Assembly (NCBI GenBank): GCA_038231455.1
Contig: JBBRLI010000017.1
Location: 1-64,000 of the forward strand
Source: Vulcanimicrobiales bacterium
GTDB lineage: Bacteria > Vulcanimicrobiota > Vulcanimicrobiia > Vulcanimicrobiales > Vulcanimicrobiaceae
Length of the DNA stretch: 64,000 bases
Direction: 5' to 3'
Below the pieces are notes generated by a model that was not told where the DNA came from, did not search any database, and saw only the letters and a program-made list of their open reading frames with translations. Below, piece after piece: positions 1 through 64,000 of the stretch (position 1 is its first letter; each line of letters starts with the position of its first letter). A program made the translations under genes and the position numbers.

Positions 1-121
1 ACGCAATCGTCCACCCCCTGGCACGATGAATCCGAGAGCAAGCATACAAAATTCGACCAGAGCGGCGTAAGAATCGCCGCATGGCCGCGCTAACCGACAC
101 CGAGTGACGCGCATTGGGCGT

Positions 122-451
122 TAGATCAGAGTTGCCCTAAGGCGCTCGATCAGTGGGCGCATTGGAACAAGGTCGGACTCGACTTTTCACGTCCAGGAAA
201 GCCGACCGACAATGCATTTATCGAATCGTTCAACGGCCGAGTTCGACAAGAACTGCTTAACGCAAGTTGGTTCGAACGCTCGAGCAGGCTCGCGAAATGA
301 CGTTGGCGTGGCGGACCGAATACAACGAGCTTCGACCACACAGATCGCTCGGAAATACATCGCCAAAAGAGTTCGCCCGAGCGCACGCGACCAACACATC
401 ACAAGCCGGGAGTTTCTAGGCTACGCTTCACCAAGATCGGGTACACCGTCA
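122..451 (+). mobile_element. IS3-family transposase (OrfB integrase core) C-terminal remnant, frameshifted, with probable right end
   Basis: Manual translation from ~139 gives KALDQWAHWNKVGLDFSRPGKPTDNAFIESFNGRVRQELLNASWF. After a 1-nt frameshift near 275 it continues LEQAREMTLAWRTEYNELRPHRSLGNTSPKEF to TAG at ~419, which is a classic IS3 rve C-terminus. A CA at 450-451 fits an IS3 terminus. Confidence 0.85.
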
Positions 452-599
452 CAATCTCTTCGGTCATCCGGCAAAATCGACGCTTGCGAGTCTTTCACGC
501 ACAAGCACGCGCGTCTTCCGAACCGACATGTGCGGTGCGATCAAACTCGAGATCAAAACGAATGGGTTTTCGACGGCGCTGCGGTGTTCGGACCGATGA
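447..599 (+). pseudogene. comEC: comEC/Rec2 3'-terminal fragment (copy 1)
   Basis: Translates RHNLFGHPAKSTLASLSRTSTRVFRTDMCGAIKLE...*, the ComEC C-terminal N-x-FGHP...RTD..GAI motif. No start codon; it abuts the IS3 end. Confidence 0.75.
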
Positions 600-622
600 A
601 TCGCTGCACAGCTTTTTCAGAT

Positions 623-1006
623 TTAGAAACTCTCCCGCGATTCAGGATAGGTAAGATGGCCGGCTCTTGCGGCTTCAACAAACATCGCATATGGAGCATC
701 CACTAAACCGAGATAGACAACGATTTCGACCGTATAAAGCATGCCAGCGTCATTAACAGTCAATATCGTATCGACGAAAAATTCGGAACCGTCGGGGCCG
801 ACCGTGCGAGCAGCAGGGCCTGGCGCAAGGTAACGGATTGGCGAAGAGGGGCCGGCTAGAACGTTCACATCGCACCAGCCAGTAAGATTGTAGTCAGTTA
901 TTTGACAATGCGCGACTTGTTGTTCAATCTCTGGATATCCTTGCGCCACGATCCGTAGAAATGCGAGTTCGATTTCGGTAGGAGTATGAAATACGTTCGG
1001 CTCCAT
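623..1006 (-). CDS. hypothetical protein, possibly DUF6984/immunity-like
   Basis: 127-aa ATG ORF, visibly more AT-rich than the rest of the window. The C-terminal DTILTVNDAGMLYTVEI loosely resembles DUF6984-type proteins. Confidence 0.55.
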   Translation of the reverse strand: MEPNVFHTPTEIELAFLRIVAQGYPEIEQQVAHCQITDYNLTGWCDVNVLAGPSSPIRYLAPGPAARTVGPDGSEFFVDTILTVNDAGMLYTVEIVVYLGLVDAPYAMFVEAARAGHLTYPESRESF

Positions 1007-1226
1007 ATGACACTCAGCTTCGCTTAGCGCTAGACCCCGATATGCTTCACAGTGACTCGTAGCGTTTAAGAATTCGCAGATAGCGAGTCTATTGCTGCAC
1101 GGTGTGACGCGCGGTCAAGGGCACGAGTTTATAGAGCACAGCCCGGGAACTCGAGAAAAGCGGGTAGCGACTCGCGACCTGTTTTCCCTTAGAAATCAAA
1201 GTGCCGGTAGTGTGCATCGATTCCCT

Positions 1227-1560
1227 AGCGATCATGCTGGTGGTTTGGCGCCAATTCTACGGAGCCTATCCGTCGGCCTGATTCTTGATAGCGGGCAAGT
1301 GTACGGTGGCCGCGCATACCATGACGGAAAGTAAACTCGTCGCTCGACATGCCGACATCGAGGCGAAAATTCTGAAAGTCGGATATCACGGTTCCGCATA
1401 TGCCTCGAGCCCGGCATTCTTAAGCGCCGTGGAGCCGAAATTCGCTCTCATCAGCGTCGGACGTCACAATCTCTTCGGTCATCCCGCACAGACGACGCTT
1501 GCAACTCTTTCGCACGCAAACGCTCGCGTTTTCCGAACCGAGTTTTACGGTGCAATTCTA
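1227..1560 (+). pseudogene. comEC: comEC/Rec2 metallo-beta-lactamase-domain fragment (copy 2), internally deleted and frameshifted
   Basis: SDHAGGLAPILRSLSVGLILDSGQVY in one frame, then ILKVGYHGSAYASSPAFLSAVEPKFALISVGRHNLFGHPA...VFRTEFYGAI in another. The HHGS motif has decayed to YHGS. Confidence 0.8.
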
Positions 1561-1776
1561 CAATCTTACCACAGTAGAAACTGTTACCAAAATCTTGTTC
1601 TATTTAACAATGCCTGTCGTATCGCAGACAACTCAATTCCAATTTTTTCCGCGTCATCATTTCTCGTTCAAGGCGTGAAGAAGCGTGCACCTCTCGCATC
1701 CGTACGGGCGTTAACGGCCAACACATTGCTTACACCGCGCTGGGCAGCATACACGCTCTTTCCGCGCATATCGACG

Positions 1777-2367
1777 CTATGGACGATGACGCTCGACGAA
1801 GTGCTCTGCCGGAATGACAATGTGCTGCTGCACGTACGTGGATACACCGTGACCGGCGAGTGCGTACGCGGTAAAGAGCGGGACCGTCACGAGGCACATG
1901 GTATAGACTTGCCGCCACAGCGGAACGCGCAACGACGCTGCGATCTGCGTCGCGGCCGTGTTTCCAACGCCCGGAACGACGCGAAGAATGATCAAAAAGA
2001 GCGGCGAGCCGACGCGGTAACGTCGCACCCAGGACGGAAAACGTTCGATTTCCGCGTCGATTTTCAGCAGCTTCGACGTGCGCCGCGCGAGTAGGTAACC
2101 GAGCACAGCCCCGAGCGCAAGGCCGGCCGCGTTCACGAGTGCGCCGACGAGCGGGCCGAAGATTACTCCATATGAAATCCCGAGCCCATCGAGCACCGTG
2201 AACGGAGCCGCCGCAAGCAATCCAAAGACGACGATTGCAATTGGGATCGCAAACCAACCCGACGCGACGAGCAGATGATCGATGCCACGCTTGTTGGCCA
2301 CGACGACCGCAGCCAGACCAACCGAGACGAGAAAGAGCGCGACGCCCGTCAGACGCGATAAACTCAC
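1777..2367 (-). CDS. VTT/DedA (TVP38/TMEM64, SNARE-associated) membrane protein
   Basis: Hydrophobic helices, G..FGP..G....G..LGA...Y.LAR and LRVVPG motifs. Confidence 0.8.
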   Translation of the reverse strand: MSLSRLTGVALFLVSVGLAAVVVANKRGIDHLLVASGWFAIPIAIVVFGLLAAAPFTVLDGLGISYGVIFGPLVGALVNAAGLALGAVLGYLLARRTSKLLKIDAEIERFPSWVRRYRVGSPLFLIILRVVPGVGNTAATQIAASLRVPLWRQVYTMCLVTVPLFTAYALAGHGVSTYVQQHIVIPAEHFVERHRP

Positions 2368-2454
2368 CTGGCGCCATTGGTTACGGTTCGCACCACAACC
2401 TCGCCGTGCTCGCGCCCTCCGCTGCGCCGATTAGGTTCCGCGATCGGATGCTCC

Positions 2455-2549
2455 GGAACGGAAACGGCGCAATAATCCATCCCCTCCGCCCAGTTCTCCA
2501 GCGTGGCTCCGAACGAAAATGGCTTGCCGGCGATCGGTACGTTTTTCAT
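2455..2549 (-). pseudogene. truncated N-terminus of a DUF1905-like protein
   Basis: MKNVPIAGKPFSFGATLENWAEGMDYCAVSVP resembles a DUF1905 N-terminus (F.A.L....G.....VP); similarity is lost after it. Confidence 0.4.
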
Positions 2550-2611
2550 AGATGTTGCTTGTCGAAAATTCATTCGGCAAGCCCGCCTGGGAGCCCGTCG
2601 GCCAGGCGAGA

Positions 2612-2947
2612 TTACATCTCCATAAACGGAACGATCTCGACGCTGCCGGTAGCAGCGACCGGAATCATCTTTGCTGCTTCAACTGCCGCATCAATTGTGG
2701 GATAGTCGAGCACGTAGTAGCCGATCAAAGACTGCGCGCGCGACACCGGCGGCCCCGTCTTGATGCCGTCCGGACCGACGGTGCGAACGTGATCCGGCAT
2801 CGGAACCAGCGGCATCCCGTCGGTCAAATGGCCGTTGCTACGGGCGGCCTGCGTGAAGGTTTCGTAGGCCGCACCAAGCTTCGCGCGGCCGACATCATCG
2901 GTCGGCATGAGCGCGAGGTCCTGGTACAGTAAAACCATGAATTTCAT
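2612..2947 (-). CDS. YciI/DGPF-family protein
   Basis: MKFMVLLY start, degenerate TGPP (for DGPF), LIGYYVL, A...A..IP....GSVEI.P. Confidence 0.85.
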   Translation of the reverse strand: MKFMVLLYQDLALMPTDDVGRAKLGAAYETFTQAARSNGHLTDGMPLVPMPDHVRTVGPDGIKTGPPVSRAQSLIGYYVLDYPTIDAAVEAAKMIPVAATGSVEIVPFMEM

Positions 2948-3098
2948 TTGTGTCCCCTTACGGTCGAGGGCTTCGGCGGTTCGCTGCCGCCGCTGCTCGA
3001 AAGACGAATAGCGACGCGGAAAATCGACACCGCGCGCATGTCGATTTCTCGTACAATCGTTCGTTGTAAAGGGAACCCACGCGCCAAACGAGGAGCGA

Positions 3099-3437
3099 TT
3101 GAGTGTGAAATACGTTTGTTTGATCTATCTCCCGGAGGACGCTCCCGCGGGTACACCCGAGGTCTTCCACCAGTACGAGCGACTGAACGAAGACGCGGCG
3201 TCCCAAGGCGTCTTACAAAGTGGCGGCGAGCTCGCCGGCACGGGTTCAGCTACGTCACTCCGCGTTCGCGAGGGCAAGCGCGTGATCACGGATGGGCCGT
3301 TTGCAGAAACGAAGGAAATCTTGACCGGTTTCTACGTCTTTGCGTGCGCCTCGTTAGATGAGGCGCTGGAGTGGGCGGAACGGATTCCCGCGGTCGCGCA
3401 CGGCACGATCGAAATCCGACCGCTCATCGAGCGCTGA
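3099..3437 (+). CDS. YciI/DGPF-family protein
   Basis: ITDGPFAETKEILTGFY and A..WA.RIP....GTIEIRP. The real start may be the GTG at 3105. Confidence 0.92.
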   Translation: MSVKYVCLIYLPEDAPAGTPEVFHQYERLNEDAASQGVLQSGGELAGTGSATSLRVREGKRVITDGPFAETKEILTGFYVFACASLDEALEWAERIPAVAHGTIEIRPLIER

Positions 3438-4668
3438 AATAGACGTCGAGGATCTCGACCGTCTCTTTCGTTCAGAATCGACCCGCGCGGTGGCATGCCT
3501 TGCACGCGCATTTAACGATCTGGATCGCGCAGAGGACGCCGTTCAGGATGCGTACCTCGTCGCACTGCAACGCTGGCCGGTCGACGGGCTCCCGCCCAAC
3601 CCGTCGGCTTGGATCCTCAAAACGGCCCGCAATGGGGCTATCGACAAACTGCGCCGTGAGAAAACCGGTGCTGCGAAGTCGCTGTCTTTAGCTACATTTG
3701 ACATTTCGGTTCACGACGAAATTCCGCACGGCGCAAAAGAGATCGATGAGCGCCTCGGTATGATTTTTGCCGCCTGTCATCCGGCGCTCAGCGACGAGAC
3801 ACGTGTCGCGCTCACGCTGCGGTTCGCTGCGGGCTTGAGTGTTGCGGAGATCGCAAGTGCGCTCTTGGCCACGCCGGCCACAATCGCGCAGCGGCTGGTA
3901 CGCGCCAAACGCAAGATCCGCGAGGCCCGAATCACCTTCGACGCCCCCGCCGACGCTGCACTGCCCGAGCGTTTGCACGACGTGCTCCGCATCGTTTATC
4001 TGATATTCAGCGAAGGATACGCATCGGCTACCAACGCTGCTCGCATTCGTCCGTTGCTCTGCGATGAGGCGCTACGGCTCGTCGTCCTCTTGGGAGAGCT
4101 GCTCCCCGGCGAACCGGAAATCGGCGGGCTTCACGCGCTTATTCTTTTTCACGATGCCCGTCGTGTCACGCGGACGGACGAACGTGGCGACCTCGTGCTC
4201 CTCGAAGAACAAGATCGCTCGAAGTGGGACACGCGCAAAATCGTCGACGCACTCACGCTCTTGGAACGTGCAGCTCGTCAGCACACTTCCGGCACCTACC
4301 AGATCCAAGCCGCCATCGCTGGCGAGCACGCCCGCGCGGCGACGTGGGCAGAGACGAACTGGTACCGCATCCGCGAGTTCTACGAGCACTTACTCGCCGT
4401 CGATCCATCGCCGGTCGTAGAACTCAACCGAGCCGTCGCGATTGCGTATACTGATGGTAACGCCTCAGCGCTCGCGGCGGTCGACGACCTCGTAGTTGAG
4501 GGTACGCTCGATGACTATGCGCCTTTGCACTCTGCACGAGCGGAACTTCTCCGGCGACTTCACCGTGACACCGAAGCGCATGTGGAATTGCATCGCGCGC
4601 TCGACCTCACACAGAGCGAATCGGACCGGCGCTTTTTGCAGAAGCGAATTAGCCAGCTCGACTTCTAG
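3358..4668 (+). CDS. ECF42-type RNA polymerase sigma factor with DUF6596/TPR C-terminal extension
   Basis: AEDAVQDA, WP.DG.P.NP.AW, IF..CHPAL, AQRLVRAK.KI, YLIF.EGY, QDRS.WD, YQIQAAIA, LNRAVA; lies next to DGPF genes. Start uncertain. Confidence 0.9.
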   Translation: MRRWSGRNGFPRSRTARSKSDRSSSAEIDVEDLDRLFRSESTRAVACLARAFNDLDRAEDAVQDAYLVALQRWPVDGLPPNPSAWILKTARNGAIDKLRREKTGAAKSLSLATFDISVHDEIPHGAKEIDERLGMIFAACHPALSDETRVALTLRFAAGLSVAEIASALLATPATIAQRLVRAKRKIREARITFDAPADAALPERLHDVLRIVYLIFSEGYASATNAARIRPLLCDEALRLVVLLGELLPGEPEIGGLHALILFHDARRVTRTDERGDLVLLEEQDRSKWDTRKIVDALTLLERAARQHTSGTYQIQAAIAGEHARAATWAETNWYRIREFYEHLLAVDPSPVVELNRAVAIAYTDGNASALAAVDDLVVEGTLDDYAPLHSARAELLRRLHRDTEAHVELHRALDLTQSESDRRFLQKRISQLDF

Positions 4669-4784
4669 CGGCCCGGCGAAAGCTTGGCTTTATTCTGCTT
4701 CGGCTATTCGTCGCTCCGTACAATTGCGATATTGCGCTATTGCGATCCATAGACACGGCAAACCAAGGGTGGCATGATCGGGGC

Positions 4785-5234
4785 ATGCACACTGTTTATG
4801 AGGCGGCTGGTGGTTTCGAAGGACTACGCCGTCTGGCTAGCGCCTGGCACAGGCGCGTGATGGCCGATGAGGTGGTAAGCCATGCCTTTCGTCACGGTTT
4901 CCACCCCGAGCACACGGAGCGACTCGCGGCCTATTGGGCAGAGGCGCTAGGGGGACCCACGAGATACTCCGCTCTGTATGGTGACGAGACTACCGTTGTA
5001 AAAATGCATAGCGGTAACGGTCCGCACGAGGAGATGGACCGGCGTTCCATAGCGTGCTTTGACCAGGCCTTGGTTGATGTCGGCTTGGCCGAATCCGATC
5101 CGCTGCGATTCGTTCTGCACGAGTATTTCGCGTGGGCGACAACGATCACGATGTCCCGCTTCCATCATTCTGCAGATGATGTGCCTGAGGGTCTCAGCAT
5201 TCCGCGCTGGTCCTGGAGCGGACTCGAAACGTGA
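4785..5234 (+). CDS. group II truncated hemoglobin (globin)
   Basis: TVYEAAGG, H.ERLA.YWAEALGGP..YS and helical globin pattern. Confidence 0.85.
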   Translation: MHTVYEAAGGFEGLRRLASAWHRRVMADEVVSHAFRHGFHPEHTERLAAYWAEALGGPTRYSALYGDETTVVKMHSGNGPHEEMDRRSIACFDQALVDVGLAESDPLRFVLHEYFAWATTITMSRFHHSADDVPEGLSIPRWSWSGLET

Positions 5235-5590
5235 AATTGCTCCGACGTGGGTTGCACGGTAGGCCCTCGAAAAAGAATCGCGAGGAGGCTCGCGACCGCG
5301 CCCGGGCGACGCATCGCCTTGAGGCATTTTCAGACATCGTGATCGGCTTTAGCCTTGCAGAAATCGGACTGAGTCTGGTCTTGCCCGCACACGCGATCGA
5401 TTTCATTGCCCAACCAACCGCAATTTTTGCGTTCGTCGTGACATTTATTGTCGTAGTCCGCTTTTGGTGGGTCCACGACATGATTTTCGAACACCACTTT
5501 GTGCCGAATCGGGCGATGACTGCCTGCAATTTTGTCGCGCTTGCAAGTCTGATATTACAAGTATTCTGCCTGCAACTTTACCTTTCGTGA
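5231..5590 (+). pseudogene. TMEM175/DUF1211 family membrane protein, C-terminally truncated
   Basis: HRLEAFSDIVIGF and FWW.H motifs; only about 3 TM helices before the stop, where roughly 6 are expected. Confidence 0.6.
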
Positions 5591-5683
5591 TGCGTTTGTC
5601 TGGTGCCGACGATGTCGCACGAACGATGACCTCATGAGGTCGAGGAGCAGGAGATTGTCGGTTGGCCGGGTGTTCTTAACAAC

Positions 5684-6025
5684 ATGAAAAAGCTTCTGTT
5701 TCTCGCTTTGACCGGCGTGCTGTTTGCTAGCTCTTCTATTCAACCCGCATTCGCCGCGCAGCTTGCGGTCGAAAACCAAACGGCGATGCCCGCGCTCCTA
5801 ACGGTCACTTACCATACGAGCTTGTGTCGTGACGACCGCGGCATCCACGTCGCCCCGCATCAACTCGTCCAGCTAAAGCCCGGCCTGTGTACGGTAAAAA
5901 CGGTGTACGCGAGCGTCACGACGCGGCCAGGGTTCGCAATCGCATGTCTGCCGAAAAAGCGAACCGGTGGGTCGAAATACGTCGTCACGATCGATGCCGA
6001 TCTCAAGACCTGTTACGTAAACTAG
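5684..6025 (+). CDS. exported 4-Cys hypothetical protein
   Basis: Sec signal peptide (MKKLLFLAL...AFA); shares a motif pattern with the N-terminal domain of the 7857-8879 protein. Confidence 0.8.
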   Translation: MKKLLFLALTGVLFASSSIQPAFAAQLAVENQTAMPALLTVTYHTSLCRDDRGIHVAPHQLVQLKPGLCTVKTVYASVTTRPGFAIACLPKKRTGGSKYVVTIDADLKTCYVN

Positions 6026-6052
6026 CACCCTACCCCATCGACAAAAAGACGG

Positions 6053-6076
6053 AAGCCGGCGTTCCAGCGCCGGCTC
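6053..6076 (+). terminator. GC-rich hairpin after the 5684 gene
   Basis: AGCCGGCG-ttccag-CGCCGGCT with a weak U tract. Confidence 0.4.
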
Positions 6077-6083
6077 TTCGCAT

Positions 6084-7682
6084 GTGACGCGCTTGGAGAT
6101 CGTCATGACCGGTCCCCGCTTTGTCTTCCTACCGCTCGTGATCGCGCTGCTCTTCGGCTTCGCGCCTTCCGCTCGCGCCTCACAAGACGTCGAATTGCTG
6201 CGTGCGAGTCCCGCGATGGCCTCCGACGGCAGCGTTCGCATCGCTTTGGACTTCGACGGTACCCCGCCCGATGCGCGCATTTACCGATCGAACGAGAACT
6301 TGGTCCACGTCGTGTTTGTGGGTTCGAAGTTCCGGAAGCGTCCGGAACTTGCCGATCTCCACCTCGGAGAAATCGTGCGAGGCCGATTTACGACGTTCGC
6401 CGGTATCGGCATGCGTCTCGATCTTGCGCTACGCGACGACGTGCGAATCCGCGCCGAGGTCGTCGGGAAAACCGCGATCGTTCATATCCCAGCGAAACGG
6501 AGCGATCGGGAAGCCGCGATCGTGCAGACGGCGCCACTGCCGGAATCGGCTCCGCCGACGCTTTCCGTTGCATCGCCCACCGCGCCGCCGTTCGACGGTA
6601 TTTCTACGGCAGTCATAACGCTTTCTTACGCAGACGTGAGCGAAGTTGCCGGGGCGCTCGTCAAAGGGGCGGTCGTGCCTTCGAACGACGTGTTTACTGC
6701 AACGTCGCCGTTTGCCGCACTCGCGATTCCGACGAATCCGAATGAGGCAAAGCCGCCGGCCTACGTGTCCATCCCCGCCGCAACGCTTTTGCCCAAAGAT
6801 ACGCCGCAGGGCGTACGCTTCGACGATCACGTCGCCGTGGACCGCCGGTTGAACGCGGTGATCGTGACCGGATCGATAGCACAAATCACGGCGTACCGAG
6901 CGATCATCGCGGCGCTCGATGTGCCCCAGCGCAGCGTCTTGCTGGAAACCGAGATCGTCGAGTTGACGACGACTGCGGCGCACGATATCGGGATCGACTA
7001 CGCACCCGGCGGCACCTCGTTTGCGACGGCGACCTTCGGCAGCTCGAGCCAAAACTTTCCGAAGGCCGGACTATCGATCGCCGCGACGATCTCCGCGTTG
7101 CAAGAAATAGGACAAGCAAAGATTCTCGCACGTCCGCGCATCATCACCGTGAACAACCGGCCGGCTGCGATTTTGAGCGGCGAAGCGGTGCCGATCTTTA
7201 ATTCCGTCATCATCCCGGGCGGCGGCAGTACCGTTGTGAACAATCAAGTGCAATACATCAACGTCGGTGTGAGTCTGCAAATTCTTCCGCGTATCTCTGC
7301 AAACGGCCGAGTGACCGCGCAAATCTTTTGCGAGGTCTCGAGCATCATCGACTACGTCGGGACGACGCCGCGCATTGCCGTCCGCCAAGAACTGACGTCG
7401 GCCGTTCTCGACGACACCGAATCACTGATCGTCGGGGGTCTGTTGCAAGAGACGGAAATTCGCAACATGCGGAAAGTTCCGAGTCTCGGCAATCTGCCGC
7501 TCATCGGTCAATTCTTTCGCGTGAGCAGTGCCAGCAAGCAGAATACGAATCTCTACATCGTCATCACCCCGCACATCCTCAATGAAGGACGCAAGGCATC
7601 GACGTTGACGATGCCGGCCGCTCCACCAAGTCTGCCGACGGCGCCGACGAGTCCACCGGCGGGAACTGCTCCCGGGTTGTAG
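6084..7682 (+). CDS. secretin (GspD/PilQ-like) with AMIN-like N-terminal region
   Basis: D.RLNAVIVTG (N3), LD.PQ..VLLE..IVE, AKILARP.I....N..A.I..GE..P, NVGV.L.I.P.I, KVP.LG.LPLIG.FF, NLYIVITPHI. Start may be the ATG at 6105. Confidence 0.92.
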   Translation: MTRLEIVMTGPRFVFLPLVIALLFGFAPSARASQDVELLRASPAMASDGSVRIALDFDGTPPDARIYRSNENLVHVVFVGSKFRKRPELADLHLGEIVRGRFTTFAGIGMRLDLALRDDVRIRAEVVGKTAIVHIPAKRSDREAAIVQTAPLPESAPPTLSVASPTAPPFDGISTAVITLSYADVSEVAGALVKGAVVPSNDVFTATSPFAALAIPTNPNEAKPPAYVSIPAATLLPKDTPQGVRFDDHVAVDRRLNAVIVTGSIAQITAYRAIIAALDVPQRSVLLETEIVELTTTAAHDIGIDYAPGGTSFATATFGSSSQNFPKAGLSIAATISALQEIGQAKILARPRIITVNNRPAAILSGEAVPIFNSVIIPGGGSTVVNNQVQYINVGVSLQILPRISANGRVTAQIFCEVSSIIDYVGTTPRIAVRQELTSAVLDDTESLIVGGLLQETEIRNMRKVPSLGNLPLIGQFFRVSSASKQNTNLYIVITPHILNEGRKASTLTMPAAPPSLPTAPTSPPAGTAPGL

Positions 7683-7856
7683 TCGCTTCGCCCGTCGTTT
7701 GAACTCTGTGGCGCTAGCTTGCACGCTCTTTTAAGCGGAAAACACTTTCTCGAAGTGGAACAACGGTTGTTACCACGATCGCGTCGTCCTTAGAATGCGT
7801 TATTTTTGGCGTCGCTATCAGCGGATCACCTTCACGCATTCACTTTGGAGGACCAC

Positions 7857-8879
7857 TTGTTTCGATTACGTTCGATGAAACGTTTTATCGCAAGTCTTTT
7901 GCTCGTTACGGTGCCGATTATTGGCTATTCTGCACCTGCCTCGGCGTATGGCCGTGCAACGATGTTCAACCGCACGAATTATGCAGTCCACGGCACGATT
8001 CACTACGCTAGCTGCCGCGCCGATAATTTCAGCATCGCGGCCGGACCGGTCGGTAAGAACAGCGTCATCACCGAAACGCACTCCACGATTAGCGCCTATC
8101 GCGGCGCTTGTCTCATCACACGTATCACCGCAACCGTAAACGGGAAAGCGGCGACCGCATACACATCGTCCGGAACGGGCTACGAGCGATTCATCGTTGC
8201 CGCGTCAAACAGCGGTTACAAAGTCGATTCGCTTGCAAACATGCAAAAAGAAGTAGCTGATGCTACCGGCGGTCCCGGTTTTAGAATCATCAACAACACG
8301 AACTATCCCGTCGAAGTCAGCCTCGATCAAGTGGCGTGCTTGTATTACGGTGTCGTATCGCCGGGTCAAGCCTTCGATCGCAACACGGGTGCCGTGTGGT
8401 TTACGGTCACCGCGCAACAGCAAATGGATACCGTCGAACACAAGACGCTCTCAACGTGCGTGCTGCCCGTCGCAATAATCGTCGGGACCATCGTCATCGG
8501 GGCGTTGACGGCAGGCGTCGGTGCTGCGATGGCTGCACCCGCCGCTGGAACGGCCGCAGCCGCATTAGCACCAATCGTCACATCGACGACGGTCACCGTG
8601 ACCGCTGCGACGCTTACCGGCGCTGCCGGCGCCAGCGGCGCCTCAACGCTCGCAGCGTCCGCGATCGGCGCAGCCATGAAACCGAACGGACAGGGAGAGC
8701 TCAAAGGTCAGTACGCGGGACCTCCGTGGCCTTTCCGTTGTTCCGTCAAGCCGACGTACACGATTACCGGCGGTTGGGGCAAGACCACGACGGATAAAGA
8801 TGGCAACGTCGTTATTCCGCTCGGTACCCCAATCCAAATCACGAAAACCAATACATGCGGAAATAGCATGATGAACTAG
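7857..8879 (+). CDS. exported two-domain protein with a long Ala/Gly/Thr-rich hydrophobic segment
   Basis: GGAGG RBS before TTG 7857 (alternative ATG 7875); signal peptide; internal N-x-T-N-Y-x-V repeat; hydrophobic VLPVAIIVGTIVIGALTAGVGAAMAA segment. Confidence 0.8.
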   Translation: MFRLRSMKRFIASLLLVTVPIIGYSAPASAYGRATMFNRTNYAVHGTIHYASCRADNFSIAAGPVGKNSVITETHSTISAYRGACLITRITATVNGKAATAYTSSGTGYERFIVAASNSGYKVDSLANMQKEVADATGGPGFRIINNTNYPVEVSLDQVACLYYGVVSPGQAFDRNTGAVWFTVTAQQQMDTVEHKTLSTCVLPVAIIVGTIVIGALTAGVGAAMAAPAAGTAAAALAPIVTSTTVTVTAATLTGAAGASGASTLAASAIGAAMKPNGQGELKGQYAGPPWPFRCSVKPTYTITGGWGKTTTDKDGNVVIPLGTPIQITKTNTCGNSMMN

Positions 8880-8907
8880 ACTTCGCGCCGTTCGGATTCT
8901 TCCGACG

Positions 8908-8940
8908 AATAGCCGGCCATCGCGGCCGGCTATTTTCTTT
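8908..8940 (+). terminator. intrinsic terminator
   Basis: AATAGCCGGCC-atcgc-GGCCGGCTATT followed by TTCTTT, about 28 nt after the stop codon. Confidence 0.85.
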
Positions 8941-9100
8941 GCTAACCTTTCGGTTTTGTTGACGCCAGCTACATCAGCTAGCGAGCCCGCGCGGGCTCAG
9001 CTCCGCAGAAGTTAAGCGTTGCTAAATAGGCTAGCGAAATACAGCGAGGTGACATCCCTGGGCAATTCGGACCGCCGCGAAATACCTTGAGTTGCCAACC

Positions 9101-9493
9101 TCACTCAAGGCAAAGAAAGAAGCGCTCGAATTCTGCCCGCTCGAGCGTGCGATGCACGTCTGCGTTCATTCCGATGACCTCGATCGGGGGCGCACCTTCA
9201 TTTACTTGCGCTTCCATAAGCGGAAGAAGACTGTGCAGCGCTGCCAGGTCGATATGCTCGACATTCGTCATGTCGATTCGCTTTGCAATGCGCGCCAGGA
9301 CTGGAATCAACGCGAGCGCCAGTTCTTCGCGCCGGCGATCGTCGTAGAGTCCGTGTAGCTTCACGACAATCGCCTCGGCTTCACCGACAATCTTTGCGCT
9401 GGAACTATCGCCGACAGCTTCCACGCGATGGCCGCAATTGTGACAGAACAGTGAGCCCGGGAGGAGCGCCGTCGCGCATTTCGTGCAGGTCAT
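9101..9493 (-). CDS. zinc-ribbon + STAS (anti-sigma antagonist-like) protein
   Basis: N-terminal CTKC...FCHNCG; C-terminal IDMTNVEHIDLAALHSL...V.RTLE...F STAS pattern. Confidence 0.65.
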   Translation of the reverse strand: MTCTKCATALLPGSLFCHNCGHRVEAVGDSSSAKIVGEAEAIVVKLHGLYDDRRREELALALIPVLARIAKRIDMTNVEHIDLAALHSLLPLMEAQVNEGAPPIEVIGMNADVHRTLERAEFERFFLCLE

Positions 9494-9744
9494 TTTCGCT
9501 CTCAGGTTCGTGGAGATTGTGTTTCCGGCTCCTTCTACTTCAGATCGCTTTTCCCGGCATACGCCGCGCACCCAAACACGAGGCCATGAATCGCGCTGAT
9601 TAGCCTCGGACAGAGGCCCTTCCCTTTGGACGCGCTTTGGACGGCACGTTGCTATCGTTAGCGTACAAGTACATCCCTCGACATTAAGTCACCAGAAAAC
9701 CTCATTCGAACTTTCGTAAGCGAGTGAGCTTAAAAGGAGCAGTT

Positions 9745-10710
9745 GTGGATTCTTTTTCGACGCGCCTAACGGTCGCCGCTGTGAGCGCTTCTCTCCTCGC
9801 GCTTTCCGGCTGCGGCGGCGCAGGCACCGTCTTAGGGCCTGCGCCTGCTGGACCGGCCACGTTCGCGGTCGCTGCCGGCGGATCGGTATCGAACGAAGCC
9901 GTACAAACGCTGCAGTATTATCCACAGTCGATCACGATCGATGCGGGCGATACGGTCCAGTGGACGTTCCCATCCGGCGAGCCGCATACCGTGACGCTGC
10001 TTGGCCCGGTCACGACGCCGCCTGCGCCAAACACGCCCGCCGCACAAGCGCCGGCCGGCAGCAACACGTACGATGGCAGCGTCTACGCCAGCTCCGGTTT
10101 TCAGCTACTCGGAAAATCATACGCGATGACGTTTCCCAAACCCGGGACGTACACGTTCATCTGCTTGATCCACCAAGGCATGAAAGGGACGATCGTCGTT
10201 CAGCCCGCGGGAACGCCCTACCCCACGCAGCCCGCTGCGTATAGTGGACCGGCGATGGCGATGCAAATGGGCGACTTATCGGCGGGCTCAGCGGCCGTTT
10301 CGCAGTTTCCCTATGTCAGCGGCGGCCCGCATCTCGTCGCCGGCATTTCACCCGGCCTTGCAACCGGCGCGCCGGCAACGCCGACAGTCTTGCGTTTCCT
10401 TAGCGGACCGACACTCAACGCAACCAGCGTTACGATCAACGCTGGCCAAACCGTCACGTGGACGAATCAATCTAACAACGAGCCGCATACGGTCACGGTC
10501 GCTCCGGTGGGCGCGCCATTTCCAGCGCTCAGTCCGTTTGCGCCGCCGAGCGGTGGCAATTCATACGACGGGACGGCACTTGTTAACTCCGGCGTGCTAA
10601 TGCCGGGTGCGTCCTTTAGTCTGACGTTTACGCAACGCGGCACGTACTCGTATCACTGCATCTTCCACGATGACACGGAGAATATGATCGGGACCGTCGT
10701 GGTTCAGTAA
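9745..10710 (+). CDS. tandem cupredoxin (plastocyanin/azurin-like) lipoprotein
   Basis: AAGGAG RBS; lipobox LSGC; two type-1 Cu sites: EPHTVT...CLIHQGM and EPHTVT...CIFHDDTENM. Confidence 0.9.
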   Translation: MDSFSTRLTVAAVSASLLALSGCGGAGTVLGPAPAGPATFAVAAGGSVSNEAVQTLQYYPQSITIDAGDTVQWTFPSGEPHTVTLLGPVTTPPAPNTPAAQAPAGSNTYDGSVYASSGFQLLGKSYAMTFPKPGTYTFICLIHQGMKGTIVVQPAGTPYPTQPAAYSGPAMAMQMGDLSAGSAAVSQFPYVSGGPHLVAGISPGLATGAPATPTVLRFLSGPTLNATSVTINAGQTVTWTNQSNNEPHTVTVAPVGAPFPALSPFAPPSGGNSYDGTALVNSGVLMPGASFSLTFTQRGTYSYHCIFHDDTENMIGTVVVQ

Positions 10711-10820
10711 GTCAATATGAGATGAGCAGAGCGCTTGCAACACGATCGGCTCGTTTCGTTTCGCACTTGGGCTGGGCTGGGCAATACGGCAATTCGTTCC
10801 GGTCCCGTTGCCCGCGACGG

Positions 10821-12077
10821 CTAGTTCCATCGGCGCAGCGCGAGAGCGCCGCGCCGCCGGTACGGCGCAAACGCCGGCTCGATCCCTTCGAAGACGGTCC
10901 ACGGATCGCGTACGGCGTGCATTGCATCGAGCGCGCAGCGAAGCCACGCTGCGTCACCCGCGCCGGCAGCCGCCATCGCGATCGCGAACGCCCGATCGCC
11001 GCGTCGCACGAATCCCGGGCCTGTCGCAATGCGCAGCGCGCGATCGAGCTTGCCGCAGCGCGAGTATCCATAGGCGCGCACGGCCTGCATTTGTGGTTCG
11101 AACTCGCCGTCCGCGGCTTCCTCGATTGCGGCGATGGCTTCGCGCGGCCGGTCGAGCGCGCAGAGCGCCTTAACATAGTAGTAACGCGCGACGGCCCCAA
11201 CCGCCGGTGCGAGAACGAGCTGCGGTTCGAGCCGTCGCACGGCATCGGCCGGATCGCCACGAAAGAGTGCGAACGCGCCGCCGCTCGCGCGGTAGACGTT
11301 CCCGACATCGCATGCGAGAGCGGCTGAGAGGTCAACTTCTGCAGCCACCACATCGCCGTCGATTGCCGCGATCCATGAGCGCGCGTGTAGCGCGCGGCCG
11401 CACGCGCGCGGAACGTCAAGCGCGCGCCGGAGATACGCGCGAGCCGACACGGTATCGAAGTCGGCGAATAACGCGATTTCAGCGGCCGCGTGGAGCGCGG
11501 TTGCCGAGGCCGGGTCTGCTTGGAGCGCTCGGAAGACTGAACGGCGCGCGCGCGGCCAGAGGTTCGCGTCGGCGTGCCGGTATTCGATCCGCAAGACGGT
11601 CGCGAGCGCGTACCCCGCAAGCGCTTCGGCGTCGTTCGGGACAGCCTCCAGCTGCAGTTCGAAGGAACGCTCCGCGTGCAACAGCGACGCTCCATCGCGC
11701 CGGTCCAAGAGTGCATGGGCTGCAGCGGTCGAGCCTCGGCGGACCGGAGCCAGCGCGCGAACCGTCGACTCGCTTCGCTCGACGATCCCGTCGAACCGAT
11801 AACCGACGCGCGGAATCGTACGGATCGCATCACGCATCCCGCGGGGATCGAGCGCTTCGCGCAGGAGATACACGTTTTGCGCGAGATTTGCATCGCTTGC
11901 GATCCCGCTCGGCCACGCGGCGCCGATCAGGTCGTTCGCAGAAACGACGGCCGGTGCGTGCCGCAACAATCCCAGCAGCACCTTGACGGCGCGCGGCAGC
12001 AACGGCACCGGCACATCGCACGCGTAAAGTACGCGCTCGTCGGCGTCGATCCGAAACGTCCCGAACGCGAACTGCAT
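10821..12077 (-). CDS. OmpR/CadC-type winged-helix + TPR transcriptional regulator
   Basis: FAFG.F.ID, NLAQNVYLLR.AL, IRTIPRVGYRF, then TPR-like helices. Confidence 0.88.
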   Translation of the reverse strand: MQFAFGTFRIDADERVLYACDVPVPLLPRAVKVLLGLLRHAPAVVSANDLIGAAWPSGIASDANLAQNVYLLREALDPRGMRDAIRTIPRVGYRFDGIVERSESTVRALAPVRRGSTAAAHALLDRRDGASLLHAERSFELQLEAVPNDAEALAGYALATVLRIEYRHADANLWPRARRSVFRALQADPASATALHAAAEIALFADFDTVSARAYLRRALDVPRACGRALHARSWIAAIDGDVVAAEVDLSAALACDVGNVYRASGGAFALFRGDPADAVRRLEPQLVLAPAVGAVARYYYVKALCALDRPREAIAAIEEAADGEFEPQMQAVRAYGYSRCGKLDRALRIATGPGFVRRGDRAFAIAMAAAGAGDAAWLRCALDAMHAVRDPWTVFEGIEPAFAPYRRRGALALRRWN

Positions 12078-12127
12078 CCCGTCCGAATTTGATGTCTTCT
12101 TAAGATCGCCTGGGCTATGCTCGCGGC

Positions 12128-12700
12128 ATGAAGATACGCACCGCCCTCGCCACGATCGCGCTGATGCTCTCCGGGAGTGCGATCGCTCCGGCGCAATCGC
12201 CGGCACCGGCCAACCCGCCCCCTCGGCCGGAATGCGGCGCGCTCCGAGCGGGTGGCCCAATGCACTTCTGGGTCGGCAAATGGGACGCAAAGATCCAAGG
12301 CCAAAGCATCGGCGTCAACGATATCACGGCCGAAGCTGGCGGCTGCGCCGTCGCCGAACACTGGACGGACAAGACATCGACTGGCACCAGCCTCACGTAC
12401 TATGACGCTGGCGACAAAGCGTGGCATCAACTTTACGTCGGGAGCGGTTCGGCCGTTTACGCATACACCGGAAGTGCCGATGCGAAGGAACTCCACATGA
12501 CCGGCACGATCGCAACGCCGAAGGGCACGGTTCAAAGCCACCTCATCGTCGAACAGATCGACGCCGACACCGTGCGTCAACGCATCGACACGTCGACCGA
12601 CGGCGGAAAGACCTTCAAGTCCGTCTTCGATGCGCTCTATCACCGGATACACGAACGAATCGGGTTGCGGAGAATAGTCGGGCATCCCCACAAACGGTAA
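12128..12700 (+). CDS. exported beta-barrel hypothetical protein (DUF1579-like)
   Basis: Signal peptide; FWVGKWD, GC...E.W, W.Q.Y, S.DGGKTF; divergent from the wHTH-TPR regulator. Confidence 0.7.
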   Translation: MKIRTALATIALMLSGSAIAPAQSPAPANPPPRPECGALRAGGPMHFWVGKWDAKIQGQSIGVNDITAEAGGCAVAEHWTDKTSTGTSLTYYDAGDKAWHQLYVGSGSAVYAYTGSADAKELHMTGTIATPKGTVQSHLIVEQIDADTVRQRIDTSTDGGKTFKSVFDALYHRIHERIGLRRIVGHPHKR

Positions 12701-12723
12701 GACTCCAAGTATGTGGTGACGGG

Positions 12724-13374
12724 TTAAAGCGTATTTTCGCGAACGATGCGATCGGCGGCGGCAGCCGGTAGTGCGGGGGCGATCATCAACATAATGAGAT
12801 CTCCGTGGTTCCAACGGCGAATTGGAATCGTCCCTACGTGGTGAAACATCCGCCCATCCTTCCCTTTGCCGACAACATCGAAGCGAGCGATCGGCGGTTC
12901 AGCGAGGGCCGTCATTTCATCGATAATGATGCGGTAATATCGGCCGCGGATTTTGGTTTGATAAAAAAGCTCAACAACCGGGATCGACGCTTTTTGCGCG
13001 ACGCTCGCATATTGTAGGACGGTTTGCTCAGGTAGTCCGACCGGCACGACGATCGGAAATGGCAAACGTTGCTGCGCCTGCGCAATCGTGAGCCGATCGT
13101 CACGATGAATCATCGGCGGAAGCGGTTTCGTCGATCCCATGCCCATGAAATGCTCGTAACTTGCGCGCAGCGTACCGGAAGCCTGAGCGGTAAGGCCGGC
13201 TAGCACGAGCGCGCCGAGGACCGCGCTTGCGTAGACGAAGCCGCGGGAGGCGGGTTGCGGGCGCACAACCAGCGATGTTGTGGGCGCCCACGGTCCCGGC
13301 GGGAGAGTTGGAAGAGCGATGCGCGTGAATCGCCGCTCGATCGCTGCTTTGATTGGTTGGAAATCATTCATCAT
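12724..13374 (-). CDS. putative membrane anti-sigma factor
   Basis: Single TM helix, AQQRLPF.IV.P..LP motif; 4-bp overlap with the upstream ECF gene. Confidence 0.6.
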   Translation of the reverse strand: MMNDFQPIKAAIERRFTRIALPTLPPGPWAPTTSLVVRPQPASRGFVYASAVLGALVLAGLTAQASGTLRASYEHFMGMGSTKPLPPMIHRDDRLTIAQAQQRLPFPIVVPVGLPEQTVLQYASVAQKASIPVVELFYQTKIRGRYYRIIIDEMTALAEPPIARFDVVGKGKDGRMFHHVGTIPIRRWNHGDLIMLMIAPALPAAAADRIVRENTL

Positions 13375-13931
13375 ATTGTCTCCGGCGCCGACACGGGCGC
13401 AGACGAATCGCAGAGAAGTGGACGTAAGCGGTGCCGGGCGATCATCAATCGGAAGCGTACCGTCGCTGCCGGTACGCCGAGCGCGCGGCCGACTTCACTA
13501 CTCGTCAAGCCGACGAAATAATACAGTTCGAGCGCGAGCCGTAATGGCTCGGATAGCTTCCCGATCGCGGCTTCGAGATCGAGTCGGTCCGTTGGGTCAT
13601 CGCTTGTCGCGACATCGGTCGCCGCTTCGTAGCCGACCGTTTCTCGTCGTTGAAGTCGCACGCGAGCGCGGGCGTGATCGCGTGCTTGCCAGACAACGAT
13701 CCGGTAGGCCCATGCGGGAAATGCGCCGATGTCGGAAAGGGTCGGCAATTTCGCACAAATCGCAGCACAAGCGGCCTGCGCTGCATCTTCCGCCGCTCCG
13801 CGTTCGCCTAAGATGGACCACGAGATTCGGAACGCGTTCGGCCAGATGGCACCGGCGAGGGCCTCATAGTCCGCTTCGCCCCCGGTCGAGGCGGCTCTCG
13901 CCAGGTCGGAGAGACGAACAACATCATTCAC
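13371..13931 (-). CDS. ECF sigma-70 factor
   Basis: AEDAAQ, AF.AW.YRI, L.Y..GL...EV...LG.P..TVR.RL..AR. Start chosen at GTG 13931. Confidence 0.9.
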   Translation of the reverse strand: MNDVVRLSDLARAASTGGEADYEALAGAIWPNAFRISWSILGERGAAEDAAQAACAAICAKLPTLSDIGAFPAWAYRIVVWQARDHARARVRLQRRETVGYEAATDVATSDDPTDRLDLEAAIGKLSEPLRLALELYYFVGLTSSEVGRALGVPAATVRFRLMIARHRLRPLLCDSSAPVSAPETI

Positions 13932-14028
13932 ATCGGAGAAGACGTCAGCGGGGCCCGAAGTGTTTGCGCGACCCGCGCAGACGAGCGAAAGCGGGCGGTG
14001 AATGAACGGACCCGCAGAAGCAAACGGG

Positions 14029-15821
14029 ATGCGCGCGACCATCGCCCGCGTCCTCGCTGCACTTCTCGCGGGCGTCGGCCTCCTGCTCGCGTTTCTTTAC
14101 GTTGCGGTCAACGCGCCCGGGGTACGCTCGCGCTCTCTGCGGCCGTTTTGCGTGGCGGCCCCGCTGCCCAAATTGTGGCGGTTGCCCCCGGCGGCCCAGC
14201 GGATCGGGCAGGCATCCATGTTGGCGACATCGTGCGCGCGCCCCGAACCCCCATCGATATGCTCGTGCTATCGAACGCACCGATCGTAGCGGAGAACGAG
14301 CGTGTTGCCTTCGAGGTCGAGCGCAACCACCGACGATTCGACGTGGCGTTCACGGCGGCGCGTGATCCAGGTACGCCGCTTTTCGAAGGTGTGCTCTTTG
14401 CCATAATTGCCATTCCGTTGCTGCTGCTGGGATTCGTCGTCATCTGGACGCGACCCGAAGATCGCGACACGCGCACGATTGGCACCATTCTCTTACTTCT
14501 CGGAATTTTTACGGCGACGCCCGATCGTGTCGGATCGCCGCTCGACCGCGTTGTCGTCTACGAATGCCTCTCGAGTTGTATTGTCATATTTGCAATCTTT
14601 CTAACGGCCGTCTTCTTCGCGCGCTATGCGGAAGGAACGGTGCGCTCACGCGCTACCAACGCCTTGCTCATCTCCGCCGTTATATCGACCCTGCTAGGAC
14701 TCAGCGTGGTACCGTGGTACATCGCGCCGGCCTTGTGGGGTCGCGTCGATCTTCTCGAGTGGCTTTCCAACTCCACAATCATCACTCCGGCATGCGCGAT
14801 CGTGGGATTTTTTGTCGCGTATCGCATATCGGACCAAGGACAACGCACGCGCCTGCGTTTTCTCGCAACCATGTTTGCGATCGGCTACAGCGGCCTGGTG
14901 ACGCTTCCGCCGTTAACGATCGCGCTCGGACCGGCGTTCAACGTGTTCGATCAAGCAGCTTGCGTTGCGACGCTCTTCCCATTTGCCATCGGGATGACGT
15001 ATGGGATCTTGCGTCGCCGCATCGTCGACGTCGCCTTCGTGCTCAACCGCGCAATCGTCTTCAGCCTCGTCTCGGCGCTGATCGTCGCGGGGTTCATTCT
15101 CATTGAAACCTCGGCTGGGACGTTGCTCGTGAACGCCTCGCGCACCACGGGATTTGTCGTGCAAGTGGGCATCGCGGTTGTTATCGGCCTCTCGCTGAGG
15201 CCGATTCACGATCGCGTCGACCGCATCGTGGACCAGGTCTTCTTTGCCCGCCGCTATGCTGCCGAACGAGCGCTGAAACAACTCGGAACCGACGTCCATT
15301 TTATCGTCGACCGCGACCGACTTGCAGCGCGCGTTTTACGCGAGATCGCGCAGAACACGGATGTCGAGCGTGTGGCGATCTTTACGCGCGATGACGCCGA
15401 CGGCCGTTTTTCGCTGCTCGATGCCTACGGCAACGCGCCGCTCTTCGTTGCTGCGGATGATGATGCGGTCATTCGCCTGATCGTCGATGAAGCACCGGTC
15501 GACCTTCACCGCATCGCAACCGCGATTCCGGGCGAACTCGCGCTGCCGCTGGCAATTCGAAAATCGCTCATCGGCGTGCTCGCGCTAGGAAACAAGCGGT
15601 CCGGTGAAGCGTTCGCTCCGGATGAAATCCTGCAGCTTCGCATGCTCGGCCCGCAAATTGCCGCGGCGCTCGTTGTAGGGCGAACGAGCAGCGCGCCGTC
15701 AGCCGACCCGACACTGAACGAGATCGCGGCGGAACTACGGATGATTCGCGGCGAGTTGCGAGCGCTCACGCAGATAATTTACGACGGCGAAGAGCCACTA
15801 GGAGCCGATGGGCGCCTCTGA
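14029..15821 (+). CDS. multi-TM sensor-like protein with PDZ and C-terminal GAF domain; frameshift near 14120
   Basis: ATG 14029 gives a TM helix (MRATIARVLAALLAGVGLLLAFLYV) in one frame. The PDZ (VAPGGPADRAGI.VGD), ~8 TM helices, YGILRRR..D, and GAF (LIGVLALG.K.SGE.F) are in another frame. Confidence 0.7.
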
Positions 15822-16065
15822 TGACCCAATCAAGTATTCTCGCATCTGCCTGAATGAGCAATCCAAGCGCTCTCGGCTGGAGCTCCGATCGTCCAGCGGT
15901 AGAATCTGCAAACGAGCGAGCTTTTCTCGCAGGGGTTGTTTAACCAGCATCACACTTTCTCGGTCTTCGTCTCTTACAGATCTTGTAAAAGTAACGGGAG
16001 TGTTTCTTCTCACGATCCTGATCTTTTGATTTACGTTTTGGTCCTGTTTGTCGATTGGGGGACTA

Positions 16066-16986
16066 ATGCATGTTCTCTACAGGCTCTTCTGTACGACGCT
16101 GATTTCGGCGGCCGTTTTCACCGCCTTGCCGATGTCTGCGCTTGGATCAGAGAGCCCCGTTGTGGATCGGTACGCTTCGGCTCTTGCTTCAGCAAATGGT
16201 CGCCTATCCGCCGTTGACCGCCGCGATCTTGCCGAACGTTTGCTTCTTCTTTCATCATATTATCAGATCGATCCGCGCTTACTACTCGCTGTCGTATCCG
16301 TGGAATCAAATTGGCGTTCTGGAGCAACGTCGCCCGTCGGTGCTTTAGGCTACGGTCAATTGATGCCGGCGACAGCAGCGTCCCTACGCGTTCAACCGAT
16401 GGAACCATACGAGAATCTCGATGGCACGGCTCGTTATCTGCGCCGTATGATCATGCTTCATTGGAAGGCTGACACGATAACGCGCATTCGTTTAGCCGCG
16501 GCTTCTTATAATGCCGGGCCGTACGCGGTCCAAAGATACGGCGGCATTCCGCCGTATCGCGAGACGCGCGAGTATGTTGCCCGAATAGTTTCACAATGGC
16601 GACACTTTACCGCACTCCTGAATCAACCGTCGAAATCCGAGGTGTCGACACTGCTTGCGCACATCGAACCCCCATCTCCCATGCGGTCAGCCCTCCGGTT
16701 TGTGATTAGCGATGAGGAGCCCGGCTCTTACGACTACTTCTCACGAGCGAATCAACCAACCGTAACCGCGATTATTCGCAAGTCGCACGCCAAAAGTGTC
16801 GTAAATCGCACACTCAAAATAGCTGCAAGAAAATCGCCCCAAGTCATCGCCTCTCTTGATGCCCGCACAAAAGTTGCAGCGGAACCCGTCGTCCACTATG
16901 AGACATCTCGTTCATTTTTTGCACGTGCGCTTGGCATGAAGCACCGTGTCGTCGAGGCAACTCCGCAACCCGAACCGCTTTACTAG
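16066..16986 (+). CDS. lytic transglycosylase (SLT domain), exported
   Basis: [34 protein letters not shown]. Confidence 0.92.
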
Positions 16987-17056
16987 GGGATACCCGCGAC
17001 TGTTCTTCCGTACAAGCGCAACCCCCGATGCCAAATCGAGAGTCAAATTGGGTACG

Positions 17057-17581
17057 ATGGAAAAGCAATCAAATCAAGTCACCGAGCGTGCCGTTCTTGC
17101 CGGCGGATGCTTCTGGGGCGTCCAGGACCTCGTCCGACGCCAGCCCGGCGTGATCGCCACCCGAGTCGGATACTCCGGTGGCAACGTGCCGAACGCGACG
17201 TATCGCAATCACGGGACGCATGCCGAGGCGATCGAGATCGTCTTCGATCCAGCGCGCACGAGCTTCCGGACGATCTTGGAATTTTTCTTCCAAATTCATG
17301 ACCCAAGTACGCTCAACCGGCAGGGCAACGACCGCGGTTTGAGTTATCGCTCGGCGATTTTCTACACGAGCGAGGAGCAAAAACGCATTGCGATCGATAC
17401 GATCGCCGATGTGGATGCGTCGGGAATCTGGCCAGGAAAAGTCGTCACCGAAGTTGCCGCCGTTGGTGATTTCTGGGAAGCCGAGCCCGAACACCAAGAC
17501 TATCTCGAGAAATATCCCGCCGGCTACACCTGCCACTTCATTCGCCCGGATTGGAAGCTCCCGGCGCTACGCTCTCGGTAA
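17057..17581 (+). CDS. msrA: peptide-methionine (S)-S-oxide reductase
   Basis: [33 protein letters not shown]. Confidence 0.96.
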
Positions 17582-17585
17582 AGCG

Positions 17586-18623
17586 CTAGGTCGCGGCCAT
17601 GATCTTTTCCCAGTCATCACGCCCGATGCGGAGTTCCGTCTCCGCGAGGTCGCGTAGCGGGGTCTCGACGAGATTTTCGCGCTCGCAGAGGTCGCGCGCT
17701 CCGGTCTGAACGTAGAGCAGGCCGGTCATAAGCTCGTGTTGAGCGCGGGCTTCGTGTAGCATGCGCATCGCGCCGACACGATCGGTCGCATCGTACCCGT
17801 GATCGATCTTGCGCAAGACGACGTGCGAGCCGTCTTCAAGTTCGATATCTTGCGCTGAGCCTGGCTCGTAATCCACCACGATGTCGTCGGAGCCTTTGAT
17901 AAAATCCGGGGCGTTGAGTTCGAGGTCGTGGTCTTTGACATACGCGTAGCTCTTCGTCGATCCGGCGTGGTCGTTGAACGTCACGCAGGGACTCACGATG
18001 TCGATGAGCGAGGTGCCACGATGCGCGAAGGCGGCCTGCAAGAGCGGCACGAGTTGCTTGCCATCGCCGGAGAATGAACGCGCGACGAATGTGGCCCCGA
18101 GCTCGATCGCAAGCCCGCAGACATCGATCGTCTCGTACTCATTTGCGACGCCGCCTTTGCTTGTCGAACCCACGTCGGCCGTTGCCGAAAACTGGCCTTT
18201 GGTGAGGCCATACACGCCGTTGTTCTCGACAAGATACGTCACATCGACGTTGCGTCGTACCATATGACAGAACTGACCGAGGCCGATACTTGCGGTATCG
18301 CCGTCTCCGGAGATGCCAAGCACCAGGAGGTCGCGGTTCGCAAGTTTCGTCCCGGTCGCAGCCGACGGCATGCGGCCGTGCAAACCGTTGAAGCCGTGCG
18401 AATGTTCCACGAAATAGGCTGGGGTCTTGGAAGAACACCCGATCCCGCTCATCTTCGCGAGCAGATGCGGCTCGACGCCGAATTCGTACAGCGCCTTGAT
18501 GAGGTGGTTCGTAATCGAGTTATGGCCGCAGCCGGCGCAGAGCGTCGTCGGAAGCCCTTTGTACACATCGCGCGGCAAGCCGATGATGTTGAGCGCAATG
18601 CTTGTCATCGTGTCATTCCCCAC
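17586..18623 (-). CDS. korB: 2-oxoacid:ferredoxin oxidoreductase beta subunit
   Basis: LCAGCGH, SGIGCSS, HGR, GDGD TPP motif, NGVYGLTKGQ.S, SPCVTFN. Confidence 0.93.
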   Translation of the reverse strand: MGNDTMTSIALNIIGLPRDVYKGLPTTLCAGCGHNSITNHLIKALYEFGVEPHLLAKMSGIGCSSKTPAYFVEHSHGFNGLHGRMPSAATGTKLANRDLLVLGISGDGDTASIGLGQFCHMVRRNVDVTYLVENNGVYGLTKGQFSATADVGSTSKGGVANEYETIDVCGLAIELGATFVARSFSGDGKQLVPLLQAAFAHRGTSLIDIVSPCVTFNDHAGSTKSYAYVKDHDLELNAPDFIKGSDDIVVDYEPGSAQDIELEDGSHVVLRKIDHGYDATDRVGAMRMLHEARAQHELMTGLLYVQTGARDLCERENLVETPLRDLAETELRIGRDDWEKIMAAT

Positions 18624-20461
18624 GTTCCGCTTACAGATGCTCGCTCGTGTTCGACGATCGGATCGCAGACCGCGTGCGCGTCGATTGGCACGCCGTTATA
18701 GTGCCGTACCGAGACCAGCTTAGCGGAGAGTTCCGTCGGGAGTTCCGTGCGTAAGATTCCAAAGAGCTGACCGTCTCGATTTTGCTCGACCACGTACACG
18801 CGCTCGTGACGCGCGATGAAATCGGCGACCTGCGGCGAGAACGGTAGCGCGCGCAGACGAAGATAGTCGAATTCGAGCGCGTCAACACGCATGAGATCGC
18901 GCGCTTCGACGATCGCATGATGGGTCGTGCCGTAAGCGAGAATCCCGGCAGCGCGTCCGGCATCATCGACCGTCGGACCGGGGACGACCGTGCGGGCGGA
19001 TTCGTGTTTGCGTACCAGTCGGTCGAGATTATTCTGCCACACGACCGGTGATTCCGAATAGTGCGCGTCTTCGTCATGGCCGGTCCCGCGCGTGAAGAAT
19101 CCGGCGTCGGTATGCGGCGTCCCCGGCAGCGTGCGATACGGGATTCCATCGTGGTCGACATCGCGGTAACGGCCCCACGATTCCAGCGCGTTGAGGTCGC
19201 TTGCACCGAGCACTTTGCCGCGATCGAATGGCTCCTCCGGATACGGCAGCGACGGCGTCATCCACGAATTCATGCCCAGATCCAAATCCGATAGCACGAA
19301 AACCGGCGTCTGAAAGCGATCCGCAAGATCGAAAGCCGTCATCGCCAATTCGTAGGCTTCGAGCACCGTTGCGGGTAGCAAGAGAATGTGCTTCGTGTCG
19401 CCGTGCCCGAGCGTGTAGCAAAACGCGACATCGCCTTGCATCGTGCGTGTTGGAAGTCCCGTCGACGGCCCGGCGCGCTGGACGTCAAAAATCACGCCCG
19501 GAATTTCAGCGAAGTATCCGTAACCCGCGTACTCAGCCATCAGCGAGATCCCCGGCCCCGAGGTTGAGGTCATCGCGCGCGCACCGGCCCAGCCCGCGCC
19601 AAAGACCATGCCAATTGCGGCAAGCTCGTCTTCGGCTTGGATGATAGCTGCGCGCATCTTTCCGGTCTGCGGGTCGATGCGATATTTTTTTGAGAGCGCG
19701 ATGAACGACTCGCACAGCGACGACGAAGGCGTAATCGGATACCACGCGACAACCGAACAGCCGCCCATCACGCAGCCGAGCGCCGCAGCACGATTACCGT
19801 CCATGAACATCAAGCCTTGCGCCCCGCCCGGGACCGCTTGCAGACCGTATGGATCGATTTTAACGAGCGACTCCCGCGCGTAGGAAACACCGAGCCGCAC
19901 GGCACCGATGTTGAGCGCAACGGCCTTGGGCTTCGAGGCGAATTGTTTGGCCAACGCGGCTTCGATCGTCGCATCATCGATGCCCAGCAATTCCGCAATC
20001 ACTCCAACGTACACCATGTTTGTCAGATATTTGCGCAACGTTGGGTCGGTCGTGTAGTTTTTTGCGAGCGCCGTAAACGGGACGGCGTAGTACGTGAGGT
20101 CCGTACGCTGGGTGTCTTCATTGACGGTAAGGGCTGCATCGTGAATCACGACGCCGCCCGGTTTGACGCTTGCGACGTCGGCTTTCCATGAAACGGCGTT
20201 AAGCGCGACGAGAATGTCGACGTCCCGTGCGCGGCACTGGTAGCCTTGCGGGCTCACCCGAACGTCGAACCACGTCGGCAATCCCTCGATATTCGAGGGA
20301 AACACGTTTTTCGGCGCGGCAAGGATACCAAGCCGGAATATCGCGTTCGTAAGGGTCAGGTTCGCGGATTGGCTGCCGGAACCGTTAACCGTAGCAACGC
20401 GTAAAGTGAAGTCATTGACGATTTGATGCGACAAGGCGACCTCGATCGGCGCGATTTTCAT
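18605..20461 (-). CDS. korA: 2-oxoacid:ferredoxin oxidoreductase alpha subunit
   Basis: NGSGSQSAN, FPSNI.G.PT, WYPITPS, QAEDE, TSGPG, QR.GPSTGLPT. Start is ATG 20461 or TTG 20434. Confidence 0.93.
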   Translation of the reverse strand: MKIAPIEVALSHQIVNDFTLRVATVNGSGSQSANLTLTNAIFRLGILAAPKNVFPSNIEGLPTWFDVRVSPQGYQCRARDVDILVALNAVSWKADVASVKPGGVVIHDAALTVNEDTQRTDLTYYAVPFTALAKNYTTDPTLRKYLTNMVYVGVIAELLGIDDATIEAALAKQFASKPKAVALNIGAVRLGVSYARESLVKIDPYGLQAVPGGAQGLMFMDGNRAAALGCVMGGCSVVAWYPITPSSSLCESFIALSKKYRIDPQTGKMRAAIIQAEDELAAIGMVFGAGWAGARAMTSTSGPGISLMAEYAGYGYFAEIPGVIFDVQRAGPSTGLPTRTMQGDVAFCYTLGHGDTKHILLLPATVLEAYELAMTAFDLADRFQTPVFVLSDLDLGMNSWMTPSLPYPEEPFDRGKVLGASDLNALESWGRYRDVDHDGIPYRTLPGTPHTDAGFFTRGTGHDEDAHYSESPVVWQNNLDRLVRKHESARTVVPGPTVDDAGRAAGILAYGTTHHAIVEARDLMRVDALEFDYLRLRALPFSPQVADFIARHERVYVVEQNRDGQLFGILRTELPTELSAKLVSVRHYNGVPIDAHAVCDPIVEHERASVSGTWGMTR

Positions 20462-20603
20462 GCGCCTTCGTAAGCGCGTTCTGTGTGAAGCCGGACCCTC
20501 CCCTGATGGACGGCTATCGAGCGCATGGCGCAGGGGGACGGCTTCGTTTGAACGCACTCGCCCTAGTCGAGCGCGTCTCTTTTGCGTGCCATCCGGAGGT
20601 CTT

Positions 20604-21569
20604 GTGGTGTCACCTCGCTTATTCGCAACGGCAGTTTTTGCTGCCGCCCTTGTCGCTATCGGTCTTGACGCACCCGCGCGAGCGGCTGAAACCGTCGCCG
20701 TTGTGCCATTTGCCGAACCGGGCATCGAGCCCAATCGCGTGCTCGAAGATGCTACCGGCATCTTTACCGCGATGCTGACGGAAAAAGGCCTGGCATTTAC
20801 GACGCTTGCCCCGATGAATCGGTTGGCGGTTGTTGCTGAGGCTCCACAAATCTGCGTGAAGAGCGGAGCAACGGCAATTCTGGTTCCGGAGGCGCGCTCA
20901 GAACAAAACGTGCGCACCAAGAACTACGTAGTAACGGCGATCTCCTATTTCGCAACCCACGTCGAACTGCGACTCAATCGCGTGCGCTGCGACGGCTCCG
21001 TTGCCTGGAGCACGGTGATGACCGGCGACAAAGATTACTACGTGAATAACGCCCAAGCCGCCGTCTCCGATTCGATTGGCCTAGCGAGTCGGCGCGCACT
21101 CGATGCGTACGTTGCGCGCGGACCCGAGGGGCCAGCCTCCGCCCTTGCCACAGCCGTCCCCACCACGGGGTCGAAGATCGCGATCGTCCCTTTTGCACAG
21201 CCCGGCGGACCCGATCCAAGTCTGGACTTTGCAACGACCGAAGCGGAAAAACGCTACACGGCCAAAGGCATGAGCGCCGTCGTCACCGATCCGATGGATT
21301 TTCTGGTGGCGACGCGCAACGCAAATGCCGTCTGCGCGAAATACAGCGCGTCGCAACTCGTCATGGGATCGCTTCGCACCGAGCAGACAAGCAAATTCAG
21401 CGGGATCGCGACGCACGCGGAAGTTCGTCTGACCAGCGTCGACTGCACCGGGAAAGTCGTGGCAGTGAAGAGCGCCATTGGCGATCATCTCCACCACGGC
21501 GCGAACTTTCGCGCCGGCGTTTCATCCGCGATCGAAGATGCCTTCGGTCACTGGAGCGAAGCAAAGTAG
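20604..21569 (+). CDS. exported protein made of two homologous alpha/beta domains
   Basis: GGAGG RBS, signal peptide, duplicated VAVVPFAEPG / IAIVPFAQPG units. Confidence 0.8.
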   Translation: MVSPRLFATAVFAAALVAIGLDAPARAAETVAVVPFAEPGIEPNRVLEDATGIFTAMLTEKGLAFTTLAPMNRLAVVAEAPQICVKSGATAILVPEARSEQNVRTKNYVVTAISYFATHVELRLNRVRCDGSVAWSTVMTGDKDYYVNNAQAAVSDSIGLASRRALDAYVARGPEGPASALATAVPTTGSKIAIVPFAQPGGPDPSLDFATTEAEKRYTAKGMSAVVTDPMDFLVATRNANAVCAKYSASQLVMGSLRTEQTSKFSGIATHAEVRLTSVDCTGKVVAVKSAIGDHLHHGANFRAGVSSAIEDAFGHWSEAK

Positions 21570-21582
21570 GTCGCGCGCTCGT

Positions 21583-22128
21583 TTATTCGGCTGAGCGTGG
21601 GTCGCGCTGCAACGAGGCGTAGTCGCGATCCATCGCCCCCGAATCGATATACTGTTTCGAACGCATCGCCAGATGCTCGAACGCGCGACCGGTATGCGGA
21701 CCGAAGGCAATGCGGCGTTGCTTGATGATGGGGAGCAGCTGCTCCCACACATCGACGAACGTGTCGGCGTATTCGGCGAGCACGAGGCCCTCGGCCACGC
21801 CGCCTTTGGTCACGAGAACCGAGATGTGTTCCAAGAATCGCAGGAGCATCCCGACATCGTTATAGTCTTCCGATAAAAACGCGGGATCGGTCAACTGCTG
21901 GCGAAATTCGGGATCCGACGCGAAACGCGCAGCGACGACTGTGATTTGCCGTCGCGCTTTCATTACCGCCGCCGAATCCATATGGTCGATGAGCCGCAAG
22001 TAAACGACGATGTCGTTTGCGTTGCGAAAGTGACGCAGTTGTAAGAACGCCGCAAGCGCCGTCAGCGCAACGATAATCGCCGAAACGAGCGATGCAATTG
22101 CAGCAGCCCAACCGGAGTCGATCGTCAT
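21583..22128 (-). CDS. hypothetical membrane-anchored protein (DUF4760-like)
   Basis: N-terminal TM helix then LL.FLE.I..LV..G, W..L.P.I...R, FE.LA; ATGA overlap with the MocR gene. Confidence 0.7.
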   Translation of the reverse strand: MTIDSGWAAAIASLVSAIIVALTALAAFLQLRHFRNANDIVVYLRLIDHMDSAAVMKARRQITVVAARFASDPEFRQQLTDPAFLSEDYNDVGMLLRFLEHISVLVTKGGVAEGLVLAEYADTFVDVWEQLLPIIKQRRIAFGPHTGRAFEHLAMRSKQYIDSGAMDRDYASLQRDPRSAE

Positions 22129-23429
22129 GGCAGTTCCCAATTCGCTGCCGCAAGGGCGGCGGCGAGCGCTTCCGCTTCGGTTACCTCCATCGTCGTTGTC
22201 GTGACGCGCACCGCCGGCGGCGACGACGCGCTACGATAGCGGCTGCCGGCGTCAATTGCGAAACCCGCGCCGAGGGCCGCACGAATCGCTGCCGCTTCGT
22301 CCGCAACCGTAATCCAAACGGTGAAGCCGGAGAATCCCGCCGCCGTAAGACCGTGCTTCTTACATGCATCCAAGAACGCTAGTCGCCGCTTCGCATAGGC
22401 GATCGACGCCGCGTGCGCCAGGCGTTTCGTTGCCGGCGCGTCAAGCAACGCGAACGCCGTGTCTTGCAAGAGATTGCTGACCCAGCCGCAGCCGATGCGC
22501 TGTCGTGCGACGATGCGCGCAAGCGTGAGTTCGTCCGATGCGAACGGAGCAACGCGAATATCCGGCCCGATCGTTTTTGCGAGCGACCTGACGTGCAGCC
22601 AGCGCGCGCGGCCCGATGCAATCGAATGCAGCGGCATGCCACAAATCATTGCGAGATAATCGTCTTCGAGAACGCCGACCTCGGGTGCCTCCGCGAGGAT
22701 CGTCCGTAATGCACGTGTGCGCCGCGCATCAAACGAGGCGCCGGTTGGATTTTGCGCTCGCGGAACCACGACGATTGCCTTGGCACGCGCGCGAATCGCG
22801 CTTTTGAGTGCGACTGGGGTGATGCCGTGCTCGTCGATCGCCATGCGAACCACTTGTAATCCGAGCGCACGTGCGAGCAACAGGTAAGGCGGATAGGTCG
22901 GATCTTCAAGGGCGATGACATCTCCCGGACCGGTCATCGCCATGAGTCCGCGTTCGATTGCGTCCATCGCGCCGCTCGCGATGCCGATCTGTTTGCCCTC
23001 GACGCCGTCCGCAACGACGTGCTTGCGGAAGAGCGCAATCAGCTCTTCGTTATCCGCGATGTCCGTGTAGAGGCGGCGTTCGCCCGAGATGCGCGCGAGC
23101 GTCGGCTTAAGCGTTGGTAAGAACGCCGGATCGGGATTCGCAACGGCAAAATTGCGGCCCGGCAAAGCACTCGGCTCGCCCGCACTCTGCAGCGGCATCC
23201 GCGGAACGACGATCGATCCGCCGCGCCGCTTACCCACGATGCGTCCTTGCGCGCGTAAAATCGCAAACGCAGCATTCACCGTCGTGGGACTTACCGAGAG
23301 TTCTTCGGCGAGTGCGCGAATCGTCGGCAGCGCATCACCGCCGGCGTAGGCCCCCGCGTCGATTTGACGCTCGATGTTTTCGGCAATGGCCCTAGCGGAG
23401 CGGGCGGACGTATGATATTGTACCGTCAT
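22125..23429 (-). CDS. MocR/GntR-family PLP-dependent transcriptional regulator
   Basis: LPTIR.LA..L.VS..TV GntR HTH; EDPTY, QNPTG, EDD, SLAK aminotransferase class I domain. Confidence 0.93.
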   Translation of the reverse strand: MTVQYHTSARSARAIAENIERQIDAGAYAGGDALPTIRALAEELSVSPTTVNAAFAILRAQGRIVGKRRGGSIVVPRMPLQSAGEPSALPGRNFAVANPDPAFLPTLKPTLARISGERRLYTDIADNEELIALFRKHVVADGVEGKQIGIASGAMDAIERGLMAMTGPGDVIALEDPTYPPYLLLARALGLQVVRMAIDEHGITPVALKSAIRARAKAIVVVPRAQNPTGASFDARRTRALRTILAEAPEVGVLEDDYLAMICGMPLHSIASGRARWLHVRSLAKTIGPDIRVAPFASDELTLARIVARQRIGCGWVSNLLQDTAFALLDAPATKRLAHAASIAYAKRRLAFLDACKKHGLTAAGFSGFTVWITVADEAAAIRAALGAGFAIDAGSRYRSASSPPAVRVTTTTMEVTEAEALAAALAAANWELP

Positions 23430-23436
23430 AATCTTA

Positions 23437-23454
23437 TTTTGTAGTGTAACAAAA
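23437..23454. promoter_or_regulatory. putative MocR operator in a 36-bp divergent intergenic region
   Basis: Inverted repeat TTTTGT-agtgta-ACAAAA between the divergent regulator and EamA starts. Confidence 0.55.
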
Positions 23455-23465
23455 AGGTTGGCATT

Positions 23466-24371
23466 GTGACAAGGGCTTTGGCAGCATTCGCGTTTTTGGT
23501 CGTGGTGTTCGGCACGACATTCGGCGCTATCAAAATTGGAATCGTCGATGGCTGGCCACCGCTCCTTGCGGCCGGCCTTCGGTTTACAATCGCGGGACTG
23601 CTCGTTCTAGGCGTCGCCCGCCTCACGAAGCAAACCAAACCGCTTACGCGAGCCGAGTTCCGCGGAGCGACGGCCGTCGGTCTCACGGTAACGAGCGCAA
23701 CGTTCGGCGCGCTCTACTGCGCCGAGGGCGTCTTGCCCTCAGGCCTTGCAGCAGTGCTGTCTGCGACGAGCCCGCTCTTTGCCGTGGCGCTTGCGATCGC
23801 GGGGGGAAATCGCCGGTTCGAACCCACGATCACGATCGGCCTGATCGTTGCGACGCTCGGCGTCGTTCTCGTCTCAGGTGCCGGCGCAGTAAGCGGCAGG
23901 CCGGCGCTGCTCGCGTCGATTGCGATCGTCGCCTCCGAGATCGCATTCGCGTGGGGCCTCGCACAAACGAAGGGGCTCCGCGCAACGATTCCCGCACTCC
24001 AGCTCGCCGGCACGCAACAGGCCGTCGGCGGCGCGGTGCTTCTCGCGCTCTCGCTTGCCTTCGAACATCACGGCCCCGCGCACATCGACGCGGCGGGACT
24101 CGGCGCGCTGTTCTATCTCATCATCGTCGGCAGCGCGGTCGCGCACACCGTTGCGATTTGGCTTGCCGGCGCGACATCCGCGACATTTGCGTCATCGTGG
24201 ACGTATATCTCGCCGTTTATCGCGCTGCTTTTCGGTGCGGCGTATTTGCACGAAATTCCCGGCACCGCGGCGTGGATCGGAGGCGCTTTCGTCGTTGCCG
24301 GCGCCGTCATCCTCAATCGCGACTTACGGCAAACGCTACGCGGCCCTGCGCTCGTTACGCCGCGTAGGTAA
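23466..24371 (+). CDS. EamA/DMT family transporter
   Basis: About 10 TM helices, PP.L.A.LRF..AG, PSGLAA, Y..P..A...G....E. Confidence 0.9.
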   Translation: MTRALAAFAFLVVVFGTTFGAIKIGIVDGWPPLLAAGLRFTIAGLLVLGVARLTKQTKPLTRAEFRGATAVGLTVTSATFGALYCAEGVLPSGLAAVLSATSPLFAVALAIAGGNRRFEPTITIGLIVATLGVVLVSGAGAVSGRPALLASIAIVASEIAFAWGLAQTKGLRATIPALQLAGTQQAVGGAVLLALSLAFEHHGPAHIDAAGLGALFYLIIVGSAVAHTVAIWLAGATSATFASSWTYISPFIALLFGAAYLHEIPGTAAWIGGAFVVAGAVILNRDLRQTLRGPALVTPRR

Positions 24372-25227
24372 GCTGGACAAGACGCACGCGCTGATCTCCG
24401 AACAGCGTTCCGCAACTCGTGCCGTTGAACGTTCCTGACGTCGGCGGGACGTCCCCATAATCGCGTCCGACCGCGACCACCAGGTAGCGAAAATCGGTTG
24501 GCGCGCAATACGTCGGATCGAGCGAGAGTACCGTCGAACCGCTCGCTGCAGGGATCAGAAACTCAACCCACGCGTGCGTTGCGCCTTCACCGATAAGATG
24601 CCCCGATGCATAGCGCGCGCCGATTCCGCAAGCGCGCGCGAGCGCGATTGCGATATGCGAGAAATCTTGACAGACGCCGCGTCCCATGTGATAAGCCGTC
24701 GAGGCGGTTGTGAAAACGTCGGTGACGTTCTTCGTATAAATCATGTGGCGGTTCACGAAGCGCACGATCGCCTGGGCACAGTCTCGATCGTTTGGATGGA
24801 TGGCGCGAAGGTCGGCGGCGACATCGAGCAGCGCTCGATCTGCGCGGGTCAGGCGTCCGACATCGAACCAGTGACGGTACTGCACATCGGAGACATGCAT
24901 CGCGGAGTTGGTACGGACGATCGTCGATTCAAGGCCGAAGACGACTTCGCGCTCGATCGCCGCGATCGAAAGTGAGGCGACATCGTTGCCGAAATCGTCG
25001 GTCGAAAAGGCCAGCGGGACGTGCGTCGAGGACCAAATCCGGTGCGCGAAGCGCTGCTGATCGAGATGACGCTCCCGCGGCGCGATCATCAATCGATGGT
25101 GGAGGTCGCGAATCGGCGAATCGTACTCATAGCGGAGCGTCTGATCGATGCGGTAGCGAGCGGCGAGGACGCCGCTCCAGTCCACGGGGCGCGGATCGAT
25201 GCCGCTCTCCGAGGCTTCGACCCTCAC
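24355..25227 (-). CDS. transglutaminase-like protein
   Basis: GVCQDFSH, ARYASG, THAWVE, DPT, VAVGRDYGDV.P. Confidence 0.92.
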   Translation of the reverse strand: MRVEASESGIDPRPVDWSGVLAARYRIDQTLRYEYDSPIRDLHHRLMIAPRERHLDQQRFAHRIWSSTHVPLAFSTDDFGNDVASLSIAAIEREVVFGLESTIVRTNSAMHVSDVQYRHWFDVGRLTRADRALLDVAADLRAIHPNDRDCAQAIVRFVNRHMIYTKNVTDVFTTASTAYHMGRGVCQDFSHIAIALARACGIGARYASGHLIGEGATHAWVEFLIPAASGSTVLSLDPTYCAPTDFRYLVVAVGRDYGDVPPTSGTFNGTSCGTLFGDQRVRLVQLTYAA

Positions 25228-26066
25228 GCGACGGGCTCGGCGATCACCGTCATACCATCGAAACGCGCGTTGCCGAAGGTCGTCACCATCGCGACGTCCA
25301 GGGCGTCACGTCCGCGCGCGATAAGCACGCGACCGCGACGCCGCTCGTTGTTCCGCGCATCAAAAGTCCACCAGCGATCGTCCAAATACACCTCGAACCA
25401 CGCCGCGAAGTCCATCTCGGCACCAGTTGAGGGGACGTCGATATCCGGCAAATACCCGAACGCGTAACGCGCCGGAATGTTCAGCGCGCGCGTGAAGGCG
25501 ATCGCCAAGTGTGCGAAATCGCGACAAACGCCGCGTCCCGCAGCAAGCACGTCACTCGAGGTCGTCATCGCCGTGCTGGTGCCGTACCCGAAGGCGATCG
25601 CGGAATGCACGTAATCGCACACGGCTTGGACGCGCTCCCAGCCCGGTACGGTTTGGCCGAACAGTTCCCAGGCACGGTCGGTGATCGCATCGGAGAGACA
25701 GTAGCGGCTCGGCAACGTATACATCAGCGCATCGTCGGGCAGATCTTCGATGAGCACCTGACGAGCCGTCGGTTCGAGGGGATCGAGCCGGTCATCGATC
25801 GTGACATCGGCGTCGTACCGGACGACCGAATCGCCCGGCGGGAGCGTGAGCCGGCGGCACACGTTGCCGTAGACGTCGGTGTAGTCATGGTACGTGCTTG
25901 CCGGCTCGGTCACCCACGTTTCACGGACCAAGCGAGAATCGGGCGAAAGCATCGGACGCACCAGAAAAATTGCCGGTACCGCAGCACTGATCTGATGGCG
26001 AAATTCGCATCCGACGCGGATCGTCAGCATTTGCGTGACCACTTCCATTGTCGAGAGCATTCCCAT
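25224..26066 (-). CDS. transglutaminase-like protein
   Basis: LPSRYC.SD, GVCRDFAH, NIPARY..GYL.DI, MDF.AWFEVYL, GRDA.DVA. Confidence 0.93.
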   Translation of the reverse strand: MGMLSTMEVVTQMLTIRVGCEFRHQISAAVPAIFLVRPMLSPDSRLVRETWVTEPASTYHDYTDVYGNVCRRLTLPPGDSVVRYDADVTIDDRLDPLEPTARQVLIEDLPDDALMYTLPSRYCLSDAITDRAWELFGQTVPGWERVQAVCDYVHSAIAFGYGTSTAMTTSSDVLAAGRGVCRDFAHLAIAFTRALNIPARYAFGYLPDIDVPSTGAEMDFAAWFEVYLDDRWWTFDARNNERRRGRVLIARGRDALDVAMVTTFGNARFDGMTVIAEPVA

Positions 26067-26130
26067 CCAATCCGCAGATACCGTTTCGCCATTTGGCCCG
26101 TCCGTTGGAGCCGGTCCGGCCGCCGGTCGA

Positions 26131-26901
26131 CTATGCGCCTGCGAGATCGGTCGAATCGATCGAGAGAACCTCGTGTCGAACCACGGCCTCGACGCGCTCG
26201 ATCTCGACGATCTGTTCGGTATGGACGTCGACTTCTTCTCTCACCACGGTCCGTTTTGTAAGTTCCACTTCCTCGTGACGCAGCGGAATACGCACGATCT
26301 CGACGCCACCGCCCTCCGCGAGCCGCGTCCGGCGGATCACGAATTCTTCGCGCGTAACTTGCACGTCGAACGTTTTTGTCTCCTTGATGACTTCGGTCGT
26401 AAAGACGATCTCATTCGTCACGACGACATTCTTCTGAACCTCGAGGATCTCCGCACGCAGCAGAATGGTGCGCTCGACGCCGGCGCCGTTTGCAAGTCCG
26501 AGATCGCCTCGCGCGCGCACGAGGATCGTCACGCGTTCAGCTGTGACGTCGCGTCCGGGAAGAACGAGGAGCACATCGTCGCCGAGCGATGCGGCGAAGT
26601 GCCGCGCTCGGTCCTCATCGATACCAAGATCGTTTAGGCGGTCGAAGACGTCACGCCCGTCCGATTTCGGTTCGTCGCGAAGCCCGATGAAGTCGGTGAT
26701 CGCGTTGCGTGGTTTCTCGAACGCATCGATCGCGCGAACGGAATAACTCTCGTGAAGTTCCCGCGCGCGCCGCTCGGAGCGCGTGATAACCGAAAGCGAA
26801 CCGGGAAGGACGCCGGTGTTTACCAGCTCGGCGATCGCCTCTCCGATGGCGTCGTCATCGGCGCGAAAGAGCGCTGCTACGGCATTCTGGGTGCGGTTCA
26901 T
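26131..26901 (-). CDS. YsnF/AvaK (DUF2382) domain protein
   Basis: V.V.REE, IRIPL..EEV...KR.VV.EEV, VR.E.L. Confidence 0.82.
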   Translation of the reverse strand: MNRTQNAVAALFRADDDAIGEAIAELVNTGVLPGSLSVITRSERRARELHESYSVRAIDAFEKPRNAITDFIGLRDEPKSDGRDVFDRLNDLGIDEDRARHFAASLGDDVLLVLPGRDVTAERVTILVRARGDLGLANGAGVERTILLRAEILEVQKNVVVTNEIVFTTEVIKETKTFDVQVTREEFVIRRTRLAEGGGVEIVRIPLRHEEVELTKRTVVREEVDVHTEQIVEIERVEAVVRHEVLSIDSTDLAGA

Positions 26902-26910
26902 GTGTCTCTC

Positions 26911-26948
26911 CAAAAGAAAAAGCTGGGCACGTTATGCCCAGCTTTTCT
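26911..26948 (-). terminator. intrinsic-terminator-like hairpin between the two DUF2382 genes
   Basis: AAAAGCTGGGCA-N5-TGCCCAGCTTTT stem; on the minus strand it is followed by a TCTTTT tract. Confidence 0.7.
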
Positions 26949-26971
26949 CAGAATCTTCGCTTCGCTTCGCG

Positions 26972-27859
26972 CTAATCGCGCTCGCGCGACGTGCGACCGC
27001 CGTCGGTTACCAACCGCTCTTCGCGAACGGTTTCGTTGACACGCTGCGTCTCGGAAATTGCGCGCTTTCCAACGAGCACTTCTTCGGTGACGACCGGCCG
27101 CTTGGTCACGCGAATTTCTTCGCGCGTAAGCGGAATTCGGATGGTCTCGCCCTGGCCGATTGGCGTTTGATCGAGCGATGCGGTCTCCGAGCTGACCGGG
27201 CGCCGCTCGATGAAGAGCTCTTCGCGAATCGTGGGGACATCGATACTCTGCTGCTGGGAGATGACATCTTTGCGGATTTCCGCGACGCCGTTCGGCACGG
27301 CCTCTTTGTCGACGGTCAACCGTTCCGAGCGTAATTGGATGCGTTTTTCTGAGTCGATCTTCTCACCGCGCGCGAAGCGATCCGCGTCCTGATACCCTAA
27401 GATATCCGAACCGCGCGCGCCGCTAAGCGCGGTATCACTGGCGAACGACTCGCCTGCGACGATGTGCCCACCGCAAGCCTCGATGATTTCGGCGGCCAGT
27501 TCGGGATGGTTGTGGCCGTCGACCGTCAGCAAAACGCTATTCGGATCGAGCGAGCGGTCGAGCCGTTGCGCTTCGCTCTCGGCAACACCGTGGTGAACGA
27601 GCGCCGCATGCAGCGAACGCCCGCCGTTTGACTCCGAGCCTTCGCCGCTGAAAAAGCGACCGATCTTTGCGCCGAGCGAATCTTCTTGACCGACCGCAAG
27701 AGTGCCGTCTGACTGCGTCACGCCCAGCCAGATATTATGGAAATGTTCATCGTGAAGTTGTTCGACCGCTTGCTGCGCGTGCGCACGATTCGGAAATGCC
27801 GCTACGAGTGCACGTCCGTCGTAAACTTGATCGCTTGGTGTGGTGTCAATCGAGTCCAT
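26972..27859 (-). CDS. YsnF/AvaK (DUF2382) domain protein
   Basis: IQLRSERL.V.K, IDVP..REEL.IERRPV, IRIPL.REE..V.KRPVV.EEV.VGKR. Confidence 0.9.
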   Translation of the reverse strand: MDSIDTTPSDQVYDGRALVAAFPNRAHAQQAVEQLHDEHFHNIWLGVTQSDGTLAVGQEDSLGAKIGRFFSGEGSESNGGRSLHAALVHHGVAESEAQRLDRSLDPNSVLLTVDGHNHPELAAEIIEACGGHIVAGESFASDTALSGARGSDILGYQDADRFARGEKIDSEKRIQLRSERLTVDKEAVPNGVAEIRKDVISQQQSIDVPTIREELFIERRPVSSETASLDQTPIGQGETIRIPLTREEIRVTKRPVVTEEVLVGKRAISETQRVNETVREERLVTDGGRTSRERD

Positions 27860-27978
27860 TGTCGCTCATTCCATAAAAGCAAAAAGTGAGGTGCGCGGAA
27901 CGTACCCCACTTTTTGCATTCACCTCGCAAGCGTGCCGCAGCACGCACGGCCGGCGATCAAGTCTGAGCGTACACGCC

Positions 27979-28491
27979 CTACTGTTTCACGACGATCGCG
28001 CCGCGCATTATTTTTTGGTGATACGCGCAAGCGTAGTAAAACGTACCGGGGGTCTTCGCCGTGAAGATCTTGTTTGAAGCGGAATGCGGTCGCACGTTCC
28101 CGGTGCTCCACTCACTTGCGCCGATGTCGCTCCGATGTTCTTTCGTCGGATCGCCCTGAAAACGGTAATCATCTGGAATCTGTTGTCCGCCAAACGAGTA
28201 GCCTGTCGCTGTGTGCTCGTTGTCGTCGGTGTTCGTAAAGCGAATCCGGTCACCGACGTGCACCTCGGTAACAATCGGATCGAAGCCGGCAAGTTTTCCT
28301 TGATCGGGGCGCTTGTGCGGCTTGAAGTCGATATCCATGTTGATCACTTGCAAGCGATGTTTTGCGGGCTTGCCGGCTGCTTTCATGTGGCCGCCTTGAT
28401 CCGCTTTGAGGGAATCGGCCAGCACGGGGAACCCGCTAGCGGTTATGGCAAAAACCGCTGCGAGGGCAGCAAATGAGGTACGAAGGCGCAT
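27979..28491 (-). CDS. exported cupredoxin-domain protein
   Basis: Signal peptide; VGD.I.F.N.D..EH; PGTFYYACAYHQKIMRG.IVV. Confidence 0.85.
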   Translation of the reverse strand: MRLRTSFAALAAVFAITASGFPVLADSLKADQGGHMKAAGKPAKHRLQVINMDIDFKPHKRPDQGKLAGFDPIVTEVHVGDRIRFTNTDDNEHTATGYSFGGQQIPDDYRFQGDPTKEHRSDIGASEWSTGNVRPHSASNKIFTAKTPGTFYYACAYHQKIMRGAIVVKQ

Positions 28492-28630
28492 ATCTGAAGC
28501 TCCAATCGAAGTGATGATCGCTGCATATACCCGCCAGGCGCACGGCTCACTCCGAGGCCGAGCCGTGATGCCCGGCACGGCGATTGCTCTTTGCGCGTGA
28601 GACGATGCGCAGGCCAAAGCAGAAACGGGG

Positions 28631-29107
28631 ATCATCATCGGCCAGCACGCTCTGCGCACCCAATCCCGGCGCGGTCTCATCGTTGCGATCCTTGCTACGG
28701 TCGCAATCGCCGCGATCACAAACAGCGCGCTTCAGTTCTTCGGCCTGAGTCAGCCGGCCGGCGAACGCTGGCCGGCGTTTGCGCCGCGCGGGCCGGTCAT
28801 CGGGATCGTCTGGATCGCGCTCTTTGCCGGAATGGGAGCCGCGCTTTGGCTAGCAACGAGCAGGCGCGCGATCGTCGGACTCATCGCCCTGTGTCTTGCG
28901 TATCCGTTTTACACGCACGTCATCGGCAATCACGCAACCGAACTCATCGGGAACCTCATCACCTTCGTTTATTGCGCGTGGCTCATCACCGTTGTACGCA
29001 GCGAATCGCGCCTCGCCGCCCTGCTGATCGCAGCCGTCGCTGCGTGGATCATTTTTGCCACGGCACTCGTGATCGGTCTCGTCCAACTCAACGGCTGGGC
29101 CACCTAA
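28631..29107 (+). CDS. tspO: TspO/MBR family membrane protein (start codon non-canonical or uncertain)
   Basis: WPAFAPRGPVIGIVWIALF..MG.A.WL TspO motif lies in frame upstream of the track ATG (28832). There is no ATG/GTG/TTG between the TGA at 28598 and 28832. Confidence 0.7.
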   Translation: MIIGQHALRTQSRRGLIVAILATVAIAAITNSALQFFGLSQPAGERWPAFAPRGPVIGIVWIALFAGMGAALWLATSRRAIVGLIALCLAYPFYTHVIGNHATELIGNLITFVYCAWLITVVRSESRLAALLIAAVAAWIIFATALVIGLVQLNGWAT

Positions 29108-29119
29108 GCCGCGCGGATC

Positions 29120-29506
29120 TTACGGCGCGGGCGCATCCTCGGGCAGACTTGCCCAGGCATGCAACTGCGCGAGAATCGGAAAGAGCGAACGCGCCTTGCC
29201 GTTCGCGACGTACTCGACGCGCGGTGGGACTTCGGCATACACGGTACGACGCACGAGACCATCGGCTTCGAGCGCACGCAGGGCTGAGGTCAGCACTTTC
29301 TGGCTAATCGTGCCGAGTGCACGCTGCAGTTCCTTAAAACGAAGAACATCGTGTCGCGCAAGCTCGATGAGGATGAGCAGCTTCCACTTATCCGCGATCA
29401 TCCCGATCGCGTTTTGCGATGGGCAATGCTCTGCCGAATAACGCACATCCGTGATGTCGGTGAGGGGCGCGTCCTCAGACGCGGTCGCGACGGGGGTGCT
29501 CTCCAT
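29120..29506 (-). CDS. HxlR/DUF24 winged-helix regulator
   Basis: CP......I.DKW, RF.EL, ISQKVLT..LR.LE.DGLV.R.VY.EVPPRVEY. Confidence 0.93.
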   Translation of the reverse strand: MESTPVATASEDAPLTDITDVRYSAEHCPSQNAIGMIADKWKLLILIELARHDVLRFKELQRALGTISQKVLTSALRALEADGLVRRTVYAEVPPRVEYVANGKARSLFPILAQLHAWASLPEDAPAP

Positions 29507-29562
29507 AGGGCCTCAAACGGGCAGGACGCCGGTGCGGTTTCAGTCCGGCGCCCCTCCGCCCC

Positions 29563-30108
29563 TTACTTTTGGAGGATCGCCTGAATGCTCAGCTCGATCT
29601 TGACGTCTTCGCCGATCACCACACCGCCCGCTTCGAGGGGAGCGTTCCACACAAGACCGTAGTCTTTGCGGTTGATTGTCGTCGTCGCCGAGAACGCGAT
29701 GCGGGAGTTGCCGTACAGATCGACTGCGGCGCCGTCGTACGTCGTGTCGAGTTGAACGGATTTGGTCACGCCATGGAACGTGAGATCGCCCGTGATGTTG
29801 AGGTGGTCGGCGCTGCCGCTGACCGACGTCGAGCGGAACGTCATATGCGGGTGCTTCGCAATGTCGAGGAAGTCCGGTGACTTGAGGTGACCGTCGCGCT
29901 GTTCTTCATGCGTATCGACAGTTGAGGCGTCAATCGTCACGTCGATCTCGCTCGGTACGGTGGAACCTTCCGGGACGAAAATCGTGCCCGACACGCCGCT
30001 GAAGCGGCCGCGGACTTTCGAGAACATGAGGTGCCGTGCGATAAATTCGACGCTGGTATGCGCCGGATCGATTTGATAGGTCGCGCGGTTTGCAGTTGAA
30101 GTGCTCAA
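29563..30108 (-). CDS. yceI: YceI family lipid/polyisoprenoid-binding protein
   Basis: ID.AHT.V.F...H, RD.HL.S.DF, G.LT.HGVTK, INRKDYGL.WN. Confidence 0.92.
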   Translation of the reverse strand: MSTSTANRATYQIDPAHTSVEFIARHLMFSKVRGRFSGVSGTIFVPEGSTVPSEIDVTIDASTVDTHEEQRDGHLKSPDFLDIAKHPHMTFRSTSVSGSADHLNITGDLTFHGVTKSVQLDTTYDGAAVDLYGNSRIAFSATTTINRKDYGLVWNAPLEAGGVVIGEDVKIELSIQAILQK

Positions 30109-30117
30109 GACAGTCTC

Positions 30118-30774
30118 CTAGTTGTAGTGGTGTGGTCGATTAAGAGAAAATTGAAGTGCCAGCCACGAGCCGAGGTCGCTCAGCTCGTCACTGGAAATCG
30201 AATGACCATTTGGGTACGTGCGCTGCGTGAGATCGGCCCCGCTGACGTCGCGCAAATAGGCGGACGATCGGGCGATCAGGTCGCTCGGAATGACGTCATC
30301 CGCAGCGCCGGTACCATACAGGACGGGGACATCCGTCAAACGTCCCGCGAGGGTTGGCTGACCGGCATCGAATGGCAACGTCCCGTGTAAGAGCGCGGCA
30401 CCCGCAAAGCGCTCGGGATTCTCGAGGATGAGGCCGCCCGCCATCGCCGCCCCGGCGCTGAAGCCGACGAGCCAGATTTCTTCCGCGTCACCCGCGTGGT
30501 TATCGAGAAAGTCGTGGACGTAATCGATCGACGCGGCAAGGGACTCTGCGACCGGACGGCCGACGCCGCGGTTTTCAAACCACGTGAAGCCGCTCCCCAG
30601 GGCCAGCGGCGCGCGCAGCGATGCGATGTGCGCGGAGGTCGGCAGATGATCGGCGAGGGCGAAGAGATCGTCTTCATCGGACCCGCGACCGTGCAGCAAG
30701 ACGATGAGCGCGGACTGCGCGCCGCAAACTTCTCCACAGCGCCAACGGGCGACCGGCGCGACATCGGATCTCAT
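30118..30774 (-). CDS. phospholipase/carboxylesterase (alpha/beta hydrolase)
   Basis: LLHGRGSDE, GFSAG nucleophile elbow, D.VI, GH.IS. Confidence 0.88.
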   Translation of the reverse strand: MRSDVAPVARWRCGEVCGAQSALIVLLHGRGSDEDDLFALADHLPTSAHIASLRAPLALGSGFTWFENRGVGRPVAESLAASIDYVHDFLDNHAGDAEEIWLVGFSAGAAMAGGLILENPERFAGAALLHGTLPFDAGQPTLAGRLTDVPVLYGTGAADDVIPSDLIARSSAYLRDVSGADLTQRTYPNGHSISSDELSDLGSWLALQFSLNRPHHYN

Positions 30775-30812
30775 GCGGCCATGCTAGTCGACTTCCGGGC
30801 GAAGCGGAAGAC

Positions 30813-30849
30813 GGCACCAAAAAGTGCCCCGGTTACCCCGCGGTAACCG
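30813..30849. promoter_or_regulatory. putative HxlR operator pair upstream of esterase-yceI-hxlR
   Basis: GGCAC-caaaaa-GTGCC (30813-30828) and CGGTTACC-ccgc-GGTAACCG (30830-30849). Confidence 0.5.
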
Positions 30850-30933
30850 CCGAGGTACCTTCATCCAACCCTCAGGCTCGATGTGCGCTGGAAGCCTTGT
30901 AGGATTTCTCGGATTCACCGATGATAGGCGAGT

Positions 30934-31938
30934 ATGAATCCAACAGCTCGCCCGGTTGGTCACGGGATCCAGCCGCTTGTCGAAGCCGTCCTTTCCGCAG
31001 GTGGAAACCCCGAGGCGATTCGCACCGCCGCGTGGCATGCGGCTTGGGCACGCGGATACGATGACGTGATTATTCCCGCCGTCGAACTCGGGTTACGAGC
31101 CGAAGGATTCCTGATCGTCGTGCAGCCGATCGGCGAAGCGCGATTCGCCGCGGTTGTCGATACGGGCTCGCAGCTGTGGGCAATTAACGTCGCGGGCCAC
31201 GCGCCGCCGGCTGGCTCGCGCGTACGCGTCGCACCTTCAAATCACGACATCAGTGGTGCGTGGGACGCAAAAGTTCTCGACGCGCTCACGCTCGGTTTTC
31301 ACGTTGCCTTCGAACAACGCACGTCGAGTCCCGACGTGCGTTGGATGCAGCCTCTCAAAGAGGCGATGCACCGCGTGCGCGATTCTGAGACGCATCGCCG
31401 CCGGGCGATCGATCATTCGCGCTCGATCTTACCGACGATCGAGGTCGTACCCTCAGTGCACGATCTGCTCGCGACGATGCAAGAAGAACTGCGCGAACGC
31501 ATCAAAGTCGAAACCGCTCCGACCTCCGCGGAGCGCGCACGCTTCGAGCGTGCAAACGCCAAGGAGCGCGAAAAAATTGCTGCCGAGAATAACCACACGC
31601 GCGCGAAGCGCTTCGAAGAGGAAGCGGGCAAACTCCAGGCGTCGGTCCCCGAAGTTCTCGCCGCGCGCGAAGCCAAGATTGCCCGAAACGAAGAGACGCG
31701 GGTTGCGATCCAGCGTCTCGAGGACGTCACCACCCGAAGCCGGGCGATCACGGAGCGAACGCACCACCTCGACCGCCACCTCGAGGCGATCGCAAATTCG
31801 AACCTCCATGTCGGTGTCGAGAACGACGTGTGTGCGAATATTACCGAGGAGGTCGCCTTCCACGAGGTGGCCCGGAATATCGAGCTCCTGCACGCGCTCA
31901 TCCCGAGCCATCAGGAGAAAACCGCCCCGCGCGGCTAG
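30934..31938 (+). CDS. hypothetical protein with C-terminal coiled coil
   Basis: 334-aa ORF with host-like codon usage and an E/R/A-rich helical C-half. Confidence 0.7.
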   Translation: MNPTARPVGHGIQPLVEAVLSAGGNPEAIRTAAWHAAWARGYDDVIIPAVELGLRAEGFLIVVQPIGEARFAAVVDTGSQLWAINVAGHAPPAGSRVRVAPSNHDISGAWDAKVLDALTLGFHVAFEQRTSSPDVRWMQPLKEAMHRVRDSETHRRRAIDHSRSILPTIEVVPSVHDLLATMQEELRERIKVETAPTSAERARFERANAKEREKIAAENNHTRAKRFEEEAGKLQASVPEVLAAREAKIARNEETRVAIQRLEDVTTRSRAITERTHHLDRHLEAIANSNLHVGVENDVCANITEEVAFHEVARNIELLHALIPSHQEKTAPRG

Positions 31939-31980
31939 TCTCCCGAGGAAAAACCGGCCATTTTACCGCATTTTCGCAAG

Positions 31981-32160
31981 ATGGCCGCCAAACGTAAAAT
32001 CGCCCCGCCCAAGCCCGACCCGAACCGTTCGTGGTCCGAACTCACCAAAGCCGAGCAGAGCGCGCACTACGCGCAAGCCCTCCATGCCTACAACAATGGC
32101 ACCGGGGAGAACCCCAAAACGCTCGGTCAGTTCTCCGCCCAAAAGGCGCAGTCCAAGTAG
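31981..32160 (+). CDS. small basic hypothetical protein (59 aa, below the ORF-track cutoff)
   Basis: ATG..TAG: MAAKRKIAPPKPDPNRSWSELTKAEQSAHYAQALHAYNNGTGENPKTLGQFSAQKAQSK; third codon positions are mostly C/G. Confidence 0.55.
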   Translation: MAAKRKIAPPKPDPNRSWSELTKAEQSAHYAQALHAYNNGTGENPKTLGQFSAQKAQSK

Positions 32161-32416
32161 CGACCGAGGCGCAGCCGCTGGTGCGAACGCTCAACGCGCT
32201 CGCAAAATCGCCGCAATTCACCTATGTTCAGGCACGCGCAACCGCGCGTAAAGACAAGAATGTCGATTGGACGCGCACGAAATCGCTCAACACCGATTTC
32301 AATGCCGATGTCGACGGGTGCGAATCGTTCGTGATGAACGACGGAAGCGTCTGCGAATGGATGTCGGCGAGCTACGCCTACGTTGCCCGCGGCTAAAACT
32401 TTCGGAACGAGCGTTT

Positions 32417-33361
32417 ATGATTGCAACGGAGTCCACCCAGCGTCGCTTCCTCGCCGAACGGTCCGGCTACCGGATCGTTCCGCACGCGGATCACGCGCGG
32501 CTCTACCATATCGTGCCGAGCACGGCTGCACTTGCGGCCTTTTTCGCATCGGTCCGCGACGTCAACGCGCAGCGCCTCGAATACGTCCCGTATATGCGTT
32601 TCATCATGGCGCAGCGGCTCGAAGCAGCGCTTGGCGCGGGCCTACGCGATGACGTCATCGCAATCGTCCGCGACCGTGAATCGGGCGGTTTCACAATTGG
32701 CCTCGAGGGCACGACGACCGCTGCCGATGACTATGTGAAGTTCGCTACGGCCGTGAGCTATTTACTGGGTCCCTCGAACTTCGATGCGATGTCCGGTACG
32801 TTTTACGCGCGCTTCGAGGTCAAGCATACCGACGAGAGCGATTCGTACCTCCGCCAGGCGTATCGTACGATGACGCTGCACACGGACGGAACCTACGTCG
32901 ACGAACAGACCGACTGGCTCTTGATGATGAAGTTTGCCGAGCAGCACGCCGTCGGCGGTGAGACGCGGATCCTGCATCTCGACGATTGGGACGCGCTGCG
33001 CGAGTTCAGCGACCATCCGCTCGCAACGCACATTTTTACGTATAAATCACCGCCGAGCAAAAACGTCGGGATCATCATGCACCGTCCGACATTCTTTCAG
33101 GTCGACGGCCGTCCGTGCATCTCGTACATCGACCAGTTCGTCTATCCCGAAACGGTTTCCGAGGGCGTTTATCTCGATGCAATGACGGAGTCGATGGAAG
33201 CGGCGAGCGGCACCACCGCCGTGCCGCTACCGGTCGGCGACCTCATCGTGCTCAATAACATCTTCTGGCTACACGGCCGCGCGGCATTCGAGGTCGATCC
33301 GCAGTTGCATCGCGAGCTGCTCCGCCAGCGCGGCTATTTTTCGCCATCGTGCGACGGTTAA
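32417..33361 (+). CDS. glaH: glutarate 2-hydroxylase / carbon starvation induced protein CsiD (Fe/2OG dioxygenase)
   Basis: LEY.P.MRF, N.DAMSG..YARF.V...D.SDSYLRQ.Y, LHTDG (HxD), LMMK, NN.FWLHGR. Confidence 0.9.
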   Translation: MIATESTQRRFLAERSGYRIVPHADHARLYHIVPSTAALAAFFASVRDVNAQRLEYVPYMRFIMAQRLEAALGAGLRDDVIAIVRDRESGGFTIGLEGTTTAADDYVKFATAVSYLLGPSNFDAMSGTFYARFEVKHTDESDSYLRQAYRTMTLHTDGTYVDEQTDWLLMMKFAEQHAVGGETRILHLDDWDALREFSDHPLATHIFTYKSPPSKNVGIIMHRPTFFQVDGRPCISYIDQFVYPETVSEGVYLDAMTESMEAASGTTAVPLPVGDLIVLNNIFWLHGRAAFEVDPQLHRELLRQRGYFSPSCDG

Positions 33362-33382
33362 CGGCTTGGCTGCGTTTTACGA

Positions 33383-34327
33383 GTGATGAAACGAATCTTC
33401 GCCGCGCTCGTCGTTACGGGCTCGACCCTGATCACCGCTCTTGCCGGCCAAGCGGCAGAGCCCGCAGCAACGGCGGCAAAAACGCCTACCGCGGCAAAAG
33501 CAACGCCGGTCGCGAAAAAGCACTACATGACAAAAGCCGAGATCGCCGCGGCGCAAGCGCGCCTGCATGACGCGGCTCCGGCAGACGCGTATTTTGGGCA
33601 TCTTAAATTCAGCTACATCGGGATCAACAACACGTTTCGCGATGCAATGCGCCTGTCTGGCGATTCGACGACGTCGGCTGCGATCGCGAGCAAGGTCGAT
33701 GCTGCTGATGAGGCGCTGCACGACTTTGCCACGCGCTACCCGCGCGATTCCGCGCTCGCGCAATCGTACTTCCTGGCATCGCGCGCCGAGAAGAAAGTTT
33801 GGATTCAGCGCAATCAAGAACGCTCCACCGTGTACCTGAAATTGCTCGTTTCACGATACGGTGATTCGTATTTCGGGAAGTTAACCAAGAAAGATATCGC
33901 GGGCGGCATCACCGAGCACTGGTACGCGACGGCGGTCGCCTGCGCGACGCCGGAACCGACACTCGCGCCGACTGCATCCCCCGAAGCTACCGCGATCCCG
34001 AGTGCAACACCGCAGCCCAAGCGCGGTCGCTCCACGCCATCACCGACACCCTCGCCGGCGGTGAATAGTCCGACCCCAAGCCCCACACCGACGCCGATGC
34101 CGACGCCTCAACTGACCTCAGCGCCGGACGGCACGAAGATCGTAATTCTCCCCGCACCGTGCATCCCCGCGCCGACACCCGCTGCAACGGCGTCGCCGCT
34201 TGCGACGCCATCGCCGCTGACGACCGGCTCTTCCATTGCGCCGACAACGACCGGATCGCCGAGTGCGGCCGCGTCCGCAACGCCGGCGACCCCCGCACCG
34301 ACAAAATCTGCGCATCCGCAGGAATGA
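33383..34327 (+). CDS. exported protein with a long Pro/Thr/Ala-rich C-terminal tail
   Basis: Signal peptide, APAD.YFG..K.S..GI.N, YP.D helical domain, low-complexity PT repeats. Confidence 0.8.
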   Translation: MMKRIFAALVVTGSTLITALAGQAAEPAATAAKTPTAAKATPVAKKHYMTKAEIAAAQARLHDAAPADAYFGHLKFSYIGINNTFRDAMRLSGDSTTSAAIASKVDAADEALHDFATRYPRDSALAQSYFLASRAEKKVWIQRNQERSTVYLKLLVSRYGDSYFGKLTKKDIAGGITEHWYATAVACATPEPTLAPTASPEATAIPSATPQPKRGRSTPSPTPSPAVNSPTPSPTPTPMPTPQLTSAPDGTKIVILPAPCIPAPTPAATASPLATPSPLTTGSSIAPTTTGSPSAAASATPATPAPTKSAHPQE

Positions 34328-34398
34328 AAAACTGAGAGAACTCTGAGCCGATAGTCGGCCGAAGGCACGTATCGCTCGAACGCGAATTTGCCGCGCCT

Positions 34399-36288
34399 AT
34401 GCATCGATTCTTTTTCGCCGTTCGACTTTTCACGTTCGCTCTGATCGCCTGCGTCACGACCGCCGCCGCCCACGCTGAGACGACACAAACGCTGACCATG
34501 CGTGTCGATACCACGCGCGCGGTACAAGGCTTACTCGACGTTCATGAAACGATCGCCGTGCAACCGGGTCCGCTCACCCTCGTCTATCCGAAGTGGATTC
34601 CTGGCGAACACGGTCCGAACGGGCCGATTGCCAACGTCGCGGATCTCGCGATCAGCGCGGGCTCGACGCGACTTGCGTGGACGCGCGACAACGTCGATCT
34701 CTTCGCCTATCACGTCGACGTGCCGGCCGGCATAACGATGCTGAACGTCGACTTCACGTTTCTTGGCGGTCCGGGCGGAAACGGCAGCAGTGGCCGACTC
34801 TCCACGCCGACGATGCTTACGCTGGAGTGGAATAAAGTTGCGCTCGCACCAAAACACGACGATCAGAAGAACGTCATCATCACGCCCTCAATTCATCTCC
34901 CATCGGCTGATTGGAAGTATGCAACGGCGCTCGAGACGACTGCAGCAAACGGCGCGGACATCACGTTCGCACCGGTGACGATCGAGATGCTGATCGACTC
35001 TCCGCTCGATGCCGGCGTCTTCTCGCGCACGTTCGATTTAGGCACGTGGGATAATGCGACGGTCACGCTTGCTACGTTCGCCGATACCCAAGACGAACTC
35101 GCGGCCAGCGACAAAACGGTCACGAAATTTAAGAATCTCGTGACGCAAATGCACGCGCTCTACGGCAATCGTCACTTCAAACATTATACGTTCTTGCTCA
35201 CGCTGAGCGACGAGATGCCGGGTGAAGGCCTGGAACACCATCAGTCCAGCGACAACGGCACGGCCGGCGACTTCCTCACAAGCGAACCGGCACTTGCCGG
35301 AAACGGCGACCTGCTCGCACACGAATTCAATCACTCGTGGGACGGCAAATTTCGGCGACCGGCCGAGATGTCGACGGCGAACCTCTCCGCACCGATGATC
35401 GACGGACTCCTCTGGGTGTACGAGGGTATGACGCAGTTCTACGGCGAGCTTCAAGCCGAACGCGCGGGTCTGCGTACCGAGCAACAGTGGCTCGACGGAC
35501 TTGCAAGCACGTACGCACGCCTCGACTCCGCGCCCGGGCGCCGTACCGCATCCGTCACCGATACGGCGACGGCCTCATCGATTCGCCGGAATTTCCCGTC
35601 GTGGTCCGCCGAACGCCGCAGCCAAGATTACTACGTGGAAGGCGAGCTGATGTGGCTTGAAGCCGACGTGCTCATCCACAAACTCTCCGGCGGCAAGAAG
35701 TCGCTCGACGACATGGCGCGCTCGTTCTTCGGGACGGGCAAGAACACCGACGCCTTCGTCATGCCGTATACGCGCGATGATGTCATTGCCGCGCTGAACG
35801 CCGTGCAGCCCTACGATTGGAAATCGTTCCTCGCATCGCGTATGGACGCGATCCAAATCCATCCGCCGAATGCTTTCGCCGACTCCGGCTACGCACTGGT
35901 TTGGAAAGACACGCAATCCGCGTTTGCGAAATTGCAGAGCGGTCAGCGCAAGTCGCTCGACATGTGGTGGTCGCTCGGCATCCAAGCGCGTCGCGACGGC
36001 ACCATCACGGACGTTCTCACCGATTCGCCCGCGGGTCGCGCAGGCGTCGGCCCCGGTCTCAAAATCGTCGCGATCAACGATCGCACGCTCAAAGATCAAG
36101 ACCAGATCGATTCGGCTCTCCGGTCCGCCAAAAGTGGCACGCCGGTGCGCATCCTCGTCACTGGCGGCGACGTTTATCGCACCGTCACGCTCGATTATCG
36201 CGGCGGCCCGCGCTATCCGCACCTCGAGCGCGTCGCGAACACTCCCGACGTCTTGGGAATTTTCGCAAAACCCCTCGCAACACCGTAA
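34399..36288 (+). CDS. M61 family (glycyl) aminopeptidase with PDZ domain
   Basis: PKWIPG, DSP, GLEH..S, HEFNHSW, LWVYEG.T.Y, C-terminal PDZ. Confidence 0.93.
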   Translation: MHRFFFAVRLFTFALIACVTTAAAHAETTQTLTMRVDTTRAVQGLLDVHETIAVQPGPLTLVYPKWIPGEHGPNGPIANVADLAISAGSTRLAWTRDNVDLFAYHVDVPAGITMLNVDFTFLGGPGGNGSSGRLSTPTMLTLEWNKVALAPKHDDQKNVIITPSIHLPSADWKYATALETTAANGADITFAPVTIEMLIDSPLDAGVFSRTFDLGTWDNATVTLATFADTQDELAASDKTVTKFKNLVTQMHALYGNRHFKHYTFLLTLSDEMPGEGLEHHQSSDNGTAGDFLTSEPALAGNGDLLAHEFNHSWDGKFRRPAEMSTANLSAPMIDGLLWVYEGMTQFYGELQAERAGLRTEQQWLDGLASTYARLDSAPGRRTASVTDTATASSIRRNFPSWSAERRSQDYYVEGELMWLEADVLIHKLSGGKKSLDDMARSFFGTGKNTDAFVMPYTRDDVIAALNAVQPYDWKSFLASRMDAIQIHPPNAFADSGYALVWKDTQSAFAKLQSGQRKSLDMWWSLGIQARRDGTITDVLTDSPAGRAGVGPGLKIVAINDRTLKDQDQIDSALRSAKSGTPVRILVTGGDVYRTVTLDYRGGPRYPHLERVANTPDVLGIFAKPLATP

Positions 36289-36330
36289 AGGCGGAAGTCC
36301 AAGGGCGGTTGATCGGAGAAGTCTTACCGG

Positions 36331-38058
36331 ATGGAAACCGACCAACCCGCCCCCGACGGCTTTGCCGCGCTTGGGCTCAATCCCGCGCTGCTTGCCGAAC
36401 TCACCGCGCTTGGCTACGAAGAGCCGACCGCAATTCAGCGCGAGGCGATTCCGCCGCTGATCGCCGGGCGCGACGTGCTCGGACAGGCCGCGACCGGCAC
36501 CGGTAAGACCGCTGCATTCGCGTTGCCCCTTATTCACCGTATCGGCATGGCGACCGATGCTAAACGCGTCGTGCGCGGACTTATTCTCGTCCCGACGCGC
36601 GAACTTGCGATGCAAGTCGCTGAGGCCGTTCATCGCTACGGCAAAGCACTCGACGTACGCGTGCTACCGATTTACGGCGGCCAGTCCGTCGTGCAACAGT
36701 TACGCGCGCTCCAACGCGGCGTCGACGTTATCGTCGCAACCCCGGGCCGCGCCCTCGATCACATCCGCCGCGGAACGCTGCATCTCGAAGGCGTCGAATC
36801 CGTCGTGCTCGATGAAGCCGATGAAATGCTCGACATGGGATTCGCCGACGAACTCGATGCGATTCTCGCCGAGGTTCCGGAGAAACGCCAAACCGCACTC
36901 TTCTCCGCCACGATGGCACGCCGAATTCTCGAAATTTCCAAACGTCATCTGCACGATCCGGTACGCGTGACGATCGAGCGCGAGAAAATTGCGCCCGGCG
37001 CGACCGCACGCGTCCGCGAAGTCGCCTACGTCGTACAGCGCCAGCACAAAGCAGCAGCTCTTGCGCGCGTGCTCGACATGGAAAATCCCACGTCGGCGAT
37101 CGTCTTCTGCCGCACGCGCGTCGAAGTCGATCAACTCACCGAAACGCTCGGCGGACGCGGCTACGGGGCCGAACCTCTGCACGGCGGTCTTTCGCAAGAA
37201 CAGCGCGACCGCGTGCTACGCCGCTTCCGCGACGGCGTCTCCGAACTGCTCGTTGCAACCGACGTCGCCGCGCGCGGCCTCGACATCGATCACGTCTCGC
37301 ACGTCGTCAACTTCGATGTGCCCTCATCACCCGATGCCTACGTGCATCGCATCGGCCGCACCGGCCGCGCCGGACGCGAAGGCGTTGCAATCACGCTTGC
37401 CGAGGCCCGCGAACACCGCTTGCTCCGCAACATCGAGTTCCACACCAAACGCAAGATCGCAACGCAGGCGGTGCCGACCGTGCACGATCTCCGCGCACGC
37501 CGTCTGGAACTCACCAAAGCCGCACTTGAAGAAGCGATCGAAAGCGGCGGCCTTGAGACCTATCGCCGCGTTGTCGAATCGCTCGCAAACGAACACGACT
37601 TGATCGACCTTGCAGCGGCTGCCGTGAAGATCGCAGATATGGCGCGCGATGGCGCGGCCGATACCGAAGAGATCCCAGCGGTTCACTTACCGAGCGAACG
37701 TCCGTTCAATCCGAATCCGGCGGGCGGCGGCATGCGCCTGCGGCCGACGCGCATCGAACCGCGCCCGCATTCGAACCTCAACGAGAGCGGACCGGCGCGG
37801 AAACGCGGCGATTCGACTGGCATGACGAAGATCTACATCGGTGTCGGTCGCGGAGACGGTGTGCGTCCGGGCGATCTCGTCGGCGCGATCGCCAACGAAG
37901 CACACATCAATTCACGCGAAATCGGTGCGATCAATATCACCGATAAGTTCTCACTCGTCGAAGTCGCCGAGCAAATGGCCGACGACGTGATCTTGGCCCT
38001 GCGCGGGACAACGATTCGCGGCAAGAAAGTCAACGCGCGCCTCGATAAAATGAACTAG
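36331..38058 (+). CDS. deaD: DEAD-box RNA helicase with DbpA RNA-binding domain
   Basis: ATGTGKT, PTRELA, DEAD, SAT, ARGLD, HRIGRTGR; C-terminal GR.DGVRPGDLVGAIANE. Confidence 0.93.
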   Translation: METDQPAPDGFAALGLNPALLAELTALGYEEPTAIQREAIPPLIAGRDVLGQAATGTGKTAAFALPLIHRIGMATDAKRVVRGLILVPTRELAMQVAEAVHRYGKALDVRVLPIYGGQSVVQQLRALQRGVDVIVATPGRALDHIRRGTLHLEGVESVVLDEADEMLDMGFADELDAILAEVPEKRQTALFSATMARRILEISKRHLHDPVRVTIEREKIAPGATARVREVAYVVQRQHKAAALARVLDMENPTSAIVFCRTRVEVDQLTETLGGRGYGAEPLHGGLSQEQRDRVLRRFRDGVSELLVATDVAARGLDIDHVSHVVNFDVPSSPDAYVHRIGRTGRAGREGVAITLAEAREHRLLRNIEFHTKRKIATQAVPTVHDLRARRLELTKAALEEAIESGGLETYRRVVESLANEHDLIDLAAAAVKIADMARDGAADTEEIPAVHLPSERPFNPNPAGGGMRLRPTRIEPRPHSNLNESGPARKRGDSTGMTKIYIGVGRGDGVRPGDLVGAIANEAHINSREIGAINITDKFSLVEVAEQMADDVILALRGTTIRGKKVNARLDKMN

Positions 38059-38237
38059 GGCGCTTGCTCCGTCGCATCGATCGCCGGAGCGGGCGCTGCG
38101 GCGCGCTCCAGGTAGAGCCGCTCGACGAGCAGGCGGACTTCGCGGTCGATCGCGGCGGAGACGTTTGCGTCATCGCCGACGAGGCCGCGTAATTCCTCGA
38201 TAAGGTCGCGGTCAAGACGAATACGGATACTTGGCAT
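38055..38237 (-). CDS. small ribbon-helix-helix-like protein
   Basis: Alternating SIRIRLD strand followed by two helices (NVSAAI..EV). Confidence 0.5.
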   Translation of the reverse strand: MPSIRIRLDRDLIEELRGLVGDDANVSAAIDREVRLLVERLYLERAAAPAPAIDATEQAP

Positions 38238-38261
38238 CCGCCTAGTGTAGCATGCCGCGAC

Positions 38262-38591
38262 CTACGGGTCGATACGCGGCAGTTGCTTTGCCGTCGAGGC
38301 CCGCACCTCGGGCATGAAGTGTTCGGGGCGCATCACGTACACATCGGAAATGGTGACGATCCCCGAGCGTTCTTTGATCACCGGCATAATGAGATCGAGG
38401 ATCGCTTCCATGTGGTCGTCCGTGACGACCGTGACGATCAAGGTCATGTGACCGTCGCGAAAGCCGTGTTCTCCGAAGCCCGTGACGTTCGGTACCACCG
38501 AATATCCCGTCGCGTGCGCTTCGATGAGTTTGAGGACCTCATCGCGCTGCGCGGTTTCGAGCGCAATCTCCATGCGCTTCATTTTGCTCAT
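38262..38591 (-). CDS. PII-like protein (DUF190/SbtB-like, short T-loop)
   Basis: MKRMEI, TGYSV...V.G.G..G, GIVTISDV.V.R...F. Confidence 0.8.
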   Translation of the reverse strand: MSKMKRMEIALETAQRDEVLKLIEAHATGYSVVPNVTGFGEHGFRDGHMTLIVTVVTDDHMEAILDLIMPVIKERSGIVTISDVYVMRPEHFMPEVRASTAKQLPRIDP

Positions 38592-38662
38592 AATCCGCGG
38601 TTTACGCATTCGTATCTCCCGGAAGAACGTTGCCTTGGTTTAGCCGGAATCGCACCGGGAAC

Positions 38663-39598
38663 CTAGCGCGTAAAGTCAACAGCGGTCGTATTCGCGCCGC
38701 ACACCAACAGACCAACGCGTTCGCCCGGCGCCGGAACATACGCCCCACAGAGCAGCGCGGCGAGGGCTGCGGCTCCGCCCGGCTCCGCAACGATGCGTAC
38801 ATTTGCCCAGAGCGCGGCTTGTGCAGCGCGAATCGCATCGTCCGGAACGAGCGCGACGCGCTCCACAAATGCGCGGGCGATTGGAAACATCTGCTGACCG
38901 ACCTGACGTGGCGCCAGCGAATCGGCCGCAAGGCCGCCTGCCGGAGCGTCGACCGGTTCGCCCGCATCGAAAGCCCGCGCGAGCGTCGGAGCGGCTTCGG
39001 GTTCAACCGCGACGATCTTCACACGGCCACGATACCAGGCGGCGATCCCGCCGATGAGTCCGCCCCCGCCGACCGCAACGAGCACGGTATCGAGGTCGGC
39101 TTGACGTTCGAATTCGAGTCCCACCGAACCCTGGCCGAGCAGTGTTTCGCGTTGGTCGAAGGCGTGAATTGCCAGCGCTCCGCTCCGCGCGACGAACGCT
39201 TCACTTGCTTGCAGCGCATCGTCGTATCGTTCGCCGACAATCACCAGCTCCGCGCCATATGCTCGAATGCGATCTTGCTTGGCTTGCGAAGATGCGCTCG
39301 GCACGAAGATCGTTGCCTTGATCCCGAGCGCCTTCGCAGCATAAGCAACCGCGGCGCCGTGATTTCCGCCCGATGCCGCAACGACGCCTGCACCGGGAAT
39401 CTCGCGGCCGAGCAGGTTAGCAAACGCTCCACGCGCTTTGAACGATCCCGAATGTTGCATGAATTCAAGCTTGAGCGAAAGCCGTGCGCCGGCATGTCCG
39501 AACTCCGCGCCATCGACCGCGATCACGGGCGTCGTTCGGACGTAGCGACCGATGCGGGCGAAGGTGTCGGCGATCTCGTCGCGTGAGAGTAGGTCCAC
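38663..39598 (-). CDS. threonine/serine dehydratase (fold-type II PLP)
   Basis: TTP, KLE..Q.SGSFKARG, ASGGNHG, VGGGGL, EPGGA. Confidence 0.92.
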   Translation of the reverse strand: MDLLSRDEIADTFARIGRYVRTTPVIAVDGAEFGHAGARLSLKLEFMQHSGSFKARGAFANLLGREIPGAGVVAASGGNHGAAVAYAAKALGIKATIFVPSASSQAKQDRIRAYGAELVIVGERYDDALQASEAFVARSGALAIHAFDQRETLLGQGSVGLEFERQADLDTVLVAVGGGGLIGGIAAWYRGRVKIVAVEPEAAPTLARAFDAGEPVDAPAGGLAADSLAPRQVGQQMFPIARAFVERVALVPDDAIRAAQAALWANVRIVAEPGGAAALAALLCGAYVPAPGERVGLLVCGANTTAVDFTR

Positions 39599-39660
39599 GT
39601 AATTGAGTCCTTCCTAAGGAGAGCACCGTCTCACAGCTCCGAACGCCGCTCACGACGCGC

Positions 39661-40602
39661 TTGAAAATCCGCGTTCCGATCCTCAACGCGCCGATGACGC
39701 CGCATGCGGGCGGAGCGCTCGCGCGCGCGGTAAGCGTCGCCGGCGGGTTTGGCATGTTCGGTTTCGATGAAGACGAGTCGGCAGATGATATCCGCGCGCA
39801 GCTCGCGCTCATCGCGGCGGCTCCGGCACAACCATTCGGTGTTGGTCTCGTCGCTTGGGTGTTGGCTAAGCGTCCCGAACTCCTCGAACTGGCGATCGAA
39901 GCGACCCCAACATTTGCGAGCATCTCGTTTGGCGATCCCGCGCCGTACGTGTCGCGGCTCCACGCGGCGGGTATTCTCGTCGGCTCGCAAGTGCAAAACC
40001 GCCGCTGGGCGCAGACCGCGATCGATGCAGGTGTCGACTTCCTCATCGTACAGGGCACCGAAGCCGGAGGACACACGGGAGCGGTCGGCACGCTGCCGCT
40101 CTTGCAGCTCGTCCTCGAGATGACCGACAAGCCCGTGATTGCCGCAGGCGGGATTTTTAACGGACGCGGCCTCGCCGCAGTACTGGCGGCAGGCGCCGTC
40201 GGCGCGTGGATCGGCACGCCGTTTCTCGTCGCGCGCGAAAGCCGCACGCCACCGCGCGCGCAAGAACTCATCATCGAAAGCGATGAAACACAAACGATCT
40301 ACACCAGCGTCTACGATCGTGCGCAACAGAAAGGTTGGACGAGCGAGTTTCGCGGCCGTGCGATCCGAAACGCGTTTGCGGACCGCTGGACCGGACACGA
40401 AGATGACCTCATGCGGACGCCCGTCGCACTCGATGAGTACCGAGCAGCGCGCAGAGGCGGAGACTACACACGCGCGCATATCTATGCCGGTCAATCGATC
40501 GGCGCCATCAGTGGCGTCCGCTCGGCAGCGGAAATCGTCGGCAAAATCGAAGCGGATGCAATCGCCGCGCTAGAACGTTCGCGCGGACTCGTCGACTCCT
40601 AG
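39661..40602 (+). CDS. nitronate monooxygenase family flavoprotein
   Basis: PIL.APM, QG.EAGGH, PVIAAGGI..GRG.AA.LA.GA.G.WIGT.F, AGQS. Similarity continues upstream to ~39628. Confidence 0.9.
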   Translation: MKIRVPILNAPMTPHAGGALARAVSVAGGFGMFGFDEDESADDIRAQLALIAAAPAQPFGVGLVAWVLAKRPELLELAIEATPTFASISFGDPAPYVSRLHAAGILVGSQVQNRRWAQTAIDAGVDFLIVQGTEAGGHTGAVGTLPLLQLVLEMTDKPVIAAGGIFNGRGLAAVLAAGAVGAWIGTPFLVARESRTPPRAQELIIESDETQTIYTSVYDRAQQKGWTSEFRGRAIRNAFADRWTGHEDDLMRTPVALDEYRAARRGGDYTRAHIYAGQSIGAISGVRSAAEIVGKIEADAIAALERSRGLVDS

Positions 40603-41205
40603 GCGCGCGAGTAAGATGCCTTCGATCTGCACCGGTTCCATCATCCCACTCACGGCGGCGTCGCCGTGCCAACCCCACGCGGGAACGCCCGTTACGCCGG
40701 CTTCAAATGACGCGCGCATCGAATCGACGATCGCGGTCGCAAAACGCTTACTCTCCCAGGCCTCGCGCACGCTTGCACGATCGACACCGACGGACTCGGC
40801 GTGTGCCACGATCACGGCAATGGATGCGATATCGGCCCGATCGACAAAGAACGCGCGAGAAACAGCGTGATGGAACTGCGCCATCGCGGCGTCTCCTTTG
40901 CGTTCGCGGACGAGTTCACCAATTTGCAATGCGAGCGATGAATTGACATTACGGCGCGGTGGGTCGATCGGAATGCCGATGCGCTCGGCAAAACCGATCA
41001 GCCGTGCACGAATAGCCGGCCACTGCTCGTCCGTAAACGGTTTGGGTGCGCCTTCCGGCGGCGTATCCGGATGCAATTCAAACGGACGCCACTGCACCTG
41101 CGCGCCGATTGCCGCTGCTGCTTGCTCGATCCAGACCGAACCGAGATAACAAAACGGTCAAACGACGTCGGACCAGACATCGAGGATCCGGGGCGATTCT
41201 TTCAC
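40570..41205 (-). CDS. FrnE/DsbA-like oxidoreductase, predicted selenoprotein (UxxC)
   Basis: GTG 41205 reads MKESPRILDVWSDVV-TGA(41160-41158)-PFCYLG...WRPFELHPD.P.EG...GVTGVP in one frame. The TGA aligns to the first Cys of the FrnE D.VCP.CY.G motif. Confidence 0.85.
41125..41145 (-). promoter_or_regulatory. bacterial SECIS-like hairpin
   Basis: mRNA UGA-12 nt-CUCGGUUC-GGUCU-GGAUCGAG: 8-bp stem with two GU pairs, and an apical GGUCU loop starting 20 nt after the UGA. Confidence 0.75.
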
Positions 41206-41843
41206 TAGGGCCTATACATCAATTGATCGTGTGCGTCGATCCCGATCCGGCCGCGCTGCGAGCCGTGCGCGATCGCATCGCTATGATACACGACTGCGAT
41301 CCCGTTTGCATGCGTGAGCGAGGCCCGTAAGGTAACCGTGATATCGGCGCGACCTTGGTCGTCGGCCCGAAACGTATTCTGCGTTGCGAATCCGTCGAGC
41401 GGCGCAGAGGTGACCTCCGAAAACCGATCCTCGAAGAGCGAGTAGATACCGCCCGGAATTAGGCCCGCGAACGTCGCGCGAATGCGCGGCGAAGTCGGCA
41501 GCGACATGTCGATCACGAGTGTCCCGCGCGCACCGAACCAAGCGCCGAGCGTTACACCGAGGGCATGGCCGTCCGCACCGAGTGCGGGCGCGGACGGATT
41601 ATCGGATGCGCGCGCCGGACGAATACCCCCCACGTGCTGGATCGCTTGCGGCCCGATTCCAGCCCCTGCGCCCGCGGCCACCACGAACACGTGCGGATCG
41701 ATCACATCGTCTTGGTGCGTTTCCAGTGAAAAATACGCGGCGTGAATAACGAAAGCGTGGATCGACTCGCCCGGCGCTGCGATCGCGATCTCCCCAGAAA
41801 ACCCGAGCGCCGCCGCGCACACGACAGCGCGAAGCATGCTCAC
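41205..41843 (-). CDS. exported hypothetical protein
   Basis: Signal peptide; HAA.FS.E, TLG.W..A.G, L.P.G.YSLF, YHSD...HG; overlaps both neighbours (translational coupling). Confidence 0.75.
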   Translation of the reverse strand: MSMLRAVVCAAALGFSGEIAIAAPGESIHAFVIHAAYFSLETHQDDVIDPHVFVVAAGAGAGIGPQAIQHVGGIRPARASDNPSAPALGADGHALGVTLGAWFGARGTLVIDMSLPTSPRIRATFAGLIPGGIYSLFEDRFSEVTSAPLDGFATQNTFRADDQGRADITVTLRASLTHANGIAVVYHSDAIAHGSQRGRIGIDAHDQLMYRP

Positions 41844-42289
41844 GACGGGCGGACCTGCATGATACCGATCCAGTCGCTCGCGGTAAAGACGGTTTCGTCG
41901 TTTTGATTGGTCGCGCTCACCTCCATCGTGATCGAACCACGATCGGGTTTGCTCTGCGAACGACGCTTTTCGCGCACGTGAACGTGCACGACGAGCACGT
42001 CGCCCGGCCGCACGGGTTTGAGCCACGCGAGTTTCCCGATCCCGGGTGACCCAAGACTGGTCTGTCCGTCGAAATACGTATCGATCAGCACGCGCATGAT
42101 CATTGCGGCCGTATGCCAGCCGCTCGCGATGATGCCGCCGTAGGGCGAGGCGGCAGCCGCGGTCGGATCGATGTGGATCGGCTGCGGGTCGTAACGACGA
42201 GCGAACGCATCGACTTCGGCTGCCTCGACGCGGACTTCGCCGCACCTGACGCGTTCGTCGAGCGCGTAATCGTCCCAGTATTTGGTCAT
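41840..42289 (-). CDS. MaoC family dehydratase
   Basis: FA..YDPQPIH.D, GIIASGWHT, W.KPVRPGD.L, NQ..E.V. Confidence 0.92.
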   Translation of the reverse strand: MTKYWDDYALDERVRCGEVRVEAAEVDAFARRYDPQPIHIDPTAAAASPYGGIIASGWHTAAMIMRVLIDTYFDGQTSLGSPGIGKLAWLKPVRPGDVLVVHVHVREKRRSQSKPDRGSITMEVSATNQNDETVFTASDWIGIMQVRPS

Positions 42290-42377
42290 GCCGCCCGCTT
42301 CCTTAGCGTACGGATGCTTCCTTGGGTCTGGAGACCGACGAGCGATCTCGAGCATGCGTGTCGAAGAGGATACGACC

Positions 42378-43073
42378 ATGCGTACGCTTTTTACCGCGTT
42401 TCTTCTCTCCGTCGCGCTACTCGCGCCGAGCGCCGCGCGCGCCGCCGATATGCCGACGCAAACGGTCTCGGGCATCCCGCTCGATGCGCCGTGGAAAGCG
42501 ACGATCTACGCCTTCGCTCAGCAACACTTCTTGCACCCGGCTTGGGGCTGGCAACACTCCGAGCGCGACTATCGTCTCGCCGTCGATATCGCCAAAGGCG
42601 AGGGTATGACCGTCGACACCGACGTGCTATTCGCCGCCGCCATGCTGCACGATATGGCCGCCTACTCGCCGTGGGAAGATAACAAACGCGAACACGGCGA
42701 CGTCGCTGCAGAAACGAGCGAATCCGTCTTACGCGACGCCGGCTTCCCGATGGCAAAATTCCCCGCCGTCCAGGCGGCCGAACGCGGTCATATGTACTAC
42801 AGCAAAGCAACGCTGCCCGAAGCGGTCGCATTGCACGACGCCGACTCGGTGGATTTCCTCGGCGTGATGGGTGCCACGCGCATCATTGCGCTCACCGGCG
42901 AAAAGAAGCCCGACGTGCAAGGTGCGATCAAAACGCTGCTTAGCTTCATCAAAGACATCCCGCCGAAGCTCGTGACCAAGACCGCCCAGAAGATGGGAGC
43001 CGATCGCGTCGTGGAACTTTCGCGCTTTCTCGATGCACTCACGGCCGAGAGCTACGGCGGCAAAGCCGCGTAG
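42378..43073 (+). CDS. HD-domain phosphohydrolase with signal peptide
   Basis: MRTLFTAFLLSVALLAPSAARA signal; H..R, LHD, H, HDAD..D.LG. Confidence 0.85.
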   Translation: MRTLFTAFLLSVALLAPSAARAADMPTQTVSGIPLDAPWKATIYAFAQQHFLHPAWGWQHSERDYRLAVDIAKGEGMTVDTDVLFAAAMLHDMAAYSPWEDNKREHGDVAAETSESVLRDAGFPMAKFPAVQAAERGHMYYSKATLPEAVALHDADSVDFLGVMGATRIIALTGEKKPDVQGAIKTLLSFIKDIPPKLVTKTAQKMGADRVVELSRFLDALTAESYGGKAA

Positions 43074-43079
43074 ACGCCA

Positions 43080-43646
43080 GTGGCCAAACTTTACTTCCGC
43101 TACTCGGCGATGAACGCCGGAAAGTCGACGGCGCTCCTCCAAGTCGCGCATAACTACGAGGAGTATGGCCGCCGCGTCGCGCTCTTCACCTCGGCAATTG
43201 ACGACCGCTTCGGCGTCGGCGTTATTACCTCACGCCTCGGCCCGCGACGACCCGCAACCACATTCGATGAGGCATTCGACTTCTTCGCCTACGCGACGGA
43301 CAACCGCGATCTTGCGTGCCTGCTCGTCGATGAGGCGCAGTTTCTCACCGAACACCAGGTTCGCCAATTACATCAAACCGCGCACATTCTCGCTATTCCG
43401 GCAATCTGTTACGGTATTCGCAGTGATTTTCTGGGTGTTGCCTTTCCTGGTGCGGCTGCGCTTTTGACGCTCGCCGATAGTATCGAAGAGATCAAGACCG
43501 TCTGCGCGTGCGGGAAAAAAGCCACGATGAACCCGCGCTACGACGAGAGCGACCGGCGCATCGTCTCAGGCGAACAGATCGCAATCGAGGGCAAAGCGCG
43601 CTACCGCCAAGTTTGCGGCAGTTGCTTTTACAGCGACCTTCCCTAA
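43080..43646 (+). CDS. tdk: thymidine kinase
   Basis: MAKLYFRY.AMNAGKST, LVDEAQFL, YG.R.DF, C.CG.KA.MN, C..C. Confidence 0.96.
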   Translation: MAKLYFRYSAMNAGKSTALLQVAHNYEEYGRRVALFTSAIDDRFGVGVITSRLGPRRPATTFDEAFDFFAYATDNRDLACLLVDEAQFLTEHQVRQLHQTAHILAIPAICYGIRSDFLGVAFPGAAALLTLADSIEEIKTVCACGKKATMNPRYDESDRRIVSGEQIAIEGKARYRQVCGSCFYSDLP

Positions 43647-43653
43647 GCGCACA

Positions 43654-44130
43654 TCAATCGACGGGCGAGAGCGCCTCGAACACAACCGCCGTCGCGATGC
43701 CAAACACTGCGTGCGGGATGATGTCGGAGAGCCAGCCCGCGAGATCCCACTCTTTGGGATCGGTCGCTTCGAGGATGGTTGCCGTTACGTCGGTGAGCGC
43801 CATCGATGCGGCGCCGACGAGGAGACCCGCAAGCAGCACGGGGATTCGTCCGCGCACGGCGGGCCGGATCGCACCGTAAATCACGCCCACGCCGATACCA
43901 CTGAGCGGGCCCAGGAGCGAGCCGAACGCGGTCTGACGATTCTTGGTTGGTTCGTCGGGGTCGGGCGACGCGAGCGCGTCGATCCCGGCCTTGGCGGCGA
44001 TCTTTTGCGCGACGGTCTGCGTCATCGCGCTTGCGCCTCGACCGCGCACGAGCATGTCGGTGTAACTTGTTGCGTCGAGCGCGACCGTGCCGACGGCACT
44101 CGCAGCGGCTCCGAGGAGTAGCGTATTCAT
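43654..44130 (-). CDS. hypothetical membrane protein
   Basis: TY.DM..RGR..S, TDP..W....WL.D..PH..FG; hydrophobic. Confidence 0.75.
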   Translation of the reverse strand: MNTLLLGAAASAVGTVALDATSYTDMLVRGRGASAMTQTVAQKIAAKAGIDALASPDPDEPTKNRQTAFGSLLGPLSGIGVGVIYGAIRPAVRGRIPVLLAGLLVGAASMALTDVTATILEATDPKEWDLAGWLSDIIPHAVFGIATAVVFEALSPVD

Positions 44131-44169
44131 GGGCGGTCTTTACCCACGAGCGCGCTACTCGAGCGCCTT

Positions 44170-44466
44170 TTAGCCGATGCAGCCGATCACGTGATCGGTT
44201 TCATCGACGACGATCGTGACCGTGCCGGCCGTGCGGCGCAGACGTTCGGCGATCATCGGCGGTGCGATCACGCGCCGCGTGCCGCCGACGTGAAGGTCGC
44301 GAATCTCGACGATACCGCGATCGACGGAGACGATGGTGCCCTCGATCGAACTCTCGCGCGGACGTGGGGTGGCGATGACGAGGCCGGCGAGCGGCGAGGC
44401 GGGACGATCAAGGACCAGGCTATTGACGATCGATTCTGCTGCTTTGAGGGCGTCGAATGCGTACAT
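44170..44466 (-). CDS. hypothetical protein (OB-like C-terminus?)
   Basis: AAGGAG RBS upstream of ATG; IEGTIVSVDRGIVEI strand pattern. Confidence 0.6.
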   Translation of the reverse strand: MYAFDALKAAESIVNSLVLDRPASPLAGLVIATPRPRESSIEGTIVSVDRGIVEIRDLHVGGTRRVIAPPMIAERLRRTAGTVTIVVDETDHVIGCIG

Positions 44467-44792
44467 GAGCGCTCCTTACCGTGATGTGTTGCAAGCATGG
44501 TGCCCTTAAGCTCGCGCAATCTTCACATGCAAACGGCAAACCGTTTGCAGAAAACCGGTCTTCTTTGTCCGTAGGAGCATGGGCTTGCTTGAACGTAGAA
44601 AACAAGTCCGTACATCACAGTACTGATGCTCGCAGGCGACACCGCTGAAGAAATTTCCGGTATTCAAGCACGGAAAAGAAGCACGGACTCCCTGGTTAGC
44701 TCACCGACTAAGCATGCGCTCTATGCTAAAGTCGCGTTCCGTGCACGCCGTAAAACCTAATAGCGGGATGACTATCTCCGCAGGAGTTACGG

Positions 44793-46292
44793 ATGACGAC
44801 TTCGTTTGTACGGATCGCGTGTTCTGTCGTATTCACGACACTGAGTTTTTCCGCGTGCGGCGGCGGCGGCGGCGGATCGATGCCCGCGCCCGTCGTATCG
44901 CAACCGCAACAGGCACCAATCGATGCAACGATCGGCTCGCCGACATCCGGCTCGATTCAGAAGATGACGTACAACGCACCGTACGGCGGCCAAGGCGCGG
45001 GGAAATCGATCTATCTGCTCGGTGCAAACGGCTGCGGCGACATTGCCGTGAATCCCGGAACATCCAGTGCCTTTCCAGCGAACGTCGCAAATGGGACGCT
45101 CAAATCGGGTACGCTCGTTTCCGTTACGGGAACGGCGACGAATTATCAAGGCGTCGTCATCAGCGTCGGCTGTCCGACCGGTGGCATCGTTGCGATGTCC
45201 GTAACGATCGGCGGCGCAAGCGCGCCGCCGGCGATCGCAACGCCACAGCCCGCAGGTGCGAGCGTTTCATGCGTTACGCTTGACGCAAAGTACAATCGCC
45301 AAGATCTCCCCGCGTGTTTCACGCCGTATAGCAATGCGAGTCCCTGGAATCAGGCATTACCCGCCGCGCCGCAAGCACTTGCGACTTCGCAAACGATCAT
45401 GGACTTTCTCTTCTCCTCCGGCTTCAGTACCGGCATGAACTCGCCGCGGATCGGCAGCCCGTTTTACGGCGATGTCGATTATAATTTTCCGTACTACTTC
45501 GCGACGGCGAGTGACCCGCTCGTGACCTTGCACTGCTTCGAGCCGTGGGGACGATGCGGTTTCGAAGGTATGCAGATTCACATCCCCGCAAACGCGAAGC
45601 CCGCGATGGGCTGCTGCGACCATCACGTTACCGTCATCGACGTCGCAACGGCAGACGAATACGATTTCTACGAAGCGCCGACGAACGTAGCCGCAAACGG
45701 CGGCACGTACAGCGTCGGCTGGGGCGGCAAAACGAATTTGCGCACGGGCACCGGCTTCGGCGCTGGCAGCGGAACGGCAGCAGGGTCGAGTCAACTCGGC
45801 GGCGTCGTGCGCGTCTCCGAATTTCAAAGCGGCGTCATCCACCACGCGCTCTCGCTCACGACGTCATGCTCCCTGACGACGGCGCCGGTCTACCCGGCCA
45901 CCTCGAACTCCGTCCAGCCGTGCCCCGGCGGTGCCGTCGGCTTGACGGCCCCACTCGGTTCGCGACTCTGGCTCGACCTCGATGCAACGGCAATCGGCGC
46001 CCTACCGGTCTCAAATGCAACGAAAATCGTGCTAAACGCGCTGCATACCTACGGCGGCTTTGTGACCGACACCAACGGCAATACCGCAAGTCTCGCTGTG
46101 AACTCGATCCCCGAAGCGCCAACTTCGTTCGTTGCATCAGGCGGAAGCGATGCGGTCGGGGCCTGGTATGCCGCCAACGTCCCGGCGTATCCGTGGCGCG
46201 CCAACACCTACCAGCTCGACATCTGGAGCGCGGTCGACTGGCAGCATCACCTCCACGTCCTCGATCCGTGCGTCACGCGATCCAACTGCTGA
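44793..46292 (+). CDS. Cys-rich lipoprotein of unknown function
   Basis: AGGAG RBS; lipobox FSAC followed by poly-Gly; C-terminal globular domain PY...SPWN, DHH, EYDF, GVVR..E...G.I.HAL, AL..YG..V.D. Confidence 0.8.
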   Translation: MTTSFVRIACSVVFTTLSFSACGGGGGGSMPAPVVSQPQQAPIDATIGSPTSGSIQKMTYNAPYGGQGAGKSIYLLGANGCGDIAVNPGTSSAFPANVANGTLKSGTLVSVTGTATNYQGVVISVGCPTGGIVAMSVTIGGASAPPAIATPQPAGASVSCVTLDAKYNRQDLPACFTPYSNASPWNQALPAAPQALATSQTIMDFLFSSGFSTGMNSPRIGSPFYGDVDYNFPYYFATASDPLVTLHCFEPWGRCGFEGMQIHIPANAKPAMGCCDHHVTVIDVATADEYDFYEAPTNVAANGGTYSVGWGGKTNLRTGTGFGAGSGTAAGSSQLGGVVRVSEFQSGVIHHALSLTTSCSLTTAPVYPATSNSVQPCPGGAVGLTAPLGSRLWLDLDATAIGALPVSNATKIVLNALHTYGGFVTDTNGNTASLAVNSIPEAPTSFVASGGSDAVGAWYAANVPAYPWRANTYQLDIWSAVDWQHHLHVLDPCVTRSNC

Positions 46293-46411
46293 TCGCCGAA
46301 GACGCTTTGGTCTCTCGAGTGCCGGGAAGTGCGCGCTAGGAAGCGAACGAACCGTTTGCTTCCCCCGCTTACTCGGGGTCGATTGCGCCATTGCTGTTTC
46401 GGGAGATATCC

Positions 46412-46747
46412 GTGGCTTACCGTCCGTTCTACGACTACCAACTCAAGCTGCAGAACGATCCGCTCGAACTCGCGAAGTTTCGTCGAGGCGGTGAAACGGC
46501 TTTGGAATCGATGCGCGAACACGGTTTACCGGATGAACTCTTGTCATTGCTGCTCTCGGAGAGCCGTGAAGATCGAGCGAAACTTTTTCGTTACGCCGAG
46601 ACCGAACTAGCACAGACCGGCAAAGCGACGACATTCGCGGAAATGTTAATCACCTTTACGGATCCGGAACCCGAGGGCGAGCCGCAGCCGGAACCGGAAC
46701 CGGCAACGCCCAAACCCGGCGAGCCGGGTACAAAACGCTCCGGATAA
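46412..46747 (+). CDS. split-borosin precursor (SonA-like helical-bundle/BBD leader + core + acidic Pro-rich tail)
   Basis: GGGAGA RBS + GTG. FYDYQLKLQNDP..L..FRR....MREHGL.DE...LLLS matches the LigA-like borosin-binding bundle. It ends 3 bp before the methyltransferase. Confidence 0.82.
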   Translation: MAYRPFYDYQLKLQNDPLELAKFRRGGETALESMREHGLPDELLSLLLSESREDRAKLFRYAETELAQTGKATTFAEMLITFTDPEPEGEPQPEPEPATPKPGEPGTKRSG

Positions 46748-46750
46748 GCT

Positions 46751-47536
46751 ATGCCACGACCCGGCTCACTGACGGCCGTTGGATGCGGTATCCTAGCTCC
46801 CGCTCAAATCACGAACGAAGCACTCGTCCACCTCGCTGGGGCGGATTGCGTGCTCTCGCTCATTGCCGATCCCGTAGCTGCTGCTTTTCTTGCGAGCGTC
46901 AACCCGCAGACGCGCTCGCTCGCGGGCCACTACGGCGTGGGGAAGCCGCGTATCCAAACATATGAAGACATCACAGCCGACATCGTCGAGACAGTCCGTT
47001 CGGGTCAACGCGTTTGCGCGGTAACCTACGGTCATCCCGGCATCTACGCGTACCCGCTGCATGAGTCGATTCGTCGCGTTCGAGCGCTCGGACTCAATGC
47101 GCAAATGGTACCCGGGGTCTCAGCCGACGCTTGCCTTTTTGCAGAGCTCGGCATCGATCCCGCACGATCGGGAACGACCAGTTTTGAGGCGACCGATTTC
47201 CTGATTTACGACCGCCATATCGATCTGACAACGACGCTGATTCTCTGGCAAATAGGCGTTATTGGCGAACGCGCTTATAAAACGGATTCCGGACCGTGGA
47301 ATACGGATGGCGTCCACGCATTGGCCGAGCGTTTATGCGAGGCGTATCCCGCCGACCACGAGGTCACCGTCTATCAAGCGGCGCGGTTCATTACCGAGCG
47401 ATCGACGATCGCACGGGTGCCACTTCATGCGCTCGCGACGGCGCCGATCACGCCGCTATCGACGTTGGTCGTTCCGCCAGCCGCGGCACGCATTCTCAAT
47501 CGGGCAGCCTATCAACGCTTGACCGCCTCGGCATGA
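46751..47536 (+). CDS. borosin-type peptide alpha-N-methyltransferase (SonM/OphMA-like, TP_methylase fold)
   Basis: GSL..VG.GI, Y61-GVGKP-R67-IQT-Y71, Y93GHPG, PGVSA.ACLFA.LGIDP...G, EATDFL, LILWQIG, Y.A, STL.VPP. Confidence 0.92.
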   Translation: MPRPGSLTAVGCGILAPAQITNEALVHLAGADCVLSLIADPVAAAFLASVNPQTRSLAGHYGVGKPRIQTYEDITADIVETVRSGQRVCAVTYGHPGIYAYPLHESIRRVRALGLNAQMVPGVSADACLFAELGIDPARSGTTSFEATDFLIYDRHIDLTTTLILWQIGVIGERAYKTDSGPWNTDGVHALAERLCEAYPADHEVTVYQAARFITERSTIARVPLHALATAPITPLSTLVVPPAAARILNRAAYQRLTASA

Positions 47537-50301
47537 TCGCAAGCGTCCGATGCCCGAACCTTGTCGGTCGCGCGAGCGAGACGGCCATCCTCAGAGAACG
47601 CTTTACTCAAGCCGAACACGGGAGCGGCTCGATCACGTTCGTCTCCGGCGATGCCGGGATCGGAAAAACGCGGCTGATCGGCGATTTTTTACAATCAGCC
47701 GAGCTTCGAAAGATGCCTCGCGCGATCGGCTACTGCATGGAGCACGCGCGCTCGCCGCTCGCGCCGCTCTCCGACATCGTCTGGTCGCTCACCGACGAGC
47801 ATCCCGAGCTCCTTGCTGACGCACCGATCACGCGGCGCGTGCTCGCCCATCTCGTTCCCGGTCTTGCGACCGATAACGATTCATCGATCGCCCCCTCGGA
47901 TGCGCGAGCGCAATACGCGGCACTAGCCGATCTCTTACGACGAGCTGCCGAAAAGCGCCCGGCGATCGTCGTCATCGAAGACGCGCAGTGGGCCGACCTC
48001 ACGACGATCGACTTCCTGACGTTTTTCGCAAGTCGTGTCGGATCGACGCGCGTTATGCTGATCGTCATGCATCGTCCCCTTTCGGACCGGCCCGATCCGC
48101 TCGCGGATTCGTTCGCGCGGATGCGCGCGAATCACAACGTTCACGCAATGAACGTCCGACCCCTCATGATTGGTGAGATGAGAAAGCTTTCCGAACTCGC
48201 TCTGGGTGAGAATGAAAAGCTCTCCGACGAACTGCTCCGAAAAGTCCACGAACTTGCCGACGGTAATCCGCTTTTCGCAGAAGAGCTCTTAGGGACCGCG
48301 CTCAGTTCACCGGCGGGCACCGTCTCGCTGCCCGCATCGCTGCGCACGCTGTTTCTCGATCGGTTCAGCGGCCTCGATCCGGACGATCGCGAAACGTTGA
48401 CGGAAGCTGCCGTGATGGGACGCTCGTTCGATCCGGCGTTTCTTGCACGACTCACCGGAAAGCCGATCGAACGCGTCTTACGGACGCTGCGCACGGCGCG
48501 AGAACTCCAGCTTGTCGACGACGAAGGTGAAGGCATCGTCTTCCGGCACGCACTCGTGCGAGAGGCGCTCTATGCCAGCTTGCTGGGCGCGGAAGCTCGA
48601 CGTCTGCACCATCGGATGGCCGAAGAACTGGAGACACTACCCGAAACGTTGAGCCGGACGTTTGCGCTTGCCTATCACTGGTGGTCGGCGCGTGAGCCCG
48701 TGAAAGCATTCGAGGCAAATTCCATCGCGGGCGAGCGCGCGATGAAGCATTTGGCGACGACTGACGCAGCGACATTCTTCGAACGCGCCCTCTCATGTGC
48801 ACCTGATGAGGGCGATACTCGAGCGCAGATCGAGTGGCAACTCGGAGCCGCGTCCTTTGCCAGCGGTTTTCCGGAGCGAGCCACCGCTGCGTACAAACGT
48901 GCACTCGACTACTACACGAATCTTGGCGATATGCGAAAAATCGCGGAAGTATCGCTCGAACTTGGGCGTAATAATGCGGCTCTCGGTCGAGGTGACGAGT
49001 CTCTCGATTGGCGCATGCGTGCCGTCGAAGCGACCGAGAATGTCGATGATGACGCGTTTCGGTATACCGTTTACGCACATCTCGCGTTCTGGCTTTCTAT
49101 TCGCGGTGAAACGGAACTAGCCCATGACTACGTTACGCGTGCTCGCGCGACCGGGGTTATGGCATCGCTTGCCGCGCGACTCGACCTCGGCGAAGCCGAA
49201 GTGATCTCGCATTTTCTTACCGGTGACATGGATCAAGGCGAAACGTGCTTTCGCGAACTCACTGCGGTCATCAGCGCCGAGGGTACGGCGACGCAGATCG
49301 TACGCCTTTACGCAAACTATGGCTTTCTGAACGGCGTTATCGGCAACATCAAAACGGCCCTTGAAGCGGTGGAGTATGCACGCAGTCGCGCTGATGAATC
49401 GCTCGGAATGGGATACCAGATCAGCCTACTTGCAACGCTCGGAATGCTTTCCGTCAAGGTGGGTAAAATTTCCGAGGGACGTGCGCATTTCAAGAGTGCC
49501 GAACAGCTCGTGGCAACACTCGGACAGACCTCGACGCGCTGGACGTCGACCCTAACGCAACTCGGTCTGGAATTAGCGATGCGTTTCGCGGGTTCTGCAA
49601 CATTCGAACGCACGACCGAACTCTCGATTCTCGAAGAGGCGATCAATTCGCGCGAGCACATTTGGATGTCCGAGATCTCCGCAGCTTTTGCCGGTGCTGC
49701 CGCGGCACGCGGTGAGATCGACCGGGCTCGCGCGATCGTAGCGCGCGTGCTTGCCTTGTACGCGCAAGCGCCGATCGTTCCGGCGCTCGCGCTCGTCGCG
49801 GCAGAATTCGGTACGACGGAAGACACCGCTCGCGCGACGTCACTCTTCGACCTGTGGCCCGCTGGCATCCGACCCATTCGCGCGTATCGAGCGCTCTTCG
49901 ATGCGTACATCGCCCGCCGCGCGGGGCGCGCGTATATCGGCTTGGCGACGGATGCAGCGCAACGATTCGAAGCTCTCACGCTCCCGATCTTAGCCGCACG
50001 GGCGTATGAAGTTGCCGGGGATGCCGCACGCGCGCTTGCGATCTACGAAGCTCACGATTGCACGGGTGATATCGAACGCATTCGAAACGGCGGAGCGCCA
50101 AAACGGCTGCGCGAACAGTCGCTCAGCGCACGCGAACTCGAAGTTCTCCCGCACGTCCTGCGCGGCCGTTCGAATGCGGAAATTGCCGGCGTCCTCAACA
50201 TCAGCGAACGCACGGTCGAAAGTCACGTTCGCTCGATCCTCTCCAAACGCGGCGTGAAATCGCGGCTTCAACTGGTGAGTGACGACACCGGCGGCGGCTA
50301 G
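47533..50301 (+). CDS. large ATP-binding LuxR-family regulator (AAA_16/STAND + TPR + LuxR HTH), copy 1
   Basis: LVGR..E, Walker A GDAGIGKT, Walker B VIEDAQWAD, GNPLFAEE, FRHAL.RE, C-terminal LSARELEV..GRSNAEIA..LNISERTVESHV; ATGA overlap with the methyltransferase. Confidence 0.93.
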   Translation: MIASVRCPNLVGRASETAILRERFTQAEHGSGSITFVSGDAGIGKTRLIGDFLQSAELRKMPRAIGYCMEHARSPLAPLSDIVWSLTDEHPELLADAPITRRVLAHLVPGLATDNDSSIAPSDARAQYAALADLLRRAAEKRPAIVVIEDAQWADLTTIDFLTFFASRVGSTRVMLIVMHRPLSDRPDPLADSFARMRANHNVHAMNVRPLMIGEMRKLSELALGENEKLSDELLRKVHELADGNPLFAEELLGTALSSPAGTVSLPASLRTLFLDRFSGLDPDDRETLTEAAVMGRSFDPAFLARLTGKPIERVLRTLRTARELQLVDDEGEGIVFRHALVREALYASLLGAEARRLHHRMAEELETLPETLSRTFALAYHWWSAREPVKAFEANSIAGERAMKHLATTDAATFFERALSCAPDEGDTRAQIEWQLGAASFASGFPERATAAYKRALDYYTNLGDMRKIAEVSLELGRNNAALGRGDESLDWRMRAVEATENVDDDAFRYTVYAHLAFWLSIRGETELAHDYVTRARATGVMASLAARLDLGEAEVISHFLTGDMDQGETCFRELTAVISAEGTATQIVRLYANYGFLNGVIGNIKTALEAVEYARSRADESLGMGYQISLLATLGMLSVKVGKISEGRAHFKSAEQLVATLGQTSTRWTSTLTQLGLELAMRFAGSATFERTTELSILEEAINSREHIWMSEISAAFAGAAAARGEIDRARAIVARVLALYAQAPIVPALALVAAEFGTTEDTARATSLFDLWPAGIRPIRAYRALFDAYIARRAGRAYIGLATDAAQRFEALTLPILAARAYEVAGDAARALAIYEAHDCTGDIERIRNGGAPKRLREQSLSARELEVLPHVLRGRSNAEIAGVLNISERTVESHVRSILSKRGVKSRLQLVSDDTGGG

Positions 50302-50305
50302 CGCG

Positions 50306-53059
50306 ATGATTGCAAGTATTCGCTGCCCCCGGCTCGTCGGGCGAGCTGAGGAAACGGCGCTTCTGCGCGCGCGCCTCGGCGAAGCGGATCTCGGCGTCGG
50401 CTCCCTCACGTTCATCTCCGGTGATGCGGGTATTGGGAAGACGCGGCTGATCGCCGATTTTCTCCAACTGCCGGAAGTTCGGCGTATCCCGCGCGCGATC
50501 GGATACTGCCTCGAACACGCTCGAGCACCGCTAGCGCCGCTTGCCGATATCGCGTGGTCGCTCATCGACGAGCACCCGACGATTCTCGATGACGCCCCGA
50601 GGACGCGAGGCCTCCTCGCACCGCTCGTCCCGAACATCGCCCCCGATGAGAACCTCGCCGGCGGAAGCAAAGACGTGCGTTCGCAATACGCGGGGATTAT
50701 CGATCTCTTCCGACGCGTTGGCGAGATTCGTCCGCTCATCATCGTGATCGAAGATGCGGAGTGGGCGGATCTCTCGACCGCCGAATTCATGAGCTTCTTC
50801 GCCACGCGACTCGCTCGAATGCGCGTGGTCATGCTCGTGCTCCACCGGCAGGTTCGTTCCCGCGAGGGAACGCTCTCGACCACCCTTGCACGCGTTCGCT
50901 CGTATCGTAACGTGCACGCGATCAACCTCGAGCCGCTCTCGATCGGCGAGATGCGCCAATTCTCAACCCTTGCACTCGGCTCGATCTCGATGATGTCCGC
51001 AACGACGCTCGAACGCGTTCACGAACTTGCCGACGGCAATCCGCTCTTTGCCGAAGAGTTGCTCGGAACGGCGCTGGGGTCGTCGGGTGACGCGCTGCCG
51101 GATTCGCTGCGCTCGCTTTTTCTCGACCGTATCCGCGACATCGATGCCGAGGACCGCGAGACGCTCACCGAAGCGGCGGTCATGGGCCGATCGTTCGACC
51201 CGACATTCCTCGCGCACCTCACCGGGCGCCCGATCGAACGGATCTTACGAACCCTCCGTCGCGCGCGCGAATTGCAGATCGTCGACGACGACGGTTCGGA
51301 GGTCGTCTTCCGGCACGCGCTCATTCGCGAGACCCTCTACGCGAGTCTGATGCGTGAAGAAGCACGCCGCCTGCACCGGCGGATGGCGGAGGAGCTCGAA
51401 CGTCTCCCTGAGTCGCTCTCACGCATTGCCGCGCTTGCCTATCACTGGTGGGCTGCGCGGGATTCGCGGAAATCATTCGATGCAAACGTCCTCGCGGGCG
51501 ATCGTGCTGCGGCCCAATTTACGACCGCCGACGCCGTGATCTTCTACAAGCGCGCTCTGGCAAGCACGCACATCGCGGAGCCGACGCGAGCCGAAATCGA
51601 GTGCAAGCTGGGCCTCGCGGCATTCAGCAGCGGGTTTATCGCCGATGCACGCGCGGCCTATACGAGCGCTCTCCAGACGTATCGAACGCTTGGCGACCTG
51701 CGGGCGATCGCACTTGCGTCGATGGAGCTCGGGCGGCAATACGCGGCACTTGCGGACGGCGAAGGGTCGATTGCGTGGCGGACGGCGGCAATCGCGGCAG
51801 CCGAAGAATACGGGCAAGATCCGCAGCTGCTACGCACGACGATTTCGCACGCGGCATTTGCGCTCGCGACGCAGGGAGACCTGAGGCGTGCTCAAGCGCA
51901 AATCGCGCGAGCTGAGAAGATCGCATGCGACGATTCAATCGGCGCCCGTATCGATCTCGACGACGCCGCAATTACGTGCGAGGTCTTCACCGGACGGCAC
52001 GCCGAGGCCGAAAAGCGTTTTGCGGCCTTGAGCATCGCCGCTGACACCGCAGCGACATTGCAGCAAATCGTTCGGATCTATGGCAACAGCGCGTCGATCA
52101 ATGAGATCTGTGGCGAAATCGATCTTGCTTGCGAGCGCGGGAGAGTCGCCGTCGATCGATGCGAACGCGGAATTACGCCCGGATACCATGTCATCGTCTT
52201 AGGCGTCTTCGGAATGGCGCTTATGAAAGCCGGCGACCTGCGCGGATCACACCATCAACTCGAGTACGCGCAATCGATTGTCGATGGATACGGGCAACAC
52301 GCAACGCGGTTTACCGCACCACTGACGTCGCTTGGGATCCGTTTAGGCATTCACCTCGGCAATATGTCGATGATCGATCGATTTTGTGTGCCGGACGTGC
52401 TCGAAAACGCGTTTAGCTCGCGCGAGCATGTCTGGAGCGCGAATGTCATCGAAGCGTTTACTCGCGCGGCGCTCGCGCGGGAAGATCCCGAGACGGCGCG
52501 AGCGATCTTGACCCGGTCCGCGCGAGCGCATTCGGATGCGCCGATGACTCCCGACGTTTTTCTCCTCATGGTCGAGTTTGCGCCGCAAGACGAAGCGGAA
52601 CGGGCGCTGGAACTCTTTGCTCGCTGGCCCGATCGACGCCGCGCGATCGGCGCCTATGCGTTACTCGGAGAAGCGATCCGCTTGCGTCGAATCGGCAACG
52701 CGCACGCAAGTCTTGCACGTGATGCCGCCGCACAATTCCAAGCGCTACGAATGCCGCTCCTCGCCGCTCGCGCACTCGAGGTCTGCGGTGAATCCGCGCA
52801 AGCGGTTCAGATCTACGAGCGCCTTGGTGCGCAAGGTGACGTCGCTCGATTGACCCGGCGCAAAAACAGCGCGCCAGACGGTCGGCTGAGCGCCCGTGAG
52901 CGCGAAGTGCTCCCCTATGTCGAGCAGGGGCGTTCGAATGCGGAGATCGCGCAGATCCTCAACATCAGCGAACGGACGGTGGAAAGCCACGTCCGTTCGG
53001 TTCTTGCCAAGCGCGGCGTGAAGTCGCGCTTGCAGTTGATGCACTTAGCTGAGGGCTGA
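50306..53059 (+). CDS. large ATP-binding LuxR-family regulator, copy 2 (tandem paralog)
   Basis: Same motif set as copy 1 (MIAS.RCP.LVGR, GDAGIGKT, VIEDAEWAD, LuxR HTH); starts 4 bp after the copy 1 stop. Confidence 0.93.
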   Translation: MIASIRCPRLVGRAEETALLRARLGEADLGVGSLTFISGDAGIGKTRLIADFLQLPEVRRIPRAIGYCLEHARAPLAPLADIAWSLIDEHPTILDDAPRTRGLLAPLVPNIAPDENLAGGSKDVRSQYAGIIDLFRRVGEIRPLIIVIEDAEWADLSTAEFMSFFATRLARMRVVMLVLHRQVRSREGTLSTTLARVRSYRNVHAINLEPLSIGEMRQFSTLALGSISMMSATTLERVHELADGNPLFAEELLGTALGSSGDALPDSLRSLFLDRIRDIDAEDRETLTEAAVMGRSFDPTFLAHLTGRPIERILRTLRRARELQIVDDDGSEVVFRHALIRETLYASLMREEARRLHRRMAEELERLPESLSRIAALAYHWWAARDSRKSFDANVLAGDRAAAQFTTADAVIFYKRALASTHIAEPTRAEIECKLGLAAFSSGFIADARAAYTSALQTYRTLGDLRAIALASMELGRQYAALADGEGSIAWRTAAIAAAEEYGQDPQLLRTTISHAAFALATQGDLRRAQAQIARAEKIACDDSIGARIDLDDAAITCEVFTGRHAEAEKRFAALSIAADTAATLQQIVRIYGNSASINEICGEIDLACERGRVAVDRCERGITPGYHVIVLGVFGMALMKAGDLRGSHHQLEYAQSIVDGYGQHATRFTAPLTSLGIRLGIHLGNMSMIDRFCVPDVLENAFSSREHVWSANVIEAFTRAALAREDPETARAILTRSARAHSDAPMTPDVFLLMVEFAPQDEAERALELFARWPDRRRAIGAYALLGEAIRLRRIGNAHASLARDAAAQFQALRMPLLAARALEVCGESAQAVQIYERLGAQGDVARLTRRKNSAPDGRLSAREREVLPYVEQGRSNAEIAQILNISERTVESHVRSVLAKRGVKSRLQLMHLAEG

Positions 53060-53827
53060 GGTCGTGAAGAGCTCGTTCATGATCGGCGAGGGGTCCGTGC
53101 CGTACTCCGTGCGTACCGCGGTGCGGTAGCGACGGAACTGATCGACGGCCGCGGCCGTTTTGCCTAGACGCTGAAGCGCTTTGATCGCAAGCTCGCAGGC
53201 TTGTTCGCAGCACGGATCATCACCGAGCAGCGTGCGTGCGATGTCGGCAGCTTGCACGGCGTCGCCGCGTTGCAGCAGATGTTCACCCACTTCGATTGCA
53301 AGGTCGAAGCCCATCGTTGCGAGGCGCGCTTCGATTGAAGAGAAGTACGCGCTCTCGAAGAGTGGTTGGGTACGGCGGGTGCGCAGCCGGTCCGCGATCT
53401 CCGCAAGATCCAGCAGTTGTAGCTTGGAGAGCGACTCGAAGCGACCGCGGGCGGCGATAATCTTCGCTTCCATCTCAACGAGGTCGACGCGGACGTGGTC
53501 GCCCAAGCGGTAGCCGTCGCGATCGCGCAGGATCGTCGTGTAGCCGAGCTTCCGGCGCACGCGGTGGATGTACACCTTGACGGCGACTTCGCCGCTGGGC
53601 GGTGCGCCATCACCGTAGATGATGTCGAGCAGGCGCGTCGCCGAGCCCGGCTGACGGTCGAGGGCCAGCGCGGCCACGATCGCGAGTTCGCGCTTGGTGA
53701 GCAGCATGTCGCGGTCGCCAAGGGTCACCCGGCGGTCCAGGAGGGAGACGCGCACGGTCCGCTCGGGTAGCGGCGCAGCGGCTTGGGAGAGGTCGATATC
53801 GGCGGTGATCGTTTGCGTCATCATCAT
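53045..53827 (-). CDS. SARP/DnrI-like regulator (winged helix + BTAD)
   Basis: LTKRE, VKVYIHRVRRKLG...I.....GYRL, VD..E, DP..E.A....I.AL...G....A...F.....E.G..PS. Confidence 0.88.
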   Translation of the reverse strand: MMMTQTITADIDLSQAAAPLPERTVRVSLLDRRVTLGDRDMLLTKRELAIVAALALDRQPGSATRLLDIIYGDGAPPSGEVAVKVYIHRVRRKLGYTTILRDRDGYRLGDHVRVDLVEMEAKIIAARGRFESLSKLQLLDLAEIADRLRTRRTQPLFESAYFSSIEARLATMGFDLAIEVGEHLLQRGDAVQAADIARTLLGDDPCCEQACELAIKALQRLGKTAAAVDQFRRYRTAVRTEYGTDPSPIMNELFTTSALS

Positions 53828-53861
53828 GGCCTAAGGCTAGCGACCGCCACCCCGAGGTGCC

Positions 53862-53893
53862 ATCAGTACCACCACTGATTTTTCAGTACCGAT
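53862..53893. promoter_or_regulatory. putative LuxR-type operator in the BTAD/msrB divergent region
   Basis: Inverted repeat ATCAGT-accacc-ACTGAT (53862-53879) plus a second CAGTACCGAT (53884-53893). Confidence 0.45.
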
Positions 53894-53909
53894 AGCGAAG
53901 AGCCGGTAC

Positions 53910-54305
53910 GTGAAAAATACGGAAAAGACCGACGCCGAGTGGCAAGCGACGCTGAGCCCCGAAGCCTACGCCGTCCTGCGCAAAGGCGGGACGGAACGAG
54001 CCTTCAGCGGCAAGCTCTATCACCTCGATGCCGATGGGAGCTACCACTGCGGCGCCTGCGATGCCCCGCTCTTCTCCTCAGAGGCGAAATACGATAGCGG
54101 CTGCGGCTGGCCGAGCTTCTACGCGCCCGAAGAAAGCGAGCGCATCGAGTACATCACGGACAGCTCCCACGGCATGGTCCGCACGGAAGTGCGCTGCCGG
54201 GCCTGCGGCTCGCACCTCGGCCACGTCTTCGACGACGGCCCGCAGCCGACGGGCCAGCGCTACTGCATCAACTCCCTCTCGCTGAGCTTCACGCCCAAGC
54301 CTTAG
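53910..54305 (+). CDS. msrB: peptide-methionine (R)-S-oxide reductase
   Basis: [43 protein letters not shown]. Confidence 0.97.
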
Positions 54306-54316
54306 GCCGGTGGCTC

Positions 54317-55639
54317 CTAGACCGGCGCGATCGATTCGGCTGTCGGGTGCTCGGGGTCGAATCGCGCGCGATTTTGGGTGCGCTCGTACGTGCGCTGAGC
54401 GGCGATGCCGTCGGGCAGAATCGCGTCGATCGCATCGTCGACGGTGACGATGCCGAGCATGCGACCACGATCGTCGACGACGGGAACGGCGTGGAGATCG
54501 TAGCGCGCTACGATCGCTGCAACATCGGCCGCCGGAGTGCCGGCGCGCACGCTGACGATCTGGGTGTTCATGAGTTTCTCCACGAACGCCGTCGGCAATC
54601 CAACTAAGAGCGAGCGCAGCGAGACGACCCCGACCAGCCGCTCGTTCTCGTCAATCACGTAGAGATAGTAGATAAACTCTTTGGCGCCGACGCGGTCGCG
54701 TAGCGACTTGATCGCGGCGACGGTGGTCACGTGCCCGGCGATCGTGACGAACTCGGTCGACATCATGCTGCCGGCGGTTCCGGGAACGTGTGCGACGAGA
54801 TCGCGCAATTCTTGCGCATCGGCCGGTTCCATGTGCGCGAGCAGCGTCTGTTGCTGCTGGTCCGAGAGTTCGCCGAGTAAGTCGGCAGCATCGCTGCTCT
54901 GCATGCCACCGATGATCTCCGCTGCGCGCACGGCGGTCATCGATGCGATCAGCTCTTGCTGCTTCGAGCGGTCGAGGTATTCGAGGGTGTCGGCGGCAGT
55001 TTCGTCGTCGAGCGCGTGCATCACGTTCGAGGCGTCATCGCTCGAGAGCGTGTTGATGATGTCGGCGAGTTCGCTTGGATGCATCTGCGGCACCGCCGCC
55101 TCGCCTTCCGGTAAGCGTACGGTGAGCGCTTTGCCGCTCATCACCACGATGTTGTCCCACGAGACGAGCACGCGCGGCAGCCGATCGAGCATCGGGGCGG
55201 GGATGGTCTTTCCCACCATGCGGCGCACGAGACCGACCACGCCGACGTCGGCTGCGACGATGCGTAAGCCGCCGGCCATATCGCGCACGACTTCCAGATC
55301 TCCAATTCGGACGCTCACGCGCTTGTCGATATCGGCAATCGAGCGGTCGAGTAAATTCTTCACAACATAGAGTGCGAGCGATTCATCGGGCAGCGTGCTG
55401 CTCGGCGCGACCGCAAGACGCACGTCGCCTTCACCCGTAATATCGAGAACATCCGAGACCGGCGCAAAACGGCGTTCGCTCCCGACCTCGACGACGATGC
55501 CGGTGATAAAGGGAAATTTGTCGTTTGGCCGTTCCACCACCACGTCGACGATTTTGCCAAGCGGAATGCGCAGATCGCCACCTTCGACGAAGACGGCGTG
55601 ATTGATGATCTGCGAGAGAAAGCGGTCGGTGAAATTCAC
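54317..55639 (-). CDS. MgtE cytosolic-domain protein (PRC-like + MgtE_N + CBS pair), no transmembrane domain
   Basis: MHP.ELADII, D.AADLL, TAG.MM.TE, YLYV.D...L.GVVSLR, YDL.A.PVVD...GIVTVDD. Confidence 0.85.
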   Translation of the reverse strand: MNFTDRFLSQIINHAVFVEGGDLRIPLGKIVDVVVERPNDKFPFITGIVVEVGSERRFAPVSDVLDITGEGDVRLAVAPSSTLPDESLALYVVKNLLDRSIADIDKRVSVRIGDLEVVRDMAGGLRIVAADVGVVGLVRRMVGKTIPAPMLDRLPRVLVSWDNIVVMSGKALTVRLPEGEAAVPQMHPSELADIINTLSSDDASNVMHALDDETAADTLEYLDRSKQQELIASMTAVRAAEIIGGMQSSDAADLLGELSDQQQQTLLAHMEPADAQELRDLVAHVPGTAGSMMSTEFVTIAGHVTTVAAIKSLRDRVGAKEFIYYLYVIDENERLVGVVSLRSLLVGLPTAFVEKLMNTQIVSVRAGTPAADVAAIVARYDLHAVPVVDDRGRMLGIVTVDDAIDAILPDGIAAQRTYERTQNRARFDPEHPTAESIAPV

Positions 55640-55641
55640 GG

Positions 55642-57159
55642 TCAGCGCGGCACGCCATCGTAGAACGCGTCAACGTCGCGTTTCATCGCCGCGAGCTGGT
55701 CGTCGATGAGATACACCATGTGTCCCGAGGGATAGTAACCGTAGGTGATGTGCGAACGCAACGCCTCGGGTAACCCGACGTGCGCGAGCGAGTACTCCGT
55801 TGCGAAGAACGGCGTTGCAAGATCGTAATACCCGTTTGCACTAAAGACGCGCAACAGCGGATTTTTCGTCATTGCCTGGCGCAAATCGTCGACGACTGAT
55901 GGTGCGAGAATGGCCCGCGCTCCGCGACGAAAATTCCAATTCGGACTTACGAACGGGTAGTTGGTCGGGAAGTAGATGGCATCGGTCTGCCACTTGAGTT
56001 CGTCGTGTGCGTAGGCGTTGAAGGCGGCGGTGTACGGTGCGGTGATCGCTGCGTCCGTCGCGTCGTATTCGGTCGATTCGCCATTCTGATCGCCATCATA
56101 CCCAAGATACCGACCGTCGAGCCGACCAACCGTGCGACCCTGGTCCCGCATCAATTCTTTTTCGAATTGACCTGGTTGCAAACGTAATCCGCTGCGCACG
56201 AAGTACGCGGCGCTCAGGCCCGTGTAGCGATGGAGTTTCTCAGCGAGCGCCGCCGTTTCACTTGCATTCGGCGCCGGCACGCGCATGAGTGCGGGCGCGT
56301 ATTCCGCCTGGGCGAAACGACGCACTTCCGCGAGAAAAGCGGGAAGGCTCGCGGGTTTATTCGGGACGCGGTTGTGATACCACGCAACCGCCGCCTCGGT
56401 GGGTAAGAAAAACACATCGGACTGCACTTGGCCGCCCGATCCCGCGATGAGCGTTGCATAATCGAGCACGGTCGAAAGCAAAATCACGCCGGTAAACGCC
56501 ATGCCGTGATTTTGCAGCGAGTTGACGAGATTTGCCGAGCGCGTCGTGCCATAGCTCTCGCCGAAGAGATACTTCGGTGAATTCCAGCGATCGTTGACGC
56601 CAACCCAGCGGCGCACGAATTGATCGTATGCGCGGACGTCCTCATCGACGCCGAAAAAATCGGCGGGTTTCCCTTTGCCTACGATCGTCGAGTAGCCGGT
56701 TCCGACCGCGTCGATGAAGACGATGTCGGATTTATCGAGGACCGTGCTTTCGTTGTCGGCGATCCGGTACGGCGCGGGCGCCGTCGTCTGACCGTTCGCC
56801 GTGACGACGCGGCGCGGTCCGAACGACCCCATGTGCAGCCACATCGATGACGAGCCGGGGCCGCCGTTGAAGGCAAATGTCACGGGTCGGTTGTGGCCGC
56901 CGTCGACCGTATAGGCGGTGTAGAACATGCTTGCGATCGCATCACCGGCATCGCTGTGCAACAGAAGCGTACCCGCCGTGGCCGTGTACGCGACGTCTTT
57001 GCCGCCGAGTTTGATCGTATGATGTGTCACCGACGTGCGTTCGCGCGGCGTCGCCGCAGCGGGGGAAGCTGAGGGCGCCGATGTGGGCTCGCTTTGCGCG
57101 AGGACGGGCGCCGCAGCCAACAGGAAGAGCGATGCGGCGAGTGCCGCGGAACGCAGCAC
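55642..57159 (-). CDS. S10 family serine carboxypeptidase, exported
   Basis: FNGGPGSSS, D.VGTGYS, GESYG, GYYDLATP, GHM.Y. Confidence 0.93.
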   Translation of the reverse strand: MLRSAALAASLFLLAAAPVLAQSEPTSAPSASPAAATPRERTSVTHHTIKLGGKDVAYTATAGTLLLHSDAGDAIASMFYTAYTVDGGHNRPVTFAFNGGPGSSSMWLHMGSFGPRRVVTANGQTTAPAPYRIADNESTVLDKSDIVFIDAVGTGYSTIVGKGKPADFFGVDEDVRAYDQFVRRWVGVNDRWNSPKYLFGESYGTTRSANLVNSLQNHGMAFTGVILLSTVLDYATLIAGSGGQVQSDVFFLPTEAAVAWYHNRVPNKPASLPAFLAEVRRFAQAEYAPALMRVPAPNASETAALAEKLHRYTGLSAAYFVRSGLRLQPGQFEKELMRDQGRTVGRLDGRYLGYDGDQNGESTEYDATDAAITAPYTAAFNAYAHDELKWQTDAIYFPTNYPFVSPNWNFRRGARAILAPSVVDDLRQAMTKNPLLRVFSANGYYDLATPFFATEYSLAHVGLPEALRSHITYGYYPSGHMVYLIDDQLAAMKRDVDAFYDGVPR

Positions 57160-58413
57160 TTAGAATGTCTTCGGCGTGTAGTTTTCGCGCACGGTGGCCT
57201 TCTGTGTTGCAAGGGTCGCTTGCGCATCTTTGGCCCACGGCGAATTGATGTTGCCATCAGATTCCGAAGTCGGCACCTCGGCGACGATATCGAACATCAC
57301 CTGCGTCTTTGCAAACTGTTTGCTCGAGACGATCGCGCCAGCATAGACGTCTTGCGCGCACTGATGATCGTAGCCGTGCCACACGGCTTTGCTGGCCTTT
57401 GCCGCCTCGAAGCTATGATTGTCGAAAGCATCGGCGAGTTTGTCGGCGCGCGTCGTACCAGCCGCGTTCATCCGGTCGATCAGCGTGGTGAGCGCCATGT
57501 AACCGAGATAGTGACGGCCCGAGATCGGGCCTTTGATGTCGCGTTTCAAACGCGCGGTCAGCTTCTCGGCACTCGGCGAGACCGTCGGCGTCCAGAGCAC
57601 GGGGAACGTCGAGCCCGCGATTGCATCGAGCGGCAAAGCCCCATAGTAGATATCTTCGAGCGCGATACCGGCAAGCTTCATGCGCTTGTGCAGGCCGAAG
57701 TCGACGAACTGCTTGGCGGTATTCGCCGCATCGAGTCCGCTATTAGCGAGCAGCAGCAAGTCGGCGTCGCTATTGCGAATCTTCGTAAGCACCGAGGAGA
57801 AATCGGTCGTGCCGAGCTTGACGACGTCGAGTCCGACCTCCGTGCCGCCCGCACGTTTGAGGGAGGCGGAGAGCTGCGCGTAAGCGTCTTTTCCGAGCGC
57901 ATAATCCGCTTGGATGAAGTACCACTTCTTGCCCAGTGCGAGCGCGCGGCGGAACATCGGCTGCAGCATCATGCGCAGGCTCGGGCCAAACCGGTAGGTG
58001 TAGCGCGACACCTTGCTGCCCGTGATTGAGGATTCTTGGGGCCCAATCGAGAGATTGAAGATGCCGAGTTCTTGCGTGAGCGGTCCGAGCGCAAGACCGT
58101 TGGCCGATGAAATACCGCCGAAGAGCACATCGACGTTCTCTTGCGAGATCAGCCGACGTGCTTCGGTTGTGGCGATCGCCGGTTTCGATCCGTCATCACC
58201 CATGACGAATTCATATTTGACCCGACCGCCGCTATTGCGATTGGCATCATCGAGCGCGAGCAAGGCGCCGGCTTTGTGATACGCGCCCAAATCCGAGAAC
58301 ACGCCGCTAAACGATTCCAAGAACCCGATTTTGACCGTCGCGGGTCCGGCGGCCTGAGCAAACGAGGGGACGAGTGCTGCGGCGCCCGCCGCGATGAATG
58401 ATTGACGTTTCAC
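57160..58413 (-). CDS. ABC transporter substrate-binding protein (branched-chain amino acid-like, PBP1)
   Basis: Tat-like signal MKRQSFI, VKIG....SG....G, DD..KP..A, DY..G, DFSS.L.KI. Confidence 0.87.
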   Translation of the reverse strand: MKRQSFIAAGAAALVPSFAQAAGPATVKIGFLESFSGVFSDLGAYHKAGALLALDDANRNSGGRVKYEFVMGDDGSKPAIATTEARRLISQENVDVLFGGISSANGLALGPLTQELGIFNLSIGPQESSITGSKVSRYTYRFGPSLRMMLQPMFRRALALGKKWYFIQADYALGKDAYAQLSASLKRAGGTEVGLDVVKLGTTDFSSVLTKIRNSDADLLLLANSGLDAANTAKQFVDFGLHKRMKLAGIALEDIYYGALPLDAIAGSTFPVLWTPTVSPSAEKLTARLKRDIKGPISGRHYLGYMALTTLIDRMNAAGTTRADKLADAFDNHSFEAAKASKAVWHGYDHQCAQDVYAGAIVSSKQFAKTQVMFDIVAEVPTSESDGNINSPWAKDAQATLATQKATVRENYTPKTF

Positions 58414-58422
58414 AGGGATCTC

Positions 58423-61400
58423 CTAGCGGTTTGCAACGGCAGTCAAAGTTTGCTGCACGGTTGCCATCGTGGTTTCAAAGAGCGCGTCGAGTTCGGCTGC
58501 CGAGTCCAGGTGCGCTTGAAGCGGCGGCTGGAACGACGACCCAAGCGTCCCCATCAGACCTGCAATGCGTTCGCGAATTTGGTTCGGGCGACCGATCGAG
58601 TCTTCATCGTTGCGTGCATCGGAGGTCAGCATCGCTTTCATCGCGGCGAGCTGCTCGAGGCGCGCGGTGGAATTGGGCTTTCCGGTGAGCGAGCGACGTT
58701 CGGCATCGATGCGGTTGAGCGCCGCATCGATCTGACTGTATTCCTTGGTCAAGCGGGTCAGGAAGGCATGGCGCTCCCCAAGCTGTGCGAGCGTCCAGGG
58801 ACTCTGCGGATCTGGCGCAAGCGTAAAGGGCTGCTCGAGTGTTTTCCCATCGATGTGCACGCGTGCGATGTACCGTCCAGGTAGGGCTTCGGGGCCGTCG
58901 TCAGGTCCGCGGTTCGGCCGCGTCGTGCCGTGCCATTTTTCCGGGCCGTCTTCCGTCCCGTTCCAGGCAAAGCGGTTGATGCCCGGGACGTTGGTGAGAT
59001 AAAACTTCGGACCCTCATCGGTATCGTACGAACCCGCGTAGTGCCGCACGACGTGGCCTTGCGCATCGAGGATCTCGACGGTCGGACGGCTTTGCGCTTT
59101 GGTGCGCTCATAGAATGAGATCGTCGCGCCGTTCGGCGGATTCTTCCCGACAAAATAGTTATTCGGAAGAGCGCCGCCGTCGCCGGTTTCGATCGGCGGC
59201 CACTGCGCGAAGAGCGTGCTCGCGCGCACCGGGAAGAGATACGTTCCAGCGGCGCGGGCTTTTGCGAGCTGTTGGATCGGCGCGAGATCATCGAGGATGA
59301 AGAGTCCGCGACCGTGCGTTGCAACGATCAAATCGTTCGCAACGGGATGCACGCGCAGATCGTAGACCGGCGTTGTCGGCAGGTTGAGTTGCAGATGCGA
59401 CCATGCGCCACCGCGATCGAACGACACCCACACGCCCGTTTCCGTACCCGCGTACAGCACGTCGGGATTTTTTAAATCTTGGCGGATCGTGCGCGCAGGA
59501 GCGTTTGCCGGCAGATTCGCGGCGATCGATTTCCACGTCGTACCGAAATCCTCGGTCATGAACAAATACGGCGCCTTATCGCCGAGATCGTGCCGGTCGA
59601 CGTTGGCAAAGGCGGTGCCCGCCTCGACGCGACCGGGTTCGACCGTTTCGATACGACCGTATTTCGGAATTCCCGCGGGCGTGACGTTTTGCCACGTCGT
59701 GCCGCCGTCGCGTGTGAGTTGGATCAGCCCGTCGTCGGTGCCGACCCACATCGTTCCAGCCGCAAGCGCCGACGGTGCGATGTCTAAGATCGTATCGTAC
59801 GATTCTGCGCCCGAGACATCGAGTGAGATCGGGCCGCCGGAGACTTGCTGATGTTCTTTCTCATTGCGCGTGAGGTCGGGGCTGATCGCGGTCCAGTGGC
59901 GCCCGCGGTCGGACGTGCGGAAAACGACGTTGCCGCCGAAGTACGCAATGTGTCCGTCCTGCGGCGAGAACGCGATCGGCGAATTCCAGTTAAAGCGATA
60001 AACGTTCTTCGAGGTGCCCGCAAGCGAGGTGAACGGATCGCGCGGATACGGTGAAACGTCGACGACTTGTTTTGCTTTCGTGTCGTAAATCGTGAGCACG
60101 CCGTCTTGCGTGTCGGTCCAGATCAGACTCGAATCGATCGGATCGGGCCACGCCCAGACGCCGTCGCCGCCCGCAATCGAAAGCCAATCGCGATCGAGGA
60201 CACCGATGCCGTTGTGCGTGTTCGATGAGGTGCACCACGTGCTATTGTCTTGCAGACCCGCGCAGACGTTGTACGGTGTGCGCTGATCGTAACCGACGTG
60301 ATACATCTGGGCAAGCGCAATGTTCGAGGGCGCGGACCACGTCCCGCCACCGTCGCTCGAGAAAAGAAAACCGCCGTCGTTTGCCTCGATGATGCGCGTG
60401 CCATCAGCCGACCACCACATATCGTGATTGTCGGGATGCAGGAGGCCGTTCAAATGTTTGAACGTCTTGCCGCTATCTTTGCTCTCACTCAGATACATCG
60501 AGAGCGCGATGACGTGACTGCTCTTCTTCGGATCGACGCGCAGATGCGAGAAGTAGAACGGGCGCTGACCCGGGAGCGTATCTTTATCGACGAGTTTCCA
60601 CGACGTGCCGGCGTTGTCCGAACGCCAGAGCACGCCGTCTTTGGCTTGCACGAGCGCATACACGACGTTCGCATTGCTCGGCGCGACCGCAACGCCGATG
60701 CGCCCGGTCAGACCGCTCGGCAGACCCTGCGTGAGTTTGTTCCACGTGCGTCCGTTGTCGGTCGATTTATACAGCCCACCGGCCGGGCCGCCGCTAGTGA
60801 GGATCCACGGCTCGCGGCGGTACTCCCACATTCCGGCGTAGAGCGTATCGGGGTGCTTGGGATCCCAGGCAAGATCCGACGCGCCGCTCGAGGGACCGAG
60901 GTACAGCGTTTTGGTCCACGTCTTGCCGCCGTCGCCCGTGCGATAGATGCCGCGCGATTCGCTATCTTTCCACGGATCGCCGAGCGCCGCGACGATCGCA
61001 ACGTTGCCATCGCGCGGATCGACCAGAATTTTGGTGATCTGCGAGGTTTCCTCAAGGCCCAGATGTTTGAACGTCTTCGCGCCGTCAGTCGAACGCCATA
61101 CGCCGTCGCCGTACGAGACGTCGTTGCGGGGATTGCCTTCGCCCATGCCCACCCAGACGTCGTTATCGTTCCGCGGCGAGATCGCGATCGCGCCGACCGC
61201 CGCAAGCGGCTTCTTTGCGAACACGTCGCTGAAGCTCACGCCGCCGTTGGTCGTCTTATGGACCCCGCCGCCTGCACCACCCACGTAATAGAGGAACGGG
61301 TTCCGTTCGCTCCCGGCAACAGCGGAAACCCGACCGCCGGAGATCCCCGGTCCGAGCGACCGGTATTTCAAGCGCGTGTAGTCATCGTTTGCGGCAACGG

Positions 61401-61503
61401 CCGCAGCGGCCGGCTTGGGTGCTGGGGGCTTCTCCCCGCTTGTCTGGGCCAAAGCCGGGGACGCAGAAAAAACCAGGGCGGCAAGAACGCTCAAAAAACG
61501 CAT
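58423..61503 (-). CDS. BNR/Asp-box (VPS10/sialidase-like) beta-propeller glycosyl hydrolase-like protein
   Basis: Repeated S.D.G.TW boxes, GP...GGR, GLQDN, ATHGRG..ILDD. Confidence 0.9.
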   Translation of the reverse strand: MRFLSVLAALVFSASPALAQTSGEKPPAPKPAAAAVAANDDYTRLKYRSLGPGISGGRVSAVAGSERNPFLYYVGGAGGGVHKTTNGGVSFSDVFAKKPLAAVGAIAISPRNDNDVWVGMGEGNPRNDVSYGDGVWRSTDGAKTFKHLGLEETSQITKILVDPRDGNVAIVAALGDPWKDSESRGIYRTGDGGKTWTKTLYLGPSSGASDLAWDPKHPDTLYAGMWEYRREPWILTSGGPAGGLYKSTDNGRTWNKLTQGLPSGLTGRIGVAVAPSNANVVYALVQAKDGVLWRSDNAGTSWKLVDKDTLPGQRPFYFSHLRVDPKKSSHVIALSMYLSESKDSGKTFKHLNGLLHPDNHDMWWSADGTRIIEANDGGFLFSSDGGGTWSAPSNIALAQMYHVGYDQRTPYNVCAGLQDNSTWCTSSNTHNGIGVLDRDWLSIAGGDGVWAWPDPIDSSLIWTDTQDGVLTIYDTKAKQVVDVSPYPRDPFTSLAGTSKNVYRFNWNSPIAFSPQDGHIAYFGGNVVFRTSDRGRHWTAISPDLTRNEKEHQQVSGGPISLDVSGAESYDTILDIAPSALAAGTMWVGTDDGLIQLTRDGGTTWQNVTPAGIPKYGRIETVEPGRVEAGTAFANVDRHDLGDKAPYLFMTEDFGTTWKSIAANLPANAPARTIRQDLKNPDVLYAGTETGVWVSFDRGGAWSHLQLNLPTTPVYDLRVHPVANDLIVATHGRGLFILDDLAPIQQLAKARAAGTYLFPVRASTLFAQWPPIETGDGGALPNNYFVGKNPPNGATISFYERTKAQSRPTVEILDAQGHVVRHYAGSYDTDEGPKFYLTNVPGINRFAWNGTEDGPEKWHGTTRPNRGPDDGPEALPGRYIARVHIDGKTLEQPFTLAPDPQSPWTLAQLGERHAFLTRLTKEYSQIDAALNRIDAERRSLTGKPNSTARLEQLAAMKAMLTSDARNDEDSIGRPNQIRERIAGLMGTLGSSFQPPLQAHLDSAAELDALFETTMATVQQTLTAVANR

Positions 61504-61562
61504 CCTTGGGAGAATGTGCCTCCGCGATGCGTTCCCCTTCGCGGGAACGAACCGCAGCGCAT

Positions 61563-62345
61563 ATGGACGAATCGCGAAGCCGTGCCGACTTCTCGTTCCG
61601 CGGCGATGCGGCCGTCATGCGTGGCGTCATGCATCGAACGCGGGAGGGCGGGCTAATCGTTCGTGAGACACCCGAACGGCCATCATTTTGGTTCGGCCAC
61701 GGCTACGAACTCGCCGCCCCTCCGTCGGCGCTGCGCCTTGGCGAACTTGCACGTGTCGGGCGCAAGCGGTTTGCGGCGATCCCGGGCGCGCAGCGCTTCG
61801 TGATCCTGAACGAACACGCGGTGGATGCCCACGAGATCGTGAGTAAACTGCCACCTAGCGCAACCGCCGAGCGCAACCGCGTCATGCGTTTCGAGTCGGC
61901 CGTTTCTGTCCGTGCTTGCTGGGAGGTAACGGCAGTCGCGGGCGTCGCAGATTTTGCGGCGATTCGCGACTTGCTAAGCGCAGACGGGAGCCCTGACATG
62001 GCCGAATTTCAACGCTGGGCCGCTGGAGTGTGGGAGCGCGCCGCAGGCGCCGGGTTTGCGCGCTTCGTTGCCGTGCGCGACAAAGGGGCGATTGTGGGCT
62101 ATGCGGGGCTATTCGATTCGCCCGATGAGTCGCTCGCGCGTTTCTGCACGCCGGTTACGCATCCGGCGTATCGCCGACGCGGCATCTTCACGGCCTGCGC
62201 GCACGCTCTCCTGAACGGAGCGATCGAACGTGGTATCCGCAACGTCCAAATCTGCGCAGAGGCGCAAAGTGCCAACGAATCTCTCTATCGGAGTCTTGGC
62301 TTCGCCGTTGTCGCAGAGGTTGACGCTTACATCGTCGCGCTCTAA
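61563..62345 (+). CDS. GNAT family N-acetyltransferase
   Basis: V.T.P.YRRRG, A...LYRSLGF acetyl-CoA motifs. Confidence 0.85.
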   Translation: MDESRSRADFSFRGDAAVMRGVMHRTREGGLIVRETPERPSFWFGHGYELAAPPSALRLGELARVGRKRFAAIPGAQRFVILNEHAVDAHEIVSKLPPSATAERNRVMRFESAVSVRACWEVTAVAGVADFAAIRDLLSADGSPDMAEFQRWAAGVWERAAGAGFARFVAVRDKGAIVGYAGLFDSPDESLARFCTPVTHPAYRRRGIFTACAHALLNGAIERGIRNVQICAEAQSANESLYRSLGFAVVAEVDAYIVAL

Positions 62346-63295
62346 CCGAGACGTTCACGACCGTGCGGGGCGAGCAAGTTTTGGTCGGGGCCAATCGGCA
62401 CGATGCGCGTCGGGTTGATGTCGTCGTGCGTGTAATAATAGTGGCGCTTGATGTGATCCATGTTGACCGTCGCTGCCACGCCGCGGAACTGATAGAGATC
62501 GCGCAGATAGCCGAAGAGATTCGGATAACTTGCAATTTGGCGTAAGTTGCACTTGAAGTGGCCGTGGTAGACCGCATCGAAGCGGATTAACGTCACGAAA
62601 AGTCGCCAGTCCGTCTCGAGGGGCGTCTTGCCAAAGAGATAGCGCGAAGTGGTAAGACGATGCTCGAGCACGTCGAGCGTTTCGAACACGCCGTATGCGG
62701 CGCGTTCGTACGCGTGCTGGCTCGTTGCAAAGCCCGCTTTGTACACGCCATTATTAACCGTGTCGTAGATGACTTCGTTTAGGTCGTCGATTTCGTGCGC
62801 GTGCGCAGCCGGGTAATAATCCAGATCGCGCGAGCCGACCGCGTCGAATTCGGTTTCAAACATGCGTAAGATGTCATCATCGGAGTTGCTGACGATGCGT
62901 TTTGTTTCTTTGTCCCACAGCACCGGGACCGTCACGCGGCCGCGGTAACGCGGATCGCTTCCAAGATACGCTTCGCTCAGATAGGTGAAGCCGTTGATCG
63001 AATCCGTCGTAAAGCCGGGACCATCGGCGAACCGCCAACCGAGATCGTCGCGCACCGGGTCGACGACGGTCATCCCGATCGCGTCTTCGAGTCCGACAAG
63101 CGAGCGCATGATCACAGTCCGGTGCGCCCACGGGCACGCAAGCGAAACGTAGAGGTGGTAACGCCCGGCGACGGCCGGATAGGAACTGCTGCCGTCGGCG
63201 CGGACCCAGTCGCGGAACGCATCGCCCTGGCGCACGAAATGCCCTTCGGGAGATTGTTCGTCGGGAAATTGGGGTTTTGCGGTGGCCGATTCCAT
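62342..63295 (-). CDS. glutathionyl-hydroquinone reductase (GST omega/Xi-like, YqjG/ECM4)
   Basis: RYHLYVS.ACPWAHR, TVPVLWD, NNGVYKAGFA, RFD.VY..HFKCN, HIK.HYY, INPT.IVP.GP. Confidence 0.94.
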   Translation of the reverse strand: MESATAKPQFPDEQSPEGHFVRQGDAFRDWVRADGSSSYPAVAGRYHLYVSLACPWAHRTVIMRSLVGLEDAIGMTVVDPVRDDLGWRFADGPGFTTDSINGFTYLSEAYLGSDPRYRGRVTVPVLWDKETKRIVSNSDDDILRMFETEFDAVGSRDLDYYPAAHAHEIDDLNEVIYDTVNNGVYKAGFATSQHAYERAAYGVFETLDVLEHRLTTSRYLFGKTPLETDWRLFVTLIRFDAVYHGHFKCNLRQIASYPNLFGYLRDLYQFRGVAATVNMDHIKRHYYYTHDDINPTRIVPIGPDQNLLAPHGRERLG

Positions 63296-63403
63296 GCACG
63301 CTACCACCGCTTCAGGGGCCGATCGGGTTGCGACCTCACCAAAGAATCAGACGTAAGCGTCCTCACCGATGCATCGGTTCGCGCTCTGCTATCGTTCTAA
63401 CAA

Positions 63404-64000
63404 ATGATGAACACGCGCATTCGCGGCTGGGCCCTCGCCGTTTTGACGGGCCTTCTCCTCACGAGCACGCTCCCCGCGAGCGCCGCCGCCAAACCCCAAG
63501 CAACGGTCGTTCTGGCCGGCGGCTGCTTCTGGGGTATGGAAGAAGTCTTCGAGTCGCTCAAAGGCGTCTCGTCGGCGACGGCCGGATATTCGGGCGGCAG
63601 TAAGATGACCGCGCACTACGAGATCGTGAGCATGGGTACAACCGGCCACGCCGAGTCGGTGCAAGTCACCTACGACCCAAGCGTCGTCTCGCTCGAGACC
63701 ATCTTGCGCGTCTACTTCCTGGCCGCGCACAATCCGACCGAACTTGACCGTCAGGGACCGGACTCCGGCACCCAGTACCGCTCGGCGATCTTCTACGCAA
63801 ATGACGACCAGCGAACGGCAGCCCAGGCCATGGTGAAATCGCTCACCGAGAAGCACCAGTTCACAAGCCCGATCGTCACGCAGATCGTCCCGCTCAAAGC
63901 GTTCTATCCGGCCGAGGCCTACCACCAGCGTTTTGCGGAACGCAATCCCAATTATCCGTATATCGCCTACGTCGACAAACCGATCATCGACGGACTCTAC
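63404..64000 (+). CDS. msrA: exported peptide-methionine (S)-S-oxide reductase (runs off the window end)
   Basis: Absent from the ORF track because there is no stop in the window. Manual translation: [49 protein letters not shown]...GHAESV...QGPD.G.QYRSAIF...YPAEAYHQ. Confidence 0.92.
   Translation, partial: MMNTRIRGWALAVLTGLLLTSTLPASAAAKPQATVVLAGGCFWGMEEVFESLKGVSSATAGYSGGSKMTAHYEIVSMGTTGHAESVQVTYDPSVVSLETILRVYFLAAHNPTELDRQGPDSGTQYRSAIFYANDDQRTAAQAMVKSLTEKHQFTSPIVTQIVPLKAFYPAEAYHQRFAERNPNYPYIAYVDKPIIDGLY

Follow-up and report, generated by a model that had tools for sequence, protein, structure and literature searches.

What could a peptide precursor and a peptide-methylating enzyme have in common with two large transcription regulators, if all four are encoded in a single operon? 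The question is raised by a locus in an assembly (GCA_038231455.1, contig JBBRLI010000017.1) of a Vulcanimicrobiales bacterium, of which a stretch of 64,000 nucleotides, here called the window, was analysed. The original prediction described the locus as a split-borosin pair connected to two STAND/LuxR regulators and a BTAD regulator, in which the methylated peptide might act as a ligand of the co-transcribed regulators. The host genome is an Eremiobacterota MAG, from an uncultured soil or sediment bacterium.

The locus and its predicted products

The features of the locus are as follows.

44793-46292, plus strand: lipoprotein of 499 aa with lipobox LSFSAC, a neighbour and not part of the module
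46339-46363, no strand: inverted repeat GGAAGCGAACG-aac-CGTTTGCTTCC, between the lipoprotein gene and preA (gap of 119 bp)
46412-46747, plus strand: preA, predicted SonA-like borosin precursor, 111 aa
46751-47536, plus strand: predicted borosin-type peptide backbone alpha-N-methyltransferase (SonM-like), 261 aa
47533-50301, plus strand: LAL1, STAND regulator, 922 aa
50306-53059, plus strand: LAL2, paralog of LAL1, 917 aa
53045-53827, minus strand: putative small regulator of the SARP type (by Pfam, BTAD and a weak winged HTH)

All five genes from preA onwards were found at the positions originally predicted, with the junctions and sequence motifs as described. The preA gene starts with GTG, preceded by GGGAGA, and the same ribosome binding site and start codon are present in a congener, G001. 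Only 3 bp separate the preA stop from the methyltransferase start, the LAL1 start overlaps the methyltransferase stop (ATGA), and LAL1 ends with TAG, 4 bp ahead of LAL2, which in turn overlaps the convergent SARP gene by 15 bp. The preA and methyltransferase genes and the two paralogous LAL-type STAND regulator genes are thus predicted to be one transcribed unit, in which the precursor/enzyme pair is probably translationally coupled with the LALs. As had been noted, there is no exporter or protease among the operon genes.

The methyltransferase matches the Pfam family TP_methylase (PF00590, 3.2e-19), and a phmmer search of the PDB placed it with the borosin enzymes SonM (1.2e-52), OphMA (5.4e-43), dbOphM (2.3e-42) and MroMA (2.7e-35). 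It does not group with the tetrapyrrole (corrin or siroheme) methylases, which gave E values of 3e-3 or weaker as compared to 1.2e-52 for SonM: the best such enzyme in the PDB search was precorrin-2 C20-methyltransferase (2.8e-3), and NCBIfam tetrapyrrole models gave at most 38 bits against cut-offs of at least 163. The motifs Y61, R67, Y71, Y93GHPG, PGVSA and LWQIG are all present; no substitution of Y61, K65, R67, Y71 or Y93-G97 occurs in any of the 15 aligned relatives. Y61, R67, Y71 and Y93GHPG align with Y58, R67, Y71 and Y93 of SonM, the roles of which are described in PMC8429565. The enzyme is thus predicted to be a borosin alpha-N-methyltransferase.

The sequence of PreA by itself gave no match in Pfam or NCBIfam and no PDB hit at E<=10. 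When a family profile was built from 13 homologous ORFs located upstream of related methyltransferases, it retrieved seven distinct SonA sequences (E 2.2e-7 to 2.8e-7; next match 4.6e-3). The AF2 model of PreA (pLDDT 77) has helices at residues 5-15, 17-25, 28-36, 41-48 and 52-68, followed by a disordered tail; a borosin leader is described in PMC8429565 as a 'five-helix bundle'. SonA ranks top in a Foldseek search with this model, at a non-significant E of 2.7, and VIA comparison with SonA (8t1t_D) gave Z 8.2 with an rmsd of 1.8 A over 55 residues, a value that is weak for helical bundles, for which Z below about 13 has to be regarded as such. The profile match and the five modelled helices bear out the proposal that the 111-aa helical-bundle protein is SonA-like, and PreA is accordingly classified, at the level of profile and model, as a putative SonA-like borosin precursor with a five-helix borosin-binding domain (residues 5-68). 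Its tail contains a short hydrophobic stretch, FAEMLITF, and then a Pro/Glu-rich acidic end, DPEPEGEPQPEPEP. The hydrophobic stretch, lying in the disordered tail, is a candidate for the methylated core; core sequences vary widely among PreA relatives. Together, the grouping of the enzyme with SonM, OphMA, dbOphM and MroMA (1e-52 to 3e-35) and the retrieval of SonA by the precursor profile uphold the split-borosin assignment, and the pair is of Type IV (SonA/SonM-like).

For LAL1, Pfam detected AAA_16 (4.1e-21), TPR_12 (2.3e-7) and GerE (1.3e-16), and for LAL2 AAA_16 (4.8e-18) and GerE (2e-18), TPR_12 being scored in LAL1 only. In LAL1, a P-loop NTPase is followed by a helical arm with a winged helix; a TPR-like solenoid then occupies about 350-850, and the LuxR/GerE HTH residues 862-915. 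The Walker A sequence GDAGIGKT and, for Walker B, the sequences VVIEDAQWAD and IVIEDAEWAD were also found, and G42, G44, K45 and D150 are invariant across 31 LALs. A profile of the LAL family matched MalT domain III (1hz4, 1.4e-9) and peptide-binding TPRs such as LGN/Pins (9e-17). In the AF2 model of LAL1 (pLDDT 89.6) helical hairpins span residues 352-851, and Foldseek placed 6mfv, a STAND-TPR protein, at the top (2.2e-12), with MalT (8bob_C) at 5.8e-7. Pfam, family profile and LAL1 model thus agree with the earlier description of both regulators as STAND NTPase/TPR/LuxR-HTH proteins, and by analogy with MalT-type architecture they are predicted to activate transcription in a ligand-dependent manner. 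LAL1 and LAL2 are 52% identical. In bins of 60 residues, LAL identity is 47-78% in the NTPase and arm, 25-37% in residues 481-780 and 59-65% in the HTH, so that the predicted sensor region is the most diverged part of these proteins.

Conservation and divergence of the module

The triad of precursor, methyltransferase and LAL is present in all 13 of the published genomes of a sister family (f3) that encode the methyltransferase, as well as in the congener. In each of these 13 genomes, the LAL beside the methyltransferase is the best match to LAL1 that the genome contains. Clustering of gene families found the LAL in 13 of 13 sister-family loci and the methyltransferase in 12 of 13 (13 of 13 by profile), and no exporter, protease or other enzyme common to the 13. 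The gene order is preA-methyltransferase-LAL where the precursor ORF could be mapped, with methyltransferase-preA-LAL in L123; one locus (L027) ends at the methyltransferase and another (L029) gave no match with the precursor profile. In the congener the order is LAL-preA-methyltransferase-LAL, with a 61-aa methyltransferase remnant ahead of the first LAL, and in a third Eremiobacterota locus (L105) a distant LAL is divergently oriented beside the borosin pair. At least three different LAL arrangements thus occur within the phylum, and a FastTree phylogeny of the LALs requires at least two changes of linkage state, although a single origin would be compatible with an IQ-TREE quick tree. The linkage within the sister family could, judging from the latter tree, go back to one inherited ancestral event. 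Within the family of the window genome, the matches listed include no adjacent LAL1-like gene for most of the genomes that have the methyltransferase. Beyond the genus, the nearest LAL relative is L219 (39% identity), around which no methyltransferase is encoded within 3 kb.

A wider survey covered the best 160 methyltransferase loci from two collections. The original prediction had proposed such a survey for recurrent linkage to LAL genes, and the outcome is divided: the link is conserved in an Eremiobacterota clade, and it is only outside that clade that homologous pairs lack it. Of the best 160 loci, 2 have a co-directional LAL, both of them from Eremiobacterota. That the link is not incidental is supported by its retention in 13 of 13 sister-family genomes and the congener, those 13 loci having only these genes in common. 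Based on this comparison, the evolutionarily kept unit is the triad of precursor, methyltransferase and LAL.

Identity to the congener is 46% for preA, 67% for the methyltransferase, 59% for LAL1 and 52% for LAL2, against a median of 88% for 27 flanking ORFs, and nucleotide homology resumes at position 52887, within the 3' end of LAL2. The same pattern is found in a genus of the sister family (g40), with 50% for the methyltransferase, 49% for the LAL and mostly 67-84% for the flanks. By these identities, the borosin module can be described as hypervariable inside a conserved context. The divergences of preA, methyltransferase and LAL are mutually correlated (r 0.79-0.94); since all three are correlated, as plain linkage predicts, there is no specific co-variation signal.

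The SARP gene product matches BTAD (4.6e-11; 43.7 bits, cut-off 22.1), with Trans_reg_C at 23.6 bits, under its cut-off of 26.2. Its identity to the ortholog in the congener (93%) is like that of the flanks and not like that of the module (46-67%), and tblastn found no SARP gene in the nine sister-family loci searched. These results speak against the proposed inclusion of the BTAD/SARP gene in the system; it belongs to the conserved flank and is probably outside the borosin module. On the other side, the lipoprotein, not assigned to a family, is encoded in a variable upstream region and is absent from the G001 locus, and two of the best 160 loci (L055 and L102) encode a homolog at a distance of 3.5-6 kb from the borosin methyltransferase. 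The inverted repeat between this gene and preA has 11-nt arms that are 91% complementary; it is the sole copy in the window, and none of 100 shuffles gave a match. It is not conserved 5' of preA in the congener or eight sister-family loci, and no conserved operator was found in that position in the same nine loci. The repeat may serve a LuxR-type dimer as operator, or form a hairpin that terminates the upstream lipoprotein gene.

Partners of borosin pairs in other systems

Outside Eremiobacterota, most borosin pairs are without a STAND neighbour (137 of the best 160 loci). STAND/TPR partners that are non-orthologous to the window LALs were seen in two other groups. Those of the Gaiellales-like loci have a cyclase as output, examples being a Guanylate_cyc+AAA_16+TPR protein in L055 and a SARP+cyclase+AAA_16+TPR protein in L075, and a convergent layout of such a partner is found in 15 of the best 160 loci. 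In a Chloroflexia-like group, a Pkinase+NB-ARC+TPR_MalT+GerE protein is encoded directly 5' of the precursor (L144), with the same HTH placement in six further loci. TPR-GGDEF partners of borosins have been published (10.1101/2021.12.24.474128). Cyclases cannot be pathway-specific transcription factors. The element that these partners have in common is the TPR sensor.

The son cluster of Shewanella oneidensis MR-1 comprises SonM (SO1478), SonA (SO1479), a GGDEF protein (SO1480) and a cation efflux pump (PDB 7LTC/7LTE; PMC10549244; 10.1101/2021.12.24.474128); its product shewanellamide A is described in PMC10549244 as lacking antibiotic activity and having no known role. In both loci the borosin methyltransferase stands alone (match to SonM at E 1.2e-52, with all key residues), the precursor is a separate protein that begins with a helical borosin-binding domain, and a signalling protein with TPRs is encoded beside them; both are, for son as far as these accounts describe the cluster, without a protease or tailoring enzyme. 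They differ in their partners, here two copies of a cytoplasmic STAND NTPase-TPR-LuxR transcription factor and in son, as described, a membrane TPR-GGDEF cyclase. Furthermore, the present locus, from the phylum Eremiobacterota, has no efflux pump, its genes run from precursor through enzyme to regulator with overlapping junctions, and its precursor has 111 aa instead of about 70, with an acidic Pro/Glu tail. In the sam cluster of Shewanella amazonensis, with SamM1, SamA1 and SamP/shewasin A, the precursor SamA1 is reported to carry a methylated Phe52, after which comes an E-, D- and P-rich peptide that is released (10.1101/2024.01.09.574750). PreA resembles it in its fusion to a borosin-binding domain and in having a hydrophobic site followed by a highly anionic C-terminal stretch, the likeness of the tails being judged by eye only, but the pepsin-like peptidase and acetyltransferase of the sam account have no counterpart nearby, the partner being a LAL instead.

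Like E. coli MalT (PDB 1HZ4, 8BOB), the regulators begin with a P-loop NTPase and end with a LuxR HTH, with a helical arm and a TPR-like sensor solenoid in between. Their identity to any characterised LAL is low, however, and their genes share an operon with those of a RiPP precursor and of the enzyme predicted to modify it. For this gene combination, as well as for a link between borosins and LuxR-type regulators, the literature searched contained no paper.

RRNPP regulators have a TPR-type peptide-binding sensor; their ligand originates from a secreted pro-peptide with a signal sequence, which is re-imported and bound by an HTH-TPR receptor without NTPase. With ComQXPA, agrBDCA and RRNPP the locus shares the logic of precursor, modifier and cognate receptor-regulator in one place, as well as strong divergence inside conserved flanks, as an analogy and not as membership. 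PreA has no signal peptide, its N-terminus being folded and helical, neither an exporter nor a histidine kinase is encoded, the receptor would be a STAND NTPase with a C-terminal HTH, and the predicted modification is backbone N-methylation. Membership of RRNPP-type quorum sensing was rejected on the folded N-terminus and the STAND receptor, the logic alone being similar.

Possible roles of the module

In the mechanism that we propose, the methyltransferase would dock on the five-helix domain of PreA and methylate amides of the backbone within the tail's short hydrophobic stretch. PreA in this modified form, or a piece released from it by a protease encoded elsewhere, would be the input for the TPR-like LAL sensor, and one or both LALs would switch via the NTPase module, with LuxR-box promoters as targets and the promoter of their own operon probably among them. 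The two LALs, which differ most in their sensors, would each respond to a form or level of the signal of its own. That the methylated peptide is the LAL ligand, in a self-contained module of peptide signal and receptor-regulator, is a tentative reading to which we assign somewhat less than even probability. It is indirectly favoured by the non-orthologous STAND/TPR partners that recur in other phyla with outputs of different kinds. The agr, ComQXPA and RRNPP systems are precursor-modifier-receptor operons of peptide signalling, and by analogy it is conceivable, again a little short of an even chance, that the module works in the same way, its signal being a RiPP methylated on backbone nitrogens and its receptor a STAND protein.

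LAL regulators often act as activators within a gene cluster, in response to other ligands, and a role of this kind would account for the Eremiobacterota linkage just as well; STAND sensor domains, moreover, usually diverge fast. LAL1 and LAL2, or the single LAL of the sister family, may then be pathway-specific activators of preA and the methyltransferase that respond to an unrelated cue, with the peptide as an end product that serves elsewhere, as an exported metabolite or in a stress or surface function. We rate this as only slightly less probable than the ligand reading. The architecture is typical of LAL regulators, of which these genomes contain many (up to 13 matches to LAL1 in one genome), the LALs share a transcript with their would-be target genes, and a dedicated activator would also show linkage kept by vertical descent. 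However, a regulator encoded downstream within its own target operon would depend on basal read-through, the conserved unit is without an export, immunity or tailoring gene, and the recurrent STAND/TPR partner in other phyla has a nucleotide cyclase or, as published (10.1101/2021.12.24.474128), a GGDEF domain as its output, so that it cannot be a transcription factor specific to a pathway. It is less probable, and on balance unlikely, that full-length PreA or a PreA-methyltransferase complex serves as a stoichiometric anti-activator or co-activator of the LALs, with methylation setting the affinity and no peptide being released. The absence of a protease from operon and conserved unit, the matched amounts suggested by translational coupling and the build of PreA as a folded domain plus tail would agree with such a switch, whereas the processed peptides reported from Shewanella cell extracts (PMC10549244; 10.1101/2024.01.09.574750) argue against it.

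Adjacency that is incidental or merely syntenic, with no functional link, we regard as very unlikely. Most borosin loci elsewhere lack a LAL and the sister-family linkage could be a single inherited event, but the link is kept in 13 of 13 loci while other neighbours change, the gene gaps are tight or overlapping, LAL arrangements differ within the phylum, and unrelated STAND/TPR partners recur in two other groups. Hypervariability of the locus and the second rank of Avs3 in the Foldseek search with the LAL1 model (5.5e-9) would suit an anti-phage STAND (Avs-like) system with the borosin pair as effector or sensor part. Since PADLOC gave the LALs HTH-level matches only (CARF3 models, residues 821-905) and none for the other four proteins, and the output domain is a DNA-binding HTH and not a nuclease or other effector, this is highly improbable.

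If the methylated peptide is indeed read by the LALs, the module would be a peptide-signalling device with its own receptors. The linkage that is kept across a related bacterial family hints at a role for borosin peptides.

A split borosin pair in an operon with two LAL regulators

The window (G+C about 61%) comes from an assembly of 3.7 Mb in 106 contigs that is 93.7% complete. It contains four head-to-tail genes on the + strand, which together with their immediate neighbours are arranged as follows.

44793-46292: lipoprotein of no known family, upstream of preA
46412-46747, + strand: preA, candidate precursor of 111 aa, GTG start with GGGAGA before the start
46751-47536, + strand: borosin methyltransferase, starting 3 bp past preA
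47533-50301, + strand: LAL1, starting in an ATGA overlap with the methyltransferase gene
50306-53059, + strand: LAL2, starting 4 bp past LAL1
53045-53827, - strand: SARP gene, with a 15-bp overlap with LAL2

The domain calls made for these genes in the original prediction were each borne out by Pfam, and its description of an operon without exporter or maturation protease agrees with the gene content, neither being found among the operon genes. Against all PDB sequences, the methyltransferase matched SonM of Shewanella oneidensis (1.2e-52), OphMA (5.4e-43), dbOphM (2.3e-42) and MroMA (2.7e-35), whereas its best tetrapyrrole methylase match was at 2.8e-3. This puts the enzyme on the borosin side of the comparison that had been proposed as a check, and with the NCBIfam tetrapyrrole models it scores far under the cut-offs. 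The SonM residues named as important by Miller et al. (PMC8429565), Y58, R67, Y71 and Y93, align to Y61, R67, Y71 and Y93 of the window enzyme, positions that do not vary in 15 of 15 relatives.

As a single sequence, PreA has no match in Pfam, NCBIfam or PDB. Of 16 related loci, 13 have a small ORF (80-126 aa) directly before the methyltransferase gene, and two of the remaining three are cut at that point. A profile of 13 such ORFs, that of the window among them, matches the Shewanella precursor SonA at 2.2e-7. The AF2 model of PreA (pLDDT 77) shows five helices in residues 5-68 followed by a disordered tail, in agreement with the five-helix borosin-binding domain described in PMC8429565. With Foldseek this model found nothing at E<=1e-3; SonA ranked first (E 2.7, not significant), and the top ranks were nearly all borosin entries. 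A second look (VIA) at the model against SonA gave Z 8.2 and, across 55 residues, an rmsd of 1.8 A, no more than a moderate result for a bundle of helices. The tail carries a short hydrophobic stretch, FAEMLITF, and then a Pro/Glu-rich acidic run, and by eye it resembles that of SamA1 of S. amazonensis (10.1101/2024.01.09.574750). With SonM-level matches of the enzyme and a SonA-matching precursor profile, the predicted split-borosin pair is confirmed: the window holds a true split borosin pair of Type IV, by which an already known class gains a new member.

LAL1 and LAL2, paralogous regulators with a STAND NTPase, TPR repeats and a LuxR-type HTH, are 52% identical and have intact Walker motifs. 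The LAL1 model (pLDDT 89.6) consists of an NTPase, an arm, a winged helix, a solenoid of helical hairpins that is about 500 residues long, and the HTH; its best structural match is 6mfv, a STAND-TPR protein (2.2e-12), MalT being also among the matches, and the LAL family profile matches MalT domain III (1.4e-9) as well as peptide-binding TPR domains. A role in anti-phage defence was considered and rejected, PADLOC matches being found at HTH level only.

Concerning the surroundings of the operon, the upstream lipoprotein has no Pfam family, and its Atlas matches are unnamed clusters only. Homologs with 28-30% identity (tblastn) occur at L055:14328-15329 and L102:15539-17698, two Gaiellales-like loci, a few kb from a borosin-STAND pair; being 2 of 160 fetched loci (the 80 best methyltransferase loci from species genomes and 80 from metagenomes), this may be chance. 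Downstream of the SARP gene follow MsrB, an MgtE_N/CBS protein (54317-55639, - strand, 440 aa, for which the membrane transport domain of MgtE gave no reported match), an S10-like peptidase and a solute-binding protein. An operator search upstream of preA in 10 loci gave no common palindrome or 8-mer, and scans for promoters and terminators returned 1 site against 2.2 expected and 3 sites against 10.4 expected, respectively.

Conservation of the triad in the Eremiobacterota

In a sample of this phylum, which also goes by the name Vulcanimicrobiota, 69 of 401 genomes were methyltransferase-positive, with 48/296 in the window's own family (f1), 15/30 in a sister family (f3) and 5/16 in a third family (f20); these tallies, like a further one of 18/61, take in the unpublished genomes G059 and G347, which enter no other result. 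LAL1 was searched in 66 methyltransferase-positive published genomes. In f3, the methyltransferase is directly followed by a full-length LAL of the same orientation in 13 of 13 published methyltransferase-positive genomes, at a match distance of 53-153 bp in 12 of them, and each time this adjacent LAL is the best LAL1 match of the genome. The fetched loci, mapped by HMM and BLAST, gave the same linkage, and one genome (G291, locus L123) has the order methyltransferase, precursor, LAL. When the ORFs of the 13 f3 loci were clustered, the LAL (13/13) and the methyltransferase (12/13; 13/13 by profile) were common to all and nothing else was, other neighbours being common within a genus only. Around non-adjacent LAL paralogs, 14 loci in number, neither precursor nor methyltransferase was present. 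The adjacency is also kept in G001, a congener with a syntenic contig (L035), so that the predicted linkage of borosin pair and LAL stands: the triad of precursor, methyltransferase and LAL is conserved, and in the window the borosin pair forms an operon with two LAL regulators.

In G001 the order is LAL-preA-MT-LAL-SARP, and just upstream of the first LAL (L035:6587-6769) lies a 61-codon remnant of a methyltransferase N-terminus. Together, remnant and gene order suggest that the whole triad was at one time duplicated in tandem, and the remnant would be the decayed half of this duplication. A 26-nt palindrome, ctctacgatgcgatcgcatcgtagag, follows the remnant.

For the rest of f1, none of the LAL1-like matches listed adjoins a methyltransferase; 71 weaker LAL1 matches fall outside this set, and distant LALs escape a LAL1 query. 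One such distant LAL was found in an Eremiobacterota MAG (L105:7003-10759), where an 873-aa protein with AAA_16 and GerE is divergent and 80 bp from the precursor. Other f1 loci carry downstream of the methyltransferase a protein of 570-655 aa with no family or weak PDZ/GAF matches (L036:10824-12593, L037:10546-12513, L020:10393-12108, L077:10786-12546), which may be a different partner class.

Among the precursors themselves, those of genus g40 in f3 (L026, L030, L028, L031, L032) have Pro/Gly-rich tails without an obvious hydrophobic core, unlike SonA, with the patterns YGPxPxHVNPPxTW.. or YGPPRPxxWPxGTGG..; in 6 loci, a gene of the S9 prolyl-oligopeptidase family stands upstream in divergent orientation. 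Locus L122 (genome G357) has two precursor-like ORFs with weak profile matches (1.7e-4 and 4.1e-4).

The history of the linkage was approached with two trees. In an IQ-TREE quick tree, the LALs of f3 (13) and those of genus g1 (four) each group in a clade of their own (SH-aLRT 100 for both), with which a single origin of the linkage in f3 and g1 would be compatible. After addition of 13 more LALs from Eremiobacterota and other sources, FastTree placed the g1 LALs with unlinked f1 LALs, L219 being the sister, and the f3 LALs with another unlinked LAL, a grouping that forces two state changes and whose support calls for caution. The linkage would accordingly go back to recruitment on several occasions, or to an old association that was lost several times.

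Divergence between congeners

Compared with the syntenic G001 contig, the flanks of the module are about 84% identical at DNA level. Window positions 44612-46761 have no nucleotide match to this contig, positions 46762-52886 are only partly alignable, at 67-70% identity, and homology picks up again at 52887, within the HTH-coding end of LAL2. The most diverged part of the LALs is the sensor, with 25-47% identity.

Table. Protein identity between the window and the congener G001
27 flank ORFs (some may be shadow ORFs): median 88%
PreA: 46%
Methyltransferase: 67%
LAL1: 59%
LAL2: 52%
SARP: 93%

The BTAD/SARP regulator had been proposed as wired into the system; its flank-like conservation argues against this, and it was rejected as a system part. 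Within genus g40, loci L026 and L031 differ in a similar manner (methyltransferase 50%, LAL 49%, syntenic flank genes mostly 67-84%), whereas the pair L031 and L028 shows little contrast between module and flank. The divergence pattern is suggestive only, since other stretches of the window vary too, the borosin module being one of several variable islands; positions 10714-14048, 20446-22129 and 23473-28666 have no or a poor nucleotide match to G001. Across 12 triads, the pairwise identities of PreA domain, methyltransferase, LAL NTPase and LAL sensor are correlated (r 0.79-0.94), with no specific co-variation signal over linkage. A metagenome scan for close methyltransferase alleles gave a best match of 57% identity and no within-genus allele series.

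Partners beyond the phylum and the possible role of the peptide

As a single-sequence query the methyltransferase retrieved no related locus, and the later loci search used an alignment. In a collection of 185,579 species genomes, a co-directional LAL was present at two of the best 80 methyltransferase loci, L035 of G001 and L099 of the f3 genome G357. The 80 metagenome loci, 36 of which have at least 1.5 kb downstream, showed no co-directional full LAL, and among the best 80 LAL1 relatives an upstream methyltransferase occurred in two, both from f3. Since these arrangements were seen in G001 and f3 only, the LAL triad is specific to this clade. Other STAND/TPR proteins do recur: searched with a profile built from the NTPase region of the LALs, 23 of the 160 loci gave a match, and in 15 of these 23 a protein about 1,000 aa long is convergent with the methyltransferase and ends at its 3' end. 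Two of the 15 were scanned by Pfam:

L055:10731-13958(-), Gaiellales-like: Zn-ribbon, Guanylate_cyc, AAA_16 and TPR
L075:10674-14528(-), Gaiellales-like: Trans_reg_C, BTAD, Guanylate_cyc, AAA_16 and TPR

Convergent STAND proteins of about 1,000-1,300 aa, with Zn-ribbon or SARP, adenylate/guanylate cyclase, AAA_16 and TPR, are noted for Gaiellales-like actinobacteria at L055, L075 and 13 more loci. A Chloroflexia-like group comprises seven loci by HTH placement, with Pfam run on the metagenome contig L144 (5356-13166); there a 1,118-aa protein with Pkinase (Ser/Thr kinase), NB-ARC/NACHT, TPR_MalT and GerE stands directly upstream of a LigA-like precursor of 83 aa, after which come a class I methyltransferase, then the borosin enzyme and finally a UbiA prenyltransferase. 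In 10.1101/2021.12.24.474128, a TPR-GGDEF protein is reported as partner in 56% of split borosin clusters. What all these partners have in common is a TPR-type sensor, and their outputs differ.

More than 1,500 bacterial borosin clusters have been catalogued, and shewanellamide A, the one bacterial product named in the literature consulted, is presented as without known activity by authors who call for further work on biological role(s) (PMC10549244). A peptide and its enzyme that are joined in an operon to a transcription factor offer a direct handle on this role. We tentatively favour the reading in which the LAL sensor would take the methylated PreA product as its input, because the recurrent TPR partners have varied outputs and no other gene is conserved in the unit, and because of the order of the operon and the divergence pattern. 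A complex prediction of PreA with LAL1 residues 380-855 scored 0.03 against a mark of 0.32, which is neither for nor against binding. The main rival, that the LALs are ordinary pathway activators, is hardly less likely; the pair would then simply add one more ordinary member to a known class of RiPPs, in a phylum that has been little studied.

An extension of the LAL-input reading, which as a whole we consider somewhat unlikely, is that bacterial split borosins are not antibiotics but the ligand half of widespread modules of peptide signal and TPR receptor. The backbone-N-methylated peptide or precursor would be read by a dedicated TPR transducer with an output that varies with lineage: Eremiobacterota would use STAND regulators with a LuxR-HTH, Gaiellales STAND adenylate/guanylate cyclases, the Chloroflexia-like group kinase-STAND-LuxR proteins and Proteobacteria TPR-GGDEF cyclases. 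Divergent alleles at a single locus within one genus would be specificity types, pherotype-like. The GGDEF linkage is already published; the LAL-borosin linkage and the wider STAND/TPR theme are absent from the literature searched, although the Pfam families of the survey in 10.1101/2021.12.24.474128 may already include GerE or AAA_16. The literature search gave no link between borosins and LuxR-type regulators, papers on borosins and transcriptional regulators yielded nothing related by title and start of abstract, and none on borosins and signalling concerned bacterial borosin signalling by title and abstract. If backbone-N-methylated peptides indeed act as signals, they would be a new chemical class in bacterial peptide signalling and a first ligand type for a LAL family outside sugar and antibiotic pathways.
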